Under the pieces are notes generated by a model. It was not told the origin of the DNA, did no database searches, and was given only the letters and a program-made list of their open reading frames with translations. A stretch of DNA of 64,000 bases from the NCBI GenBank assembly GCA_033763315.1, contig JANRKS010000036.1, positions 12,912 to 76,911 on the forward strand, read 5' to 3'. Of the stretch, positions 1 to 64,000 are shown piece by piece. The position numbers and the translations under genes are program-made. Each line of letters starts with the position of its first letter. Position 1 is the stretch's first letter. This DNA is from Deltaproteobacteria bacterium (GTDB lineage Bacteria > Myxococcota_A > Polyangia > Fen-1088).

Positions 1-431
1 GCGGCCTCGACGCATTACGAGAGTTTCGCGCACGCGGGTGTGAAGCGCCCGCCTTGGTGATGACCGCGCACAACGACCGCGAGAACATCAACACGGCACA
101 GTTGCTTGGTGCGCAGTTTTTGTGGAAGCCTTGGTCGAATGAGAACCTCCGCACATTTGTAGATCACGCGCTCGATTGGCGTGCGGCCCGTAGCGATCTG
201 AGGACGTGTTTGGCGCAACTTGTGGAGCGGCACGCGCTGTCGTCGCGCGAAACTGAAGTGGTGCGTTTGGTGACGGTCGGTTGGCCCGTCGAAGCGTTGG
301 CGGGGATGATGGACGTCTCAGAGAACACGATTAAGACCACCATCCGGCGTTTGCTCCAAAAGACCAGCGCCAAATCTGTTGCAGAGCTTGCAAGGGGCTT
401 GCACCGACAGCTGCTCAACCCCCGCCAATGA
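1..431 (+). CDS. Response regulator (REC + LuxR-type HTH), 5'-truncated by the window edge
   Basis: REC C-terminal part (VMTAH...FLWKPW) followed by LuxR HTH LSSRETEVVRLV...VSENTIKTTIRRLLQK. Confidence 0.8.
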   Translation, partial: GLDALREFRARGCEAPALVMTAHNDRENINTAQLLGAQFLWKPWSNENLRTFVDHALDWRAARSDLRTCLAQLVERHALSSRETEVVRLVTVGWPVEALAGMMDVSENTIKTTIRRLLQKTSAKSVAELARGLHRQLLNPRQ

Positions 432-553
432 CGCCGCTCATGCGGCGGACGGCGGGATGGCACCGGTTTGCACGGAGCGAAAGGGGGATCGTTGAGGCGT
501 TGCTCGCATCGTAAGAGTTACTCTGTGACCCACGTGGCAAGCTCGTGATAAAC

Positions 554-2590
554 ATGGCGGCGCACATGCGACTGCCTGCCCCTTTGTTTGTTCTGACGCC
601 CCTCCTCGTGTTGGGCATCCACAGCTGCGGAACCTCTGGCTCGGCGGGCGCACGCCGTGACCCCACCCGCAGCACCGAGGCCCTACCCAATGCCGTGTGG
701 CTGGAGAAGCTCGATCTCACGAAGATGTCAAAGCGCGGCCGTTGGGCAACCAACGCGGGCAAGTCGACGGGCCAAAACCCTTTGCGCATCGGCGGCGCCG
801 AGTTTCCCCACGGCGTGGGCATGCACGCACCCGGAGGCATGCTGATACGCCTGCATGGCGTGGCCTTGCGTTTTGTGGCGCGCGTGGGTCTCGATGATGA
901 GCCGGCCACCGAATATGGGACGGGCAGCGTTTCATTTGAAGCGTGGGTGGACGGCAGGCTGAGCGTGGCGACGCCTGTGCTGAGCAAAGGCCAAAGCCAG
1001 CTATTGGACGTGGATCTCAAGGGTGCGCAAACGCTGGAGCTCCTGACGATGGATGGCGACGACGGCAGCAATGGCGATCACGCCGACTGGGCCGGCGCTC
1101 AAATCGTTCTCGCCTCGGCGCGGTCGCAGCAACCAGAAGCTTTCATTCCACCGGCCGAGCCTGCGCCTCCCATCGCCGCTTCAGATGAAAAAGTTTTGCG
1201 GCTCAACGGCCCACGCGTCGTGGGCACGACGCCAGGCAGGCCTTTCGTCTACCGGTTGCCGATCACTGGCCCACGGCCGCTCCGAGTGGCTGCACAAGGG
1301 CTGCCGCGCGGTTTGAAGTTGGATCCCACAACCGGCATCATCCGCGGCAAGGTGGCGCGCGCCGGTCGCAACGTCGTCAAGCTCCGTATCACCAGCAAAA
1401 CGCTGCGCAAAGATGAGACCCTGGCGATCGATGCGGGCCTCGGCAAGTTGGCGCTGACACCACCCATGGGTTGGAGCTCATGGAATGTGTATGGCGTGGA
1501 CATCGACGGCGAAAAGATGCTCGCCACCGCCGACGCTTTGGTGCGCACCGGGCTTGCCAACTATGGCTACAACTATGTCAACATGGACGACGGTTGGACG
1601 AACGGCCGCGACGACAAAGGCCGCCTGCGTGTGGCGGCAAAGATGGGGGCTCTGCGCAAACTCGCCGATCACATCCACGATCTTGGGTTGCGGTTCGGCG
1701 TGTATTCATCGCCGGGGCCCAAAACCTGCGGTGGATATGAAGGCAGCTTGGGCCACGAAATGGACGACGCGCATTCGTGGGAGCAGTGGCAAGTCGATTA
1801 CCTCAAACATGATTGGTGCAGCTACGAAAAGATCGCCACTGACGAATCAAGTTTGGTGGCCTTGCAAAAGCCCTACGTCGTCATGAACGCGGCGTTGGAA
1901 ACCGTGGAGCGCGACATCGTTTATGCGCTTTGCCAGTACGGAATCGGCGGCGTGTGGAATTGGGGCGGCTCACCGCAAGTGGGCGGTCACTTGTGGCGCA
2001 CCACCGGTGATCTTATCGATACCTGGGGCAGCATGTGGGGCATCGGGTTTGGGCAAAACATGGCGGCCCCCCATGCGGGACCAGGCGGCTGGAACGATCC
2101 TGATATGTTGGTGGTCGGTTGGACGGGTGGGTGGGAAGGGCCCGCGCGCCCCACCCGTTTGCTGCCCAACGAACAGATCCTGCACGTGACCCAGTGGAGC
2201 TTGTTGGCGGCGCCGCTCATCTTGGGTTTGGAGTTGTCCAAGCTTGACGATTTTACGCGCGCCTTGCTCACCAACGAGGAAGTGATCGCCGTGGATCAAG
2301 ACGCCCTTGGCAAAGCGGCCACGCGCCGCAAACGCGAAGGACGCACAGAGGTGTGGGCGCGGCCGTTGGAAGATGGAACGGTGGCGGTCGGCCTTTACAA
2401 CTTGGGTTGGCAACACACCACTGTGTCAATCACTTGGGCCGATCTGAACCTGAAGGGACCACAGCCAGTGCGTGACCTATGGCAGAGAAAGGACATCGGC
2501 GTGCTGAATGAAAGCGTGGGCCTCGACGTGCCTCAACACGGCGCCGTGTTGTTAAAGGTGGGCAAACCCAACGTGGCGGCCACGCGTTGA
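554..2590 (+). CDS. Lipoprotein alpha-galactosidase (GH27) with NPCBM/NEW2 and Ig-like domains
   Basis: LALTPPMGWSSWN, YVNMDDGW, VDYLKHDWC, WRTTGD, GGWNDPDML motifs; NPCBM-like GVGMHA and DHADWAGA; lipobox GIHSC; start may be 554 or 566. Confidence 0.9.
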   Translation: MAAHMRLPAPLFVLTPLLVLGIHSCGTSGSAGARRDPTRSTEALPNAVWLEKLDLTKMSKRGRWATNAGKSTGQNPLRIGGAEFPHGVGMHAPGGMLIRLHGVALRFVARVGLDDEPATEYGTGSVSFEAWVDGRLSVATPVLSKGQSQLLDVDLKGAQTLELLTMDGDDGSNGDHADWAGAQIVLASARSQQPEAFIPPAEPAPPIAASDEKVLRLNGPRVVGTTPGRPFVYRLPITGPRPLRVAAQGLPRGLKLDPTTGIIRGKVARAGRNVVKLRITSKTLRKDETLAIDAGLGKLALTPPMGWSSWNVYGVDIDGEKMLATADALVRTGLANYGYNYVNMDDGWTNGRDDKGRLRVAAKMGALRKLADHIHDLGLRFGVYSSPGPKTCGGYEGSLGHEMDDAHSWEQWQVDYLKHDWCSYEKIATDESSLVALQKPYVVMNAALETVERDIVYALCQYGIGGVWNWGGSPQVGGHLWRTTGDLIDTWGSMWGIGFGQNMAAPHAGPGGWNDPDMLVVGWTGGWEGPARPTRLLPNEQILHVTQWSLLAAPLILGLELSKLDDFTRALLTNEEVIAVDQDALGKAATRRKREGRTEVWARPLEDGTVAVGLYNLGWQHTTVSITWADLNLKGPQPVRDLWQRKDIGVLNESVGLDVPQHGAVLLKVGKPNVAATR

Positions 2591-2606
2591 ACAACTGCCA
2601 GGGTGG

Positions 2607-4106
2607 CTACCGTGGCACAGGCAAAGTGACCAAGAAACCATCGGCGCGCAACAACGAGGCATCGCCGTCGGCCGAGTGTGTGCCGGGGCCATTCAACATG
2701 CCGCCAATCAACAACTGGGCGTCGCCGTAACCAAGCACAAACCGCGCTTCATTGTGGCGCAGGCCCTGAGGCAAAGCCAGGCTCGTGGTTTCGCCAACCT
2801 CCGGCCATTTGCGCGCGAACCCTTGCGATGATTCAGTGATGCTTAGACCATTCGGGTTCTGCGCATAACCGCTCGCGCCCACAACCACCACGGTGTTTTC
2901 GTCCAACGGCAGCAGATCGAAAGCAATGTCGCCCGCGTTGACGTCAAGCTCACGCGTTTTCACAGCGCCAGTGCCGCCATCGATCTTCGCAACCAGCACG
3001 TCGAATCCCGTGCCCTGTGCGTTCCAATGCTCGGTGCGCCCCACCACATACGCGCCGCCATCCACCGCACGCAGCGATTGCAATTCGTCAGCCCCCATGG
3101 TTGTGATGACCGATGTTCCCAGCCGCCCCCCCGCAGGCGAAAGGCGCGTGACATAGGAATCCCAAGCGTCTGGATCGCCCATCAAGGTTTCACCGAATAC
3201 GGCCTTGTGGACCTTCAGAATCTGAGCGGTGGCGATGTCTGGATAACGTACGCCAACGTAGATGAGGCCATCGGGGCCGACCGCCAGATGCACGGCATAC
3301 TGTGCATTCACCAATCCAAAAGTATCGTAGCTGCCGCCGGTTAAGCCAAGCGGCGGTATCGACAATGGAGGGACCACAAGCGCCCGTGACAAAAGCGAGA
3401 AGGCGTCGCCCCCGCCATATCCCACGCGATAAGCAATCACCGAGTTGCGTCCGGTACGTGTGGCCAGCACCACCACCTCGCCTTGGGCGGCGATGCGACC
3501 GGTGTCATATGTGGCCTTCGTGATCGGGCCCGCGGGCGGGGGCACCTGTGGTAAGTCCGTGTCGATTAAAGGATCTTGTACATCCCAAACGCCCAACACT
3601 TCACCTGTCTCGTTGGTGCGTTCCAGCGAAGAGCCGTCCTTGGTGGCAAACAACAGAGTGAATTCACCACTGGGATGCAACGCCGCATCTAGCAGGTAGC
3701 GCATGCCCGATGATCCGCGGCTGCGGATTACAGCTCCGTCGGTTTTCAACCAGCGTATGGATCGACTCGGATACCCCAGTTCCGTGCGCAGATTTAAGGG
3801 ACGATCCAACACGACAGCAAAGATCCTGCCTTGCACCAGCGCCTTGAGCGGGTAGAGGCCATCGAATCTTAAGTCAAGCTGGGGTGGCCGGAGCGCATCA
3901 TCAACAACGCTGCCGTCAAACCCCGCATCGGACGCATCGGAGCGAGCGTCGCCAACATCGGACACGTGAGCGTCGAAAGCATCACCAACGGCGGCATCGG
4001 CAGGTGCGTCTGTGGACGCATCGGCGTCAGGGCCGTCCAATCCGGAATCGTTATCACACGCCGAAAAGAGCAGCAAACAGACCGGGATAAGTGAAAGGTA
4101 TTTCAT
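2607..4106 (-). CDS. Hypothetical lipoprotein, Asp/Ala linker followed by a beta-rich (propeller-like) domain
   Basis: 499 aa ORF, lipobox LFSAC, DA-rich linker. Confidence 0.75.
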   Translation of the reverse strand: MKYLSLIPVCLLLFSACDNDSGLDGPDADASTDAPADAAVGDAFDAHVSDVGDARSDASDAGFDGSVVDDALRPPQLDLRFDGLYPLKALVQGRIFAVVLDRPLNLRTELGYPSRSIRWLKTDGAVIRSRGSSGMRYLLDAALHPSGEFTLLFATKDGSSLERTNETGEVLGVWDVQDPLIDTDLPQVPPPAGPITKATYDTGRIAAQGEVVVLATRTGRNSVIAYRVGYGGGDAFSLLSRALVVPPLSIPPLGLTGGSYDTFGLVNAQYAVHLAVGPDGLIYVGVRYPDIATAQILKVHKAVFGETLMGDPDAWDSYVTRLSPAGGRLGTSVITTMGADELQSLRAVDGGAYVVGRTEHWNAQGTGFDVLVAKIDGGTGAVKTRELDVNAGDIAFDLLPLDENTVVVVGASGYAQNPNGLSITESSQGFARKWPEVGETTSLALPQGLRHNEARFVLGYGDAQLLIGGMLNGPGTHSADGDASLLRADGFLVTLPVPR

Positions 4107-4172
4107 GAGTCGCAGGTTCTCGTCATTTTGACAATTTTAGGACCGGGCACACAACAGGTATACGATGCTTAG

Positions 4173-4568
4173 ATGCCTGGCAAACCCTACCTTGTGGCCC
4201 TATTTTCAGTCCTGTTGACCGCCTTCGCTTCAATCTCGTGCGGCAGTGACGAAACCGAAGCCGATAAGCGGGGCGTGGGCGCAAGCTGCAGCACGAACGC
4301 CGATTGTTCTGAGAAGGGCCAAACCTGTTTGGCCTTCAAGGGCGGGTATTGCGGGGTTGCCGATTGCGTAGACGACACGGGATGTCCCGCCGCCTCGGCG
4401 TGCGTCAAGCATACCGATGGCAAGAACTATTGCTTTCGAACGTGCGTGGAGAAGCCCGACTGCAACGCCAATCGTCCCGTTGAATCTGAAGCCAACTGCT
4501 CGTCAAATCCAACGTTGGTGTCGGGCGCGAAGAACACCAAGGTTTGCGTTCCGCCAAGCGGTTCTTAA
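4173..4568 (+). CDS. Small Cys-rich lipoprotein
   Basis: Lipobox SISC plus 12 further Cys (GASCSTNADC, GGYC, YCFRTC), myxobacterial style. Confidence 0.8.
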   Translation: MPGKPYLVALFSVLLTAFASISCGSDETEADKRGVGASCSTNADCSEKGQTCLAFKGGYCGVADCVDDTGCPAASACVKHTDGKNYCFRTCVEKPDCNANRPVESEANCSSNPTLVSGAKNTKVCVPPSGS

Positions 4569-4591
4569 ACCAAGCCTTCTCGACTCGCTCC

Positions 4592-6059
4592 CTACCCTCG
4601 CACCGGCGCGTAAGCGCTGAGGCCAAACTTCGGATCACCGAACCCCGCGCCCGGGACGCTCGCGCCCACGGCCTCGGCGATCGCCGCAAACACACCATTG
4701 GGCGCCGTGTCTGCGCTCAGCTTGACGTGGCGGCCTGTCTTAAAGAAACCGTTGGCGTTGCCTGCCATCACCCAAGGGAGCCGTCGCACTTGGTGTCCAC
4801 CGCCATCCGACAACGTGTCTGCGTAAAGTACGATCGTGTTGTCGAGCATCGTGCCACCCTGATCGGTCTCAGCCGCCAATCGCTTTACCAGATACGCGTA
4901 CTGCTCGAACATCCAGCGGTTGGCGTCACGGTACATCGTCATTCCGGGCTCTTGCCCACTGCTGTGGGCCATGGCGTGCAAGTGCGAACTGTTAAATTCG
5001 CTGATCGAAGTGGAGCCCAGGTTGGGGTTAATGTCCTTTAGCCACGAGAAGTAGGCATGGTATCCGTTGGTGTCATACAGCGAGTAGCACGCTGTGCGCG
5101 TGATGCCGCATTTTATGGCATCAACGATGCATGTCCATCATCAGCTTCGACCGCCCAGGCACATTGGCTTCGTTCTTGACCAAGTAATCCAGTGTGGGAG
5201 CCGCGGGCGTCTTGCACATCGCGGGGGGCGATGAGAGCAACCGGTTGAGCTCGTCTTGACGTCGATGCACGCTTGTGAGGTGTGCCTCGGCTGCCTGGCG
5301 ATCGTCCCTGCCAAGGTTCTTGGCAAAACGTTCAAGATCTTTGCCGACAAAATCAAGCAGCCGCACACGCTTGCGCCACAGGCCCTCATTTGCCACGCCG
5401 CCTGTGCTCAGCTGCCGGCCACCGAAGATCTTCGTGAATACAGTTTTGACGTCAGGCTCAGGCGGGTTCGGCACATCCTTGTCGAACCACGAGGGGCAGC
5501 TCATGCCGGATCCACGTCGTGCTGTAGATAGATCGTCTGCATTGAGTGAAAGGTGCAGGGAATCAAACGCGAGGCTCGGATCCTTTTTGCGCAAAGCCTG
5601 CCCCACGAAACAGTCGAGCGAGGCGCTGCCCGCACCCATGTGGCATCCACCCGCGTTCAGCCGGCAGCCCCCGTCAGAGCTGGTGGCCGGACCTGGCAGC
5701 GTCCCCGTAAGCAAGTTGCCCCAATTGTGATGAGCGTCGCCATTGTCACCAGTGGTGTTGCCTTCGCTTTTGAGCCAGTTGCGTAAGGTGATGCCGTCTA
5801 AGAACAGCAGCTTCTCGCGCAGGTCTTTCAAGGGCGCCACCACGTGCGGAAACACAGCGCCGTTGAGGCTTCCATCCGCCCCCGCCCCCGTGGGCCAAAA
5901 GGTTTCAGCCCGCGTGCCGTTGCCTTTGACCACTGTGATAAGGCGTCCGAGCCCGCTGGCGGCGCTGGCGTGCCGGGTTTCAGCCAGCACCGGAAGCATG
6001 CCGGCGCCAACGCCAAGCGCACGTAAGAACGATCGGCGTTTAAGTTCCCACCTCGTCAT
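4592..6059 (-). pseudogene. DUF1552 (HXXSHH) family protein with Tat signal, split by a +1 frameshift near 5129 (pseudogene or sequencing error)
   Basis: KRRSFLR Tat motif, SLDCFVGQ, AEAHLTSV. The frame ends MMDMHR*, but skipping base 5129 gives MMDM-IVDAIKCGITR...HLHAMAH...TMLDNTIV...LPWVMAG, open and in frame with ORF 4592..4981. Confidence 0.85.
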
Positions 6060-7744
6060 TGGAGAACCTCACCCTGTGAAGGTTTGCGATAGATGAACGA
6101 CGGTTGCTGGGTGGCGAACGTAAGGAGCTGCAGAATGTCGCCACCTGCAGCCACAAACGCGTCGCCGATGGCTTTGTTCGCAGGCGCCAAGGCGTCGTCG
6201 GCGCCGCTTCTGTGGGCGTATTGCGACAGCACCTGCGCAAAACAACGTTGCGATTCCTCGCGCTTCGACAAAACCACCAACAAGCTTGCGGCGTTGCTGA
6301 ACGAGAGCGCTTCGCCGTTGGCCAGGGGCAGCGTCCCGTGTGTATCAATGGGCTTTCCATAGTCATCGGTGGTGCGTGTACGCCCGAGTTTGTCGAAGCC
6401 GTCGAACGCAAAACCCATGGGATCCATGAATTGATGGCAGCCCCTGCACACACCATCACGCGCGTGCTCCTGAAGCTGCTCACGCACCGAAGCCTCTGGC
6501 CGTCGCGGAGGTGGCGAAGGCACAGCCCCCTGGGGCGGCGGAACAGCGCCACAATCGGCCAGCCGCTCGTACACATAGCGACCTCTATGAATGATCGTTG
6601 CCAAAGGCGTGTCGGTGGTGCTCATCAAAAACGCAGGCTGCGTGAACAGCCCGGAGCGATCTGCGGCGTCAAGTTTCACCTTCGCCAAGGGCGCGTCTGT
6701 TTTCATCCCCGGCAGACCCAACGTTTGGGCCAAAGCACCATCGACGAAGGCCGTTTTCGACGCCAACAGCGATGTGAACGAATGATCACCGCTTGATCCC
6801 AAAACCAGATCCTCAAGGAACGCCCAGGTGGCCGCGAGGCTGCTTTGTTTGAGGACGTAGTCCTTATCCGTGGCAGGCGCGGTCTCAAGCGGCGCCAGCG
6901 GCAGCCACGCACGGAAGAAGCCGCGCAAGCCGCGCGGTGTCCTGACCGGATCTTGCAACATTCGTGTCACCTGCGCGGCCAACTGCGAAGGCGTCGATAG
7001 CTTGTTCGCACGTGCCGCCTCGAACAACGCCGCGTCTGGCATCGACTGCCACAGAAAATAGGACAAGCGCGATGCCACCTCGAAGGGCCCCAGTTTGACA
7101 AGGCCATTGGACGCAACGGGCACGTCGTCCGAGCGCTCCCATCGATAGTGAAACCGCGGCGACAACAACGCGGCACGCACCACATCCAAAAGCGCCGCCT
7201 GCAACGGCAGGCTTGCGTGTGCCTCATCAAAGATAGCCACAAGTTGCGCAAGCTCCTGGGCGCTGGGCGGATGGCGATACGCGCGTGTGGCGAAGGCTTC
7301 GATGAACGCAACGGCGCACGCCTTGTCGTCGTTGTTCTTTGGCTGGCAAGGCAACTGCTTCACGAAGCTGCTTTGTTCAAAGCGTGACACCAACCCGTCG
7401 AAGGCGTTCATCATTCGTTCAATCTCGTCGCTCGTGATCACACCACCTTCGGCCAAGCCTGCAGCGCCCAGCGTATCCGTTGAAAACAACTCGTCGACCG
7501 TTGGCTTTACGCCCAGTAAGTCTTCGAGTGTGTTGGCGTACTCGTCACGGGAGAGCCTTCGCAAAGGCACCACGGCCGCGGAAATTTGGCTGCCATGTGT
7601 TCGGCCACCCGTTTGTGTTTCCTGACCAGACGAACCGCCCATGCCCGCGCCGCCGCCATCTGACGCGCCATCATCTCGAACAAGGCCGGTGCAACCCAAG
7701 GCCGTGGCACAAACAACAAGAGCAGCCAGCCCAATCCAACGCAT
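6056..7744 (-). CDS. DUF1587/1595/1592/1588/1585 domain lipoprotein with c-type heme motif
   Basis: LRRLSRDEYANTLEDLLG, LLSPRFHYR, EVASRLSYFLWQSMPD, CRGCH, MDPMGFAFDGFD; stop overlaps the DUF1552 start. Confidence 0.9.
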   Translation of the reverse strand: MRWIGLAALVVCATALGCTGLVRDDGASDGGGAGMGGSSGQETQTGGRTHGSQISAAVVPLRRLSRDEYANTLEDLLGVKPTVDELFSTDTLGAAGLAEGGVITSDEIERMMNAFDGLVSRFEQSSFVKQLPCQPKNNDDKACAVAFIEAFATRAYRHPPSAQELAQLVAIFDEAHASLPLQAALLDVVRAALLSPRFHYRWERSDDVPVASNGLVKLGPFEVASRLSYFLWQSMPDAALFEAARANKLSTPSQLAAQVTRMLQDPVRTPRGLRGFFRAWLPLAPLETAPATDKDYVLKQSSLAATWAFLEDLVLGSSGDHSFTSLLASKTAFVDGALAQTLGLPGMKTDAPLAKVKLDAADRSGLFTQPAFLMSTTDTPLATIIHRGRYVYERLADCGAVPPPQGAVPSPPPRRPEASVREQLQEHARDGVCRGCHQFMDPMGFAFDGFDKLGRTRTTDDYGKPIDTHGTLPLANGEALSFSNAASLLVVLSKREESQRCFAQVLSQYAHRSGADDALAPANKAIGDAFVAAGGDILQLLTFATQQPSFIYRKPSQGEVLQ

Positions 7745-7751
7745 GACCCAG

Positions 7752-7782
7752 TGAGTGGGGCGATGGCCTTGCTTTTCTGATC
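7752..7782 (-). promoter_or_regulatory. Putative ECF-sigma promoter GATCAGAAAA-N12-CCCCACTCA for the DUF1592-DUF1552 operon
   Basis: Same two boxes and same 12-nt spacer as 8825-8855; ends 7 nt before ATG 7744. Confidence 0.7.
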
Positions 7783-7789
7783 GCGCCGA

Positions 7790-8776
7790 CTAAAAAGCCA
7801 CCGCGGCGCCCAGGCTGGCGTCAAAACGCAGCCAAGCGGCGCGAAAGACCTCCACTGGCGCTCCGCTGGCATCCCCCACGACGTAACGCGATTGCTGCCA
7901 CGGCACAGCGCCGGTGCCGGAAAACATCAGCGCCACGTGTGGAGACAACGGCCAGACAGCCACGGCGCCCAACCCCGCACCACAGCCGAAGTTCCGGTCC
8001 ACGGCCGTGGCGTCGATGTTCAACCCGCGCGCGGTTGTCACGCCGCAGTCCACGCCGGCCACGCCCCACAGGCCACGCCCCAAGGGTTGGGCCACCTGTA
8101 CACCGAGGCGCGCGTCCCGAAAGTTTGCGCTTGGCCGTCGCGGCAGACCACGGCCGTCGAACACGGTTGTGTTGAAGGTGTAAGCAAGCGTGACCGCCAC
8201 GTTTGTGCGTTCGCGCGGTCCCCCCTGCCACCGCGCCAAACCCAAGGCAGAACTGCCCGGTAAAGCGCCCCAACTTGCCCCCGCCGTCAAAGACAGGAGA
8301 TTTCGCCACGGCGGCGGGTTGGTTGGCAAGGTTGGCGGCTGCACAACCTTTGCGGGTTCCGACGCCAACCGCCCTTCAGGATCGATCATCATCGTCACGA
8401 TGAACGCAAGCGGGGGCAGCAGCTCGGCACAAGTCGCCGCCGGCAAAGTCAAGGACCGTTGCCCCTCCTGTGCCTTGCCTCCCGGCTCGCGCGCTGGCAG
8501 CTTGGTGGCGAGGTTGATCCGCCACACCTTAGAAGTGGCCCGGTTCACATCCAGGTCGATCGTGACGTCGTCGTGCGCCCCTCGCAGCGAGCCAAGCCGA
8601 TCCGCGATGCGCTCGCGCAGAGCCTCCGGTGTAATGCAGCCTGCTTGACCATCCACGTTCGTGATGTGAAGCCGCACAAAACCAAGCAAGGGCTGGGCCG
8701 CACGCGCCCTTTCGCCTGACGCCGTTACACAGGCCGCAACGATGAGAATGCAGAAGGCGGGGTGCAGTGCCGGCAT
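7790..8776 (-). CDS. Exported protein with N-terminal domain, Pro linker and beta-barrel-like C-terminus
   Basis: Signal-like MPALHPAFCILIVAA, two-Cys N-domain (GCITPEALRERI...ATCAELL), amphipathic Gly/aromatic strands ending in Phe (LGAAVAF); start 8776 or 8788. Confidence 0.65.
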   Translation of the reverse strand: MPALHPAFCILIVAACVTASGERARAAQPLLGFVRLHITNVDGQAGCITPEALRERIADRLGSLRGAHDDVTIDLDVNRATSKVWRINLATKLPAREPGGKAQEGQRSLTLPAATCAELLPPLAFIVTMMIDPEGRLASEPAKVVQPPTLPTNPPPWRNLLSLTAGASWGALPGSSALGLARWQGGPRERTNVAVTLAYTFNTTVFDGRGLPRRPSANFRDARLGVQVAQPLGRGLWGVAGVDCGVTTARGLNIDATAVDRNFGCGAGLGAVAVWPLSPHVALMFSGTGAVPWQQSRYVVGDASGAPVEVFRAAWLRFDASLGAAVAF

Positions 8777-8824
8777 GCGCGCTTTCATTACAACACAATC
8801 CCGCCGATGATGGGTTTGGGCTTT

Positions 8825-8855
8825 GATCAGAAAAAAACTCGCCTGCCCCCACTCA
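8825..8855 (+). promoter_or_regulatory. Putative autoregulatory ECF promoter GATCAGAAAA-N12-CCCCACTCA
   Basis: Ends 5 nt before the in-frame GTG 8861 of the ECF sigma gene; duplicated at 7752-7782. Confidence 0.7.
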
Positions 8856-8860
8856 ACCAC

Positions 8861-9403
8861 GTGTCTTCTTTGCTCGACCTGCCCGCGCTGTTCCGCGAGC
8901 ATGCGCCTTATCTGTGGCGCGTGTTGCGCCGGCTGGGTGCGTCTGCCACGGACGCGGAGGATCTTTGCCAGGAAGTGTTTTTGGTGGCCCACAGAAACCA
9001 AGCCACGTTTCGCGGCGATTCAAGCCCCCGCACGTGGCTCTATGGCATTGCTGTGCGTGTGGCCGCCGACCTTCGCAACAAGGCGCACATGCGCCAAGAG
9101 CGCAGCGTGGCCGTGCTTCCCGAGACACTCGTCGAAGCCACGCAAGATGATGCGCTTGAGCAGCAACGCGCACGGGTTCTTTTAGACCGCGCGTTGGCTG
9201 GACTCGATGCGGAGCGCCGCGCGGTATTCGTGTTGTATGAAATTGAAGATCTGACGCTGCAGGAGATCGCAGACTGCTTGCAGGTACCCTTGCAGACGGT
9301 TTACTCGCGGCTCAAAAGCGCGCGACAGGAAGTTTTGGCGCTGTTTGGCGAAACGCTTGTGCCAGGGGGAACGGCAACGCTTTTGGAGGGGAGTGGTCGA
9401 TGA
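8861..9403 (+). CDS. ECF sigma-70 factor
   Basis: Region 2 DAEDLCQEVFL...RTWLYGIA; region 4 RAVFVLYEIEDLTLQEIA...TVYSRLKSAR. Confidence 0.93.
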   Translation: MSSLLDLPALFREHAPYLWRVLRRLGASATDAEDLCQEVFLVAHRNQATFRGDSSPRTWLYGIAVRVAADLRNKAHMRQERSVAVLPETLVEATQDDALEQQRARVLLDRALAGLDAERRAVFVLYEIEDLTLQEIADCLQVPLQTVYSRLKSARQEVLALFGETLVPGGTATLLEGSGR

Positions 9404-10107
9404 AAACGTTCGAGGAACCACGTAGGTTGTGGCAGGACGAAGGGGCACCGGCAGCCTTGCAGAAGGCATTGAACGCTGGACGTCACGACAAGGCAAACGC
9501 GCGCGCGATGGCCGCGATGGCCGCAGGGCTCGCAGCGGCGGGTGTGCCGCTCGGCGGCGGAGCGGCGGTGGCGGGTGTGGGGGTGCTCAGCAAGGTCTTG
9601 ATAGGCGCCGCCATCGTGGGTGCGATGGGCAGCGGCGCTTATGTGCTGCAGACACAAAGAGCCAGCACGCCGCCGCAAAACGAAGGGGCAAGTGCACCGG
9701 CCACTCTCGTTGTGCCGAAGCCCATGCCGCAGCCCACAGCCGAAGAACGATCGGCCGCGGTGGCGCCTGCCATCCATCATGCAGCGGCGCCACCGAAAGG
9801 GCGTAAGCCGCAAGCGAGGGTGATCCAGGACGCAGAGCCCTCGATCATCGAAGAAACCGCGTGGCTCGAAGACACACGGCGCCTGCTGCCCAACCAGCCA
9901 AACCAAGCCCTGCTGCGTTTGCAAACGTACGCAATGAAGTTCAAGCACCCGCTGCTCGACCAAGAAGCAGCTGTTTTGAAGATCGAAGCGCTGGTCGCCG
10001 CGGGCCAGCGATCCACAGCGCAACAACGCGCCGGTGAATTTTTTCATAACCACCCACAATCGCCCCACCGTCAGCGCGTGCAAAGGCTGCTAAACCTGCA
10101 GCCATGA
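9400..10107 (+). CDS. Probable membrane-anchored anti-sigma factor (TM, Pro/Ala linker, TPR-like helical C-terminus)
   Basis: ATGA overlap with sigma gene; hydrophobic VLIGAAIVGAMG; C-terminal EAAVLKIEAL...FFHNHPQSPH typical of myxobacterial ECF partners. Confidence 0.7.
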   Translation: MKTFEEPRRLWQDEGAPAALQKALNAGRHDKANARAMAAMAAGLAAAGVPLGGGAAVAGVGVLSKVLIGAAIVGAMGSGAYVLQTQRASTPPQNEGASAPATLVVPKPMPQPTAEERSAAVAPAIHHAAAPPKGRKPQARVIQDAEPSIIEETAWLEDTRRLLPNQPNQALLRLQTYAMKFKHPLLDQEAAVLKIEALVAAGQRSTAQQRAGEFFHNHPQSPHRQRVQRLLNLQP

Positions 10108-11012
10108 AGCCCGCGGTGTGCGTGATGTTGTGCCGATGGGTCGGAATCGCTGGCGTGCTATTCCACGGTGGCTGCAACGACCACACGGGCACTCTGGGCG
10201 CATACTTCGGTGACGCGTCCGCCGATCTTCGTATAGAGGGGCCGAGGTGCGGCGATCTCACGTTGCCATCACAGTTGCCGCTGCCTGCAGATATTGGCTT
10301 TGCAGACTTACCCGCCACTTTGCCTCTGGGCGTGGTGAACGTCGCCATGGATTTCGCCGATAATCTTGGCGCCATTCCCGCGGGTTGGAGTCTCGGGGCA
10401 GGCAGCTACTCGGCAAGCCTTTCCGAGTTCGGTGCTCCTGGCGTCTCCGTCGAAAGCGATGCCATCAACCTGATCGTCAAACCGAAAGACGCTCCCACTG
10501 AGGGCAGCACCGATCGACTCTATTGGGGCGGCGAACTTTCGAGTTCACCCAAGTTCGGCACCGGCGTGTTCGTGGCGAAGGTAAGAAACGATGGTTGGCA
10601 AGCCGTGCAGTCGTCATTCTTCTTCGCGAACGATTACATCGATGCCTTGGGCAACAACCTGGGATGGAGTGGCGCAATCCTCGAATTCACGCACGATGGC
10701 CAACGGCAACGGCTGTCGGCCATCATTCACGAGTCGTCAACAGGGCGCCACGACGCACAGACGGTGCAGCTCGACGTATCGCCGACTCGCTTCACGACGT
10801 TGGCGTTGGTGGCGCTTCCCAGCGGGCAGGTGGGCTTTTATGTGGATGGCCAACGCCTATGGGAAATTAAAGGCGCACAGCTGCCGCCGATGCTTTCGTT
10901 CCGCTTCACACATTGGATCAACGGTCCGGCTGCGAACTTCAAGCCTAGCCCCACGCCGGTTGTCTTTAGCCTGGACGTTGTGGCCCACTACAAACTGACG
11001 TGCGCCTATTGA
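10104..11012 (+). CDS. GH16-like lipoprotein lacking two of the three catalytic acidic residues
   Basis: YWGGELSS..KFGTGVF..VQSSFF and VGFYVDG match GH16 lichenases; WDEIDIEF motif reads WSGAILEF. Confidence 0.7.
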   Translation: MKPAVCVMLCRWVGIAGVLFHGGCNDHTGTLGAYFGDASADLRIEGPRCGDLTLPSQLPLPADIGFADLPATLPLGVVNVAMDFADNLGAIPAGWSLGAGSYSASLSEFGAPGVSVESDAINLIVKPKDAPTEGSTDRLYWGGELSSSPKFGTGVFVAKVRNDGWQAVQSSFFFANDYIDALGNNLGWSGAILEFTHDGQRQRLSAIIHESSTGRHDAQTVQLDVSPTRFTTLALVALPSGQVGFYVDGQRLWEIKGAQLPPMLSFRFTHWINGPAANFKPSPTPVVFSLDVVAHYKLTCAY

Positions 11013-11200
11013 ATGATGGGACAAGGGCATTTGCCGCCCACCATTCGCTTCAACTTTGGCATCGATGCGGGCGTCGCTCACGAACACGTCGGCATGCCTT
11101 GTACGTTCCCTGCAGCGCGTTGGAGGCGACCACGGCTGCCTGCACCGAACGCGCGTCCCTCCCCAAAAGTGCGACGGCGTCCTGTTTTGTCTTGGTGTAT

Positions 11201-11221
11201 TTAATTTTGTTTGTTAATCAA
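11201..11221. promoter_or_regulatory. AT-rich near-palindrome TTAATT-N9-AATCAA, possible sugar-repressor operator
   Basis: AT-rich patch in a GC-rich context, directly before the GH97 start. Confidence 0.4.
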
Positions 11222-11226
11222 TTAGG

Positions 11227-13185
11227 ATGTCGATTCGGTCGTCGGCCTGTTCCGGTTTGTTTTGTGCCGTGTGGTCCGTGTCTGCGGTGCAGGCGGCCAC
11301 GGTCAGGGTTGCTTCGCCATCAGGAGCGGCTGTCATTGAGGTGCAAACATCCCCGCGCCTCACTTACACGGTGAAGTTTCAGAACCAAGTCATCATCCGG
11401 CCGTCGCCACTAGCGTGGTCGCTGGAAGGCGTGGGCGAAGTGGGGGCCGGCCTGAGCGTCAAGGCGCAAAAACAAACGCGCATCAACGAGGTGTGGGACG
11501 CGATCGCTGGCAAGCGCAGCCACGTTGAAAATAGAGCCAACGAAGTGAAGCTCACCCTCGCCGACAAAGCGGCACACACGTTCGAGCTTCATTTGCGCGC
11601 TTATGACGATGGCGTGGCGTTTCGGTATGGCGTGCCATCGCAACCAGGCCTTGAAACCTTCCGCCTTCAACACGAAGCCACGCAAATCGCCTTCCCCGCT
11701 GCGAGCCACGCGTGGGCCGCAAATTATGAAACCTTCACCTCTCCCCAAGAGCATGAGTTTCGCCACACCCGCACGAACGAAGTGCCACGCGAGGCCCTGT
11801 TCGGGCTGCCGTTCTTGGTGCAAGCCCACGCCAAAGCCTGGGTGGCCGTGACCGAATCAGACTTGCTTGACTGGGCCGGCTTTTACCTGCGACCGACAGA
11901 CCGAGACGATACCTTCGTCACCGCGCTGTCGCCGCTGCCCTCGTCGCCATCGATTGCTGTGCAAGGCAAGCAGCAACGGTTGTCGCCCTGGCGTGTGTTC
12001 TTGCTGGGGGAAACGCCCGGTGCGCTGGTGCAAAGCGATGTGGTGCGCAACCTCGCCACGCCCAATCAGCTGGCCGATACCTCCTGGATCCACCCGGGGC
12101 GCGCGGCGTGGGATCGTTGGTGGCCCGGCGACTACAACCCCGGGGCCAAGAACAAGCAAGGCATGAACACCGCCACGATGAAAGACTTCGTGGATTTGGC
12201 GCACGAGATGGGCTGGGAATACCAAATCGTTGATTGGACCTGGTACGGCAAGCCAGAGAATCCGAACGCCAGTCTCACCAACATCACACGCGATCTGGAT
12301 CTGCCCAGCCTCGTCAGCTACGCACGTGAACGCAACGTCGGCATTTGGATGTGGGCGCGCTGGAACCACATGAACAAGCAAATGGAAGAAGCCTTGCCCT
12401 TGTTTCACAAATGGGGCGTGGTGGGCATCAAGGTCGACTTCATGGACCGAGACGATCAAGAAATGGTGAATTTCTATGAGCGGCTCGTGAAACTTGCGGC
12501 GCAAAACCATCTGATGGTGGATCTGCACGGCGCCTTTAAGCCCACGGGCCTTGAACGCACTTATCCCAACTTGCTCACGCGCGAGGGCGTGATGGGGAAC
12601 GAGTACAACAAGTGGTCCACGCGCATCACGCCGGCCCACAAAGTGACACTCGCTTTCACGCGTATGCTGGCCGGCCCCATGGATTTCACGCCGGGCGGCT
12701 TCCGCAACGTGGCCCCCGGAAGTTTCGCTATGAAGGACACCGCGCCGCAAGTGCAGGGCACGCGCGCGTCCGAGTTGGCGCTGCCAGTGATCTACGAAAG
12801 CGGCTTGCAGGTGTTCTGTGATGCCCCCGGTGAATACCGCGCGGCGAAAGGCCAAGGGCTCGAGTTCTACAAGCAGGTTCCTGCAGCGTGGGACGAAACA
12901 CGCGTTTTGGCAGGCGCCCCCGATGAATACATCGCTGTGGCACGCCGCAAGGGGAACCGTTGGTTCTTGGGCGCCATCACCACCACTGAACGCCGCCTGG
13001 AATTGCCGCTGCAGTTTTTGGGTAAGGGCAGCTTCAAGGTCAACACATGGTTCGACGCCCCCGACAGCGCCGCAAAGCCAACCCACGTGATTGAAGGCCA
13101 AGCCAACGTCGCCGCGCAAGGCACATTTGTTTTCACGATGGCGCCCGGGGGCGGCGCCGCGGCGATTTTCACGGCGGCGCCATAG
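11227..13185 (+). CDS. Secreted GH97 glycoside hydrolase (retaining type, probably alpha-galactosidase)
   Basis: RAYDDGVAFRY, SPWR, GIKVDFMDRDDQ, HGAFKPTG, TREGVMGNE, TRMLAGPMDFTPG; Asp of KVDF indicates the retaining subgroup. Confidence 0.92.
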   Translation: MSIRSSACSGLFCAVWSVSAVQAATVRVASPSGAAVIEVQTSPRLTYTVKFQNQVIIRPSPLAWSLEGVGEVGAGLSVKAQKQTRINEVWDAIAGKRSHVENRANEVKLTLADKAAHTFELHLRAYDDGVAFRYGVPSQPGLETFRLQHEATQIAFPAASHAWAANYETFTSPQEHEFRHTRTNEVPREALFGLPFLVQAHAKAWVAVTESDLLDWAGFYLRPTDRDDTFVTALSPLPSSPSIAVQGKQQRLSPWRVFLLGETPGALVQSDVVRNLATPNQLADTSWIHPGRAAWDRWWPGDYNPGAKNKQGMNTATMKDFVDLAHEMGWEYQIVDWTWYGKPENPNASLTNITRDLDLPSLVSYARERNVGIWMWARWNHMNKQMEEALPLFHKWGVVGIKVDFMDRDDQEMVNFYERLVKLAAQNHLMVDLHGAFKPTGLERTYPNLLTREGVMGNEYNKWSTRITPAHKVTLAFTRMLAGPMDFTPGGFRNVAPGSFAMKDTAPQVQGTRASELALPVIYESGLQVFCDAPGEYRAAKGQGLEFYKQVPAAWDETRVLAGAPDEYIAVARRKGNRWFLGAITTTERRLELPLQFLGKGSFKVNTWFDAPDSAAKPTHVIEGQANVAAQGTFVFTMAPGGGAAAIFTAAP

Positions 13186-13560
13186 CCACTATCGAAAACT
13201 CTTTGACCTGCAAATAGGGCAAGCGGAGCAGATCTCGAAGCGTGTCTTCGTATGCGTAGCAATCGTGGGGGCATCGCGTCCGCCTCGGCGGCTGGGGCCG
13301 TGGTCAGCATAAGTCCCGCCACCACCGCACCGAGGCTCTGGAATGTTTGGGATGGGCCATTGGTTTCAACCTCTCAAGAGTCACACCCACCAGACCGAAG
13401 AAACCCCGTGGATATGCCCCCGCGTGATCTCCATCAAAACAACCGAAGCCTTTCGGTTCACCAACCCCCAGAAGGGCGCCTTGGTTGGGGAGGCCTCGTG
13501 GCGCGGCGCCCACATCACCCTGCCTTGCCCGGCGCTCACGCCCGTGTCATCGTGGGCTCA

Positions 13561-14541
13561 ATGCGTCGAAGTCTCCCTACGTTATGGCCTGCCCTCGCTG
13601 TCGTTCTACTCGCAAGCGCTTGTGAGAGGCCGCAAAAACCCGGTGAGCTGCCGGCGCCAGCAAGCGACGTCGTGGCCCGGTTGGGCAAACGCGTGATCAC
13701 CGTGGACGACGTGCAAGAACAGCTCAACCGACGTGAAGCCTTCATCCGCACCCGCTACCAGGCGCCGGAGAAGAAGAAGGAATTCCTCGACAGCTTGGTG
13801 CGTTTTGAGTTGCTCGCCGAGGAAGCCGAAAAAAAGGGCTACCCGAACGACCCTGACCTTATCCGCATGTACAAGCAGTGGCTGGTGGCGCGGTTGGTTC
13901 AAAAGGATTTCGATCCTCAGTTCGATCCCGCCGCGATCCCTGCAGAAGAGGTGAGCGCTTATTACGAATCTCACAAACAAGAGATGCAGCGCCCAGAGCA
14001 AGCACGCGCCTCCGATGTGACCGTTAAAACGGAGGCCATCGCACAAAAGGTGGCGGAACGGGCGCGCAAGCTCGCGAAAGCCGATGAACACGGCTTCACG
14101 GAACTGGTGCTGGGATACTCGGAAAACGGCGCCGTCCAACGCCGCGGCGGCGATTTGGGAATCCTCTTGCGCTCAGGCGGCAACAGCCAGGTGCCCCAGG
14201 CGGTGATTGACGCCGTCTTTGCCCTGCAAAACCCAGGTGACATCGCGGGCCCCATCAAGGCTGAAGACGGTTACCACGTGGTTCGTCTAACCGGGAAACA
14301 GCCGGCTCAAATACCCTCGCTTGAGGAGATGGAACCTCACATTCGCGAAAAGATAAACAAAGAACGCCGGGATAAGGGCATGACGGCATGGGTGGATAGA
14401 TTGAAAGCCGATGCCAAAATTGAAGTGTTCGAGGACAGGTTGGCGCAAATCAAAGTCGATACCACGTCGCCGCCCAAGTTCCCCGAACGCGCCCCCGTGT
14501 TTAAGATCGCGCCGGAATTGGTACCTGGAGCCCAGCAATGA
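13561..14541 (+). CDS. Parvulin-type peptidyl-prolyl isomerase lipoprotein
   Basis: Lipobox LASAC, rotamase motifs RGGDLG and GPIKAEDGYHVV. Confidence 0.88.
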   Translation: MRRSLPTLWPALAVVLLASACERPQKPGELPAPASDVVARLGKRVITVDDVQEQLNRREAFIRTRYQAPEKKKEFLDSLVRFELLAEEAEKKGYPNDPDLIRMYKQWLVARLVQKDFDPQFDPAAIPAEEVSAYYESHKQEMQRPEQARASDVTVKTEAIAQKVAERARKLAKADEHGFTELVLGYSENGAVQRRGGDLGILLRSGGNSQVPQAVIDAVFALQNPGDIAGPIKAEDGYHVVRLTGKQPAQIPSLEEMEPHIREKINKERRDKGMTAWVDRLKADAKIEVFEDRLAQIKVDTTSPPKFPERAPVFKIAPELVPGAQQ

Positions 14542-15506
14542 AAACCACGAACGTCACTACTTTTGCCGCAGCGGCGGTGCTGTTGTGTGCTCACGTCGCG
14601 CAAGCGCGCGTGGTGGAACGCATCGCGGCTGTGGTGGATGACGAAGTCATTTTGGCCAGCGAAGTGGAAGAGCGCGCGGCACCTGCGATGGCACAGATCG
14701 CAAGCATCACCGATCAAGCGCAACGGGCCGCACGCGCGGAGGCCGTGCGCCGCGAAATTCTTGACCGCTTGATTGATGATCAACTGATCTTCGGCAAAGC
14801 CAAGGAGCTCAAACTCACCGTCAGCAGCGAAGAGGTGGATAAATCCATCGAAGGGATCAAGCGCGATCATAACCTCACCGATGAACAACTGCGCCAGGCG
14901 CTGACCCAGCAGGGCATGAGCATGGCGACTTACCGCCAAGACGTGAAGAAGCAGGTTCTGCGCTACCGTGTTCTGAATATGGCCGTGGGCTCCAAAATCG
15001 CGATTTCTGATCACGATGTGCAGGAGTATTACGAGCGCAACATCCGCAAAGGCGCGGCCTCGGAAGTGCGCGCCAGCCACATTTTCATCGAGATCCCCGA
15101 CGATGCCGATACCGGCACGGCCATCGCCAAGCGCAAACAGGCCGAAGGAATCGTCGCGCGCATCAAGGCAGGCGAAGAGTTCGAGAAGCTGGCACGCGAA
15201 AACTCAGAAGACGCGAACACGCGCGGTGAAGGCGGCGATTTGGGATACTTCGGCCGCGATCTGTTGCCCAAGGCGATCGAAGAGGTGGTGTTTGCCATGA
15301 ACATCGGCGAAGTGCGCGGCCCCGTGCGTGCCGACAAGGGCTTTCACATCATCAAGCTCGTGGACAAGCGGAACAAGGACGTCAAATCGTTTGATGAAAG
15401 CAAGAACGAGATCCGCATGCAGCTACGGCAAAAAGAGTACGAGAAGCAAGCGAAGACTTTCGTCGCTGATTTGCGCCGCAAGGCCATGGTTGATCTGCGG
15501 CTTTGA
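14538..15506 (+). CDS. surA: SurA-family chaperone/PPIase
   Basis: VERIAAVVDDEVILASEV, RASHIFI, FEKLARENSED, GGDLGYF, GFHIIKL. Confidence 0.85.
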   Translation: MKTTNVTTFAAAAVLLCAHVAQARVVERIAAVVDDEVILASEVEERAAPAMAQIASITDQAQRAARAEAVRREILDRLIDDQLIFGKAKELKLTVSSEEVDKSIEGIKRDHNLTDEQLRQALTQQGMSMATYRQDVKKQVLRYRVLNMAVGSKIAISDHDVQEYYERNIRKGAASEVRASHIFIEIPDDADTGTAIAKRKQAEGIVARIKAGEEFEKLARENSEDANTRGEGGDLGYFGRDLLPKAIEEVVFAMNIGEVRGPVRADKGFHIIKLVDKRNKDVKSFDESKNEIRMQLRQKEYEKQAKTFVADLRRKAMVDLRL

Positions 15507-15507
15507 T

Positions 15508-16848
15508 TCACGCAACCGCTGCCAAAAGGCGGCGGCGCGCCTCTTCCAACGTCGAACGTTCGCGCAAACCCTGGCGCAAGAACTGGTAAATGCGATCGAT
15601 CTTCGCGAGAGCCTCATCCACGCGTGGATCGGCGCCGCGCTTGTAAGCGCCCACAGCGACGAGATCGCGCTTGTCTTCATAAACCGCCAGCAGCTCGCGT
15701 AAGCGCACGGCGGCTTTTTGATGCTCTTCATCGGTGACCGCCGACATCACGCGCGACAGGGATGGCAGCACATCAATGGCGGGAAAGTGCCCCCGCTCGG
15801 CCAGCGCCCGCGACAACACGATGTGACCGTCCAAGATGCCACGGGCTTCGTCAGATATGGGTTCATCTAGATCGCCGCCGGCCACAAGCACTGAATAGAT
15901 CGCGGTGATCGAGCCCAGATTTGACTGCCCTGCCCGTTCGAGCAAGCGGGGCAGCAGCGCAAACACGCTGGGAGGGTAACCTTGGCGCGAAGGCGGCTCG
16001 CCGGCGGCCAGCCCCACTTCACGCTGCGCGCGCGCAAACCGCGTGAGCGAATCCATGATCAACAACACGCGCTTGCCTTGATCGCGAAACCATTCGGCGA
16101 TCGCCGTTGCCACAAAAGCTGACTTAAGGCGCACCAACGAGGGCGCGTCCGAAGTGGCACACACCACCACGGCTTTGGCGAGGCCTTGCGGCCCCAACGT
16201 ATCGTCCAAAAACTCGCGCACCTCGCGGCCGCGCTCGCCCACCATGGCGATCACGGTGACGTCCGCGTCGGTGTTGCGCGCGATCTGCCCCAGCAGGGTT
16301 GATTTGCCCACGCCCGAGCCCGCAAACAAGCCCAAGCGCTGCCCTTCGCCCACGGTCAAGCCACCGTCGATCGCTCGCACGCCAAACGACAACGGCGCGT
16401 TGATCCGCCGGCGGGTCATGGGATCAGGCGCCGGGCGATCCACGGCCCACGCCACCGTATCGCCCGCAATAGCGCCACCGCCATCGCATGGTTGGCCCAG
16501 GCCATCAAGCACGCGTCCCAGCAGCCCCGCGCCGACCTGCACCGTCAACGGTCGCCCCGTGGGGCTCACCATCGCGTCGGGCCCGATGCCAGCGATCGGC
16601 CCCAGCGGCATCAGAACCACTTCTTCGCCCCGAAAACCAACCGCTTCAGCCCGCAGCCGCTGACGGCCTTCATCAATGAACACCAGCTCACCCACGCGCA
16701 CGCCTGGGATCGTGGCGCGCACCACAAGGCCCGTCACTTCCGTCACGCGGCCCGCAAGACGCAGCGGGTTCACTTCGTCCAACGTGGCCAAGGCCGAAGC
16801 CAGATCCACCACGTCGGGCATCGGCGGCAGCTCGTTCTCGTCGCTCAT
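15508..16848 (-). CDS. sctN: Type III secretion ATPase (SctN/FliI family)
   Basis: [59 protein letters not shown]. Confidence 0.9.
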
Positions 16849-17453
16849 ATACGTCGTCCTGTGAGCGCGCGTTCAAGCGCGTCGAGTTGTGTGGAAAGGC
16901 GCGCGTCCAATCGTCCCACCGGGCTATCCACGACACAGCCATTGCGCTCGATGCCCGGGTCCGCGGTTAACTTAACTTCAACGCCGTTGGCCACACGTGT
17001 GGCCAAGCGCCCACGATCACGTGCCACAGCTTCCAGATCTTGAGGGTGCAACCGCACCACAACGGTGCCCGCGCGCGCCCGTACCTCAGACAACGCCTTG
17101 GCCACCATGTCCACCACAAAAGAAGGTGCCAAGGTCACCGCTTGCCCAACGATGCGCTCTGCCATGCGCCTGGCCAACGCCACCGCGCTGTCTTGGGCCT
17201 GCGCGCGCACCGCTTCGGCGTCCGCACGCGCCCGCACCATCACCTCAGTGGTGGACGCAAGGCCCTCTTGGCGCCCCACCGCAAAGCCAGCCTCGTAGCC
17301 CGAGCGACGCGCCTCCGCGCGATCGGCCTCGATCTCGGCACGCATCCGCACCACGTCTTCATGCGCGGTCTGACGAATCGAAGCCGCATCGGCATGCGCC
17401 TCCACCTCGGCCACCGCCATCACCCGCCCGTGTGATCGAATGATTCGTCCCAT
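16845..17453 (-). CDS. sctL: Type III secretion stator (SctL/FliH family)
   Basis: GxxxG repeats ([13 protein letters not shown]), [27 protein letters not shown]; overlaps sctN start. Confidence 0.85.
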
Positions 17454-17493
17454 CGCTAAGCCGCCTTCACAATGACGAAAAACCCAACGCATG

Positions 17494-18378
17494 TCACGCG
17501 GGCCCGCCTTCCAGCAGAAACCGCCCCACCACGGCCGGCAGACGCAAGGCGATCGTGCGCACGGCCGCCGGCCCCGCGGCGCTTAATTCAGGACGTGCGG
17601 CCGACAAGCCCACAAAAGCCAAACGCACCTCGGCCCCCGGGCGACCGGCGTCTTCTAGGGGCACGTCGTCGCGGCCGGCCATCGCTCCGGCCCGCGCCAC
17701 CGCCAACCGCGCTCGATCCCGCGCGGGCGGTTCCACGCTTTCGGCGGCAAAGCGCGCAATCACCTGTGCCCACGGGGCGCCCACGGTTGCCATCGCGCGC
17801 GCGCGCATCACAGGTTCCGCCCGGTGCAGCGATCGGCCCACCTCAGCGGCCCCTCGCTCACACAAAGCCCGCCACAAGACGGAGCCCGGCAGCCGATGCC
17901 ACAGCACCGCGCGCGTGCCCACCCCGGTGTCGTCGAAGGGGCGATCGGGGGGAAACGCGTGCTGCGCGGGTTCGGGATCCGACAGGCGGCCGAACAACAA
18001 CCACAAAAGATCGTTAACCACGGCCGCAGGCATCATTGCGGGCCGCGCTGTGCGCCAGGGGCCCTCGCCGCAGTTAACGCCGCTGGCCTCCAAGCGGGTG
18101 ACCAAAGCCGCGGCCACCTCAGGGCGCTCGCGGCCCAGCACGTAGCGAAGCCACGATGGGTGCAAGCTGCCGAGCCCTCCGGGCACCGAACTGGAAAACG
18201 CTGAAACGCCGCTGTTTTCTGCGAAAGCCCGCCCCGGGGCTGCACCCGCGGAGGCGACCTGACGCAACCCGCCATCGCGCCACGTTGCCGGGATCGCGCC
18301 CCCCAAACGCGCGAAAACCACGCGGGCACCGTTGACCACGAGGCCCACGTGCGGCGCGTTTCCATCGGGCGACGTCAT
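17494..18378 (-). CDS. Hypothetical protein in the sctK position (SctK-like)
   Basis: Ala/Arg-rich ORF with LHPSWL directly upstream of sctL; assignment is mainly positional. Confidence 0.5.
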
Positions 18379-18496
18379 GCCCGCAAAGTATCGCGACGCG
18401 TGCCAAAGCGAAAGCCGCCGACACACACTTCTTGCACGCGCAGATCACGCCTTTATGGGCGCAATCCAATTCGATGTGGTATCACAGCGCGCCCCA

Positions 18497-20368
18497 ATGT
18501 CCGAAAACAGCACACTAGCTCCTTCAGCCACCGTCGACGCCGTCCGCTCGGACGTGCGCAACATCGCCATCATTGCGCACGTTGACCACGGCAAAACAAC
18601 TTTGGTCGATGGCTTCCTCCACCAAGCCGGCAGCTTCCGCTCTGGCGAAGTGGTGGCCGACTGTGCGCTTGACTCGAACGATCTTGAACGCGAACGCGGC
18701 ATCACGATCCTTGCGAAGTTCACTGCCATCACTTGGAAGGGAACGCGCATCAACATCGTCGATACGCCGGGCCACGCCGACTTCGGTGGCGAAGTGGAAC
18801 GCGTCTTGAAGATGGTCGATTGCGTTTTGCTGTTGGTCGATGCGTTTGATGGCCCCATGCCGCAAACCCGCTTCGTCACACGCAAGGCCTTGTCACTTGG
18901 CCTCAAGCCCATCTTGGTGGTGAACAAGATCGATCGTGACGGCGCGCGCCCGGACGCAGCCGTGGATGCCACGTTCGATTTGTTCGTGAACCTCAAGGCC
19001 ACGGACGCGCAGCTCGACTTTCCCGTTGTGTACGCGTCTGGCCGCCAAGGTTATGCCGTTCACAAACTGACCGACGAGCGCAAGGATCTAGGCCCCTTGC
19101 TTGATCTCATTGTTGAACAAGTGCCGCCCCCACGCGCTGATGTGGACGCACCGTTTTGCATGCAGGTCACCACCCTCGATTACGACGACTTCTTGGGGTA
19201 CGTCGGCATCGGCCGCATCCTTTCGGGCCGCGTGAAGACCGGCGATCGCATGATCTGTGCGCACCGCAATGGCAGCAAGGAAGACTTCCGCGTGGCCAAG
19301 GTCCTTGGCTACCAAGCGCTCAAGCGCTTCGAGTTAGCGGAAGGCGCCGCCGGCGAAATCTGTGCGATCACGGGCATGGCCGATCTAACGGTGGGTGACA
19401 CCATCACGGATCCAAACAACCCGCGCATCTTGCCGCTGCTCGAGATCGAGGAGCCCACCGTGAAGATGCAATTCATGGTGAACAACGGCCCCTTGGCTGG
19501 CACCGAAGGCAAGTTCGTCACCTCCCGCAACCTGCGCGAGCGATTGTTCAAAGAGCTGAAGTCGAACGTCGGCTTGCGCGTCGAGCCCACCGAGTTCCCT
19601 GACATCTTCGACGTCATGGGACGCGGTGAATTGCACTTGTCGGTTTTGATCGAGACCATGCGCCGCGAAGGCTTCGAATTCATGGTGTCGCAGCCTCAGG
19701 TCATCATCAAAGAGGTTGATGGCAAGAAGATGGAACCCTACGAGGACGTGCTGATCGACCTCGAGGAATCCTATGCCGGCGCCGTCATCGAAGAGATGGG
19801 CCGTCGCGGTGGCCGCATGAAGGAAATGAACCCCACAGGCGATGGCCGCACGCGCATGGAATACACCATTCCCGCACGTGGCCTTATCGGCTTCCGGTCA
19901 CAGTTCCTCACGCTCACACGCGGAACCGGCATCTTGAATGCCAGCTTCAGCCACTACGGTGATTTCGCCGGTGTGTTGAAGTCGCGCCCCAACGGCGTGT
20001 TGATCGCGCAGGATCCAGGCGAAACAAACGCATACGCGTTGTTCAGCTTGCAAGAGCGCGGTCAGCTGTTCTACGGCCAAGGCACCAAGGTTTACGGTGG
20101 CATGATCGTGGGCTTGCACAGCCGCAACAACGACTTGGTGGTGAACCCCTCCAAGGCGAAGCAGCTCAACAACATCCGCACCACGGCAGCCGACGAGAAG
20201 CTGATCTTGGCGCCACCTCGCCGCTTCTCTTTGGAAGAAGCGCTTGAGTTCATCAACGAAGATGAACTCGTGGAGATGACGCCAAAATCGATCCGCATTC
20301 GTAAGCGCGTTCTCGATCACAACGAGCGCAAGCGCGTTGAGAAGTCACGCGGCGTCGAATCTTCGTAG
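18497..20368 (+). CDS. typA: Translational GTPase TypA/BipA
   Basis: [57 protein letters not shown]. Confidence 0.97.
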
Positions 20369-20394
20369 GCCCTGTTCGCTTTTTCAGGTTTGCT

Positions 20395-21414
20395 GTGACC
20401 GCGCCCGTGCCCGCCGCGCCCGAGGCCTCGCAAGGAACTTTGTTCCGACGAGTGCTGCTGGGTGTCGTTGCGGGCATGGCCGTTTATGTGGGTTTCGCGC
20501 TGTGGGCCGACGCGCGCAAAGTGGGGGCCGCCTTGGGCCGCTACGCGTGGTGGACGGCCGCGGTGGGGCTCGTGCTGGCGGCGCTCAACTACGCGCTTCG
20601 TTTCGTGCGTTGGGAGCTTTACTTGCGTCGCCTGCGCTTGCACGTGCCGCGCACTGAAAGCCTGCTGGTGTTCTTGTCTGGTTTTGCGCTCACAGTGACG
20701 CCCGGGAAGCTGGGTGAAGCCATGAAATCACTGCTGCTGCGGCAAAGCCATGGCATGCCGGTGGCGCGCACGGCGCCGATTGTGCTTGTCGAACGCCTCA
20801 CCGATTTGGCGGGCTTGCTGTTGCTGGCGGCGGTTGGCGCGTTTTCGTTTCCTGTAGATCGGCGCTTCTTGGTGGCCGGTGCGGCGGTCGTCATGGTGGG
20901 TTTGTTGTTCGCTTCGGTGGAATCATTGGCCAACCCGGCGATTGCGCTTTCGGGCAAAATCCCCGGCCTGCGGCGCATGGCTGGTTCACTGCACGAAGCG
21001 CACGCCAGCGCGGCCACCCTCCTTAAGCCTGGGCCCCTGGTGGCCGCCACTTTGTTAGCCGCCGTGGCTTGGGCCTGCGAATGCGCGGCGTTTTGGCTCA
21101 TCGTCAAAGGGTTCGCCGGTGCACAGCTGGGCCTGCAGGCAGGTACGTTCATTTACGCCGCCATGACAATCGCCGGCGCGCTCTCTTTCTTGCCCGGCGG
21201 CCTGGGCGTCACCGAAGCGGGCATGTTGGCGTTGCTTGTGCGGTTTGGCACCGGCATCGATGATGGCGCTGCCACCGCGGCCACGATCCTCACACGTATG
21301 GTCACGCTGTGGTTTGCGGTCATCGTGGGATTAGGAGCGTTGGTGCTTTACGCTCGCCACCGTCGCGTCCATCATGGCGCGCGGCTTTCGCAACGTGACA
21401 CGTCCGTCGCTTGA
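20395..21414 (+). CDS. Lysylphosphatidylglycerol synthase TM / flippase-like membrane protein (UPF0104)
   Basis: TPGKLGEAMK, ERLTDL, PGGLGVTEAG, multiple TM segments. Confidence 0.85.
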   Translation: MTAPVPAAPEASQGTLFRRVLLGVVAGMAVYVGFALWADARKVGAALGRYAWWTAAVGLVLAALNYALRFVRWELYLRRLRLHVPRTESLLVFLSGFALTVTPGKLGEAMKSLLLRQSHGMPVARTAPIVLVERLTDLAGLLLLAAVGAFSFPVDRRFLVAGAAVVMVGLLFASVESLANPAIALSGKIPGLRRMAGSLHEAHASAATLLKPGPLVAATLLAAVAWACECAAFWLIVKGFAGAQLGLQAGTFIYAAMTIAGALSFLPGGLGVTEAGMLALLVRFGTGIDDGAATAATILTRMVTLWFAVIVGLGALVLYARHRRVHHGARLSQRDTSVA

Positions 21415-21490
21415 TTTGCCGGAGCGCTTGATGCAGCCTGCGGTTGCTCTCGATCCCCACGGCAGGGCTTAAACGCCGCCTCTTTGCAAC

Positions 21491-23317
21491 GTGCGCACGA
21501 AACTCTTTATCGTCTTCGCCAGCATCATCCTGCTCAGTGCGGCGATGGCGAATCGTTTTTTGAACAATACGGTACGTCGAACGGCACAAGCAAACGTCGA
21601 CCGTGCGCTCCGCGCGTCGGCCCGCACGTTCGCGCATTTGGCTGCCTCCGTGCCTGAGGAGGCCTGGGCCCAAGAGCTGACGCCACAGCTGCGATCAAAT
21701 GAGGCCGAAGACATCGTCATGACCTTGTTTGATCGCACGGGCAAGCGGGTGACCGGCGTCGATCTGTGGGAACCCAAGCCTGATGAAGTGCCGGCGCGTG
21801 AGCTGCGTATGGCTCTGACCGGCAAGGAAAGCTTTAGCCGATCGTTTCTCTTGCCCTCCACCGACCCCTACTTGGTGGCGTTTGTGCCCGTGCGCCGGCG
21901 CGGTGACACGGTGGGCGCCGTGCGTGCCAGCATTAACCATGGACCCACCGAACGAACGCTGGTCGAGGCGCGCACATCGTTGGCGTGGGGCGTGCTGTTT
22001 CTCTTGATTGTTGCCGCCGTGTGCTCGTGGATTGGGCCCCGGCTGTTCTCGGGGGCGATATCTGATCTCATGAGTACGGCCACCCGGATGGCCAAAGGCG
22101 ATTTGCAAATTCGCAGCGTGTTCAACCCGCGCGATCCGTTGGCCCCTTTGGCGCAAGCGTTGGACCTGCTGGCCAGCAACCTTGCCAAATCGCTGGACGC
22201 GCTCAAAGCGGAACGCGATCTGGTGGGCCGCATCCTCGAGCGAATGGAGGAAGGGGTGTTGGTGCTGACGCCCGACCGTCAGATCACGCTCATCAACCCA
22301 GCATTGAGGGACGTTTTGCTGCCCAAGCCCTCCTTGGGCAATAGCGGCAACGCCAGGAACACGCGCGAGGATGTGTTCGACGTGCGAGGCCGGACGCTGA
22401 TGGAAGTGTTCCGCCACGCCGAACTGGCCACGCTTTTGGATCGATCCAAGAACGACGAGCGTGTGCGCGCCGAGATCGAAGTGGAGGGTCTGCGCCCGCG
22501 ACGCCTCATGGTCACCAGCACCCGCTTCCGTGAGGGCGGGTATTTGGTTGTGTTTGTCGATGTCACCGACATCCGCAAACTGGAAAGCCTGCGACGGGAC
22601 TTCGTTGCAAACGTGTCGCATGAGCTGCGCACCCCTGTGGCCTCCATCCGCTCGGCAAGCGAGACACTGCCGATGGCGATCAGCAGCGGCGATCCGAGCG
22701 CCGCCCTGCGATTCGTAGATATCATCGAACGCAACGCCGAACGGCTGCAAAGCCTCGTGGAAGATCTGTTGGACCTATCGAAGATTGAAGCGAAAGAATA
22801 CCGCCTGGCCATTGAGTCGCTCTCCGTGCCACGCATGATCTCGCATATTTTTGGCCTGTTTCGTGATCGAGCCGAGCGGCGCAAGATCAGCCTCGTGGCA
22901 TCGGCGGAACACAACCTGCCCGCTTTGCAAACCGATCGCCGGGCGCTTGAAACCGTGCTGTCGAACCTGGTGGACAACGCGGTCAAATACTGCCCAGATG
23001 GCGCCCGTATCTGCGTTAACGCCCGCGTCCAGAATGAGGCCATGATCATCGAAGTTGAGGATTCAGGGCACGGCATCGAAAGCCAGCATTTGCCTCGGTT
23101 GTTCGAGCGGTTCTACCGCGTGGACGCGGGCCGATCCCGCTCGAAAGGCGGCACCGGCCTAGGCCTGTCGATCGTAAAGCACCTCACCGAGGCGATGGGC
23201 GGCACCGCCACGGTGGCGAGCACGGTAGGCAAAGGCACCACCTTCACCATTCGCATCCCCCTGGTGCGCACCGACGCCAAACCTTCCTCCACGTCGATCG
23301 AGGACTCGTTCGGTTAG
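21491..23317 (+). CDS. phoR: PhoR-like sensor histidine kinase (HAMP-PAS-HisKA-HATPase)
   Basis: RRDFVANVSHELRTP, NLVDNAVKY, RLFERFYRVD, GGTGLGLSIVKH; adjacent to phoU. Confidence 0.85.
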   Translation: MRTKLFIVFASIILLSAAMANRFLNNTVRRTAQANVDRALRASARTFAHLAASVPEEAWAQELTPQLRSNEAEDIVMTLFDRTGKRVTGVDLWEPKPDEVPARELRMALTGKESFSRSFLLPSTDPYLVAFVPVRRRGDTVGAVRASINHGPTERTLVEARTSLAWGVLFLLIVAAVCSWIGPRLFSGAISDLMSTATRMAKGDLQIRSVFNPRDPLAPLAQALDLLASNLAKSLDALKAERDLVGRILERMEEGVLVLTPDRQITLINPALRDVLLPKPSLGNSGNARNTREDVFDVRGRTLMEVFRHAELATLLDRSKNDERVRAEIEVEGLRPRRLMVTSTRFREGGYLVVFVDVTDIRKLESLRRDFVANVSHELRTPVASIRSASETLPMAISSGDPSAALRFVDIIERNAERLQSLVEDLLDLSKIEAKEYRLAIESLSVPRMISHIFGLFRDRAERRKISLVASAEHNLPALQTDRRALETVLSNLVDNAVKYCPDGARICVNARVQNEAMIIEVEDSGHGIESQHLPRLFERFYRVDAGRSRSKGGTGLGLSIVKHLTEAMGGTATVASTVGKGTTFTIRIPLVRTDAKPSSTSIEDSFG

Positions 23318-23382
23318 CGGCGGGCGAGGCGCCGCGTGCAATTTCTTACAGCCAGCGGCGCGCCTGCGCTAAGATCGATGCT

Positions 23383-24075
23383 GTGAACCGAAGGCACACA
23401 AGCCGAGAATACGAGGACGAGCTTCAACAGCTGCGTGAGCACGTCCTGCTTATGGGTGCCAAGGTTGAGCAGCTAATCAAGAACGCCATTGAAGCGCTGC
23501 TCACCCGCAACACGGAACTGGCCAAGAAGATGATCCTGGCCGACCGCGAGGTCAACCGGCTGGAGTTGGCGATCGACGAGTTGTGCCTGCACATTCTGGC
23601 GCGGCGGCAGCCCGTGGCCTCCGATCTGCGTCTCATCACCATCACGATGAAGTTGGTGACCGATCTTGAACGCATCGGCGACTTGGGCGTGAACATCAGC
23701 GAGCGCGTGATTGAGCTTAATGAAGAGCCACCGCTCAAACCTTACGTCGATTTGCCCAAGATGGCGGAAATTGCCATGGGTATGGTGCACGACGCCCTTG
23801 ACGCCTTCGTGGCCAGCGACGACAGCCAGGCCGAAGACATCATCGCGCGCGACGAAACCGTGGATGCCTATTACCACCAGATCTTCCGCGAGCTTTTGAC
23901 CTACATGATGGAAGACGCGAAGAACATCGCGCGCGCCACGCGGTTGCAATCGATCGCCAAATACATTGAACGCATCGGGGATCACGCCACCAACTTGGCC
24001 GAGATGGTGATCTTCGCGGTCAAGGGCAAAGATCCGCGACACAAGGGCAGCCGCCCCACGGAAACCGAAACGTAA
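23383..24075 (+). CDS. phoU: Phosphate signalling protein PhoU
   Basis: ARRQPVASDLR, DLERIGD, IERIGDHATNLAE. Confidence 0.95.
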   Translation: MNRRHTSREYEDELQQLREHVLLMGAKVEQLIKNAIEALLTRNTELAKKMILADREVNRLELAIDELCLHILARRQPVASDLRLITITMKLVTDLERIGDLGVNISERVIELNEEPPLKPYVDLPKMAEIAMGMVHDALDAFVASDDSQAEDIIARDETVDAYYHQIFRELLTYMMEDAKNIARATRLQSIAKYIERIGDHATNLAEMVIFAVKGKDPRHKGSRPTETET

Positions 24076-24080
24076 GCGCC

Positions 24081-24536
24081 ATGCCTCTGCCGCGGCCTGC
24101 CCTAGACGCCATGGCTGCGAAGTATGAGGCCCTGATCGTGTTGCGGCGCACGCGCGATGGCGACGCCAACGCGAAGGTCTCCGCGGCCACGAAGCTTGAG
24201 TTGCGCCGCCTGTCGCAAGTGTTTCCGGGTTGCCTAAAGGAACTCGATCGGTGCTCACTGGCCGTGTTGACGCAGCGGCTGGAGGATGTACAGGCGGCGA
24301 AGCGCCATGCCCCAGCGCCCTGGCTAAAGTGGATGTGGCGGTACCATGAACTTTTGCGTGTCGCCCTGGACGCGAAGGGCGGGCGACCTCACGCAGCGCC
24401 GGGCCTCAGGGCCTTTTTGGCGGCATGCGAGGCGCCACCCCAGGGCCGCTTGGTGCCACTCGTTCTTGAGCAACTGGGGCACGAGACGCACACCCCCGTC
24501 GCGGTTTTGCAAGACGCGCTATTTCCGCCGCGCTAA
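24081..24536 (+). CDS. Hypothetical protein
   Basis: 151 aa ORF 5 nt after phoU stop (FPGCLKELD, WMWRYH). Confidence 0.65.
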   Translation: MPLPRPALDAMAAKYEALIVLRRTRDGDANAKVSAATKLELRRLSQVFPGCLKELDRCSLAVLTQRLEDVQAAKRHAPAPWLKWMWRYHELLRVALDAKGGRPHAAPGLRAFLAACEAPPQGRLVPLVLEQLGHETHTPVAVLQDALFPPR

Positions 24537-25342
24537 TTGCCAAACGCGATGTCATCCACATAAAGAGTGAACGAACACGCGGCGCTGCCACAGCCCGCAA
24601 GGCCAATCAAAATCTCGGTGACGTTGCTGCTGTTGGGGGTTCCCATGATGTCGGCCACAGGAATCACCACTTGCTGCCAGCCGCCTTTGAGGCCCGTCTT
24701 GTTGTAGGTGATCGAATTGACGCCTCGGCCACCGCCGGGGGCCGCATAGTTACCCCCCACTTTGATCGTGACCAAAGCATTCCCCGGCGCCGTTTTTCCG
24801 GGTTGCGGGACCATGTTCACCCAGAAGCCAAGCTTCTTGTATTTGTTGGCCGGCGTGGCCGCGATCCCCCAGCCGAACTCAGCGTAATTAATGTTTGCCA
24901 TTGTGAACGCGATGACGTGCTTCGGTGAGAATGCCATTGCGTCGGAATAGGTCAGGGTGGTTTTGCCTTCTTGTCCGCGGCCCATCCAATGCGTGCCGCC
25001 GCCGTTGCCAACGCCGTCGCCGTTCCAAACGATCTTTTCATCCGCCAACGAAGACATGCCGACAGCGGCCTTGGCATCTGACGGCTGTGCGTCGACGCCC
25101 GGCTTCGCGGCGTCGGGCGGCCTTGCCCCGTCGGCCCCAGGTTGCACGCCCGCATCAGCAGAAGCGCCACCACCTGCGCCCCCCACTTCCTCGCCGCCTG
25201 TGCCCCCCGATGACTCGCCGCCTGTGCCGCCAGAGGCCTCATCAGAGCTGGCCTGCTCGCCTTGGCCGGCGGCACCACCGCAAGCCACAAGTGCCAAAGA
25301 AAAACAAAACACAACAAGCGAACAGATGCGTCCCTGAACCAC
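24533..25342 (-). CDS. Lipoprotein with Gly-rich linker and carbohydrate-binding-module-like C-terminal domain
   Basis: Lipobox LVAC; GWQQVVIPVAD and TLYVDDIAF resemble jelly-roll CBMs. Confidence 0.7.
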   Translation of the reverse strand: MVQGRICSLVVFCFSLALVACGGAAGQGEQASSDEASGGTGGESSGGTGGEEVGGAGGGASADAGVQPGADGARPPDAAKPGVDAQPSDAKAAVGMSSLADEKIVWNGDGVGNGGGTHWMGRGQEGKTTLTYSDAMAFSPKHVIAFTMANINYAEFGWGIAATPANKYKKLGFWVNMVPQPGKTAPGNALVTIKVGGNYAAPGGGRGVNSITYNKTGLKGGWQQVVIPVADIMGTPNSSNVTEILIGLAGCGSAACSFTLYVDDIAFGN

Positions 25343-25416
25343 GTGGGTGCTCCTGCTGAGGTTTCGGCGCCGCCCCCCTTCGTCCCCCTCCCGCCAGTCT
25401 CCAAGGATAGCCCAGA

Positions 25417-25459
25417 TGCAACAAAGGCAACAGGTGAAGTGCCCGTTGCCTTTGTTGCA
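25417..25459. repeat. Perfect 15-bp inverted repeat (stem-loop) downstream of glgP
   Basis: TGCAACAAAGGCAAC-N13-GTTGCCTTTGTTGCA. Confidence 0.9.
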
Positions 25460-25492
25460 GCGCCAAAGCGCCGCATTCCTGACGCCGCTGTT

Positions 25493-27646
25493 TTACTTAG
25501 GCATCACGCAGCTGTCAGTGCAAGCGGCCGGCAAATAGCACTCCGTGGTGTAGTCCTTGACCATACGATCGGTGTTGAAGCGCCAGCCCATCGTCTTGAA
25601 GGCGCGCTTCATACGACGCACCCAAGCGCGAGGGATGCCGTCACTGTCACGATCAAAGAAGGTGGGGATCACCTGGTTCTCCAGCACGTCATACAGCGAC
25701 AAAGCGTCGCGCCGATCTTGCTCTTCTTGCGACACGTGCGTGCGACCGTTGCCGATCGCAAAGCCGTTTTCGCCGTCCCACGCCTCGGCCCACCACCCGT
25801 CGAGGATGGAAAGGTTGAGGCCACCATTGAGCAACACTTTTTGCCCGCTCGTGCCGCTGGCTTCCAAGGGTCGACGCGGGTTGTTCAGCCACACATCCAC
25901 GCCCTGCACCAAGTGGCGCGCCACATTGATGTCGTAATCTTCCACGAACACCACTTTGCCCAGCAAATCAGGGCGCAGCGATGATTGGTAAACCTCGCGC
26001 AGCACGGCTTGGCCCGGCTTGTCAGCCGGGTGCGCCTTGCCGGCAAACACGAATTGCACGGGGCGCTTCGCATCGCCCATGATGCGCAACACGCGATCGA
26101 TGTCGCTGAAGATCAAGTTGCCGCGTTTGTATGTGGCAAAGCGCCGCGCAAAACCGATGGTGAGCGCGTGTGGATCCAAGGCGGATTCGGCCGCCCTGGT
26201 TAACTCAGGATCGAGGCCCACGCGGCTGCGGTGCTCGCCCACTTCACGGCGGGCAAACCGCACCAAGGACGCACGCAAAATACGGTGCACTTCCCACAGC
26301 TCGGCGTCATCCACTTCATCCATGCGCGCCCACAGATCTGGATTGGTGATGTTCTCCATCCAGTCGCGGCCGAGGTACTTACGGAACAGCTCCTGCATCG
26401 CCGGCGCCACCCAGGTGCGCAGGTGAACGCCGTTCGTGATGTGCCCCACGGGAACTTCGTCTTCACGGTGGTGCGGCCACAGCACTTGCCATGCCTTGCG
26501 GGTCACGCGGCCATGCAAGGCCGAAACGCCGTTCGCCCAACGCGACATCTTGAATGCCAGCACGGTCATGCAGAACATTTCGTTTTCGTCGCGTGGCTCA
26601 ATGCGGCCGAGGCCCAGGAATTCATTGCGGCCCAAGCCCAAAGACCGACGCAGGGGCTCAAGGTGAGCGTCGGCCAATTCGGGCGAGAACCGATCGTGGC
26701 CAGCGGCCACCGGTGTGTGCGTGGTGAACACGGTTGATTGCGCCACCTCTTGCGCCGCATCGGCGAAGCTGGCGCCCGTATCTTCCATAATCGAGCGCGT
26801 GTATTCCAAAGTGGCAAAGGCGCTGTGGCCCTCGTTCAGGTGCATGATCGAGAAGTCGATGCCAGCGGCGCGGAGGGCACGCACGCCGCCCACGCCCAGC
26901 AATAGCTCTTGCCGAATGCGCACGCGTGAGTCGCCAAAGTAAAGCCGGGCGGCCAAGGCCCGATCTTCGGGCGAATTGCGTTCAACATCGGTGTCCAACA
27001 GCAGCAAGCGCGCGCGACCGATGTTGGCTTGCCACACCTGCGCGTGCAGCACGGAGTGATCCATCGGCACTTCGATGATGAGCGGGTTGCCATGCCGGTC
27101 CAGCAAGGGAGATGCCGGCACGCGGTCAAGCTGGGCCCGGTTATATTCCGCGTGCTGCTGCCCCGACTCGTCGATCAGCTGACGAAAATACGATTCACGG
27201 TAAAACAGACCCACACCCACAAGTGAGAGCCCCAGATCGGACGCCGTTTTGATGTGGTCGCCGGCCAGAATGCCCAAGCCGCCGCTATAGATGGGCAGCG
27301 ATTCATGAATGCCGAACTCCGCCGAGAAGTAGGCCACGGGCCGCACCTTCAAAGGGGCCGCATGTGTGCCCGCCCACGTCGTAGCGTCGGGCGAGAGATA
27401 GGCACGAAACTCGCGGTGAACCTTATCGATGCGGGCACGCAACACGGGGTCTTCGGACACGCGAGCCAACTGCCCGGGAACGACCGTTTGATAGACAGCC
27501 AAAGCGCTGTGGTTTGAATCGTGGAAAACGTCGGGGGCTAAATCACGAAATAAGCGGATGGCGTCTGGGTTCCAGGACCACCAAAGGTTCGACGCTAAGT
27601 CACGGATCTGCTCGCCAAGCTGTTCAGGAGTACGTGTTGTGGACAT
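25493..27646 (-). CDS. glgP: Alpha-glucan phosphorylase
   Basis: YSGGLGILAGDH, HLNEGH, FARRFATYKR, EASGTSGQK (PLP lysine). Confidence 0.95.
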   Translation of the reverse strand: MSTTRTPEQLGEQIRDLASNLWWSWNPDAIRLFRDLAPDVFHDSNHSALAVYQTVVPGQLARVSEDPVLRARIDKVHREFRAYLSPDATTWAGTHAAPLKVRPVAYFSAEFGIHESLPIYSGGLGILAGDHIKTASDLGLSLVGVGLFYRESYFRQLIDESGQQHAEYNRAQLDRVPASPLLDRHGNPLIIEVPMDHSVLHAQVWQANIGRARLLLLDTDVERNSPEDRALAARLYFGDSRVRIRQELLLGVGGVRALRAAGIDFSIMHLNEGHSAFATLEYTRSIMEDTGASFADAAQEVAQSTVFTTHTPVAAGHDRFSPELADAHLEPLRRSLGLGRNEFLGLGRIEPRDENEMFCMTVLAFKMSRWANGVSALHGRVTRKAWQVLWPHHREDEVPVGHITNGVHLRTWVAPAMQELFRKYLGRDWMENITNPDLWARMDEVDDAELWEVHRILRASLVRFARREVGEHRSRVGLDPELTRAAESALDPHALTIGFARRFATYKRGNLIFSDIDRVLRIMGDAKRPVQFVFAGKAHPADKPGQAVLREVYQSSLRPDLLGKVVFVEDYDINVARHLVQGVDVWLNNPRRPLEASGTSGQKVLLNGGLNLSILDGWWAEAWDGENGFAIGNGRTHVSQEEQDRRDALSLYDVLENQVIPTFFDRDSDGIPRAWVRRMKRAFKTMGWRFNTDRMVKDYTTECYLPAACTDSCVMPK

Positions 27647-27780
27647 TACCCCGGCAGTAAACCACGACCACCCAAATCCGAAACAAGAAAAAATTGCAGC
27701 CTCGGAAGCTTTTTTGAGCGTTTTTTGGCGGCACTTTCGCCAGAGTTTTTCCGGACCTGGACTATACTGCTGACCAGTTC

Positions 27781-29040
27781 ATGCCTCATCAACCGAGACT
27801 CCTCGCCTTGATCATGGCCGGCGGCAAAGGCTCCCGGCTTTTTCCCCTGACGCGGGATCGCGCCAAGCCTGCCGTTCCGTTCGGCGGCCGCTACCGAATC
27901 ATCGACTTCGTTCTGTCGAACATGGTGAATTCGGGCATCCGTTCGGTCTATGTGCTGACCCAGTACAAAGCGCAGTCGCTGGTCGAACACGTGCAACGTG
28001 CCTGGGGCTCGCGCAACAGCCATTCCGATTTCGTAACCGTGGTGCCGGCCCAGATGCGTATGGGCGAATCTTGGTACCGCGGCACCGCCGATTCAGTGTT
28101 TCAGAACTTTCACATGGTGGAAGATTGCAAGCCAGACCTGCTGTTGGTCTTCGGTGCGGATCACATCTACAAAATGAACGTCCGACAGATGGTCGACTTT
28201 CATCGCGAACGAGATGCCTTGGCCACTGTGGCGTGCATCCCCGTGGCTGTGGAGGAAGCGTCTCAGTTCGGCATCATGGAAGTCGATAGCCAAGGCCGCA
28301 TCATAGGCTTTGAGGAAAAGCCGCAATCAAACCCCAAGACGATTCCAGGCGATCCCACCCGGTGCTTGGCCTCGATGGGCAACTACATTTTTCACCCCGA
28401 AGCCTTGGCCGAAGCCTTGCTGGCAGACGCACGCCGCGAGTCGCGCCACGACTTCGGCCACGACGTGATCCCGGTGTTTCAAGAAACCGGCCGCGCGTAC
28501 GCCTATAATTTTTACGAAAACCGCATCCCTGGCGCCAAGTCGACCGAAGAAAACATCTACTGGCGCGACGTCGGCACCATCGACGCCTACTACGAAGCGG
28601 CGCTGGATTTGAAAAACGTGGTCCCCGCTTTGAACCTTTACGGGTGGGAGTGGCCGATCATGACGGCCAGCTATTCAGACCCGCCGCTCAAAATGGTGTT
28701 CGACGATCCAGGCCGGCGCGGCACGGTTTTGCAATCAACGGTGGCTGGTGGTTGCATCATCGCCGGTGGTTTCGTCAAGGATTCGGTCTTGGGCCGAAAC
28801 GTGTTCGTTGACGAAGGCGCCGAGGTTCGCGATTCGGTCATCTTCGATAACGTCTACATAGGCAAAGGCGCCCGCATTCAGCGCGCCATTATCGACAAAA
28901 ACGTGCGGGTGGCCGAAGGCGATCTCATCGGCCACGACCTGGCCCGCGATGCCCTCCGGCACGTGGTCAGCGAAGGCGGCGTCACGGTGGTGGCCAAAGC
29001 CCGCGACACTTTGACAACCCGTCTGCGCGACTACGGCTAA
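27781..29040 (+). CDS. glgC: Glucose-1-phosphate adenylyltransferase
   Basis: AGGKGSRL, RAKPAVPFGGRYRIIDF, DHIYKM, YWRDVGT. Confidence 0.96.
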   Translation: MPHQPRLLALIMAGGKGSRLFPLTRDRAKPAVPFGGRYRIIDFVLSNMVNSGIRSVYVLTQYKAQSLVEHVQRAWGSRNSHSDFVTVVPAQMRMGESWYRGTADSVFQNFHMVEDCKPDLLLVFGADHIYKMNVRQMVDFHRERDALATVACIPVAVEEASQFGIMEVDSQGRIIGFEEKPQSNPKTIPGDPTRCLASMGNYIFHPEALAEALLADARRESRHDFGHDVIPVFQETGRAYAYNFYENRIPGAKSTEENIYWRDVGTIDAYYEAALDLKNVVPALNLYGWEWPIMTASYSDPPLKMVFDDPGRRGTVLQSTVAGGCIIAGGFVKDSVLGRNVFVDEGAEVRDSVIFDNVYIGKGARIQRAIIDKNVRVAEGDLIGHDLARDALRHVVSEGGVTVVAKARDTLTTRLRDYG

Positions 29041-29092
29041 ACGGCATCCACCCGAAGCAACGTTGAGGTGGTAAGTATGCGCAGAGCGTTCC

Positions 29093-31525
29093 ATGCCTAA
29101 AAAACAAGCTCCGAGCCCGACGCCCCCTGCCCCTGCGTCTCAAACGCGGACGCCCCCGCCAGGTCAAGCCGGGGCAGCGGCCACGATAGCCTCACCGCCG
29201 GTAGCGATGTCGTCGCCTGCCACGGCGCAGGTAAACCAGGCTCCGCAAGCCAAAGCACCCACCCCTTCAGCGCCGCAGCCCAAGGCGAGCACCCCAGCAC
29301 CCGCCGCACCCGTGGCCATGCCCGCCAACGCCAAGCTGGTGCTGTGGGTGGCCTCCGAGGCCGTGCCTTTGGCCTCTACAGGCGGCTTGGGCGACGTGGT
29401 CGGCGCGCTGCCGGGTGTCTTGCGCGACATGGGTTGGGACGTGCGCTTGTGCCTGCCGTATTACCGGCACCAAATCAAACAACCCGTTTCGGCGCCCCTG
29501 TTCCACTTCGACCTGCCGCTGGCCGAACCGTTGGCCGTGGATGTCCGCCAGTTGATCAACCCTCCCGCGGGCGTGCCCACGTACCTCATCGACTGCCCGA
29601 TGCTGTTCGATCGCGTGGGCCTCTACGTGGACGGCAACGGGCCGTTCGTCGATAACCCCTTCCGCTTTGGTGTGTTTCAGTTGGCGGCACAGCGACTGGC
29701 CGCACGATTAGAGCCCACGCCTGCGATCATTCACAGCCATGATTGGCACGCGGCCTTGTTGCCGGCGCTTGTTCGGTTGCCTGGCCCCACCCACGAAAAG
29801 CTCGCCAATGTTCGAACGCTGTTCACCATCCATAACCTTCAGTACCAGGGGGATAGCGATCGCGGCATCATTGAGGCGCTGCGTTTGCCGCCCCAGCTGT
29901 GGGATCCGAATTGGGCGGAGCACTTCGATAGATTCATTCCGCTCAAAGCCGCATTGATGACGGCCGATCGGATCACCACCGTCAGCCCCACGTATGCCGA
30001 AGAGTTGCGTTCGCAAGAGCGCGGCATGGGCTTGGATGGCGTGATCCGAAGCCGGGGCACCGACATGCGCGGTTTGCTCAATGGCATCGATGAGGTGTCG
30101 TGGAACCCGGCGGTGGATCCCGCGTTGGCCGCGCACTTTTCAGCCGCAGAAGTGCAGGGTCGTGCCGCATGCACAAAGGCGCTGCGAGCAGAGCTCGGCT
30201 TACCTGATCGACCAGACCGCCCTTTGATCGGCTTCATCGGTCGTTTGGTGGGTGACAAGGGCGTGGATCTGATTCTCGATGCTTTGCCCGAGCTGCTTGA
30301 TCTCGACGTGCAAGTGGTTGTGCTTGGTTCGGGCGACGCCGCCTTGGAGGCCCGCTTGCGCGCAGCCGAAGCCGCCTATGGTCCGCGTGGCTTCCGCACG
30401 GTGATCAAGTTCGATGCGAAATTGGCGCGCCGGATGTACGCGGCCTTCGATATGCTTTTGGTGCCGTCGCGGCTTGAACCGTGCGGCCTGGTGCAGCTTT
30501 ATGCCCTTCGCTATGGCGCCGTACCCGTGGTTCACGGCGTGGGCGGCCTGCGCGACACCGTTCGCGAGGACGAAAACGGCTTCGTGTTCAATGAGCCCTC
30601 CGCCGTCGCCCTTACCGATGCTGTCACTCGCGCGGTGAGGGTTTGGGACGATCAAATCGCGTGGACCGCCCTGCAGGTCAAAGGCTTGCGGCAAGACTGG
30701 TCGTGGAAAAACGCCGCCGTCCCTTACGATGCGCTTTACCGCGAAGTTCTAAACACCCCGATCCGGCGTTCGTTCACGCCGGCCGTCGTGGTGACGGAAG
30801 CAGCGGCCGCGCGGGCCGGCACGGAGGCCACGGTCACGGATTCGAAGGCCCCAAGCGCCGCGCCACCTCCCCCGGCACCACGGGCCGAAACCACCGCGTT
30901 TCGTTTGATGGTGCAGGGGCCGCGCAGCTTGTTTGCTTATTGGTCCGCCGAGGCCCAAGGCCCCTTCGATCTTGTGGTTGAAGAGCGCCCGTCAGGCGTG
31001 ATGTACACGGCCGCCGCCGATCTGCCCGCCAAAGGCGAACGCTGGTTGGGCGCCTTGCCTGATCAGGCGTATCGCGCGTTCTTGCGTGATCGCGCCGGCC
31101 GCGTGGTGGCGCTATCGAACGCCGTTGTCACACCTTTGCAAGACCCACCTCCCCCGGCCGCAGAACACCCTGAGTGGCTTGAGGCCGCTGTTGAAGTGGG
31201 CGTGTTCAACGAAGACGGCGAAGGCCGGCGTTGGTCAGCCGTATTCAAAGGCGCGCCGGCGTGGACCAAAACCAAAGATGGCAGCGTTGAGCCTTCGTGG
31301 CCCGAAGACGGACATGGTGTGCCCGCCACAGGCCCCGTTCTGGATGGCGTTGGCCGGCCTGTGCCGCACGTAGGTGCCTCAGAAGCTTTGCATGCGCCTG
31401 CGCACAGCAAACGCGACATCAACCTAAGCAACGTGTCGATGCATCCGCCTGAGGGTCATTCCGCCGCGCTGGCCTCTTCTGCCGGCGTCGCACGCTTGGG
31501 ATCTGGTTCGGGACGCACGCGATGA
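29093..31525 (+). CDS. glgA: Glycogen synthase with Pro/Ala N-tail and DUF4912-like C-terminal extension
   Basis: TGGLGDV, HSHDWH, TIHNLQYQG, EPCGL; extra C-terminal part with LMVQGPRSLFAYW. Confidence 0.88.
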   Translation: MPKKQAPSPTPPAPASQTRTPPPGQAGAAATIASPPVAMSSPATAQVNQAPQAKAPTPSAPQPKASTPAPAAPVAMPANAKLVLWVASEAVPLASTGGLGDVVGALPGVLRDMGWDVRLCLPYYRHQIKQPVSAPLFHFDLPLAEPLAVDVRQLINPPAGVPTYLIDCPMLFDRVGLYVDGNGPFVDNPFRFGVFQLAAQRLAARLEPTPAIIHSHDWHAALLPALVRLPGPTHEKLANVRTLFTIHNLQYQGDSDRGIIEALRLPPQLWDPNWAEHFDRFIPLKAALMTADRITTVSPTYAEELRSQERGMGLDGVIRSRGTDMRGLLNGIDEVSWNPAVDPALAAHFSAAEVQGRAACTKALRAELGLPDRPDRPLIGFIGRLVGDKGVDLILDALPELLDLDVQVVVLGSGDAALEARLRAAEAAYGPRGFRTVIKFDAKLARRMYAAFDMLLVPSRLEPCGLVQLYALRYGAVPVVHGVGGLRDTVREDENGFVFNEPSAVALTDAVTRAVRVWDDQIAWTALQVKGLRQDWSWKNAAVPYDALYREVLNTPIRRSFTPAVVVTEAAAARAGTEATVTDSKAPSAAPPPPAPRAETTAFRLMVQGPRSLFAYWSAEAQGPFDLVVEERPSGVMYTAAADLPAKGERWLGALPDQAYRAFLRDRAGRVVALSNAVVTPLQDPPPPAAEHPEWLEAAVEVGVFNEDGEGRRWSAVFKGAPAWTKTKDGSVEPSWPEDGHGVPATGPVLDGVGRPVPHVGASEALHAPAHSKRDINLSNVSMHPPEGHSAALASSAGVARLGSGSGRTR

Positions 31526-33099
31526 TGCCCGCGAAGTTGTGTTTGGTTTTGCACGCGCACTTGCCCTTCGTGCGCCACCCTGAACACGAAGATTTTCTTG
31601 AAGAAGACTGGCTGTTCGAAGCCATCACTGAGTCCTACGTGCCGGTGTGGAGCCGCCTGGTGAAGTTGGCGGATGAGGGCATCCGTTTTGGCATCACGCT
31701 GACGATCTCTCCCACGCTTGCAGCCATGCTGGATGATGTGTTGTTGCGCAAGCGCCTGCACCGCTATGTTGAGCGGTTGCTGCGCTTGTCCGAAACACAA
31801 GCGCAAGTGCATAGCCTTAGTTTGCAAGGCGACACTGCTCGCCAGGTGTTGCACCGGTGCCAAGAAACGTTGACGTTCTTGGCCCGTTGGAAAGATGATT
31901 TGCTGGCGCCCCTGCGCCACTTGCAGTCGCTTGGTTGTGTGGAGATCGCAGGCTGCAACGGGACACACGGCCTGCTGCCACTGATGAGCTCAGAGGCCGC
32001 GCGCCGCGCGCAGATCCGCGCCGGTGTGGATGCCCACGCGCGCAACTTTGGCCGCCGCCCGCGGGGCCTGTGGCTGGCCGAGTGCGGTTTTGACAACGGC
32101 ATCGACGAACTGTTGGCAGAAGCCGATGTCCAGTTCTTTTTCGTGGACGCCGCGGCCATCGAACGTGGTCGCCCGCCCTCACCGTTTGGCTTGTTTTCCC
32201 CGGTAAAAACCGGCTCTGGTGTGGCCGCGTTTGCGCGCGATCACGAAACCGGCCGCCAAGTGTGGAGCGGCGATCAAGGTTACCCCGGGGATCCGGCCTA
32301 CCGCGAATTCCACCGCGATTTTGGCCACGAAGCCAAACTTGAAGACATCGCGCCGTTTCTGCCGCCCGATGGCCGGCGACGTCCGATGGGCCTCAAATAT
32401 TATAGGGTCACAGGCCGCGACGTGCCTCTGCACGAAAAGCAGCTTTACGATCCAGCGGCGGCTTTGGCGCGCGCCCGCGTTCATGCCGCTGACTTTGTTG
32501 TGAACCGGCAACGCCAGGCGCAAGCGCTGTCGGCCAGCATGGCGGAGGCCCCCGTCATCACCGCTTGCTACGACGCCGAGTTGTTTGGGCACTGGTGGTA
32601 CGAGGGCCCCGCGTTTTTGGAGGAAGTGCTGCGGCTCTTGGCCCGCACCCCCGAAATTCAAAGCGCCACCACGGCCAGTGTGATGGATGAAGACCGCACG
32701 TTGCCTCACCAAAACGTGGCACCATCAACCTGGGGCGCGGAGAGCAGCAACAAAGTGTGGCTGAACCCCGACACAACGTGGGTCTATCCCGAATTGCACA
32801 AGGCCGAAGCGCGCATGCAAACGTTGGTGCGTCGCTTTGGCAACGAAGACGGCATCACCGCACGCGCCCTTCGCCAGTTGGGCCGCGAGCTCTTGTTGGC
32901 TCAAAGCAGCGACTGGACGTTCTTGATCACGTTGGGCACGGCGCCCGAATATGGCCGCGCACGCTTACGTGAACATTTGGAGGCCTTTGCACGATTGGCC
33001 CACGCGCTTGAAACCGATTCCTTGCGTGATGGCGATCTGATCGCACGCGAGACGCGCACGCCGCTGTTTCCCGACCTCGACGTCACAGCTTGGACGTAG
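31522..33099 (+). CDS. GH57 glucan branching enzyme (DUF1957 type)
   Basis: LHAHLPFVRHPE, WLFEAITESY, GLWLAEC, YDAELFGHWWYEG, RELLLAQSSDW. Confidence 0.93.
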   Translation: MMPAKLCLVLHAHLPFVRHPEHEDFLEEDWLFEAITESYVPVWSRLVKLADEGIRFGITLTISPTLAAMLDDVLLRKRLHRYVERLLRLSETQAQVHSLSLQGDTARQVLHRCQETLTFLARWKDDLLAPLRHLQSLGCVEIAGCNGTHGLLPLMSSEAARRAQIRAGVDAHARNFGRRPRGLWLAECGFDNGIDELLAEADVQFFFVDAAAIERGRPPSPFGLFSPVKTGSGVAAFARDHETGRQVWSGDQGYPGDPAYREFHRDFGHEAKLEDIAPFLPPDGRRRPMGLKYYRVTGRDVPLHEKQLYDPAAALARARVHAADFVVNRQRQAQALSASMAEAPVITACYDAELFGHWWYEGPAFLEEVLRLLARTPEIQSATTASVMDEDRTLPHQNVAPSTWGAESSNKVWLNPDTTWVYPELHKAEARMQTLVRRFGNEDGITARALRQLGRELLLAQSSDWTFLITLGTAPEYGRARLREHLEAFARLAHALETDSLRDGDLIARETRTPLFPDLDVTAWT

Positions 33100-33240
33100 G
33101 CGCGGCGGGCACGGCAGCGTCGAGCAAAGCCACGCGCTAAAGCAGCCGTTTGAACTCAAAGCGCTGAAATGTCGCAAGCATGCCGCTGCGATCGGGTGCG
33201 CGGTTCACCAACGCGGCGGGCTCAGTTGGTCATGACAATG

Positions 33241-34122
33241 CTATAGCGCCTGCCAGCGCTTGGGGGCCGCCTTCAATGTGGTGACGCCCAGGGCATCGCA
33301 CCACGCAAGAAACGGCTCGCGAGGCACGCCGGTGAACGCAAGCTCATGCAACGTGTGTGGCAAGGGCGCATCGTTTACCAGCGTCGCAAGCTTGCGGTAC
33401 AGCAAAGCTTCCTCTCGATGCCTGCAAAGGGTGGCCGCCAGGACTGGCGCCCCGCGGACCTTCACCGTCCAATCCGAAGCGTCGGAGGGGATCGCCTCAA
33501 GGTGCTTGTACTTCCCCAGCAACAACCCAGCGCTCTTTTCGCCAAAACCGGGCAGCCCCGGAATGCCGTCGGCGCTATCGCCTGTGAGGGCAAGGTAATC
33601 GGGCATGCTGAGTGGACCGAAGCCACGCTGTTCGCGAAACGAAGCTTCTGTGATCAGCTTCTTTTGGCGACGATCGATCTGAACCACGCGATCGCCGTCC
33701 AAGCATTGCCCGAGATCTTTGTCGGGGGTTAGGATCCTCACCTGTTCGACCTGCGGCTTGAAACGCGACGCCCCGGTGGCGAGGCCATCGTCCGCCTCGT
33801 GGTCGCGCATCGACCACACCGCCACCCCTAGGGCACGCACGGCCTCCTCAGCGGCATCGAATTGCGAACGCAAGGCTGGTTCCACACCCTCGTCGCTTTT
33901 GTAGTCGGCGAACAGATCGTTGCGAAAAGAGCGAATGGGATTGTCGAAGGCGACCGCAATGTGGGTCACGGCCTCCTCTTCATCGTGCAGCAAAGCCAAC
34001 AGCGACGCGACAATTCCCACCGTGGCCTTGGCCGTGCGCCCATGCGGCGCGATGTGATCCGGGCGCGGCGAATAATGAGCGCGAAAGAGCTCGTAGGTTC
34101 CGTCCACAAGGTGCAGCCGCAT
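33241..34122 (-). CDS. 5'-3' exonuclease / flap endonuclease
   Basis: LVDGTYELFR, EADD, DKDL, GDSADGIPGLPGFGEKSA. Confidence 0.92.
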   Translation of the reverse strand: MRLHLVDGTYELFRAHYSPRPDHIAPHGRTAKATVGIVASLLALLHDEEEAVTHIAVAFDNPIRSFRNDLFADYKSDEGVEPALRSQFDAAEEAVRALGVAVWSMRDHEADDGLATGASRFKPQVEQVRILTPDKDLGQCLDGDRVVQIDRRQKKLITEASFREQRGFGPLSMPDYLALTGDSADGIPGLPGFGEKSAGLLLGKYKHLEAIPSDASDWTVKVRGAPVLAATLCRHREEALLYRKLATLVNDAPLPHTLHELAFTGVPREPFLAWCDALGVTTLKAAPKRWQAL

Positions 34123-34426
34123 AGGCGCTCAGTTTACCGTATAGACACCGTTGCGCCGGCTGAGTTAACAGCACGTTGCCCTGACACGACACCTCGGTTT
34201 CTTTTGCAAGGGTCCGCGTCCCCAGCGCGTTCTTTGCTTGAAATCGATACCTCCATGCCGAAGCATGAATCTCACATTGGGTGCTGCACGTGTTTGCAAA
34301 CAGATCGTTCTTGGCGCAGCTGCCGCCAACAGCGCGCCCCTTGGTGAAAGCGGTTGCCCGGCGCCCGGGCCGGTCGGCATCCTCGTCTTGACCCACGCCA
34401 GGTCATATGACAGGACTAGCGGTGCT

Positions 34427-34798
34427 GTGAGACACCTGCGAAACCAAGCCCAGCTGTGCCCCCGCACGTTGTCGCTTGTCTTCGCGCTGTACATCCTGCT
34501 GATGTTCGTCGGCCGTGTGCAGTCCGTGTCACTCGTCAATTTTCTGACCCAGCTGGGATCGGACGCGGAGCCATCTACACCCGCCAGCGTCGCCGTGTTC
34601 GCCGAGCACGATGATGACAGCGACAAAAAGTCCTTCACGAACGAATGGGACGAGGACGACAAGTGTCATTCGCCGCTGCCGCTGTTTGCAGCGACATACC
34701 CGGATGTGAGCCACCGTTTGCAGCTGCATGGGCCCGCCCTGGTCTTTGCCTCGGGTTCCTCGCGTTCGTTTTTCTGTCGCGGCCCGCCGCGCGCCTAA
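34427..34798 (+). CDS. Small membrane-anchored leader protein with C-terminal RGPP motif (possible arrest peptide)
   Basis: Hydrophobic LSLVFALYILLMFVG, acidic linker, ends FCRGPPRA*; start uncertain (GTG 34427; ORF open from 34238). Confidence 0.6.
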   Translation: MRHLRNQAQLCPRTLSLVFALYILLMFVGRVQSVSLVNFLTQLGSDAEPSTPASVAVFAEHDDDSDKKSFTNEWDEDDKCHSPLPLFAATYPDVSHRLQLHGPALVFASGSSRSFFCRGPPRA

Positions 34799-35028
34799 GG
34801 CTGTGATCGCCCCCCCCGTTGAACACCGATCGCGGTTGTTCGACGCACGTCTTTGTGCCATCACCGGCCTGGGGCCATGTAGCCATCAGGACCAACCACC
34901 GCCGTGCTTCGCCGCCTCAGGTGGCATCCGGTGTTTTTCCTAAACCGGCAACTCTGTTCGCGCGCCTACGGTAACGCCCCGAGCCCGCGAAACGTGTTCC
35001 TCATCCCGCAACGTTTAGAGCCAGAACC

Positions 35029-36111
35029 ATGAATAAGATTATTCCGCTCCTGACCGTGGCCGTCTCTTTTGCCAACCCGGGCTGCCATTCGCAAGAACAC
35101 AAGCACCACGAGATCCCGAAGTACCTTGTCACCAAGCCCCTCATCAAAGACACGGACATCACCGCCGAGTACGTGTGTCAGATCCGCTCCGTGCAGCACA
35201 TTGAGCTGCGGGCGCTAGAACGGGGCTACCTGCAAGGCGTGTTCGTCGACGAGGGGCAGTCGGTCAAAAAGGGGCAGCAGATGTTCCAGATCATGCCGCT
35301 CGTTTATAAGGCCGAATTGCAAAAGGCTGAGGCGGAGGCCGAGTTCACAAGAATCGAATATCAAAACACCAAGCTTCTGTCTGACAGCAAAGTCGTCTCG
35401 CAAAACGAACTAGCGTTGGCGAAAGCCAAGCTTGATAAGGCACAAGCCGAGGTTGAATTGGCCAAGGTTCACCTAAGCCTCACCAGCATTAAGGCCCCGT
35501 TCGACGGAATTATGGATCGCTTCCGCGTGCGGCTCGGCAGCCTCGTGGAAGAGGGGGAGTTGCTCACCACCTTGTCTGACAACAGCAAGGTTTGGGCCTA
35601 CTTCAACGTCACCGAATCGGACTACCTGACCTTCGGGCTGCACTCCCAAGAAGACAGCTTGATGCAAGTGAAGCTGATTATGGCCAACAACCAGCTGTTC
35701 GAGCACGGTGGCCGGGTTGAAACCGTTGAGGCAGATTTCAACAACGAGACGGGCAACATCGCCTTTCGTGCCACTTTTCCGAACCCCAAGGGCCTGTTGC
35801 GGCATGGCGAAACCGGCAAGGTCCTTATGACCTTGCCACTCAAGCAGGCGCTGCTGATTCCACAGAAGGCCACGTTCGAGATCTTGGACAAGCGATACGT
35901 GTTCGTCGTTGATGACAAGAACACGATTCGCTCGCGGTTGATAACGGTCGCACACGAGGTGCCAAACCTTTACGTCCTTAAAGAGGGTCTGGCGCCGAAC
36001 GACACCATTTTGCTGGACGGCTTGCGTAAAGTCCGCAACGGAGACGAGATCGCTTTGGACTTCAAAGAGCCGGCGGAAGTCGTCGCGCACCTGGCCTTGC
36101 CGGCGGAATAG
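35029..36111 (+). CDS. RND efflux periplasmic adaptor (MFP)
   Basis: VFVDEGQSVKKGQ, IKAPFDG, ETGNIAFRATFPNP. Confidence 0.93.
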   Translation: MNKIIPLLTVAVSFANPGCHSQEHKHHEIPKYLVTKPLIKDTDITAEYVCQIRSVQHIELRALERGYLQGVFVDEGQSVKKGQQMFQIMPLVYKAELQKAEAEAEFTRIEYQNTKLLSDSKVVSQNELALAKAKLDKAQAEVELAKVHLSLTSIKAPFDGIMDRFRVRLGSLVEEGELLTTLSDNSKVWAYFNVTESDYLTFGLHSQEDSLMQVKLIMANNQLFEHGGRVETVEADFNNETGNIAFRATFPNPKGLLRHGETGKVLMTLPLKQALLIPQKATFEILDKRYVFVVDDKNTIRSRLITVAHEVPNLYVLKEGLAPNDTILLDGLRKVRNGDEIALDFKEPAEVVAHLALPAE

Positions 36112-36212
36112 ACCAACGCGCCCGCTTTTTGGGGTTGAGTCCGCTTAATGATGGGCTCCATCACACCCGGCGTGCGCTCTCGGATCGTTTCACCATCACA
36201 GGAATCGCACCT

Positions 36213-39200
36213 ATGTTTACCAAATTTATTCACAGACCCGTTCTGGCGATCGTCGTTTCGCTCGTGCTCATGTTCCTAGGCACGCTCGCCATAAAAACAC
36301 TGCCCGTGTCGCAGTTTCCGTCGATCGCGCCGCCGCTCGTGCTTGTGTCGATCGCTTACCCCGGCGCCAGCGCCGACGTGTTGGTGAAGTCCACACTGAT
36401 TCCGCTCGAACGCTCAATCAACGGCGTCCAGGGCATGAAATACATCGTGTCCGATGCCACCAGCGCCGGTGAAGCGGTCATCCAAGTTGTGTTCGACCTC
36501 GACGAAGATCCGAACCGAGCGGTGGTTAACGTGAAGAACCGCGTGGATCAGGTGATCAACCAGCTGCCGCCCCTGGTGCAACGCGAAGGCGTGGTTGTCT
36601 CGCCCGTGCAGCCCAGCATGTTGATGTATGTCAACCTCTACAGCAAAGAGAAGGACACGGATGAGAAGTTTCTCTACAACTTCGCAAACGTAAACCTTCT
36701 GCCCGAGATCCAACGTATCAAAGGCATCGGCCAAGCGCGCATCCTGGGCAGCCGCCAGTATGCCATGCGCATCTGGTTGGACCCGGATCGCATGCGCGCC
36801 TACAACATCTCCACCACCGAGGTGATGGAGTCGATCGACAAGCAAAGCGTCATCGGTCGTCCAGGTCGCACGGGCATTGCTTCAGGCAAACAATCGCAAG
36901 CCCTGGAATACGTGCTCACCTATTCGGGCCGTTACAACAAGCCCGAAGAATATGAAAACATCATCGTGCGAGCGAATCCCGAGGGTGAGTTTATTCACCT
37001 CAAAGATATCGCGAAGGTAGAGCTCGGCAGCGAGTTCTTCGACATCTACTCCAACATGAATGGCTATCCCTCGGCAGCCATCGTGCTCAAGCAGACTTAC
37101 GGCAGCAACGCGAGCCAGGTCATCGAAAGCGTCAAGCTGAAGCTGGAAGAGCTCAAAGCCACCACCTTTCCAGCCGGCATGGATTACGAGATCAGCTACG
37201 ACGTTTCAACCTTCTTGGACGCCTCGATTGAGAAGGTTATCCACACGCTGGTCGAAGCGTTCATCCTGGTGGCGTTGGTGGTTTTCCTGTTCTTGGGCGA
37301 TTGGCGCTCGACCCTGATCCCCACCTTGGCCGTGCCCGTGTCGCTCGTCGGCACGTTTGCGTTCATGCCGTTGTTTGGTCTTTCACTGAACTTGATCACC
37401 CTGTTCGCGTTGGTGCTTGCGATCGGCATCGTGGTCGACAACGCGATCGTCGTGGTCGAGGCCGTTCACGCGAAGATGCACGAAGAGCACCTGGCACCCT
37501 ATGAAGCCGTGCAAAAGGTTTTGGGCGAAATCAGCGGCGCCGTCATCGCGATTACGCTGATGATGACCGCGGTCTTCGTGCCGGTGGCATTCATGACGGG
37601 GCCGGTGGGCGTGTTTTATCGGCAGTTCGCCATCACGATGGCCACCTCCATTGTGCTGTCCGGTGTGGTGGCGCTAACCCTCACGCCCGTGCTGTGTGCC
37701 ATGATCCTTAAACACAACCACGGCGCGCGAAAGAAGCGCACACCGATCGGGGTGCTGCTTGATGTCTTTAACCGGTGGTTCGAACACGTTACCGGCCGCT
37801 ATGTGGGCCTGCTCAAGCTCATCGTGAACCGTCGGAGCGTCACGTTTCTCATGCTCGTGGGCTTCAGCATGGGCGTGTTGGGGCTCAGCAAGGTGCTGCC
37901 GGCGGGCTTTATTCCCAACGAAGACCAGGGGATGATTTACGCCATCATTCAAACGCCGCCCGGCTCAACGCTTGAACGCACCAACGATGTGTCTCGCCAT
38001 TTGCAGGCGATCGCCGAAAAAGTGGAAGGCATCGAATCTGTCTCGTCGCTGGCAGGCTACGAAGTTTTGACCGAAGGCCGCGGCTCCAACGCCGGCACGT
38101 GTCTTATCAACTTGAAAAACTGGTCGAAGCGCAAACACACGGTTCGCCAGATCCTGGAAGAGCTGGAAGAAAAGTCGAAAGACATGGGCGCCGTGATCGA
38201 GTTCTTCGAACCACCGGCGGTGCCCGGCTACGGTGCGGCAGGCGGCTTTGCGTTGCGCTTGCTGGATAAGACCAACAGCGACGACTACCACGCGTTCGAC
38301 AAACTGAACAAAGAGTTCATGGATGCCTTGGGCAAGCGCAAAGAGCTGACGGGGTTGTTCACATTCTTTGCTGCCAACTACCCGCAATACGAGTTGCTCA
38401 TCGACAACGAGTTGGCGATGCAAAAGGGCGTGTCGATCGGCGCCGCGATGGAAAACCTGGACATTCTCATCGGCAGCACCTACGACCAGGGATTCGTGCG
38501 TTTCGGGCGCTTTTTCAAAGTCTATACGCAGGCTGCGCCTGAGTTTCGGCGCTTGCCTTCGGACATCATGAAGCTTTACGTGAAGAACGATCACGACGAA
38601 ATGGTGCCCTACTCTGCGTTCATGAAGATGCGCAAGACGCAGGGTCCAAATGAGATCACGCGCTACAACCTCTACGGATCAGCTGCCATCCGTGGCGAGC
38701 CCAGCAAGGGCTACACCAGCGCCGACGCGATCGCCGTGGTGCAAGAGGTGGCAAGGCAGACCCTGCCGCGTGGTTACGAAGTGGCTTGGGAAGGCCTATC
38801 GTTCGACGAAGCGGCCCGTGGCAATGAGGCCATCTACATTTTTCTCGTGGTGTTGACCTTCGTGTACCTGGTATTGGCGGCACAATACGAAAGCTTCATC
38901 ATTCCCTTGGCGGTTGTGCTCTCGTTGCCTGCGGGCGTTTTCGGCTCGTTTTTGCTCTTGAAGGTTCTGGGCTTGGCCAACGACATCTACGCGCAGGTTG
39001 GTCTGGTCATGCTTGTGGGGCTACTGGGTAAGAACGCCGTGTTGATCGTTGAGTTTGCTGTGCAGAAGCACCACGCGGGCATGTCAGTTCTCGACGCGGC
39101 CATTGAAGGCGCAAAGGTGCGCTTCCGTCCCATCTTGATGACGTCGTTCGCATTCATCGCGGGCTTGGTTCCGATGGTGGGCGCCACCGGCCCTGGTGCC

Positions 39201-39377
39201 GTGGGGAACCGAACGATTGGTTCGTCGGCGTTGGGCGGCATGTTTTTCGGAACGATGTTTGGCGTGATCATCGTGCCAGGCCTTTACTTCGTCTTCGGCA
39301 AACTCGCAGAACGCAAGACACTGATCAGGGATGAAGAAGAAACCTCTGTAACCGAAGAGATAACCCACCATGCGTAG
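36213..39377 (+). CDS. RND efflux permease (HAE1/AcrB family)
   Basis: MFTKFIHRPV, AIGIVVDNAIVVVE, GKNAVLIVEFA, RFRPILMTS. Confidence 0.96.
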   Translation: MFTKFIHRPVLAIVVSLVLMFLGTLAIKTLPVSQFPSIAPPLVLVSIAYPGASADVLVKSTLIPLERSINGVQGMKYIVSDATSAGEAVIQVVFDLDEDPNRAVVNVKNRVDQVINQLPPLVQREGVVVSPVQPSMLMYVNLYSKEKDTDEKFLYNFANVNLLPEIQRIKGIGQARILGSRQYAMRIWLDPDRMRAYNISTTEVMESIDKQSVIGRPGRTGIASGKQSQALEYVLTYSGRYNKPEEYENIIVRANPEGEFIHLKDIAKVELGSEFFDIYSNMNGYPSAAIVLKQTYGSNASQVIESVKLKLEELKATTFPAGMDYEISYDVSTFLDASIEKVIHTLVEAFILVALVVFLFLGDWRSTLIPTLAVPVSLVGTFAFMPLFGLSLNLITLFALVLAIGIVVDNAIVVVEAVHAKMHEEHLAPYEAVQKVLGEISGAVIAITLMMTAVFVPVAFMTGPVGVFYRQFAITMATSIVLSGVVALTLTPVLCAMILKHNHGARKKRTPIGVLLDVFNRWFEHVTGRYVGLLKLIVNRRSVTFLMLVGFSMGVLGLSKVLPAGFIPNEDQGMIYAIIQTPPGSTLERTNDVSRHLQAIAEKVEGIESVSSLAGYEVLTEGRGSNAGTCLINLKNWSKRKHTVRQILEELEEKSKDMGAVIEFFEPPAVPGYGAAGGFALRLLDKTNSDDYHAFDKLNKEFMDALGKRKELTGLFTFFAANYPQYELLIDNELAMQKGVSIGAAMENLDILIGSTYDQGFVRFGRFFKVYTQAAPEFRRLPSDIMKLYVKNDHDEMVPYSAFMKMRKTQGPNEITRYNLYGSAAIRGEPSKGYTSADAIAVVQEVARQTLPRGYEVAWEGLSFDEAARGNEAIYIFLVVLTFVYLVLAAQYESFIIPLAVVLSLPAGVFGSFLLLKVLGLANDIYAQVGLVMLVGLLGKNAVLIVEFAVQKHHAGMSVLDAAIEGAKVRFRPILMTSFAFIAGLVPMVGATGPGAVGNRTIGSSALGGMFFGTMFGVIIVPGLYFVFGKLAERKTLIRDEEETSVTEEITHHA

Positions 39378-40782
39378 GCTAGGACGAATCGTCACGTGTT
39401 TTTCACTGTTGTGCGCCAGTTGCGTGCCCTCGTTGACGCAAAAGCCGGCGCGTGAAGCGAACCGCACCACGCCGAAGAACTTCGAGGGCTCACAAGACAC
39501 CTCCAATTCAGCGCAGGCCAAGTGGCGCGAGTTCTTCAACGATCCCAACCTCAACGCGCTCATCACCTCGGCCCTGCAGAACAACCAAGAGCTGAACATT
39601 CAGCTGCAAGAGACGTTCATGGCCAACAACGAGGTGCTGGCAAACCGCGGAAGTTATATGCCGCGTGTTGATTTTAGGGCCGGCGGTGGCCTGGAAAAGG
39701 TGAGCCGCTACACCAGCAAGGGCGCGGCCGACGAACTCACGGGGGTTCCCGAACCTTTGCAGGACTATATGTTCGGCTTCTTTGCGTCGTGGGAAGTGGA
39801 CGTCTGGAAAAAGATGCGCAACGCCACGAAGGCGGCCACCTTCCGCTACCTGGCGACCCTCGAAGGCCGGAACTTCATCATCACACGCCTCGTGGCTGAG
39901 ATCGCGAACTCGTACTACGAGCTGATGGCGCTCGACAACCAGCTTGAGGTCTTGGACAGCAACATCGCAATCCAGCAGAGCGCGCTTGAAGTGGTGAAGC
40001 TGCAAAAGGAAGCGGCGCGGGTCACCGAGCTCGCCGTGCAAAGGTTCGAGGCGGAAGTGTTCAAAAACAAAAGCCGCCGCTACGACATTCTGCAGAGGAT
40101 CGTCGAAACAGAGAACAAGCTGAACTTTCTTGCGGGTCGCTTCCCGCAAACGCTTGCACGCAGCTCAAAAAGCTTTAACGACCTTTTGCCCAAAGCCATC
40201 GCGGCCGGCCTGCCTTCGCAACTGCTGCAGAACCGCCCCGACGTCACACGCGCTGAGCTGGAACTGGCGGCGGCGAAGCTGGATGTGCAGGTGGCGAAAG
40301 CATACTTTTATCCATCGTTCGGCATGCGGGCAGGCGTCGGCTACCAGGCGTTTAGAATCAAGCGCCTGATCAATACGCCAGAGTCGCTCCTCTATAACGT
40401 CTCAGCAGATTTAATGGCGCCTCTCATCAACCGAAACGAGATCAAAGCGGTCTACTTTTCGGCCAACTCAAAGCAACTGCAAGCGGTGTACGAGTATGAA
40501 AAGACCATCCTCAATGCATATACGGAGGTCGCCAACCAACTTTCCATGATCGACAACCTCAACAAGAGCTTCGCACTGCAAACACAGCAGGTGCAAAAGC
40601 TCACGTCGTCGATCGATATCTCCACAAGCCTCTTCACCTCGGCGCGTGCGGATTACATGGAAGTGCTGCTGACCCGCCGTGACGCGCTTGAATCACAAAT
40701 GGAGCTGATCGAAACGAAGAAGCGACAGCTGGCAGCGGTGGTGAACCTATATCAAGCGCTGGGCGGCGGCTGGCGGCGATAG
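39370..40782 (+). CDS. RND outer-membrane factor lipoprotein (TolC/OprM family)
   Basis: Lipobox CASC, WREFFNDPNL, LLQNRPDV, LYQALGGGW. Confidence 0.94.
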   Translation: MRRLGRIVTCFSLLCASCVPSLTQKPAREANRTTPKNFEGSQDTSNSAQAKWREFFNDPNLNALITSALQNNQELNIQLQETFMANNEVLANRGSYMPRVDFRAGGGLEKVSRYTSKGAADELTGVPEPLQDYMFGFFASWEVDVWKKMRNATKAATFRYLATLEGRNFIITRLVAEIANSYYELMALDNQLEVLDSNIAIQQSALEVVKLQKEAARVTELAVQRFEAEVFKNKSRRYDILQRIVETENKLNFLAGRFPQTLARSSKSFNDLLPKAIAAGLPSQLLQNRPDVTRAELELAAAKLDVQVAKAYFYPSFGMRAGVGYQAFRIKRLINTPESLLYNVSADLMAPLINRNEIKAVYFSANSKQLQAVYEYEKTILNAYTEVANQLSMIDNLNKSFALQTQQVQKLTSSIDISTSLFTSARADYMEVLLTRRDALESQMELIETKKRQLAAVVNLYQALGGGWRR

Positions 40783-40843
40783 GTGGCAGGAAGGCGGTTG
40801 GCAGGATGTCGGGTTAGGCGCGGGCCTGCTTTAGGAACGTCCG

Positions 40844-41455
40844 CTACGGGATGCAAGGCGAAAGGGATGCTCCCTGTGCGTCGAAAGATTTCAGAACGAC
40901 CTCCACCTCGGGATGCATGGGCGTTTCGGAGAGAAAGAAGATCAGGGTCTGCCGCTGTGTGTGCATTCGGAACAGCGTTAGCGCAGCTGTTTTGAGGTTG
41001 AGCCGCTGCGATTTCACCACCCGATCGCGCGTGGCATCCAAAGCCTTGCAATCCGGAAAGTGAATAAACCACAGGGCCGCGTGCAGCGGTCCCTGCGGCG
41101 AGCTCACCTGAAGAACTGCCTCGTCAAATTGACTGGCCTTGCGGAAGCCCGGGGCAGAAAAGTCCTTCGCCAGCCAGGACGCACGCTCAGCCTTGTCAGG
41201 TACGTTTAAGGTCACCTGCCAGTCTGCGTCGGAAACGCCCGCAAATGATCGGCCGATGGTGGTCGCCAAGGCTCCGATTGTCCACGTGCGCGTGAAATCA
41301 ATTGATAGCGTCTGTTCCGTTGGCCGCGCGTCCACGGAAGGCAGATTGGCCTCCGCATCAGGTGCGACTACAGCTGCGGGCGCCGGCCTTGTTTCCGTGC
41401 CCCGAGAGCAAGTGGCCGCGAAAAGAAGGATGAACACATATCTCACGAAGCACAT
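40844..41455 (-). CDS. Hypothetical exported/lipoprotein (candidate immunity protein)
   Basis: MCFVRYVFILLFAATC signal; starts 1 nt after the upstream stop (TAG-C-ATG). Confidence 0.6.
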   Translation of the reverse strand: MCFVRYVFILLFAATCSRGTETRPAPAAVVAPDAEANLPSVDARPTEQTLSIDFTRTWTIGALATTIGRSFAGVSDADWQVTLNVPDKAERASWLAKDFSAPGFRKASQFDEAVLQVSSPQGPLHAALWFIHFPDCKALDATRDRVVKSQRLNLKTAALTLFRMHTQRQTLIFFLSETPMHPEVEVVLKSFDAQGASLSPCIP

Positions 41456-41456
41456 G

Positions 41457-42011
41457 CTAACGAACCTGCACCTGTGGCGGAGAAGCCGGCGTGTACGTGA
41501 TGGACATGCAACCGGAATCGCCAATCTCTTTCAGGCTTAAAGCGAAAGAGCTTTTTACACTGCCCGAGATCTCTACAAGAAACTTGTTGAACATTACGAA
41601 ACCTGACGGCCCGCCGCACACCTCTATGCAGCCAGCGGTCGCGTACAATTGAGTCAGGGGATCGTCGGGCCCGTCATGAATCAAGAAGTTGCCGTGGACC
41701 TGCCAAGCCCCATCCTCTCGAGAGGGGAAACTGTGCACCTTATAGGTCGGGATCCAGCGGTGAATGACATAGGTGTGATGTTGACTAAGGCCGACCGTAT
41801 AGGGCTTTGGATTACCCGACTTCCGATGGACGCCGAAACGGATGACCTCGAACGTTTTGGAGACCGGGCGGTGAAACTGATCGTGGCCCAAAACCTTTAA
41901 CTCATACGTCGGTATCACGTACGTTTTGCCATCAAAATTCGGATACGACCACGTGTAGGCCACGCCGATAGGCGCCGCTCCAACGACAAGGCGGATTTTG
42001 CGAAGTGCCAT
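41457..42011 (-). CDS. Protein with L,D-transpeptidase-like H-x15-C motif (YkuD/Tlde1-like)
   Basis: FLIHDGPDDPLTQLYATAGCIEV; no evident signal peptide. Confidence 0.6.
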   Translation of the reverse strand: MALRKIRLVVGAAPIGVAYTWSYPNFDGKTYVIPTYELKVLGHDQFHRPVSKTFEVIRFGVHRKSGNPKPYTVGLSQHHTYVIHRWIPTYKVHSFPSREDGAWQVHGNFLIHDGPDDPLTQLYATAGCIEVCGGPSGFVMFNKFLVEISGSVKSSFALSLKEIGDSGCMSITYTPASPPQVQVR

Positions 42012-42151
42012 TTTGGGAATTATCGGTTCGGCTTGTCGACAGTTGCGTGGAACCCCGCTGCTGACGCGGCTTTCTACTGGGAAGGTGCCACCAAAATGCT
42101 GGGGCACGGATGACTTACCATGATTCGTCATGGTAAAAGCGACGTTCCGCG

Positions 42152-43189
42152 ATGAAATTGCCTCATCTGTTCCTGCGTTCTGCCTTTTCAATCGCCCTCG
42201 CCTTGAGTTCTGCGGGGCTCTCAATCGCAGTGGCCGCCGACAACGCGGAAATGCTGATTCGCAAGGGCGTCGAGCTGCGACGAAAGGGCCGCGATAGGGA
42301 TGCGGCCGATCTATTCCGGCAAGCTTATGATCTTTCCCACACGCCGAGGGCAGCGGCGCAGCTCGGTCTTTGTGAACAAGCTCTGGGGCAGTGGCTCGCA
42401 TCGGAGCAGCATCTGTCAGAAGCGCTGGTGGCGGAGTCAGATCCCTGGATCGCTGGCAAACGGGACACGCTCGAGGGCTCGCGCGAAGCGGTGAGGAATC
42501 GGCTTGGTTCGCTGCACATCGCAGGCGAACCTCGGGGCGCCATGGTGACGTTGAACGATCGAGTTCTTGGTCAGCTGCCGCTCACGGATGACGCTTGGGT
42601 GCTGCCGGGGGCGTCGGTGCTTATTGTTCGCAAGGACGGCTACGAGAGCAAGACGATGAACGTGAACGTTGACGCGGGCACGAAGCAAGCTGTGACGATC
42701 CACTTGACGGCTCCCGTGTCTTCGCCCAGCGTCGCGGTCAACTCCTCCCGCAAGGAATCGACGTCGGCCGTCCAAGAAGAAACGGTGCAGTCCGGTGCGG
42801 GGCCACAAGAAGCCACGTGGCGCCCGTACGTTATGTGGGGCGCGCTTGGCACTGGCGTCGCTTCACTGACGCTGGGGATAGTGAGCCACGTGCAACGCGA
42901 GTCTCACATATCCACGTTCAACGACGAAAACGGCAATTGCTTCAATGATGGCGGCACCATCGTTGGTGGGTCCGCTTGTGAATCGCTTCACTCAAAAATC
43001 AGCGGCGACACAACGCGAATGATCGTTGGCTATGTCGGCGCCGCCGTTTTCACCGGTGTTGCAACCGTCTTGTGGGCTACAAAGCCATCGTCTACGGAAC
43101 AGTCAGTTGCCTGTGGTGTTGCACCAAACAGTGCCACGCTGGGCTCACTTCGCTATCTCGCGTCCATTCAATGTAGCGGCAGATTCTAA
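42152..43189 (+). CDS. TPR + PEGA domain protein
   Basis: Signal peptide, TPR-like AADLFRQAY...LGLCEQALG, PEGA GEPRGAMVTLND...RKDGY, C-terminal hydrophobic segments. Confidence 0.85.
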   Translation: MKLPHLFLRSAFSIALALSSAGLSIAVAADNAEMLIRKGVELRRKGRDRDAADLFRQAYDLSHTPRAAAQLGLCEQALGQWLASEQHLSEALVAESDPWIAGKRDTLEGSREAVRNRLGSLHIAGEPRGAMVTLNDRVLGQLPLTDDAWVLPGASVLIVRKDGYESKTMNVNVDAGTKQAVTIHLTAPVSSPSVAVNSSRKESTSAVQEETVQSGAGPQEATWRPYVMWGALGTGVASLTLGIVSHVQRESHISTFNDENGNCFNDGGTIVGGSACESLHSKISGDTTRMIVGYVGAAVFTGVATVLWATKPSSTEQSVACGVAPNSATLGSLRYLASIQCSGRF

Positions 43190-43198
43190 GGGCCAACG

Positions 43199-45253
43199 AT
43201 GTACAGAGCACTAAAGATTATTTCACTTCTTGCTGCGCTCGCAGTCGCGGCAAGTTGCAGCAGCGAACGCAGCTTGCCCAAAGCCTCCGAAGATGTTGAC
43301 GCAAATGTCGGCGCTTCGGGAGGCGCGGCTGGCGGCAATTTGGGAGGGGGGGGAGCAGGCTTGGCGGACGCGGGTTCCGGCTTGGGATCCGATGATGGGT
43401 CTGCGCCTCTCATCGATCTGTGCCCGAAAGACGAACGCCGCTGCAGCAGCGGAGCGATCGAAGAATGTCGCGACGGAGCGTGGACCCAAGTCATGACTTG
43501 TGGCGGGTTCTGCCTGAACAAGGCGTGCGTAGCGTGCAAACCGGATGCGAAAAAGTGCGACGGCAGCGCGCCGCAGGTTTGCGATGCGACTGGCTCGTGG
43601 ACTGCGTCAGGAGCGGCTTGTGACACGGGCTGCAACGCAGAAACGGGGCTTTGCAACGGTTGCCCCACGACGGGACAAAGGACCTGCACGGGCAAAGATG
43701 TGTTCGTCTGCTCGCCGGACAAAAAGTGGGTAAAGGACGTGACCTGTAGTGCGACTCAAGGGTGCATCGCTGGAGCGTGCACGGCTTGCGATCCAGGTGT
43801 TTCACCTGTCGCCTGCCAAGACGCGAGGGTCCGCGAATGCGCAACAAACGGAGAATGGAAAGAAAAGGTGGTGTGTGAAAACTTCCAAGTCTGCGGCGTT
43901 GACCGCTGCTTACCGACGTACGCGTCTACCGTCACTATCGGCGTGGTCGAGTCAGTGAAGTTCTCAACGATCTTTCAAGATGGCTCCGCGATTCTTGTGG
44001 GAAGATTTAAGGGATCTGTGGATTTCGATCCTACTCCAAAGGTCGCGCTGCTTGCTGGCGGTCCTGGAGCATGGTTCGTGCTCCGCGTCGCCGGCGACAA
44101 TTCGGTCGTGTGGGCAAAGGCGTTCTCGGGAAACATCCTCATGAACTCTCTATCGCCTGGATCGGACTTCGGAGCACTGTTGACCGGGAGTTTTTTTGGC
44201 AGTGCTGACTTCGCGGGGAGAAATGAATCGGCAGCAACACAAGGCACCAACTTTATCATCCGCATTTCGAAGGACGGGACATTGGACCTGCGCGCCTTCA
44301 AGGAAACATCGGCAGCTTCTTGGAGCATCACCGATGCCATCTCACGTCCCACCGGTGAAAGCACATTTGTGGGTCGTTTTTCGGGCACCTTGCAGTTCGA
44401 TGTAGACGGCGCAGGATACACATCCATCCCGGACAACACTAATGGCTTCGTCGCTACCCTAACGACCGCCGGAAAAGTGTCATCGGTTCAACAGATCCGC
44501 GCCTTGAACAACGGTCAGGTGTCACCAACAAATGTCATCCGATCAACGTCCGGTGGACTGTGGATCGGGGGACTGGCCTCGGGAGAAATTGACCTCGATC
44601 CTACAGCCGGTATTGATAACCGACTGGTGAGCAGGCTGTCTTTTTTCATGTTGAGACTGGACGCGGGAGGCGCTTACAGGGCCGGCAAGATCCTAGATGT
44701 CGCTAACATAGATTTCTCAACCAGGCTTGTAGCGCTTGCTGGCACGAGCGACGATGGAGTTGTGGTGGGGGGGAACTTGTACGCCGATAGCGGTGCGATC
44801 GATCTTGACCCGGGCACCGAAAAAGTCAGCAAAACAGCGATCGGTGAAAACGATTTTTTCGTCATCAAGTTGAACAAGGCAGGCGAATATCAATGGGGCA
44901 ACGTATGGGGTGGCTCTGCGTGGGACGAGCTAGCTGCACTCCAAACGCATTCGACGGATGAAGTTCTAGTGAGCGGGTCGTTCAAAGGGAACCTGAATTT
45001 TGCAAACGAACAGTCTCCCGTCCTGCGCAGTGCTAGCGACGGGGCCGCTTTCGCAATGGTGCTCAAACCCAACGGCGAATTGCGTCTCGTCCTAAATACA
45101 GGTGGCGCCGAAGGTTCAGCGTCTGCCGGTTTCACTCAAACCGGTTTCGCCATGTCCGGAATCTTCATGGGCAGCGTCGACTTCCAGCCCGGCAACGGCG
45201 TCGAATTCAAGGAAGGCTCGCCGTCATTGTTTCTCAGCCGTTATTCCCTATAG
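43199..45253 (+). CDS. Lipoprotein with Cys-rich repeats and beta-propeller-like (DFDP) repeats
   Basis: Lipobox AASC, about four Cys-rich units (C..C..G.W...C), repeated G.F.G.VDFDP / IDLDP. Confidence 0.8.
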   Translation: MYRALKIISLLAALAVAASCSSERSLPKASEDVDANVGASGGAAGGNLGGGGAGLADAGSGLGSDDGSAPLIDLCPKDERRCSSGAIEECRDGAWTQVMTCGGFCLNKACVACKPDAKKCDGSAPQVCDATGSWTASGAACDTGCNAETGLCNGCPTTGQRTCTGKDVFVCSPDKKWVKDVTCSATQGCIAGACTACDPGVSPVACQDARVRECATNGEWKEKVVCENFQVCGVDRCLPTYASTVTIGVVESVKFSTIFQDGSAILVGRFKGSVDFDPTPKVALLAGGPGAWFVLRVAGDNSVVWAKAFSGNILMNSLSPGSDFGALLTGSFFGSADFAGRNESAATQGTNFIIRISKDGTLDLRAFKETSAASWSITDAISRPTGESTFVGRFSGTLQFDVDGAGYTSIPDNTNGFVATLTTAGKVSSVQQIRALNNGQVSPTNVIRSTSGGLWIGGLASGEIDLDPTAGIDNRLVSRLSFFMLRLDAGGAYRAGKILDVANIDFSTRLVALAGTSDDGVVVGGNLYADSGAIDLDPGTEKVSKTAIGENDFFVIKLNKAGEYQWGNVWGGSAWDELAALQTHSTDEVLVSGSFKGNLNFANEQSPVLRSASDGAAFAMVLKPNGELRLVLNTGGAEGSASAGFTQTGFAMSGIFMGSVDFQPGNGVEFKEGSPSLFLSRYSL

Positions 45254-45613
45254 CGTCCCGGCGCGAGCGAACGGTTGCTTAAATCGGGACCTGCCGTAAC
45301 GGTGGGCTTCCTTTCCTTTACCAGCGCGACCGCCGCTTGTGCTACCCCACCCGGCCACACAGAGCATTCGTGTGGGTCGGCCTCAGGGGCATACAAAGGC
45401 GATGTAAAAATGTGCGAATTCGCGGCTCCTCCTGTGTGGATAGGATTGGAATCTGGTCAAGACTGCGCAATTCTTGCCCATCGCACTTCGGCGGTGATGT
45501 GGTTTTGGGACCTGGTGATCCGAAGGGCAACGTCCAGCAGTTCATTGTTCGTTATCCCTCGGCCTGATGGCCCAGAGTCTCGCGGGGCTCTGTTTTGCTT
45601 AAGGAGCACTGTC

Positions 45614-46303
45614 ATGAAACTCGTAAAACCGTTATTCGTTGTCGGCTTAATGTTCGCCCTGGCCCCAATCGCCATTGTTGGCTGTGGCGGTTCCAGCGAT
45701 AGCGACGGATCGGGTGGCAGCGGAGGCGATGGCGGTGACGGAGGAGGCAGCAGTTCTGGCGGCAAGGGCGGCAATGCTTCCGGCGGTAAGGGCGGCAGCG
45801 CCAATGGCGGCAGCGGCGGCTCTGCTTCTGGCGGTAGCGGTGGTACATCCGCTGGCGGCGGTGGCGGGACGGCGAGCGGCGGCAGTGGCGGCGCGGCAGG
45901 TGGTGCCGGTGGTGGAAGCGGTGGCGCAGCAGGAGGCGCTGGCGGCGCGGGCGGGACTGGTGGCGCTGCGGGCGGAGCTGGTGGTTCAGCAGCCCCTACG
46001 TTCAAGATGATTTACGACACCATCCTGAGCAAAACAGCTTCTGCAGCGAACGTAGGATGCGTCGGGGGCCAGTGCCACAACGTCGTCCATAAAGGAGTCA
46101 TCTTCGAGGCGGGAGGAGGAGCTACGGCGGCCTACAACTCGCTCAAGAACGCGATGAAATTCGTGGCTGGGAATCCGAACATGTCTGTCATCTACAATGA
46201 GGTGAAGAACAAGGAAATGCCGAAGGACGCGAACGCCAAGCTGTCCGACGCCCAGGTAAAGATGATCGAGGATTGGATCAAAGCGGGTGCGTTGAACAAC
46301 TGA
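45614..46303 (+). CDS. Lipoprotein with long Gly-rich linker and monoheme cytochrome c-like domain
   Basis: RBS AAGGAG, lipobox IVGC, CVGGQCH, EMP, IEDWIKAGA. Confidence 0.75.
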   Translation: MKLVKPLFVVGLMFALAPIAIVGCGGSSDSDGSGGSGGDGGDGGGSSSGGKGGNASGGKGGSANGGSGGSASGGSGGTSAGGGGGTASGGSGGAAGGAGGGSGGAAGGAGGAGGTGGAAGGAGGSAAPTFKMIYDTILSKTASAANVGCVGGQCHNVVHKGVIFEAGGGATAAYNSLKNAMKFVAGNPNMSVIYNEVKNKEMPKDANAKLSDAQVKMIEDWIKAGALNN

Positions 46304-46321
46304 AGTTCTCACTGATTCGCC

Positions 46322-46353
46322 AAAGCCGCTGCGCTTCCAAGCCCAGCGGCTTT
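46322..46353 (+). terminator. Probable intrinsic terminator
   Basis: AAAGCCGCTG...CAGCGGCTTT hairpin just after stop 46303. Confidence 0.65.
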
Positions 46354-46585
46354 CGTGTTTCGAAGGCGCCCCGCCAGACGGCTACCAGTGCATCTAGCAG
46401 GCCATCCCGGCCGCCGCCGGGTGAATCGAGGAGGCAGATTAGGCCTACGCGTTAAGGCCAATCGACCAACGCGCGTAAGCACTCCTCGTAAGGGCTCCCC
46501 TTGATGCCTTCATCTTGACCAAACAGAAAGAACCTGTGCTTCGGCACTTCCTGCAATCTGGGGTACCTCTTTCCAAATTGTTCTA

Positions 46586-46612
46586 CAAAATGGAATTACC
46601 GACTCCATTTTG
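46586..46612 (-). terminator. Hairpin downstream of yaeQ (terminator or operator)
   Basis: CAAAATGGA-N9-TCCATTTTG inverted repeat. Confidence 0.45.
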
Positions 46613-46647
46613 CGACGACCCAGCAGCGCACTGCGCCACGACCACGC

Positions 46648-47193
46648 CTAGCCCGGCAACAAGGCGTGGCGGGTTACGGCGCCTGTGACGCTGTGATCCT
46701 TGACCGTGACATAGAGCTCGCCGCTGGTACGCACCAGCACCCATTTGCAGTTGCGGTCCGTCACTGCGTCAAGCTCGTCTAGAAAGGCGCCATCGAACGC
46801 AAACACCTCAATGCTTTCGGCTTTGTGTACGCGCTCCCCGGCAACGGCCTTTTGCAAAGTCGCGGGATCGTGTTGCGTGAACACAACGACGCGCGGTGAA
46901 GCTTTGCTTGCTTTGTGCAAACGCTCAGCAGAGGGCGCGCCAACTTCGATCCAACAGCGCAGGTTGCCTTGCAGGTCTTTGATCCACAACGCTGGTTCAT
47001 CTGTCGTCGAAAGGCCCTTCGAGAACGCGATGCCGTCCTCGTAGCTTAGGCAGTAAGCGAGCACGCGTGTTAGCAGGAACCGCATGGTTTCTGAGGGATG
47101 ACGCGCAAGCCGCAAATCAAGAGCTTCGTAAACGTTCCGGTCCACGTCCGATAGATCGATTTGCAGGTGATAGACCGTTGCGCCCAAAGCCAT
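46648..47193 (-). CDS. yaeQ: YaeQ family protein
   Basis: MALGATVY, LARHPSET, FSKGLSTTDEPALW, WIEVG. Confidence 0.93.
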   Translation of the reverse strand: MALGATVYHLQIDLSDVDRNVYEALDLRLARHPSETMRFLLTRVLAYCLSYEDGIAFSKGLSTTDEPALWIKDLQGNLRCWIEVGAPSAERLHKASKASPRVVVFTQHDPATLQKAVAGERVHKAESIEVFAFDGAFLDELDAVTDRNCKWVLVRTSGELYVTVKDHSVTGAVTRHALLPG

Positions 47194-47385
47194 ACGCGCA
47201 CCTTAGGGCAAAAGCGCACCTGCAGCCATGCCCTCTTGTTCCTGTGGACGTAACGAAAACAAATAGGCCGCTTTGCGCGGTTCACCCATCTCGAACGGCG
47301 TTTGACGAGGTGCGCTTGTGGCTGTTAGCGCCAGCAGCCTGCCTGGCTATAGGCACAACCGCGTACAGCCGATGTACCAAGGGAG

Positions 47386-48792
47386 ATGTCCCCTGAGGAC
47401 GAGATGGTCACGACGCTTGAGATCCCCGCCGGCACATCGCCGTCGGGGCGTGCGCCCTATCGGACCCCAACCCCCGAGGAAGAGGATGATGACGGCACCC
47501 TGCCCCCGGGGAGCGCGGCCGGCAATTGGATCATCGACTTTCTATTGACCAAAGGGGGTGGCGGCCAGATTTACCAGGCGCACCACGCTCAACTGCAACG
47601 CGTGGTGGCGGTTAAAGTCTTGTTGAAGTCGTTAGCGAACCACCCGGAAACTGTGAAGCGGTTTCTACAAGAGGCCGTTTCAGTGAACATGATCCGCCAT
47701 CCTTCGATCGTCGACGTGTTCGACGTGGGCACCTTGAATGATGGCCGCCCCTACCTTGTGATGGAGTTGCTGCAAGGTGAGACCTTGCAACAAACCATCC
47801 GCCGCAAAGGCCGGCTGCGCGGAGAAGAGGCCGCGCAGATTCTTGAACCGCTGTGCGATGCGCTTCATGCGGCGCACACTGCCGGATTTGTTCATCGGGA
47901 TGTGAAAGCCGCCAACGTTCACGTGGGTGAGCGCAACGGAAAGCTGCGCGTCACGCTGCTTGATTTTGGCATCGCCAAAGCGTTGCGTGTCGATGCACCT
48001 GGCGCCGGTATGACTGCGCGAGGCACGCGCTTGGGTTCGGTGACGTCAATGGCACCCGAGCAAGTGCAGGGCAAGACGATCTCGCCAAGCACCGATGTCT
48101 ATGCGTTAGGCGCTTTGTTGTTTCGTATGCTCACCGGAGGGCACCCATTTTCAGCTCAAAGCATCTCAGAGCTTGAACGCATGCACTTAGAAGCCAGCGT
48201 GCCCAACGTGTCCGACTATGCGCCCGTCAGCCGCGATTGGAACATCATCATAAAAACGGCGATGGCCAAAAAGCCGGCCGACCGCTATCAAAGCACTGTG
48301 GCCTTTATGGCGGCCGTCCAGCGCGCGGCGGCTCCGATGGATGCCGCCGGCACCACAAGATCAGAGGTGCAGGCCTTGGGTGTTTTGGTGACCATTGAGG
48401 CCGACGCCAATCACGGCGATGAAGGCCTGGCGGCGGTGATGAGCGCGCTTGACGATGTGGAACAATTGCTGGAGGAAGCGCACTTTCCGTTCGTACGCGT
48501 CGTGGGGTCGTCCATCTTGGGAGTGCGTCCGCTAGAGCCAAGCAGCACAAAAGCGCAAGCGTGTAGTGACGCCGTGTCGATGGTGCGCGCGCTCATCCAC
48601 GATCTTGAACACCAAGCGCCGCGATCGTTCTCCGTGCGCGCGGCCTTGCATCTCGATTCGGTGGCGCTTTCGAAAGCTGAGCCGCCGCAGCTCGTGGGTG
48701 GCGCGCTGCTTGAGGTGCAGGATTGGATGCCCCCGAGCGAGGAAGGGCATCTGTGGGTGAGTGATGAAGTGCGGCGCGAACTGAACGCCTAA
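47386..48792 (+). CDS. Ser/Thr protein kinase with degenerate cyclase-like C-terminal domain
   Basis: VAVKVL, HRDVKAAN, DFGIAK, MAPEQ, DVYALG. Confidence 0.9.
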   Translation: MSPEDEMVTTLEIPAGTSPSGRAPYRTPTPEEEDDDGTLPPGSAAGNWIIDFLLTKGGGGQIYQAHHAQLQRVVAVKVLLKSLANHPETVKRFLQEAVSVNMIRHPSIVDVFDVGTLNDGRPYLVMELLQGETLQQTIRRKGRLRGEEAAQILEPLCDALHAAHTAGFVHRDVKAANVHVGERNGKLRVTLLDFGIAKALRVDAPGAGMTARGTRLGSVTSMAPEQVQGKTISPSTDVYALGALLFRMLTGGHPFSAQSISELERMHLEASVPNVSDYAPVSRDWNIIIKTAMAKKPADRYQSTVAFMAAVQRAAAPMDAAGTTRSEVQALGVLVTIEADANHGDEGLAAVMSALDDVEQLLEEAHFPFVRVVGSSILGVRPLEPSSTKAQACSDAVSMVRALIHDLEHQAPRSFSVRAALHLDSVALSKAEPPQLVGGALLEVQDWMPPSEEGHLWVSDEVRRELNA

Positions 48793-49247
48793 GGTTTCAG
48801 CTCTTCACAGCGAGCCATGCGGCCCACGGGTGCGCCCGCGACGAAGCGGCCGAAACGATATTCGCCCTTGGCGGTGATGCCGCCCTCTTCCGTGTATTGC
48901 GTCCATTTGCCGGCCTTCTCGCCGCCGCGGTAAACGCCCTCGATCCAGACTTTGCCATTGGGGTACCAGGCCATGTAGGAGCCTTCAGCGCTACCGTTGC
49001 TGAAACTACACGACTGGCGACGCCCCTTACCCTCGGCCTGCAGCTCAAACCATTGCGCATGCTTTGCATCTTCGCTTTGGCACCACACTTCGTTTTGTGA
49101 GGATTTTGCAGCCACTTTGCGCATGCCTTCAGGGCAATGCTTGGGGCCGCCACAGCCGATGGCCAACAACGCCACGGCCACGCAAGAAAAAACGCGACTT
49201 GGGTGTAACAAACAAGAAGTGCGCGACATCGGGTTCATGCCAAGCAT
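48789..49247 (-). CDS. MORN-variant repeat lipoprotein
   Basis: Lipobox AIGC; [20 protein letters not shown]. Confidence 0.75.
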
Positions 49248-49292
49248 CGGCAGGCCTCCACCCGAACTTTAGAACATGGTAGCTTTCCCTCC

Positions 49293-50366
49293 ATGACGAC
49301 TTCCCCACTTGACAGCATTGTTGAACTTTTGGGCAAGGACGCTCAGGCTTTGCTTGACCACAAAGCCAAGGTGCCCAAAGAAGCCTTGACCCTTCCGGGG
49401 CCCGACTTTGTTGATCGCGTTCTGACACATTCCGATCGAAGGCCCGGAACGCTTGGAAACTTCCAACGCATCTTGAACAGCGGGCGCCTTGGCGGCACCG
49501 GGTACCTTTCGATCCTGCCCGTGGATCAAGGCATCGAACATTCAGGCGCCGCATCGTTCGCGCCCAATCCGGAAATGTTCGACCCTGAAAACATCATCAA
49601 GTTGGCCATTGAGGGCGGATGCAACTGTGTGTGCAGCACATTTGGTGTGCTCGGCATGATGGCGCGCAAATATGCGCACAAGATCCCGTTTATGGTGAAG
49701 CTAAACCATAACGAAATATTCTCGTATCCCAACATCTACGACGAGACGATGTTCGGGAATGTGAAGCAAGCCTGGAACATGGGCGCGGTTGCGGTGGGTG
49801 CCACGGTTTACTGGGGTTCAGCCGAATCGCGGCGCCAGTTGCAAGAGGTGTCCGAAGCCTTTGCGCAAGCTCATGAGCTGGGCATGGTGACGGTGCTGTG
49901 GTGTTACACGCGCAACAAGGCCTTCAAAACGGACAAGGCCGATTACCACACGGCCGCTGATTTCACGGGCCAAGCCAATCATTTGGGCGTGACCATCCAA
50001 GCTGACATCATCAAACAAAAGGCGCCCACGAACAACGGTGGCTACAACGATCCGGCGCTCAAGGGATTTGGCAAAACCCATCCGAAGGTCTATTCGGAAC
50101 TGACCACCGATAACCCGATCGATCTCACGCGTTATCAGTTGATGAATTGCTACATGGGTCGCGCCGGCTTGATCAATTCAGGGGGTGAATCCAAAGGCGA
50201 CAGCGACTTGGCCGAAGCGGTTCATACGGCCGTGGTCAACAAGCGTGCGGGCGGCATGGGTCTCATTTTGGGGCGCAAGGCTTTTCAACGTCCCATGCGC
50301 GACGGTGTGAAGCTGCTCAACGCGGTTCAAGACGTTTATTTGAACGCGGCCGTCACGATCGCCTAG
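49293..50366 (+). CDS. fbaB: Class I fructose-bisphosphate aldolase
   Basis: [46 protein letters not shown]. Confidence 0.96.
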
Positions 50367-50368
50367 CC

Positions 50369-51388
50369 ATGACCACACCTTCCGCAGCCCCGTTCACAGT
50401 CGGCGTCTATGACACCAAGCCTTATGACCAGGAGGCACTTGTGAACGCAGCTGCCCCAGGCACATTGGCGTTCCGCTTCTTCGACTTCCGCCTGTCTTCG
50501 GCCACAGCTTCGTCCGCCGCAGGCTGTGAAGCCGTTTGCGTGTTCGTCAACGATAAGGTCGATGCGGATTGTTTACGCATCCTCGTCTCAGCGGGGGTGC
50601 GCCTCATCGCGCTTCGCTGCGCGGGCTTCAACAACGTGGATGTAGCAACTGCCAAGCAGCTTGGGTTGACCGTGGTCAGGGTGCCGGCTTATTCACCGGA
50701 AGCCGTGGCCGAGCATGCGTTGGCGTTGCTGCTCACGTTGAACCGCCACACCCACCGTGCTTTTAACCGCGTGCGGGATCTGAATTTCTCCTTGCACGGC
50801 CTTGTGGGTTCCAACATTCACGGCAAGACAGTTGGCATTGTGGGCACGGGCCGGATCGGTCGCGCAACCGCGCGCATTTTCGCTGGATTTGGCGTGCGCC
50901 TCATCGGGTACGACGTTGAGCCCGACGTCACTTGGTCCGGCACGTGCGGCCTCACTTATCTCCCGCTTCCCGACTTACTCGCCACATGCGACATTATCAG
51001 CTTGCACGTTCCCCTCACACCGCAGTCCAAACACCTCATCAATGCCGAACGGTTGGCGCAAATGAAGCGCGGTGTGTTTCTCATCAACACAAGCCGCGGC
51101 AAACTCATTAACACGCGGCATTTGATCGATGCGCTCAAACGTGGTCACATGGGTGGCGTGGCGTTAGATGTCTACGAGGAAGAGGAAGGCATCTTCTTCG
51201 AGGACCATTCGGAAGAGCCATTGCAAGACGACGTGCTGGCGCGTCTGTTGACATTTCCCAACGTCCTCGTCACAGCTCACCAGGCGTTCTTGACCCATGA
51301 AGCCTTGGCACAAATTGCCGCGACCACGCTCGGCAACCTGCAAAAATTTCGGGACCGGGCGCCGTGCGAGGTGGACACGTTACTCTGA
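50369..51388 (+). CDS. ldhA: D-lactate dehydrogenase (2-hydroxyacid dehydrogenase)
   Basis: LRCAGFNNVD, RVPAYSPEAVAEHA, INTSRG, LDVYEEE, TAHQAFLT. Confidence 0.92.
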   Translation: MTTPSAAPFTVGVYDTKPYDQEALVNAAAPGTLAFRFFDFRLSSATASSAAGCEAVCVFVNDKVDADCLRILVSAGVRLIALRCAGFNNVDVATAKQLGLTVVRVPAYSPEAVAEHALALLLTLNRHTHRAFNRVRDLNFSLHGLVGSNIHGKTVGIVGTGRIGRATARIFAGFGVRLIGYDVEPDVTWSGTCGLTYLPLPDLLATCDIISLHVPLTPQSKHLINAERLAQMKRGVFLINTSRGKLINTRHLIDALKRGHMGGVALDVYEEEEGIFFEDHSEEPLQDDVLARLLTFPNVLVTAHQAFLTHEALAQIAATTLGNLQKFRDRAPCEVDTLL

Positions 51389-51522
51389 TTTCCTGGTGGC
51401 CGCCACAGCGGTCACATGTGAGGAGGCGCGAGCATGGGCGCAGCCAGGAGCCGGTCCACCTTGGTCAAAAGCGCGCGCCAGGGTCTAGAAAGTGGGACAT
51501 TTTGCCGACTTGATCCTCAACT

Positions 51523-52632
51523 GTGAATGCCCCCGCGGCCTCCGGCCACACCGAAAACAACGACATCCTCTACGTGGCGGACCGGCACCTGAATGTGGTG
51601 CTGGTCAACGACCACTGGCACGCGTTTGCAGAGAACAATGACGGCCGCGCCGCGTTTACGCCTGGCGCAAGAACAAACCTGCTCGATAGCTTCAGCGGGT
51701 CTGAACGCAGCCGTTGGCAGGCGATCTACAAATCGCTTATTGAAGGGCAAATGCCGTTCTACGAGGCTGACTTCTTGTGCCCGTCGCCACACGAGTGGCG
51801 CGTGTTCAAGCTCCGAATCGAACGGCACCACGATGACTCCGCTGGCCTATTGCTGGTTCACCGGATCATTCGACAGCCGCAAGACAATCGCCAAGACACC
51901 AAGCCCGCCCAGGCTCGTGGTCGGCTAAGCGTTGATCTCGGCCTGCATGCGGCGGGCTTCACGATCGCCTCATCATTGGAGCCGCTGCTGGAAACAAGCG
52001 GTGACCTGATCTGGTGCCGCGGGTACAAGCATGGGCAGGCTGATTTCGTGATCGCAGATGCCGCCGGCCATGGAGCGGCCGCGTCCCAACTTGCGCTTCG
52101 GGTGGGGGCGATTCTGGACCAGGTCGCCCGCGCCTCCCATTCAGTGTCTGCAAACGTCACCGAGCTTAATGCACAGCTTTGTGCACAAATGGCCGCCACG
52201 CGCGGGGCCGAGGTCACGAGGGTGGATTTCGCCACGGGATTGTACGTGCGTATCGATCGGCAAGCACGGACAACCACAATCTGCAGCTTTGGCCACCCCG
52301 GCGCGATCTTCGCGAAAACAGGCTACGTTCAACCGGCACCCGGGCTGCCTGTTGGCATCCGCACCGAGGGCGGCTGGATCGAACAGCCCTACAGTTTCGA
52401 GCAGTACGGCGCCCAGCTCCTGATGTTCACTGACGGCATCACAGAACAATTTAATCCCACGGGCCGCATGCTGGGACACGCCCAACTGGCGCAATTTTAT
52501 GTTGAACATGCGCACCTTCATCCCCCACAGCGGCTTGAAAAAATTCAAAACGCTGTAGCCGTGTTTCGCGGCGATGCTTTGGTCAAAGACGACCAAGCGC
52601 TGCTGTTGGTAGATACGTTGAGCGTTGTTTGA
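51523..52632 (+). CDS. PAS-like + SpoIIE (PP2C) phosphatase
   Basis: SGD, IADAAGHG, FTDGITE, DDQAL; N-terminal VVLVNDHWHAFA. Confidence 0.85.
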   Translation: MNAPAASGHTENNDILYVADRHLNVVLVNDHWHAFAENNDGRAAFTPGARTNLLDSFSGSERSRWQAIYKSLIEGQMPFYEADFLCPSPHEWRVFKLRIERHHDDSAGLLLVHRIIRQPQDNRQDTKPAQARGRLSVDLGLHAAGFTIASSLEPLLETSGDLIWCRGYKHGQADFVIADAAGHGAAASQLALRVGAILDQVARASHSVSANVTELNAQLCAQMAATRGAEVTRVDFATGLYVRIDRQARTTTICSFGHPGAIFAKTGYVQPAPGLPVGIRTEGGWIEQPYSFEQYGAQLLMFTDGITEQFNPTGRMLGHAQLAQFYVEHAHLHPPQRLEKIQNAVAVFRGDALVKDDQALLLVDTLSVV

Positions 52633-52641
52633 TGATCCGCT

Positions 52642-53523
52642 TCAACGCAAAAAGCAGACCTTGAATCGCGCACCTGCTTGCGGCTTTACGTGGTGGGGCT
52701 GCTCGGGAGCAATGCCACCATCCACACCCGCGCGCAGCACAAACGCCAGCGGCGCCTCGCCTTCGATGGCGTAGTCAACACGCCCATTCAAAACCACGAT
52801 GCGGCCCCACGTGTTAGAGCGCAAGGTGTGACTTGCCAGCAACGCCTTGGGCACTGAATGCTCATCGAAGATCGCCGTCTCTTTGTACACGACAGCGTTG
52901 GGTGGCAACCGGGGCATCTGGCACAAGACGCACGTGAAGCGCGTGCCAAACTTTTCTTTCCGTCCTTGTTCGGTCATCACCCAAGGCGCGCTTTGGAACG
53001 GCGGCTTGTGCCGTACGTGCTGCTTATGGCCACAGGCAAGCTGAGCAACCCACACGCCAGGCTCAGCCGGGTCGTCTTGAGCAAAACCAATCGCGGGCAC
53101 CTGCGGCTCTGGATCGAGACGCCACACCAACGATGCCAACGTGGCTTCGTCCAACGTGGCTTCGAGGGCGGGAAACCAGGACTGCTCTTCAAAGCGCACG
53201 TGCTCCTCAAGCATCTGCCCAACGGCCGCTGCGTTTGGAAAGTCTCCGCCCTTTGCCTCGTCGAACAACCCGCGCAACCGCGCGTGGTCGCTGCGGACGG
53301 TGGCGGCGTGTTCCGCAACCGCACCCTCATGGCCGTGGCACAAAGGCAGCAGCTCACGCTCTTCCACGCGAAAGTGAGGCAAGACTTGCGTGCGCCACTT
53401 CGTTTGCAGTGACTCCGTGAGCTCAGCCGTAACGTTACCGCTGATCATGCGCAGTTGCCGCGCCAGCACCAAGGCATGGTGGTGCTCACGAGAAAGCGTC
53501 TGCAGCCCGAGGTGTCGTTTCAC
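52642..53523 (-). CDS. Hemerythrin-like + DUF3565 + DUF1971 (YeaR/TehB-N) fusion protein
   Basis: LSREHH/HFRVEE/HVRFEE; WVAQLACGHKQHVRHKPP..CVLC; YKETAIFDEHSVPKALLASH..WGRIVVLNG; probable GTG start 53523. Confidence 0.8.
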   Translation of the reverse strand: MKRHLGLQTLSREHHHALVLARQLRMISGNVTAELTESLQTKWRTQVLPHFRVEERELLPLCHGHEGAVAEHAATVRSDHARLRGLFDEAKGGDFPNAAAVGQMLEEHVRFEEQSWFPALEATLDEATLASLVWRLDPEPQVPAIGFAQDDPAEPGVWVAQLACGHKQHVRHKPPFQSAPWVMTEQGRKEKFGTRFTCVLCQMPRLPPNAVVYKETAIFDEHSVPKALLASHTLRSNTWGRIVVLNGRVDYAIEGEAPLAFVLRAGVDGGIAPEQPHHVKPQAGARFKVCFLR

Positions 53524-53623
53524 CTCAGAAGCTAAGCAGATGCGGACCCTCGCTGCGAGCGGTTGGACGCCGCGTTCGTGTGCACAGGTCAATGCCCATA
53601 TTTCGCCGAAAAAGCGCTTGCGC

Positions 53624-53650
53624 CAAATAGGTGAACAAGATACCTATTTG
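53624..53650. promoter_or_regulatory. Perfect 9-bp inverted repeat, probable Rrf2/NsrR operator
   Basis: CAAATAGGT-gaacaagat-ACCTATTTG ending 2 nt before the regulator ATG. Confidence 0.7.
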
Positions 53651-53652
53651 AT

Positions 53653-54120
53653 ATGCGCTTAACGATGCAGTCCGATTTTGCTTTTCGGACACTCGTTTAC
53701 TTAGCGGCCAAACCGCTGGAGATCGCAAGCGTCAAACAAGTCGCAGACGCTTACGGAATCTCCGCAAACCACCTTTCGAAAATCGCGCAGAAGCTGCAGC
53801 GCGCGGGATTCTTGCAGAGCGTGCGTGGCGCCCAGGGCGGTATGCGGTTGGCACGCCCCGCGGAGCAGATCATGCTTGGCGATGTGATTCGCTGCATGGA
53901 GTCGGCAACGCCGTTGGTCGAGTGCTTCAACATGCCAACCAACACGTGCCCTATCGTATCGGCGTGCGGGCTCAAACGCATTTTGCACGACGCCTACGAA
54001 GCTTTCGCTGCACACCTCGATCAATTCACCGTGGCCGACGCCGTGGGCAAGCCTGCGCTGGTGTCTCGGTTGCTATCACCCACAACTTTGCGTCGGCCCT
54101 CACGAGCGGAGCCACAATGA
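53653..54120 (+). CDS. nsrR: Rrf2 family [Fe-S] regulator, NsrR-like
   Basis: MRLTMQSDFAFRTLVYL, ISANHLSKI, SVRGAQGG, three Cys LVECF...TCPIVSAC. Confidence 0.85.
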   Translation: MRLTMQSDFAFRTLVYLAAKPLEIASVKQVADAYGISANHLSKIAQKLQRAGFLQSVRGAQGGMRLARPAEQIMLGDVIRCMESATPLVECFNMPTNTCPIVSACGLKRILHDAYEAFAAHLDQFTVADAVGKPALVSRLLSPTTLRRPSRAEPQ

Positions 54121-54911
54121 CTGCGCCGATCAGAATGCTTGGCATTTCGCTCTGCCTCGCAGTGAGCCTGCAAGCGTGCGGCGGTGCTGAAGAAGAGCCG
54201 CTCCCGCAACCCTCACCACCTTCGCCCGAAGAACTAAGGGCCGCGGCGCAAGCTGAAGCCGTGCGCGCGTACTGCGGGCCACAGGCCGTTGCCTATGCCG
54301 GCCCGCTCAACACCACGGCCGATTTGACAACGATGCTCAACAGCTTGCCGCGCCCGCTTGATGTGCCGTGTTTTGTGGCTGCGTTGCCCCGCCCCGTTGC
54401 CATCACAGCCACGACCAGCGTGATCAGCTTGCAGCCTGCTTCAGGTCGACGCAACCCGCGCATCTTCATGCAAGCCGGCGGTGGCCTCATCACGTCGATC
54501 ACGATGGTTGGTGAGTTCAGCCAACACGTCGAGACGTCAGAGCCTGAGCCCAACCAGCCTGGCTTCACCGTGAAGGGCGATCTGGTTTTCCCGCGCCAAG
54601 AGCCGTTGCAAGAGGCCGATTTCTATAGCAGCCTCATAACGCCAGAAGGCCCCAGCAGCTGCAGCGGTTGCCACGGCGGCGAATACGTGGCCCGCGAGGT
54701 CAACGGCGTGAATGCCTTTGCCTCACGCGGTCTCAAACCAACGCGCAGTCAAACGGTGCCCATCCCAGATGTACAAGCCTTGGCCGACGAATGCACCGCA
54801 GACGACGCCACACCTCGCTGCCGCATGTTGCGCGCATTGTTCAGGGATCCGCAAGCCATCCTACCGTTGCAGTTCGCGCCCGAGATCCTCACGATCTTTG
54901 GGGGGAAATAG
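54117..54911 (+). CDS. Lipoprotein with one c-type heme motif
   Basis: Lipobox LQAC, CSGCH; ATGA overlap with the nsrR stop. Confidence 0.7.
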   Translation: MTAPIRMLGISLCLAVSLQACGGAEEEPLPQPSPPSPEELRAAAQAEAVRAYCGPQAVAYAGPLNTTADLTTMLNSLPRPLDVPCFVAALPRPVAITATTSVISLQPASGRRNPRIFMQAGGGLITSITMVGEFSQHVETSEPEPNQPGFTVKGDLVFPRQEPLQEADFYSSLITPEGPSSCSGCHGGEYVAREVNGVNAFASRGLKPTRSQTVPIPDVQALADECTADDATPRCRMLRALFRDPQAILPLQFAPEILTIFGGK

Positions 54912-55031
54912 AAAAGCGGGACGCAGACGTGCGCCGTCACTGTAGCCATCACCTCGGTCAGGTGACGCCAAAACGTGCCAACGTTTTGGCCACCATTTGC
55001 ACGATCGCGGTGAACCGAACGCAAGCCGAGC

Positions 55032-55601
55032 TCAAAGGCTCGGTGTTGGCTGCGCAACGACCGCCTTGACCCAATCCACGAGGCGATTGAAGCCAGGTAC
55101 GGCATCGCGAACGATCTGACGTTTTTCAGAGGACTCACCAAACACCAATCGAGCCAGAATATCATCTCTGGTTTGCGGGCTCTTGGCTGGAACATCCACA
55201 TGCATTACGTCACACGCCGCCCTAACGAGGGTCTCCATATTCTCGTGCAAGAGCACGAGATAATAATCCCCAGGCGAAGCGCTGCGAATGGCACCACAGA
55301 TTCCGGAATGGCAGTCATTCGGGCGCTCCGTGGGTAGCCAGAGTTCGAGGATCTTGTCGTGATCGAGGACAGCACAAAGCGGTCCTCTGTTAAGAACCAG
55401 CGGAGCCTCATCCGTCAGAAGGCGCTTGATGGTTCCTGCGCCCTTCTTTGGTTGTCCGCTGAACATGCGCAGAGCGTCCTTGAGATCACAGCCTAGGTCG
55501 TCGGCTATGCACCTGGCGAGGAATTGATCAGGACCATAGTTCTTTGATCGAACCGGCTGCCGCGCGTCCTCCCACCATACTGTGACGATCAACGTTGGCA
55601 C
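55032..55601 (-). CDS. Hypothetical protein with TOPRIM-like acidic motifs
   Basis: VTVWWED, CAVLDHD, ENMETLV; directly downstream of the ATPase. Confidence 0.55.
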   Translation of the reverse strand: MPTLIVTVWWEDARQPVRSKNYGPDQFLARCIADDLGCDLKDALRMFSGQPKKGAGTIKRLLTDEAPLVLNRGPLCAVLDHDKILELWLPTERPNDCHSGICGAIRSASPGDYYLVLLHENMETLVRAACDVMHVDVPAKSPQTRDDILARLVFGESSEKRQIVRDAVPGFNRLVDWVKAVVAQPTPSL

Positions 55602-55622
55602 TCCTCGTTCGCTTTCCGGTCA

Positions 55623-56810
55623 TCAAATGACATGGGGCAAGTAACCTTCTGCGCGAATTGAGCCCAATCCCCGATAACGTTCCAACCAGGCACCCAGCTG
55701 TTCGGGCTTAAGCCTCATTAGTGAAACCGATCCATCGTCCTGCATATGCGTCACAACCACGGACCGGCTTGGCGATGACAATGCATCAAGGAACCGATCA
55801 GAGTGAGTTGCAACAACGACAGGTACCGTTTGCGCAGCATCCTCGAGGATGTGCACCAGATTCACCACCAACTCGGGATGGTAGTGGATGTCAGGCTCAT
55901 CAAACGCCAAGACCGATCTACCGCGGCCTAATTCTACCGCGGCGAGCATCAGGAGAAACGAAAGCTGGCCCTCGGAAAGGGCGCGCAGCGGCAGCGTAAG
56001 GCTTAGGCCGAAGTGAACCAATACGTCGAGCTGGCCGGAGCCTGCAGGCTGGATCGAAAACTGGGTCAGCTGCGGCCCAAGGGCGGCACGAGCACGTTCC
56101 AAGAAGCGCTGCCATGCTTGAAGGTCATTGCGAAGCACCAAAAGTGCCGCAGGAAACTCATGCCCATACCGCTTAAGGCGCTCTGTGTGGTTGGCAGGAG
56201 AAGGCCATCGCGGGCCCTGTCGCCTGTCTAACTGCAGCTGCTGCCATATGGGCCGCACCTCGAAAGGAGGATGATACTCAATCGCCCGGAGAGCCTTGGC
56301 GAGCCGTACGAAGGCTGGATTCGGCGATAGTCCCTGAGCGCCCGCTGCAGCCGCAAGCATCTGCGCAGGTACCTGAGTGATGGGTACGTTGGCCTGGCTA
56401 GATTCGTCAAACCAATAGAACTCGCCCTGACCACGTTTCAAAACGACCCGTGGTTTCTCTCCTTTAGCGAAAAGCATCTCTGCCACAATCTCTGGAACGG
56501 TCCCCGTCAAAGAGACCTTGAAGCCGTAGCTGAGTGGCGGACCATCGCCCTCGATATCGACGCCCAAGCTGAGCGAAGAGGCCCCTCGGCGTAGAAGATC
56601 GACGAAGGGTCCATGCGACTCTTGAAGAGCTTCCATAGCGAAGCTGTTGGCGATCCCTACATGTCGGAGCAGCTCGAGGCACTCAAGCAACGTGCTCTTT
56701 CCACTCCCATTATCACCGATCAGAACCGTCAGACCATCAAGTGTGAGCTCTACGTCTTTGAAAACGCGAAGGTTGCTTATTCGAATCTTTGTAATGCGGT
56801 CGGCGGGCAT
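55623..56810 (-). CDS. ABC/AAA_21-type ATPase (soluble, OLD/AriA-like)
   Basis: Walker A GDNGSGKST, signature LSEGQ, Walker B/D-loop FDEPDIHYHP, H-loop ATHS; no TM partner. Confidence 0.88.
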   Translation of the reverse strand: MPADRITKIRISNLRVFKDVELTLDGLTVLIGDNGSGKSTLLECLELLRHVGIANSFAMEALQESHGPFVDLLRRGASSLSLGVDIEGDGPPLSYGFKVSLTGTVPEIVAEMLFAKGEKPRVVLKRGQGEFYWFDESSQANVPITQVPAQMLAAAAGAQGLSPNPAFVRLAKALRAIEYHPPFEVRPIWQQLQLDRRQGPRWPSPANHTERLKRYGHEFPAALLVLRNDLQAWQRFLERARAALGPQLTQFSIQPAGSGQLDVLVHFGLSLTLPLRALSEGQLSFLLMLAAVELGRGRSVLAFDEPDIHYHPELVVNLVHILEDAAQTVPVVVATHSDRFLDALSSPSRSVVVTHMQDDGSVSLMRLKPEQLGAWLERYRGLGSIRAEGYLPHVI

Positions 56811-57034
56811 GGGAGTCCTTGCGGCGGCAGAACACATTACCATGGGCAGGGACCGCCTTGTCCACTCCCCGTCGCCCTCCCCCAGCCCCCGTTCCGGTGG
56901 CGAAGCGAAACTCACTTCATGTTTTGCCGCACCCAGCCGATAGGGCTGACGTGCTTCACAACGGGGGCACGAACGCGCTCGGACCACGCAACAGGAAACG
57001 GCGCGCTCTCAACGATCTTTGCCGGAGACCTGCC

Positions 57035-58459
57035 TTGAGATACCAAGTCATTGCCGCTATTTCATTTTGTGTGGCGCTTGCCGCGTGCGGATCGAGCGGC
57101 AGCTCGAATTCCAAAGCGGATGCCGCCGTTAACGCCGAAGACGCCTCAGGCTCTGGTTCCACCGGAGGAAGCGGCGGCTCTTCTATGGGAACCGGGGGCG
57201 CGGGCCTCAACATGGGGGCCGCAGGCATGGGCGGCGCGGGAACGGGCGGCGCAGACGCTGGTGTGGCGGACGCTGCGGTCGACGCCAATAGCGTGGACGC
57301 ACAGGTGGATGCCTTCGTTAACCCTTGCACAGTGAACAACGGCGGTTGTGATGCGAAGACAACGTGCACCGTCGGCGCGCAAGGCGCGGTGGTGTGTGGC
57401 GCCTGCCCCACGGGATACACAGGCACTGGCGCCACGGCGTGCACAGACATCAACGAATGCGACACCAACAACGGCGGCTGTGATTCACACGCCTTGTGCA
57501 CAAACACGCCGGGCGCGCGGACCTGCGGTGCGTGCCCCACGGGCTACACTGGAACCGGCGAAACCACGTGCACAGACATCAATGAATGTGACACGAACAA
57601 CGGTGGTTGTGACAGCTTGGCTACCTGTATGAACATGCCCGGCTCGCGCGTGTGTGGAAGCTGCCCCATGGGCTATTCGGGCACCGGCGAAACTTCGTGT
57701 GTCGACATCAACGAGTGCGCCGCACAGACGCCGGCTTGCGATCCCCTTGTGTCGTGCACAAATTCGACGGGCAGCTTTACCTGCGGTGCTTGCCCCGCAG
57801 GATACACAGGCGGCGGCCTTTCTGGTTGCATGGACATCAACGAGTGCGCCAACAACAACGGTGGTTGCGACGCCTTGACCACCTGCACGAACACCCCCGG
57901 CACACGCACCTGCAGCGCTTGCCCGGCGGGCTACATGGGCACAGGCGCCACGGGTTGCGTGAACATCGACGATTGCGCCAACAACCCCTGCCAAAACGGC
58001 GGCACCTGCGCCGACGGCGTGAACGCTTACACATGCACTTGTGCGGCCGGCTACAGCGGCAACACATGCGCAACGAATGTTGATGAATGCGCGGGCAACC
58101 CTTGCCAAAACGGCGGCACATGCGTGGATGGCGTCAATGCTTATACATGCACCTGCCCCGGCGGCTACACAGGCACCAACTGCGAGACAGTTGCGCCCAG
58201 CGTGAAGATCTTGCTTCACTGCGACGCCAACTCACAAGTGTTGAACACGTTTAGCGGCAGCGGTTGCTTCGGCCCTGTCGCCGCTGGCGGCGCTTCGTAT
58301 GCGATCCTCTCGGGAGGCTTGGCCAGCGTCACGGTGTGGTCGGGCCCGGACTGCACGGGTTGCTCTTACGTGGTGAACAGCAACACCAACTTCTGCGGCG
58401 CCAACTTCTCAGGGTGCGGCGGTCTGAACGACAACGTGAAGTCGGTGAGCATCCCGTAG
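57035..58459 (+). CDS. Lipoprotein with seven EGF-like repeats and a beta/gamma-crystallin-like C-terminus
   Basis: TTG start after GGAGA, lipobox LAAC, DINEC..NNGGC repeats, two NPCQNGGTC repeats, ends LNDNVKSVSIP. Confidence 0.85.
   Translation: MRYQVIAAISFCVALAACGSSGSSNSKADAAVNAEDASGSGSTGGSGGSSMGTGGAGLNMGAAGMGGAGTGGADAGVADAAVDANSVDAQVDAFVNPCTVNNGGCDAKTTCTVGAQGAVVCGACPTGYTGTGATACTDINECDTNNGGCDSHALCTNTPGARTCGACPTGYTGTGETTCTDINECDTNNGGCDSLATCMNMPGSRVCGSCPMGYSGTGETSCVDINECAAQTPACDPLVSCTNSTGSFTCGACPAGYTGGGLSGCMDINECANNNGGCDALTTCTNTPGTRTCSACPAGYMGTGATGCVNIDDCANNPCQNGGTCADGVNAYTCTCAAGYSGNTCATNVDECAGNPCQNGGTCVDGVNAYTCTCPGGYTGTNCETVAPSVKILLHCDANSQVLNTFSGSGCFGPVAAGGASYAILSGGLASVTVWSGPDCTGCSYVVNSNTNFCGANFSGCGGLNDNVKSVSIP
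57443..58185 (+). repeat. Intragenic tandem EGF repeats (129-bp units followed by two shorter units)
   Basis: acagacatcaa(c/t)gaatg at 57443 and 57572 (129-bp period). Confidence 0.85.
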
Positions 58460-58482
58460 CCACTGTCTTCGAGCGCTTGATC

Positions 58483-58520
58483 AAAAGGGGGTCCGACACA
58501 TGGTCGGGCCCTTTTCTTTT
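58483..58520. terminator. Probable bidirectional intrinsic terminator
   Basis: AAAAGGGGGTCCGAC...GTCGGGCCCTTTTCTTTT between convergent genes. Confidence 0.7.
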
Positions 58521-58537
58521 TAGACAAAGGCCACCCA

Positions 58538-59317
58538 CTAAAGCGCGAACAGCGCTAAGCCCATCAGGTGCATGTGCGCGTCGTCTCGGCGTGGGTTCAC
58601 CACATCGATCTTGAGCTCGCCGTTTTCAACTTCAACTTGGTAGGGGCCGAACTTGCCCCATTGGCCCTTGGTGAAGGCGGCAATGTTTTCGGCCACCAGG
58701 TGGGTTCCCACACGCACGTTCATGGCGCGATGGTTGGTGCGCCAGTTTTCTTGCACCCACAGAAACAGCTGATAGCGCCCATCAGGGACGCGGACTGACA
58801 AGTGCAGTTCCTCGCCGTAGATGCCCGTCGACAACATGGCGGCCGTATCTGACGCTGCGTAAGGCATCGGTTCGACAGCCATGCTCACTTGCTGCGCCTG
58901 CCCGACGTCCAAGATCGATTGGCGGGCTTCATCAAAGGATAGCCAGGCGTTGCCTTCTACGACAAGCGCGGGACCACCCAGGTTGATCCCCAAAGCGAAC
59001 CTGGCAGGCACATCGAAATCAAACACAACGATCGACTCGCGCCCCGCTTCAAGCAGCGGCAACACTTTCGTGGCCGCAAACTCGACGTGTGCCGGATGTT
59101 CCAGGTAGCGTTGACGAGCCGCTTCGTTGGCCAACAGCATTTCGAAACCAACATTGAACTCCTGGTTAAGACCCTCGTGGCTGTTGTTATAGCCCCAACG
59201 GTAATCCAGAATTTCGGGTATCTGCGCTCGCAACTGGCCAAATCCATTCATCACGTCCATCACGGCCTCGATGCTTGACGTGCGACTGAATCGGAAAACA
59301 ACAACGTGCTTGATCAT
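58538..59317 (-). CDS. Dabb (stress-responsive A/B barrel) domain fused to a malectin-like domain
   Basis: MIKHVVVFRF...YLEHPAH; GINLGGPA...VPDGRYQLFLWVQE...VEVENGELKI. Confidence 0.75.
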   Translation of the reverse strand: MIKHVVVFRFSRTSSIEAVMDVMNGFGQLRAQIPEILDYRWGYNNSHEGLNQEFNVGFEMLLANEAARQRYLEHPAHVEFAATKVLPLLEAGRESIVVFDFDVPARFALGINLGGPALVVEGNAWLSFDEARQSILDVGQAQQVSMAVEPMPYAASDTAAMLSTGIYGEELHLSVRVPDGRYQLFLWVQENWRTNHRAMNVRVGTHLVAENIAAFTKGQWGKFGPYQVEVENGELKIDVVNPRRDDAHMHLMGLALFAL

Positions 59318-60888
59318 CGTGAACCTCGGTTTTGGGGTTGTGCAAGATCAGCGAGGAGCACCCAAGGCTTCCGCGATGGCGCCATCAATGAAACGTTGCC
59401 GTCAAGAGAGGCCGACTCAACCCGCTCGGGGCCGAACACCCCACCCTCCGGATCAAACCAACGGATGCGCAAAGGCCTGGTCACCTCCTGCAGCTTCGCT
59501 TCGCCCCCGTCAGGCATGAACACAAGATACGATTCGGCAGCGCGCGCCACGCAGTCACGCCCACCCGCCAAATGAGGCGCATAAGCGACGTCGATGAAAT
59601 CGAAACCGGCGAGCGCCTTTGCCAAATAGCCAACGAACGTACGGCCGGGCAGTGTGAGCGCGCGCTTCCAACTGGGTCCGTCAGCCCACGCGGGCCAACC
59701 CGGTTCATCATCCGAAAGCTTCCATTGCCAAAGCCCCCCAGCGCCATAAACCACACCCATGGTGCCGCCCGCGCAAACCTGCGACCACGCCTCGTGCATC
59801 TGCCAAACCCCAGCGCCGTTTTGCGGATTGAGAATTCCTTCATACGTGGGTTCACCATTCGCCACGGCCTTGATTGGCACGCGCGCCTGCATACGCTTGA
59901 CTGGCCCCGTGTCGTGAACGCTGCGATGGCCGGTTTGACACCACTGAAAATCAAGCCACGCAGCGTTCTGGTGCGCGCGGTTGCCGTGCAGATACTCGAA
60001 CGGGCTGTAGTGAATGCCCGTCGGTTGCTCATACGCATCCCACTTTTGCACCGCGGCTCCCGCAGCCTTGATGCAATCATAGTGGGCCGTTCCGTCCGCG
60101 CTGATCAGCCACATGGCCGGTTGGTGGCCGTACCTTGCCACCAAGTACTTGCAGTAACGCGCATATTCCGCCGGCACCGCGTGTGTGCCCAAAACGGTGA
60201 GGCCCTTCCAACCGAAACCTTGAAACACGGGCTGCAGCACAGGCACGATGTCGTGATTGATGAGAACGTCAATAAGGGCGTCCAACTTGTCAAAGTATGC
60301 AGGTACAAGTTGATTGAGATGCCCCTGCGGCAGATCCGAAAATCCCACATCAAATCCGCCAAACGCACTGCGATCGAGGGGCCCCACCGCAAATCGATCG
60401 GGCTGCACCGACATCAACAAAGCGGCGTTGAAACCAGCCGCCTTTCGATCTTGCGCATAAACAGTCGCATCTTCGAGCGTCGCGCGCCACGGCAACGCCC
60501 ACGGCGTATCGGCAACCATGAAGAACGGTGCCCCTGTTGCGTGGATAACGTTGCGCCCGCCGGGCGACATGCGCAGCAGGCCCTTTGATCGAAGGTCAAC
60601 ACCACCATAAGCGATGGCCTGCACCTCGCCGTTTTGATCATGAAGCCCGCGCGTGGGCGGTTGCGCCGTGCTCTGCCAACGCCAAGGCCCCGGAGCTGTC
60701 GGCGCGAACCGAACGCCAAAGCTATTGCCACCCATCCAGAACGCAGGCCTACGAATGCAGGCGCCACCGGGGCCGGTAAACGCAACTTGCAGTTCTTGCT
60801 CGACGTAGGGATTGTCCAGAGGCACGGCGGCGGTGAAGTTAAGTTCGATGGTCTCGCACGGTGTGCTTGTTTGCGGTGGGGTCGACAT
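59314..60888 (-). CDS. Apiosidase-like (DUF4038/GH140-related) protein with DUF5060-like N-domain
   Basis: AFWMGG..VRFAP, PFFMVADTPW, YLVARYG, WLDFQWCQTGH, NGEPTYE, RWFDP. Confidence 0.8.
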   Translation of the reverse strand: MSTPPQTSTPCETIELNFTAAVPLDNPYVEQELQVAFTGPGGACIRRPAFWMGGNSFGVRFAPTAPGPWRWQSTAQPPTRGLHDQNGEVQAIAYGGVDLRSKGLLRMSPGGRNVIHATGAPFFMVADTPWALPWRATLEDATVYAQDRKAAGFNAALLMSVQPDRFAVGPLDRSAFGGFDVGFSDLPQGHLNQLVPAYFDKLDALIDVLINHDIVPVLQPVFQGFGWKGLTVLGTHAVPAEYARYCKYLVARYGHQPAMWLISADGTAHYDCIKAAGAAVQKWDAYEQPTGIHYSPFEYLHGNRAHQNAAWLDFQWCQTGHRSVHDTGPVKRMQARVPIKAVANGEPTYEGILNPQNGAGVWQMHEAWSQVCAGGTMGVVYGAGGLWQWKLSDDEPGWPAWADGPSWKRALTLPGRTFVGYLAKALAGFDFIDVAYAPHLAGGRDCVARAAESYLVFMPDGGEAKLQEVTRPLRIRWFDPEGGVFGPERVESASLDGNVSLMAPSRKPWVLLADLAQPQNRGSR

Positions 60889-61149
60889 GCGCCGTCCTGC
60901 CCTACTTCAGCCCGGTCCCCATGGCAAGCGCTCGTTGGTGCGCTCGAACACAACTGGCCTTGCCGGCGCGCTGGCCTTTAACGCTTGGTAGCCGCTCACT
61001 GTGCATGCCTAACACGGCGCCCCCCCGAAGATCTCCGGCGCCACGGTGGAACTTGCTCCACTTCAGCAAGCCGCACGATCAACGCAAGCTTAACGCCCGC
61101 GCAGGCGTGTTCTGCCAAGCGCGCTGACCGAAAGCCGGAGGAGGTTCGC

Positions 61150-62274
61150 TTGGCTCGCAGTCTTTTGATTCCGTTCGCAGTGTGCGCGTGTGTTGTGGGC
61201 GTTGGTTGTGGTGGTTCGTCAAGCACCGACGACGCCCCGGCAAATGAGGGTGGAGCCGGAGGCCAAGAGGGCGATCAAGCGGACCCAAGCAACGGCGGCA
61301 GCGGCGGCACCGACCAAGGCGCGGGAGGCCACGCGCAGCAAGGCGGCACGAGCGCACAGGCACGAGGGGGCTCGTCACAAATGCCTGACGGCGGCGCTTC
61401 ACCGGATGCGGCGGCGGTGAAAGGTGGAGCGGGGGGCGCGGCCTTGCTCCCGCGCGTGCCCCGCCCCGCTGATGACGATTACAAGCCTGACGTGATTTCG
61501 AAGCTGCGTTTCCCTGCACCTACGGGCGCAGAGATCAGCCAAGTTCAAGCCAATCTTGGCAATCTGTTTCTGTCGCGATCCTTCACCGGCTCGAACGGCT
61601 TGAAGCTTCCGTATCGTTTGCACGTTCCCGATCGCGCTTCGTATAAGAACAAAGCGCCGCTGCTCATGTTCATGCACGGCGCAGGCGAGCGCGGTTATGG
61701 CAACGACAGTCAGATCGGACCTGCCGTGTTTATCGCGGGCCCCGGCGTATGGGCGATCGGAGAGCGGGCCAAGGCCGTGCCCTTGTTCATGTTGGCGCCA
61801 CAATGCCCACCTGAAGATCACTGGGACGGTTTGCAGACGCCACCGGCCGGTCTGCAGTTCACTGGCTCAACGAGATCGATGAAGACCGCGATCGAACTGC
61901 TTGATCAAGTGATCAAGGATAACCCCACCATCGATACCAAACGCGTCTACGTGATGGGAATGTCCATGGGCGGCTTCGCCACGTGGGAAATGGTCTCGCG
62001 GTGGCCAGAGAAATTTGCGGCCGGGATTCCGATGTGTGGCGGAGGCTCGAAGAAATACGGCCCCGTGCTTGTGAACATGCCGTTGTGGGTGATTCACGGC
62101 GATGCCGATGGCTCGGTGGACTATAAGTTGGATCAAGTCATGGTCGACTATCTTAAGTCCTTAGGCGGTATGCCCCGCTTCAGCCTTTACAAAGGTGTGG
62201 GCCACATCGTGTGGGAGCCTGCGTACCGCAACGAAACGGAACTGTTTCCCTGGTTGTTCTCGCAAAGCCATTAG
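61150..62274 (+). CDS. Lipoprotein alpha/beta-hydrolase (esterase/peptidase)
   Basis: RBS GGAGGAGG + TTG, lipobox VGC, LPYRL, MHGAGERG, GMSMGG, HGDAD, GVGH. Confidence 0.85.
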   Translation: MARSLLIPFAVCACVVGVGCGGSSSTDDAPANEGGAGGQEGDQADPSNGGSGGTDQGAGGHAQQGGTSAQARGGSSQMPDGGASPDAAAVKGGAGGAALLPRVPRPADDDYKPDVISKLRFPAPTGAEISQVQANLGNLFLSRSFTGSNGLKLPYRLHVPDRASYKNKAPLLMFMHGAGERGYGNDSQIGPAVFIAGPGVWAIGERAKAVPLFMLAPQCPPEDHWDGLQTPPAGLQFTGSTRSMKTAIELLDQVIKDNPTIDTKRVYVMGMSMGGFATWEMVSRWPEKFAAGIPMCGGGSKKYGPVLVNMPLWVIHGDADGSVDYKLDQVMVDYLKSLGGMPRFSLYKGVGHIVWEPAYRNETELFPWLFSQSH

Positions 62275-63441
<1,167 letters not shown>

Positions 63442-63451
63442 GGGCGATGCC

Positions 63452-64000
63452 ATGCAATTGCTCTCGACTCACAAATGCTTCGGCGGTCAGTTGGGTTACT
63501 ACAAGCATGCCGCCAGCAGCACGGCGTGTGACATGCGCTTCACCGTCTTTGTGCCCCCGGGCGCCAGCGCCAACAACAAGCGACGCGCGGTGATGTTCTT
63601 GTCGGGCTTGACTTGCACCGAAGAAAACTTCACCACCAAGGCCGGCGCCTATCGTGTGGCCGCCGAACTTGGTTTGGTCATCATCGCGCCAGACACCTCG
63701 CCGCGCGGCGCTTCGGTGCCTGCGGGCGAAGGCGGCGAAGTGGGATTCGGCGCAGGGTTCTATGTCAACGCCACAAATGATCCGTGGGCCGCGCATTACC
63801 GCATGGAAAGCTACATTGCCGATGAACTTGTGAACCTCATCTTGGCGGAGTTTCCCATTGCAAGCATCGGCCTCTGCGGTCACTCGATGGGCGGCCACGG
63901 GGCCTTAACCTTGTTTCAAAAGCACCCAGGCAAGTTCCGCTCGCTATCCGCGTTCGCGCCCATTTGTGCGGCTTCGCAGTCATCATGGTCGAACAAAGCG
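63452..64000 (+). CDS. fghA: S-formylglutathione hydrolase, 3'-truncated by the window edge (not in the ORF track)
   Basis: MQLLSTHKCFGG, LSGLTCTEENF, PDTSPRG, GAGFYVNA, GHSMGGHGAL. Confidence 0.93.
   Translation, partial: MQLLSTHKCFGGQLGYYKHAASSTACDMRFTVFVPPGASANNKRRAVMFLSGLTCTEENFTTKAGAYRVAAELGLVIIAPDTSPRGASVPAGEGGEVGFGAGFYVNATNDPWAAHYRMESYIADELVNLILAEFPIASIGLCGHSMGGHGALTLFQKHPGKFRSLSAFAPICAASQSSWSNKA

Follow-up and report, generated by a model that had tools for sequence, protein, structure and literature searches.

The stretch of Myxococcota DNA analysed here (64,000 nucleotides; the window) carries a compact locus for which all our evidence is computational. On the forward strand lie an ECF sigma gene (8861..9403), a putative anti-sigma gene (9400..10107; assigned from profile matches, hydrophobicity and a complex model) and a lipoprotein gene with a GH16-fold body (10104..11012; assigned from structure matches and orthologue alignment). 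They are translationally coupled through ATGA overlaps at 9400 (sigma/anti-sigma) and 10104 (anti-sigma/lipoprotein). On the reverse strand lie the gene of an exported barrel protein (7790..8788, start at 8788 or 8776; AlphaFold2 model, family search and gene order), a DUF1592/1588/1595/1587/1585 lipoprotein gene (6056..7744) and a DUF1552 (HXXSHH) gene (4592..6059). The barrel gene is thus separate from the anti-sigma gene and divergently transcribed, an orientation inverted relative to most relatives, and the gene order is fully syntenic in three genomes, those of the window, L031 and L044. The coupled trio of ECF sigma, transmembrane anti-sigma and degenerate GH16 lipoprotein described in a first-pass annotation was borne out by the overlaps, domain content, membrane segment and fold matches.

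The sigma protein has regions 2 and 4 only (Pfam Sigma70_r2 and r4_2), has no sigma3, fits the usual ECF length of about 200 aa and scores above the TIGR02937 cut-off, which places it among the ECF sigmas. Its frame is open farther upstream, and GTG at 8861 is the probable start because of the L031 orthologue and the position of the promoter-like motif discussed below. The anti-sigma would begin with a short cytoplasmic N-terminus, followed by a single hydrophobic segment (9562-9618, mean KD 2.14), a Pro/Ala-rich periplasmic linker and a C-terminal BamD/YfiO-like TPR domain (9826-10104). No FecR domain was detected in it; among related anti-sigmas, 9 of the 87 scanned have one, and FecR and TPR occur together in a subset of relatives. 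TonB-dependent receptors (PF00593) gave 10 matches in the genome and none on contig C36, and the single STN match in the genome also lies off that contig.

Structurally, the product of the barrel gene is modelled with a signal peptide, a periplasmic N-terminal domain, a Pro-rich linker and an 8-stranded outer-membrane barrel ending in Phe (AlphaFold2, pLDDT 87.3), in agreement with the barrel-like fold that had been guessed for 7790-8776. The model matches OmpW (Z 16.0, rmsd 2.9 over 166). The N-domain has a beta-alpha-beta-beta-beta-alpha topology with an invariant Cys pair, and its structural matches (TraT, Z 8.2; Cj1090c, Z 7.3; also TolB) are near the noise level of the tool. The window protein gave no match to Pfam, its N-domain none to STN, and a PDB sequence search with the barrel profile returned nothing significant. 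Single-sequence searches retrieved only the protein itself, which also escaped a leave-one-out profile built from 10 paralogues; the family was reached only through gene neighbourhood combined with a profile, which then matched 27,036 sequence clusters. Within the family of the source genome, all 18 genomes have barrel matches; in other families of the class, 6 of 12 genomes do. In a phylum-wide draw the barrel was found in 6 of 80 genomes with at most 28 candidates scored per genome, so that the remainder count as not found rather than as lacking it.

We sampled 100 barrel loci from 21 relatives with a search radius of 2.2 kb. An ECF sigma lies within this distance of the barrel at 89 loci, a figure favoured by the seeding of the profile with sigma-adjacent barrels, and a sigma together with a TPR-ended anti-sigma at 79; 5 of the 11 loci without sigma are less than 1 kb from a contig end. 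The source genome alone holds about 30 modules of barrel/TPR/sigma type, each with a different lipoprotein. The window locus is one copy of a large, widespread four-gene family, for which we found no description in the literature searched (mainly open-access papers). The expected neighbourhood conservation holds for sigma, TPR anti-sigma and barrel; it does not extend to the DUF1592/DUF1552 genes, present in only 18 of the 100 loci, so that they are not a general target of the module.

How the barrel and the anti-sigma might communicate is suggested by a predicted complex of the barrel N-domain with the anti-sigma TPR, a test proposed in the first-pass annotation. It scored an ipSAE of 0.77 (runs 0.77, 0.80 and 0.75; best of 3 controls 0.01), and the mark that we applied to this score is reached by 116 of 157 solved pairs and 2 of 215 mismatched pairs. 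The runs agreed in at least 83% of contacts with partner pLDDT of at least 84, and place the last helix of the N-domain in the TPR groove. Because TPR-helix binding is a common mode and BamD structures exist, the score may owe something to structures on which the predictor was trained. Across 101 locus-paired rows, the 18 scorable predicted contacts covary with a mean MI-APC z of 1.27, compared with 0.17±0.18 under shuffled pairing (0 of 200 shuffles reach it), and each of the top 15 inter-chain covarying pairs includes N-domain residue 73, 87 or 96-100. As the sequences are related and the alignments the same, this signal is not independent of the model. Residues R75, L44 and E47, which rank with the best-conserved positions, fall within the predicted interface. 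Taken together, interface positions show no excess of conservation over the remainder of either domain (p=0.13 and 0.32). The barrel N-domain is thus predicted to bind the anti-sigma TPR.

A TPR of this type could also be read differently: the barrel might be a scaffold on which its tagged lipoprotein is displayed or assembled, with the BamD-like TPR monitoring barrel or cargo assembly, as a form of export feedback instead of the sensing of an outside molecule. The TPR profile does match BamD structures (best E=2e-9), 19 of 101 members of the anti-sigma TPR family match YfiO, and the N-domain is similar to domains found in proteins of assembly type (TraT, Cj1090c, TolB), although at the near-noise level noted above. 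Against this, the predicted TPR target is a folded N-domain helix rather than the C-terminal signal of a barrel, and a barrel of 8 strands leaves no room for a folded protein to pass. We regard the scaffold reading as improbable.

In related modules, the gene following the anti-sigma usually encodes a lipoprotein whose body varies and whose N-terminal tag is shared. In the window, the lipid Cys24 lies at 10173 and the tag reads CNDHTGTLG (10173-10199). The [LIV]G element at offset 6-7 after the lipid Cys is found in 29 of 50 module lipoproteins as compared with 14 of 771 other lipoprotein candidates. DUF1592-type bodies that occupy the slot (in L136, L185 and L197) have it, whereas only 2 of 88 DUF1592 proteins of the genome do. 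Slot bodies are very diverse: only 6 of 71 belong to a carbohydrate-type Pfam family at E<=1e-5, 41 of 71 to none at all, and some appear to be intact enzymes, including GH54 (E=6.5e-124) and DUF1592 itself.

The window body has a GH16 jelly-roll fold (Atlas matches to PF00722 clusters, TM 0.63-0.71; ExoK model, E=0.008), and a PDB sequence search with it found nothing significant. GH16 catalysis relies on the motif E-x-D-x-(x)-E, which in licheninase reads WDEIDIEF. The corresponding stretch in the window (10665-10688) is WSGAILEF, lacking the catalytic nucleophile, and the orthologues in L031 (34% identity) and L044 (44% identity) are equally degenerate, the two reading WTGAVIDL and WSGAVLEF. 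The dead body may be a beta-glucan binder; the lipoprotein could equally be an output, since it is co-transcribed under the sigma promoter. With GH16 only one of many interchangeable bodies, the earlier idea that it is the sensor and a glycan the signal stays a conjecture. GH27 and GH97 glycosidases do flank the locus within the window (Pfam) and had been listed beside the proposal of glycan sensing; as an argument for it they fail, not being conserved neighbours. As system members they were rejected: tblastn gave no match in L031, L044 or the 100 barrel loci, and the promoter motif precedes neither gene. Another GH27 copy (C32:398436) adjoins the sigma of another module.

Combining these elements, the reading that we favour, with somewhat better than even confidence, is a four-part trans-envelope ECF signalling chain free of a TonB receptor, resembling a split form of the Bacteroides Dma system. 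The small barrel would sit in the outer membrane with its N-domain hung into the periplasm on the Pro-rich linker. The anti-sigma would span the inner membrane and extend on its own Pro-rich linker, its TPR groove clasping the last N-domain helix. Its cytoplasmic N-terminus, judging from gene order and architecture, would hold the ECF sigma. The conserved post-anchor tag of the lipoprotein probably docks onto the barrel, and the interchangeable body would determine the input or the purpose of each module. Signalling would start with a change at the outer membrane that loosens the barrel/TPR contact; the anti-sigma would then probably be proteolysed by analogy with FecR/PupR, and the freed sigma would transcribe its own operon together with DUF1592-DUF1552 from matching promoters. 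The earlier proposal of an ECF module that signals across the envelope and has no TonB-dependent receptor gains support from the barrel fold, the sampled loci, the complex model, covariation and the PF00593 scan.

Alternatively, the barrel-TPR-sigma chain might sense the state of the envelope itself (spacing, vesiculation or barrel damage), with the lipoprotein as an output and its tag as a sorting or display signal in place of a signalling dock. Translational coupling of the lipoprotein downstream of the sigma promoter and the diversity of slot bodies, apparently intact GH54 and DUF1592 among them, would fit such an arrangement. So would Dma1, which consists of anti-sigma, disordered linker and 8-stranded barrel, has lipoproteins in its regulon, and is proposed to sense the state of the envelope (PMC10927553). 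Nevertheless, about 30 modules with different lipoproteins are more easily explained by many specific inputs than by a single general stress, the tag marks this slot and not exported lipoproteins at large, and the GH16 body, though conserved, is catalytically dead in each of the three orthologues. We consider the envelope-state explanation a serious but rather unlikely one.

A link from the signalling chain to the DUF1592/DUF1552 pair is provided by a promoter-like motif, TCAGAAA(A/T)-N13-CCAC, found 5′ of both the sigma and the DUF1592 gene in the three syntenic genomes. The window contains exactly two sites, 8827-8852 on the forward strand and 7780-7755 on the reverse strand, with 0 matches in 100 shuffles. 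The former is probably an autoregulated, leaderless sigma promoter, as judged from sequence. The latter (TCAGAAAA-N-CCAC), which L031 and L044 have at the corresponding position, falls after the stop of the barrel gene and before the start of DUF1592; hence it immediately precedes DUF1592, not the barrel. One motif ahead of both arms, as first described, therefore stands for sigma and DUF1592 and falls for the barrel gene, which has no such upstream motif. A scan for sigma-70 promoters and terminators remained at chance level.

The DUF1592 protein has all five PSD/PSCyt domains, a lipobox Cys18 and a CxxCH motif (6448-6434), confirming it as a haem-motif lipoprotein. Its partner (PF07586, in two frames) has the twin-arginine signal previously noted, and in this assembly is not intact: one extra base near 5128 shifts the C-terminal third into another frame, which continues to 4592. 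The two parts are 57% and 62% identical to the whole L031 orthologue, and a low-depth contig of run X2, from a near-identical strain, is without the extra base, so that the frameshift is either an assembly error or a strain-level lesion. A model of a DUF1552 orthologue has an alkaline phosphatase/sulfatase fold (Z 17.5 to a sulfatase), and a PDB sequence search with the DUF1552 profile returned nothing significant. The predicted output would then be a haem-motif lipoprotein and a Tat-exported protein of phosphatase/sulfatase fold.

Such pairs are numerous in this genome, where 7.6 Mb hold 120 PF07631 (DUF1592) and 130 DUF1552 matches; gene calling gave 122 and 130 members, which form 113 adjacent pairs. 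The window pair has the defining arrangement, a CxxCH PSD/PSCyt3 lipoprotein followed by a twin-arginine (frameshifted) DUF1552. With about 120 copies, adjacency to the module might be expected by chance and the pair be merely a decaying neighbour: 12.5% of other genes have a DUF1592 within 5 kb, the DUF1552 frameshift would suit decay, and the strict motif occurs 3 times genome-wide, where chance predicts about 2.5. But two of those three sites lie exactly 5′ of sigma and DUF1592, both positions recur in L031 and L044 despite diverged intergenic DNA, and the near-identical strain appears to be without the extra base, leaving mere adjacency a very remote prospect. Further, 16 of 29 module ECFs have a DUF1592 within 5 kb as compared with 5 of 38 other ECFs (Fisher p=4e-4). 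This enrichment and the motif in three genomes support the suggested control of the pair by this sigma. Beyond this locus, only 5 of 17 pairs of sigma and nearby DUF1592 have a common top-ranked upstream motif, and a weight-matrix search for a wider regulon, whose training set included one intragenic site, found no further convincing intergenic site.

Among known systems, SigI/RsgI, in which a carbohydrate-binding sensor is fused to the anti-sigma, had been offered as a parallel. That comparison is weak, as the window anti-sigma ends in a TPR and the glycan-type fold is a separate lipoprotein; Dma/Reo of Bacteroides and ECF267 are closer. Dma/Reo (ECF21) likewise combines an ECF sigma, an inner-membrane anti-sigma, a disordered linker and an 8-stranded barrel without a TonB receptor. 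There, anti-sigma, membrane segment, linker and barrel form one polypeptide, in contrast to the window, where a predicted TPR/N-domain clasp links two separate proteins, although in some ECF21 subgroups, too, different genes encode the anti-sigma and the barrel. A search among 8000 candidates for longer fused barrel forms gave none, which is weak evidence. The window system differs further in the N-terminal domain of its barrel, with its invariant Cys pair and no Pfam match, in its tagged variable lipoprotein as fourth member, and in its Myxococcota hosts. In FecA-FecR-FecI and PupB-PupR-PupI, contact is made between the periplasmic N-domain of an outer-membrane protein and the C-terminal periplasmic region of a single-pass sigma regulator, a likeness that the window has in the model only; the outer-membrane protein there is a TonB-dependent transporter with a plug, as opposed to an 8-stranded barrel (PMC9249621). 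The window contact domain is a TPR, its anti-sigma is without FecR and its N-domain is not an STN. In ECF267 of Sorangium and Chondromyces, the ECF likewise goes with a single-pass regulator that has TPRs at its end, and no FecA-like or other TonB-dependent receptor is present according to the authors, the regulator having FecR plus TPR rather than TPR only; the text available suggests kinases and names no barrel or lipoprotein partner (PMC7826278). DdvS/DdvA of Myxococcus xanthus shares an ECF sigma and a transmembrane anti-sigma with periplasmic TPRs; DdvA itself carries a zinc-bound anti-sigma domain and has the fold of a TPR-CHAT protease, and the abstract names no barrel partner (PMC11506125). 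PSCyt3/PSD genes of Planctomycetes and Verrucomicrobia have the same domains as the window pair and are given there as of unknown function with a suggested link to carbohydrate metabolism (PMC5615132), whereas the window pair has a candidate dedicated sigma and promoter.

Taken further, and more tentatively, these modules could form a plug-and-play class in Myxococcota, with a constant chassis of barrel, clasp and sigma reprogrammed by swapping a tag-docked lipoprotein body, often a dead glycosidase or lectin fold; we view this generalization as possible, with the balance somewhat against it. If true, dozens of orphan ECF sigmas per genome would be accounted for, a family of more than 20,000 unannotated barrel clusters would gain a role, and DUF1592/DUF1552 pairs would have their first regulator and inducible promoter. 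For ECF267-like myxobacterial sigmas, described without an outer-membrane receptor and with unclear regulation (PMC7826278), our work names a candidate partner. With a partner barrel, a predicted interface, a tagged fourth component and a promoter now named as candidates, the proposal can be tested in E. coli or Myxococcus xanthus, and an inducer of this sigma would point to what the DUF1592/DUF1552 pair acts on.

The locus is real, and broader than the first-pass annotation had seen. Gene calls and Pfam confirmed the gene positions proposed there. Three plus-strand genes, encoding an ECF sigma factor (8861-9403), a single-pass membrane protein, the putative anti-sigma (9400-10107), and a lipoprotein (10104-11012), overlap by ATGA at 9400 and 10104, which bears out the suggested translational coupling. 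The minus strand carries an exported protein that matched nothing in Pfam or NCBIfam (7790-8788), a DUF1592-family lipoprotein with CxxCH (6056-7744) and a twin-arginine DUF1552 protein (4592-6059). In line with the anticipated conservation of the neighbourhood, two relatives' loci (L031 and L044; L049 repeats L031 and was counted once) reproduce this layout one gene after another, DUF1552 through the GH16-like gene, with sigma identities to the window of 57% and 66%, respectively. The nearest titled relatives of the window sigma are Myxococcales/Polyangia records. The GH27 and GH97 genes, noted earlier as flanking the locus, are absent from the orthologous loci and lack the promoter motif, and we reject them as parts of the system. 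The window DUF1552 frame ends at 5121 and continues in another frame, owing to one extra base relative to the intact L031 orthologue. Since that orthologue is intact and a contig from sequencing run X2 (depth 2.4) is missing one base at 5128, a site 24 bases inside the contig end, close kin probably have an intact gene; the frameshift is a possible assembly error. An X2 contig also lacks one base at 11044, in the intergenic stretch past the GH16-like gene, the two differences hinting at single-base insertions in the window's assembly.

Elsewhere in the window, a small Cys-rich lipoprotein (4173-4568, plus strand) and a 499-residue lipoprotein (2607-4106, minus strand) have no Pfam match above cut-off, are each single-copy in the genome and are not kept beside the orthologous loci. 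A T3SS-type ATPase (T3SS_ATPase_C), a FliH/SctL-like gene and an unannotated gene (15508-18426, minus strand) form an operon end facing two SurA/PPIase genes. A glycogen/starch cluster (phosphorylase, nucleotidyl transferase, synthase and GH57 branching enzyme) occupies 25493-33099, and an EGF-repeat protein and an apiosidase-like/DUF5060 protein 56819-60888.

Inspection of the neighbours of 83 sigma-like genes revealed a recurring protein of about 300 residues adjoining many ECFs, which aligns with counterparts from relatives as one family. Its members have a signal peptide, then a domain whose two cysteines are invariant, and a Pro-rich linker leading to a beta-rich C-terminal part; the last residue is usually Phe. 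The AlphaFold2 model of the window member (pLDDT 87.3, pTM 0.60) predicts a beta-alpha-beta-beta-beta-alpha N-domain followed by an eight-stranded barrel, the latter resembling OmpW (Z 16.0, rmsd 2.9, 166 residues) as well as a Thermus outer-membrane protein, NspA and OprF; the outer-membrane barrel fold on which the earlier proposal hinged is thus predicted. The N-domain has only middling structural matches (TraT, Z 8.2; VtrA/VtrC, Z 7.3). A profile built from 28 sequences matches 27,036 clusters at 50% identity (20,473 at E ≤ 1e-10; 6,797 at E ≤ 1e-30), the weakest of these counts being possibly inflated by GC-rich, Pro/Ala-rich composition. A common Pfam family was absent from all 30 nearest Atlas clusters (3 of the 30 displayed; mostly Myxococcota).

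Barrels are present in 25 of the 31 genomes examined. We sampled 100 loci in 21 genomes from 150 listed barrel rows (31 further rows fell outside the listing), leaving aside rows from the own genome, the seed loci and most of what remained for one genome, G028. A sigma lay within 2.2 kb of the barrel in 89 loci, and a sigma plus TPR-ended anti-sigma accompanied it in 79, counts that lean high because the seeds of the profile were barrels next to sigma genes and the sampled genomes are related. Sequence comparison shows the four-gene module and its spread, as it does the lipoprotein tag and the shared promoter-like motif described below. Gene order was barrel>sigma in 71 loci, sigma>anti>barrel in 14, divergent in 3 and convergent in 1, making the window's divergent layout an exception. 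Since a DUF1592 operon and a barrel>sigma unit are divergently arranged in L180, L190 and at C5:290360 of the own genome, a flip of the barrel between DUF1592 operon and sigma may explain the window layout; the window's two promoter motifs are inverted copies on either side of the barrel gene (7755-8852).

A hydrophobic segment (mean KD ≥ 1.6) was found in 80 of 86 proteins related to the window anti-sigma. At the C-terminus they have a TPR-like domain (YfiO 19, TPR_14 19 and TPR_6 14 of 101 members) that matches BamD structures by profile. A FecR domain in 9 of 87 relatives recalls the myxobacterial group ECF267, reported to have regulators of the FecR-TPR type and to lack a TonB-dependent receptor. 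The genome has 10 TonB-receptor matches, all of them on contigs other than the window's, in keeping with the receptor-free module of the first-pass annotation. The multimer prediction it proposed, here run on barrel N-domain and anti-sigma TPR with alignments paired by locus, scored 0.77 (best of three controls, 0.01); the score mark was attained by 116/157 solved complexes and 2/215 mismatched pairs, counts that apply only approximately to our own alignments. Runs agreed in at least 83% of contacts, with partner pLDDT of at least 84, and the TPR is predicted to cradle the final helix of the N-domain (residues 86-101) together with its strand 71-81. Covariation at predicted contacts (18 scorable of 25 listed pairs) had a mean z of 1.27 versus 0.17 ± 0.18 under shuffled pairing, values inflated by relatedness among sequences; each of the top 15 inter-chain pairs includes residue 73, 87 or 96-100. 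Taken as a whole, the interface shows no higher conservation than the remainder of the domains. Model and covariation support the predicted binding of the barrel N-domain to the anti-sigma TPR.

A same-strand gene following the module was called in 71 of 105 loci, and a script recognised a lipobox in 50 by a heuristic rule. An [LIV]G tag six or seven residues past the lipobox cysteine, a motif chosen after examples had been seen, occurs in 29 of these 50, versus 14/771 other lipoprotein candidates and 2/88 DUF1592 proteins of the own genome. The bodies in this slot vary: DUF1592-type 6, FG-GAP 6, PD40 3, di-haem oxidoreductase 2, GH8 2, single cases including lectin, lyase, pectinesterase, GH54 and GDSL, and no family in 41 of the 71. 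The tag goes with the slot, as DUF1592-type bodies placed there can bear it in place of the C-[ST]-G start usual for them. Most DUF1592 lipoproteins of the own genome start after the lipobox with C-[ST]-G-x-[VI], which may be a distinct signal for sorting or docking. The window lipoprotein combines the tag CNDHTGTLG with a GH16 fold; the position of the nucleophile in the canonical motif is Gly there and in both orthologues. A conserved dead GH16 fold suits a binding role, in a protein that may be either sensor or output; a glycan-sensor step is plausible. The L150 and L161 bodies, without Pfam match, look by eye nucleoside hydrolase-like but without the usual Asp-rich motif, and L156 and L179 have weak GH8 matches; these four are possibly further pseudo-enzymes.

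The shared promoter-like motif, TCAGAAAA-N12-14-CCAC, stands twice in the window, ahead of the sigma GTG (8827-8852, plus strand) and ahead of the DUF1592 ATG (7755-7780, minus strand), and recurs at matching places in L031; the pattern was written after these four sites had been seen. In L044, inspected afterwards, it is exact before DUF1592 and has one change before sigma. As the strict pattern occurs 3 times genome-wide versus about 2.5 expected, the evidence is position and conservation, not rarity. Related sigmas have a similar CCACC element just before the start, as expected of autoregulated promoters, with a differing upstream part. The source genome (7.63 Mb, 90.85% complete) has 120 DUF1592, 130 DUF1552 and 79 sigma-70 region 2 matches, with 113 adjacent DUF1592-DUF1552 pairs; because copies are so numerous, adjacency alone proves nothing, and the association was therefore tested. 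A profile search gave 29 ECFs with a barrel or TPR neighbour, most adjoined on inspection by more diverged barrels. DUF1592 lies within 5 kb of 16/29 of these versus 5/38 other ECFs (background 12.5%). A shared upstream motif beat 25 random DUF1592 upstream regions in 5 of 17 sigma/nearby-DUF1592 pairs (p = 4e-4; 4 of 16 without the window locus, p = 3e-3), and did not rise above them in most other pairs. Among the 100 sampled barrel loci, 18 held a DUF1592 or DUF1552 gene. Of the own genome's DUF1592 genes, 118/122 contain CxxCH; among its DUF1552 genes, 113/130 encode a twin-arginine motif. Literature searches found no published function for either. The L031 DUF1552 model (pLDDT 86.6, pTM 0.90) predicts an alkaline phosphatase/sulfatase superfamily fold (Z 17.5, rmsd 4.1, 287 residues), and DUF1552 has conserved His and Asp residues.

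In the proposed mechanism, the anti-sigma would sequester the sigma, the tagged lipoprotein would dock, a glycan may be the signal, and proteolysis would release the sigma. Such a module would work like FecIRA, yet falls outside what defines FecIRA; it would also work like a split form of Dma, the Bacteroides anti-sigma/barrel fusion, yet differs from what defines Dma. We file it as a variant of trans-envelope ECF signalling.
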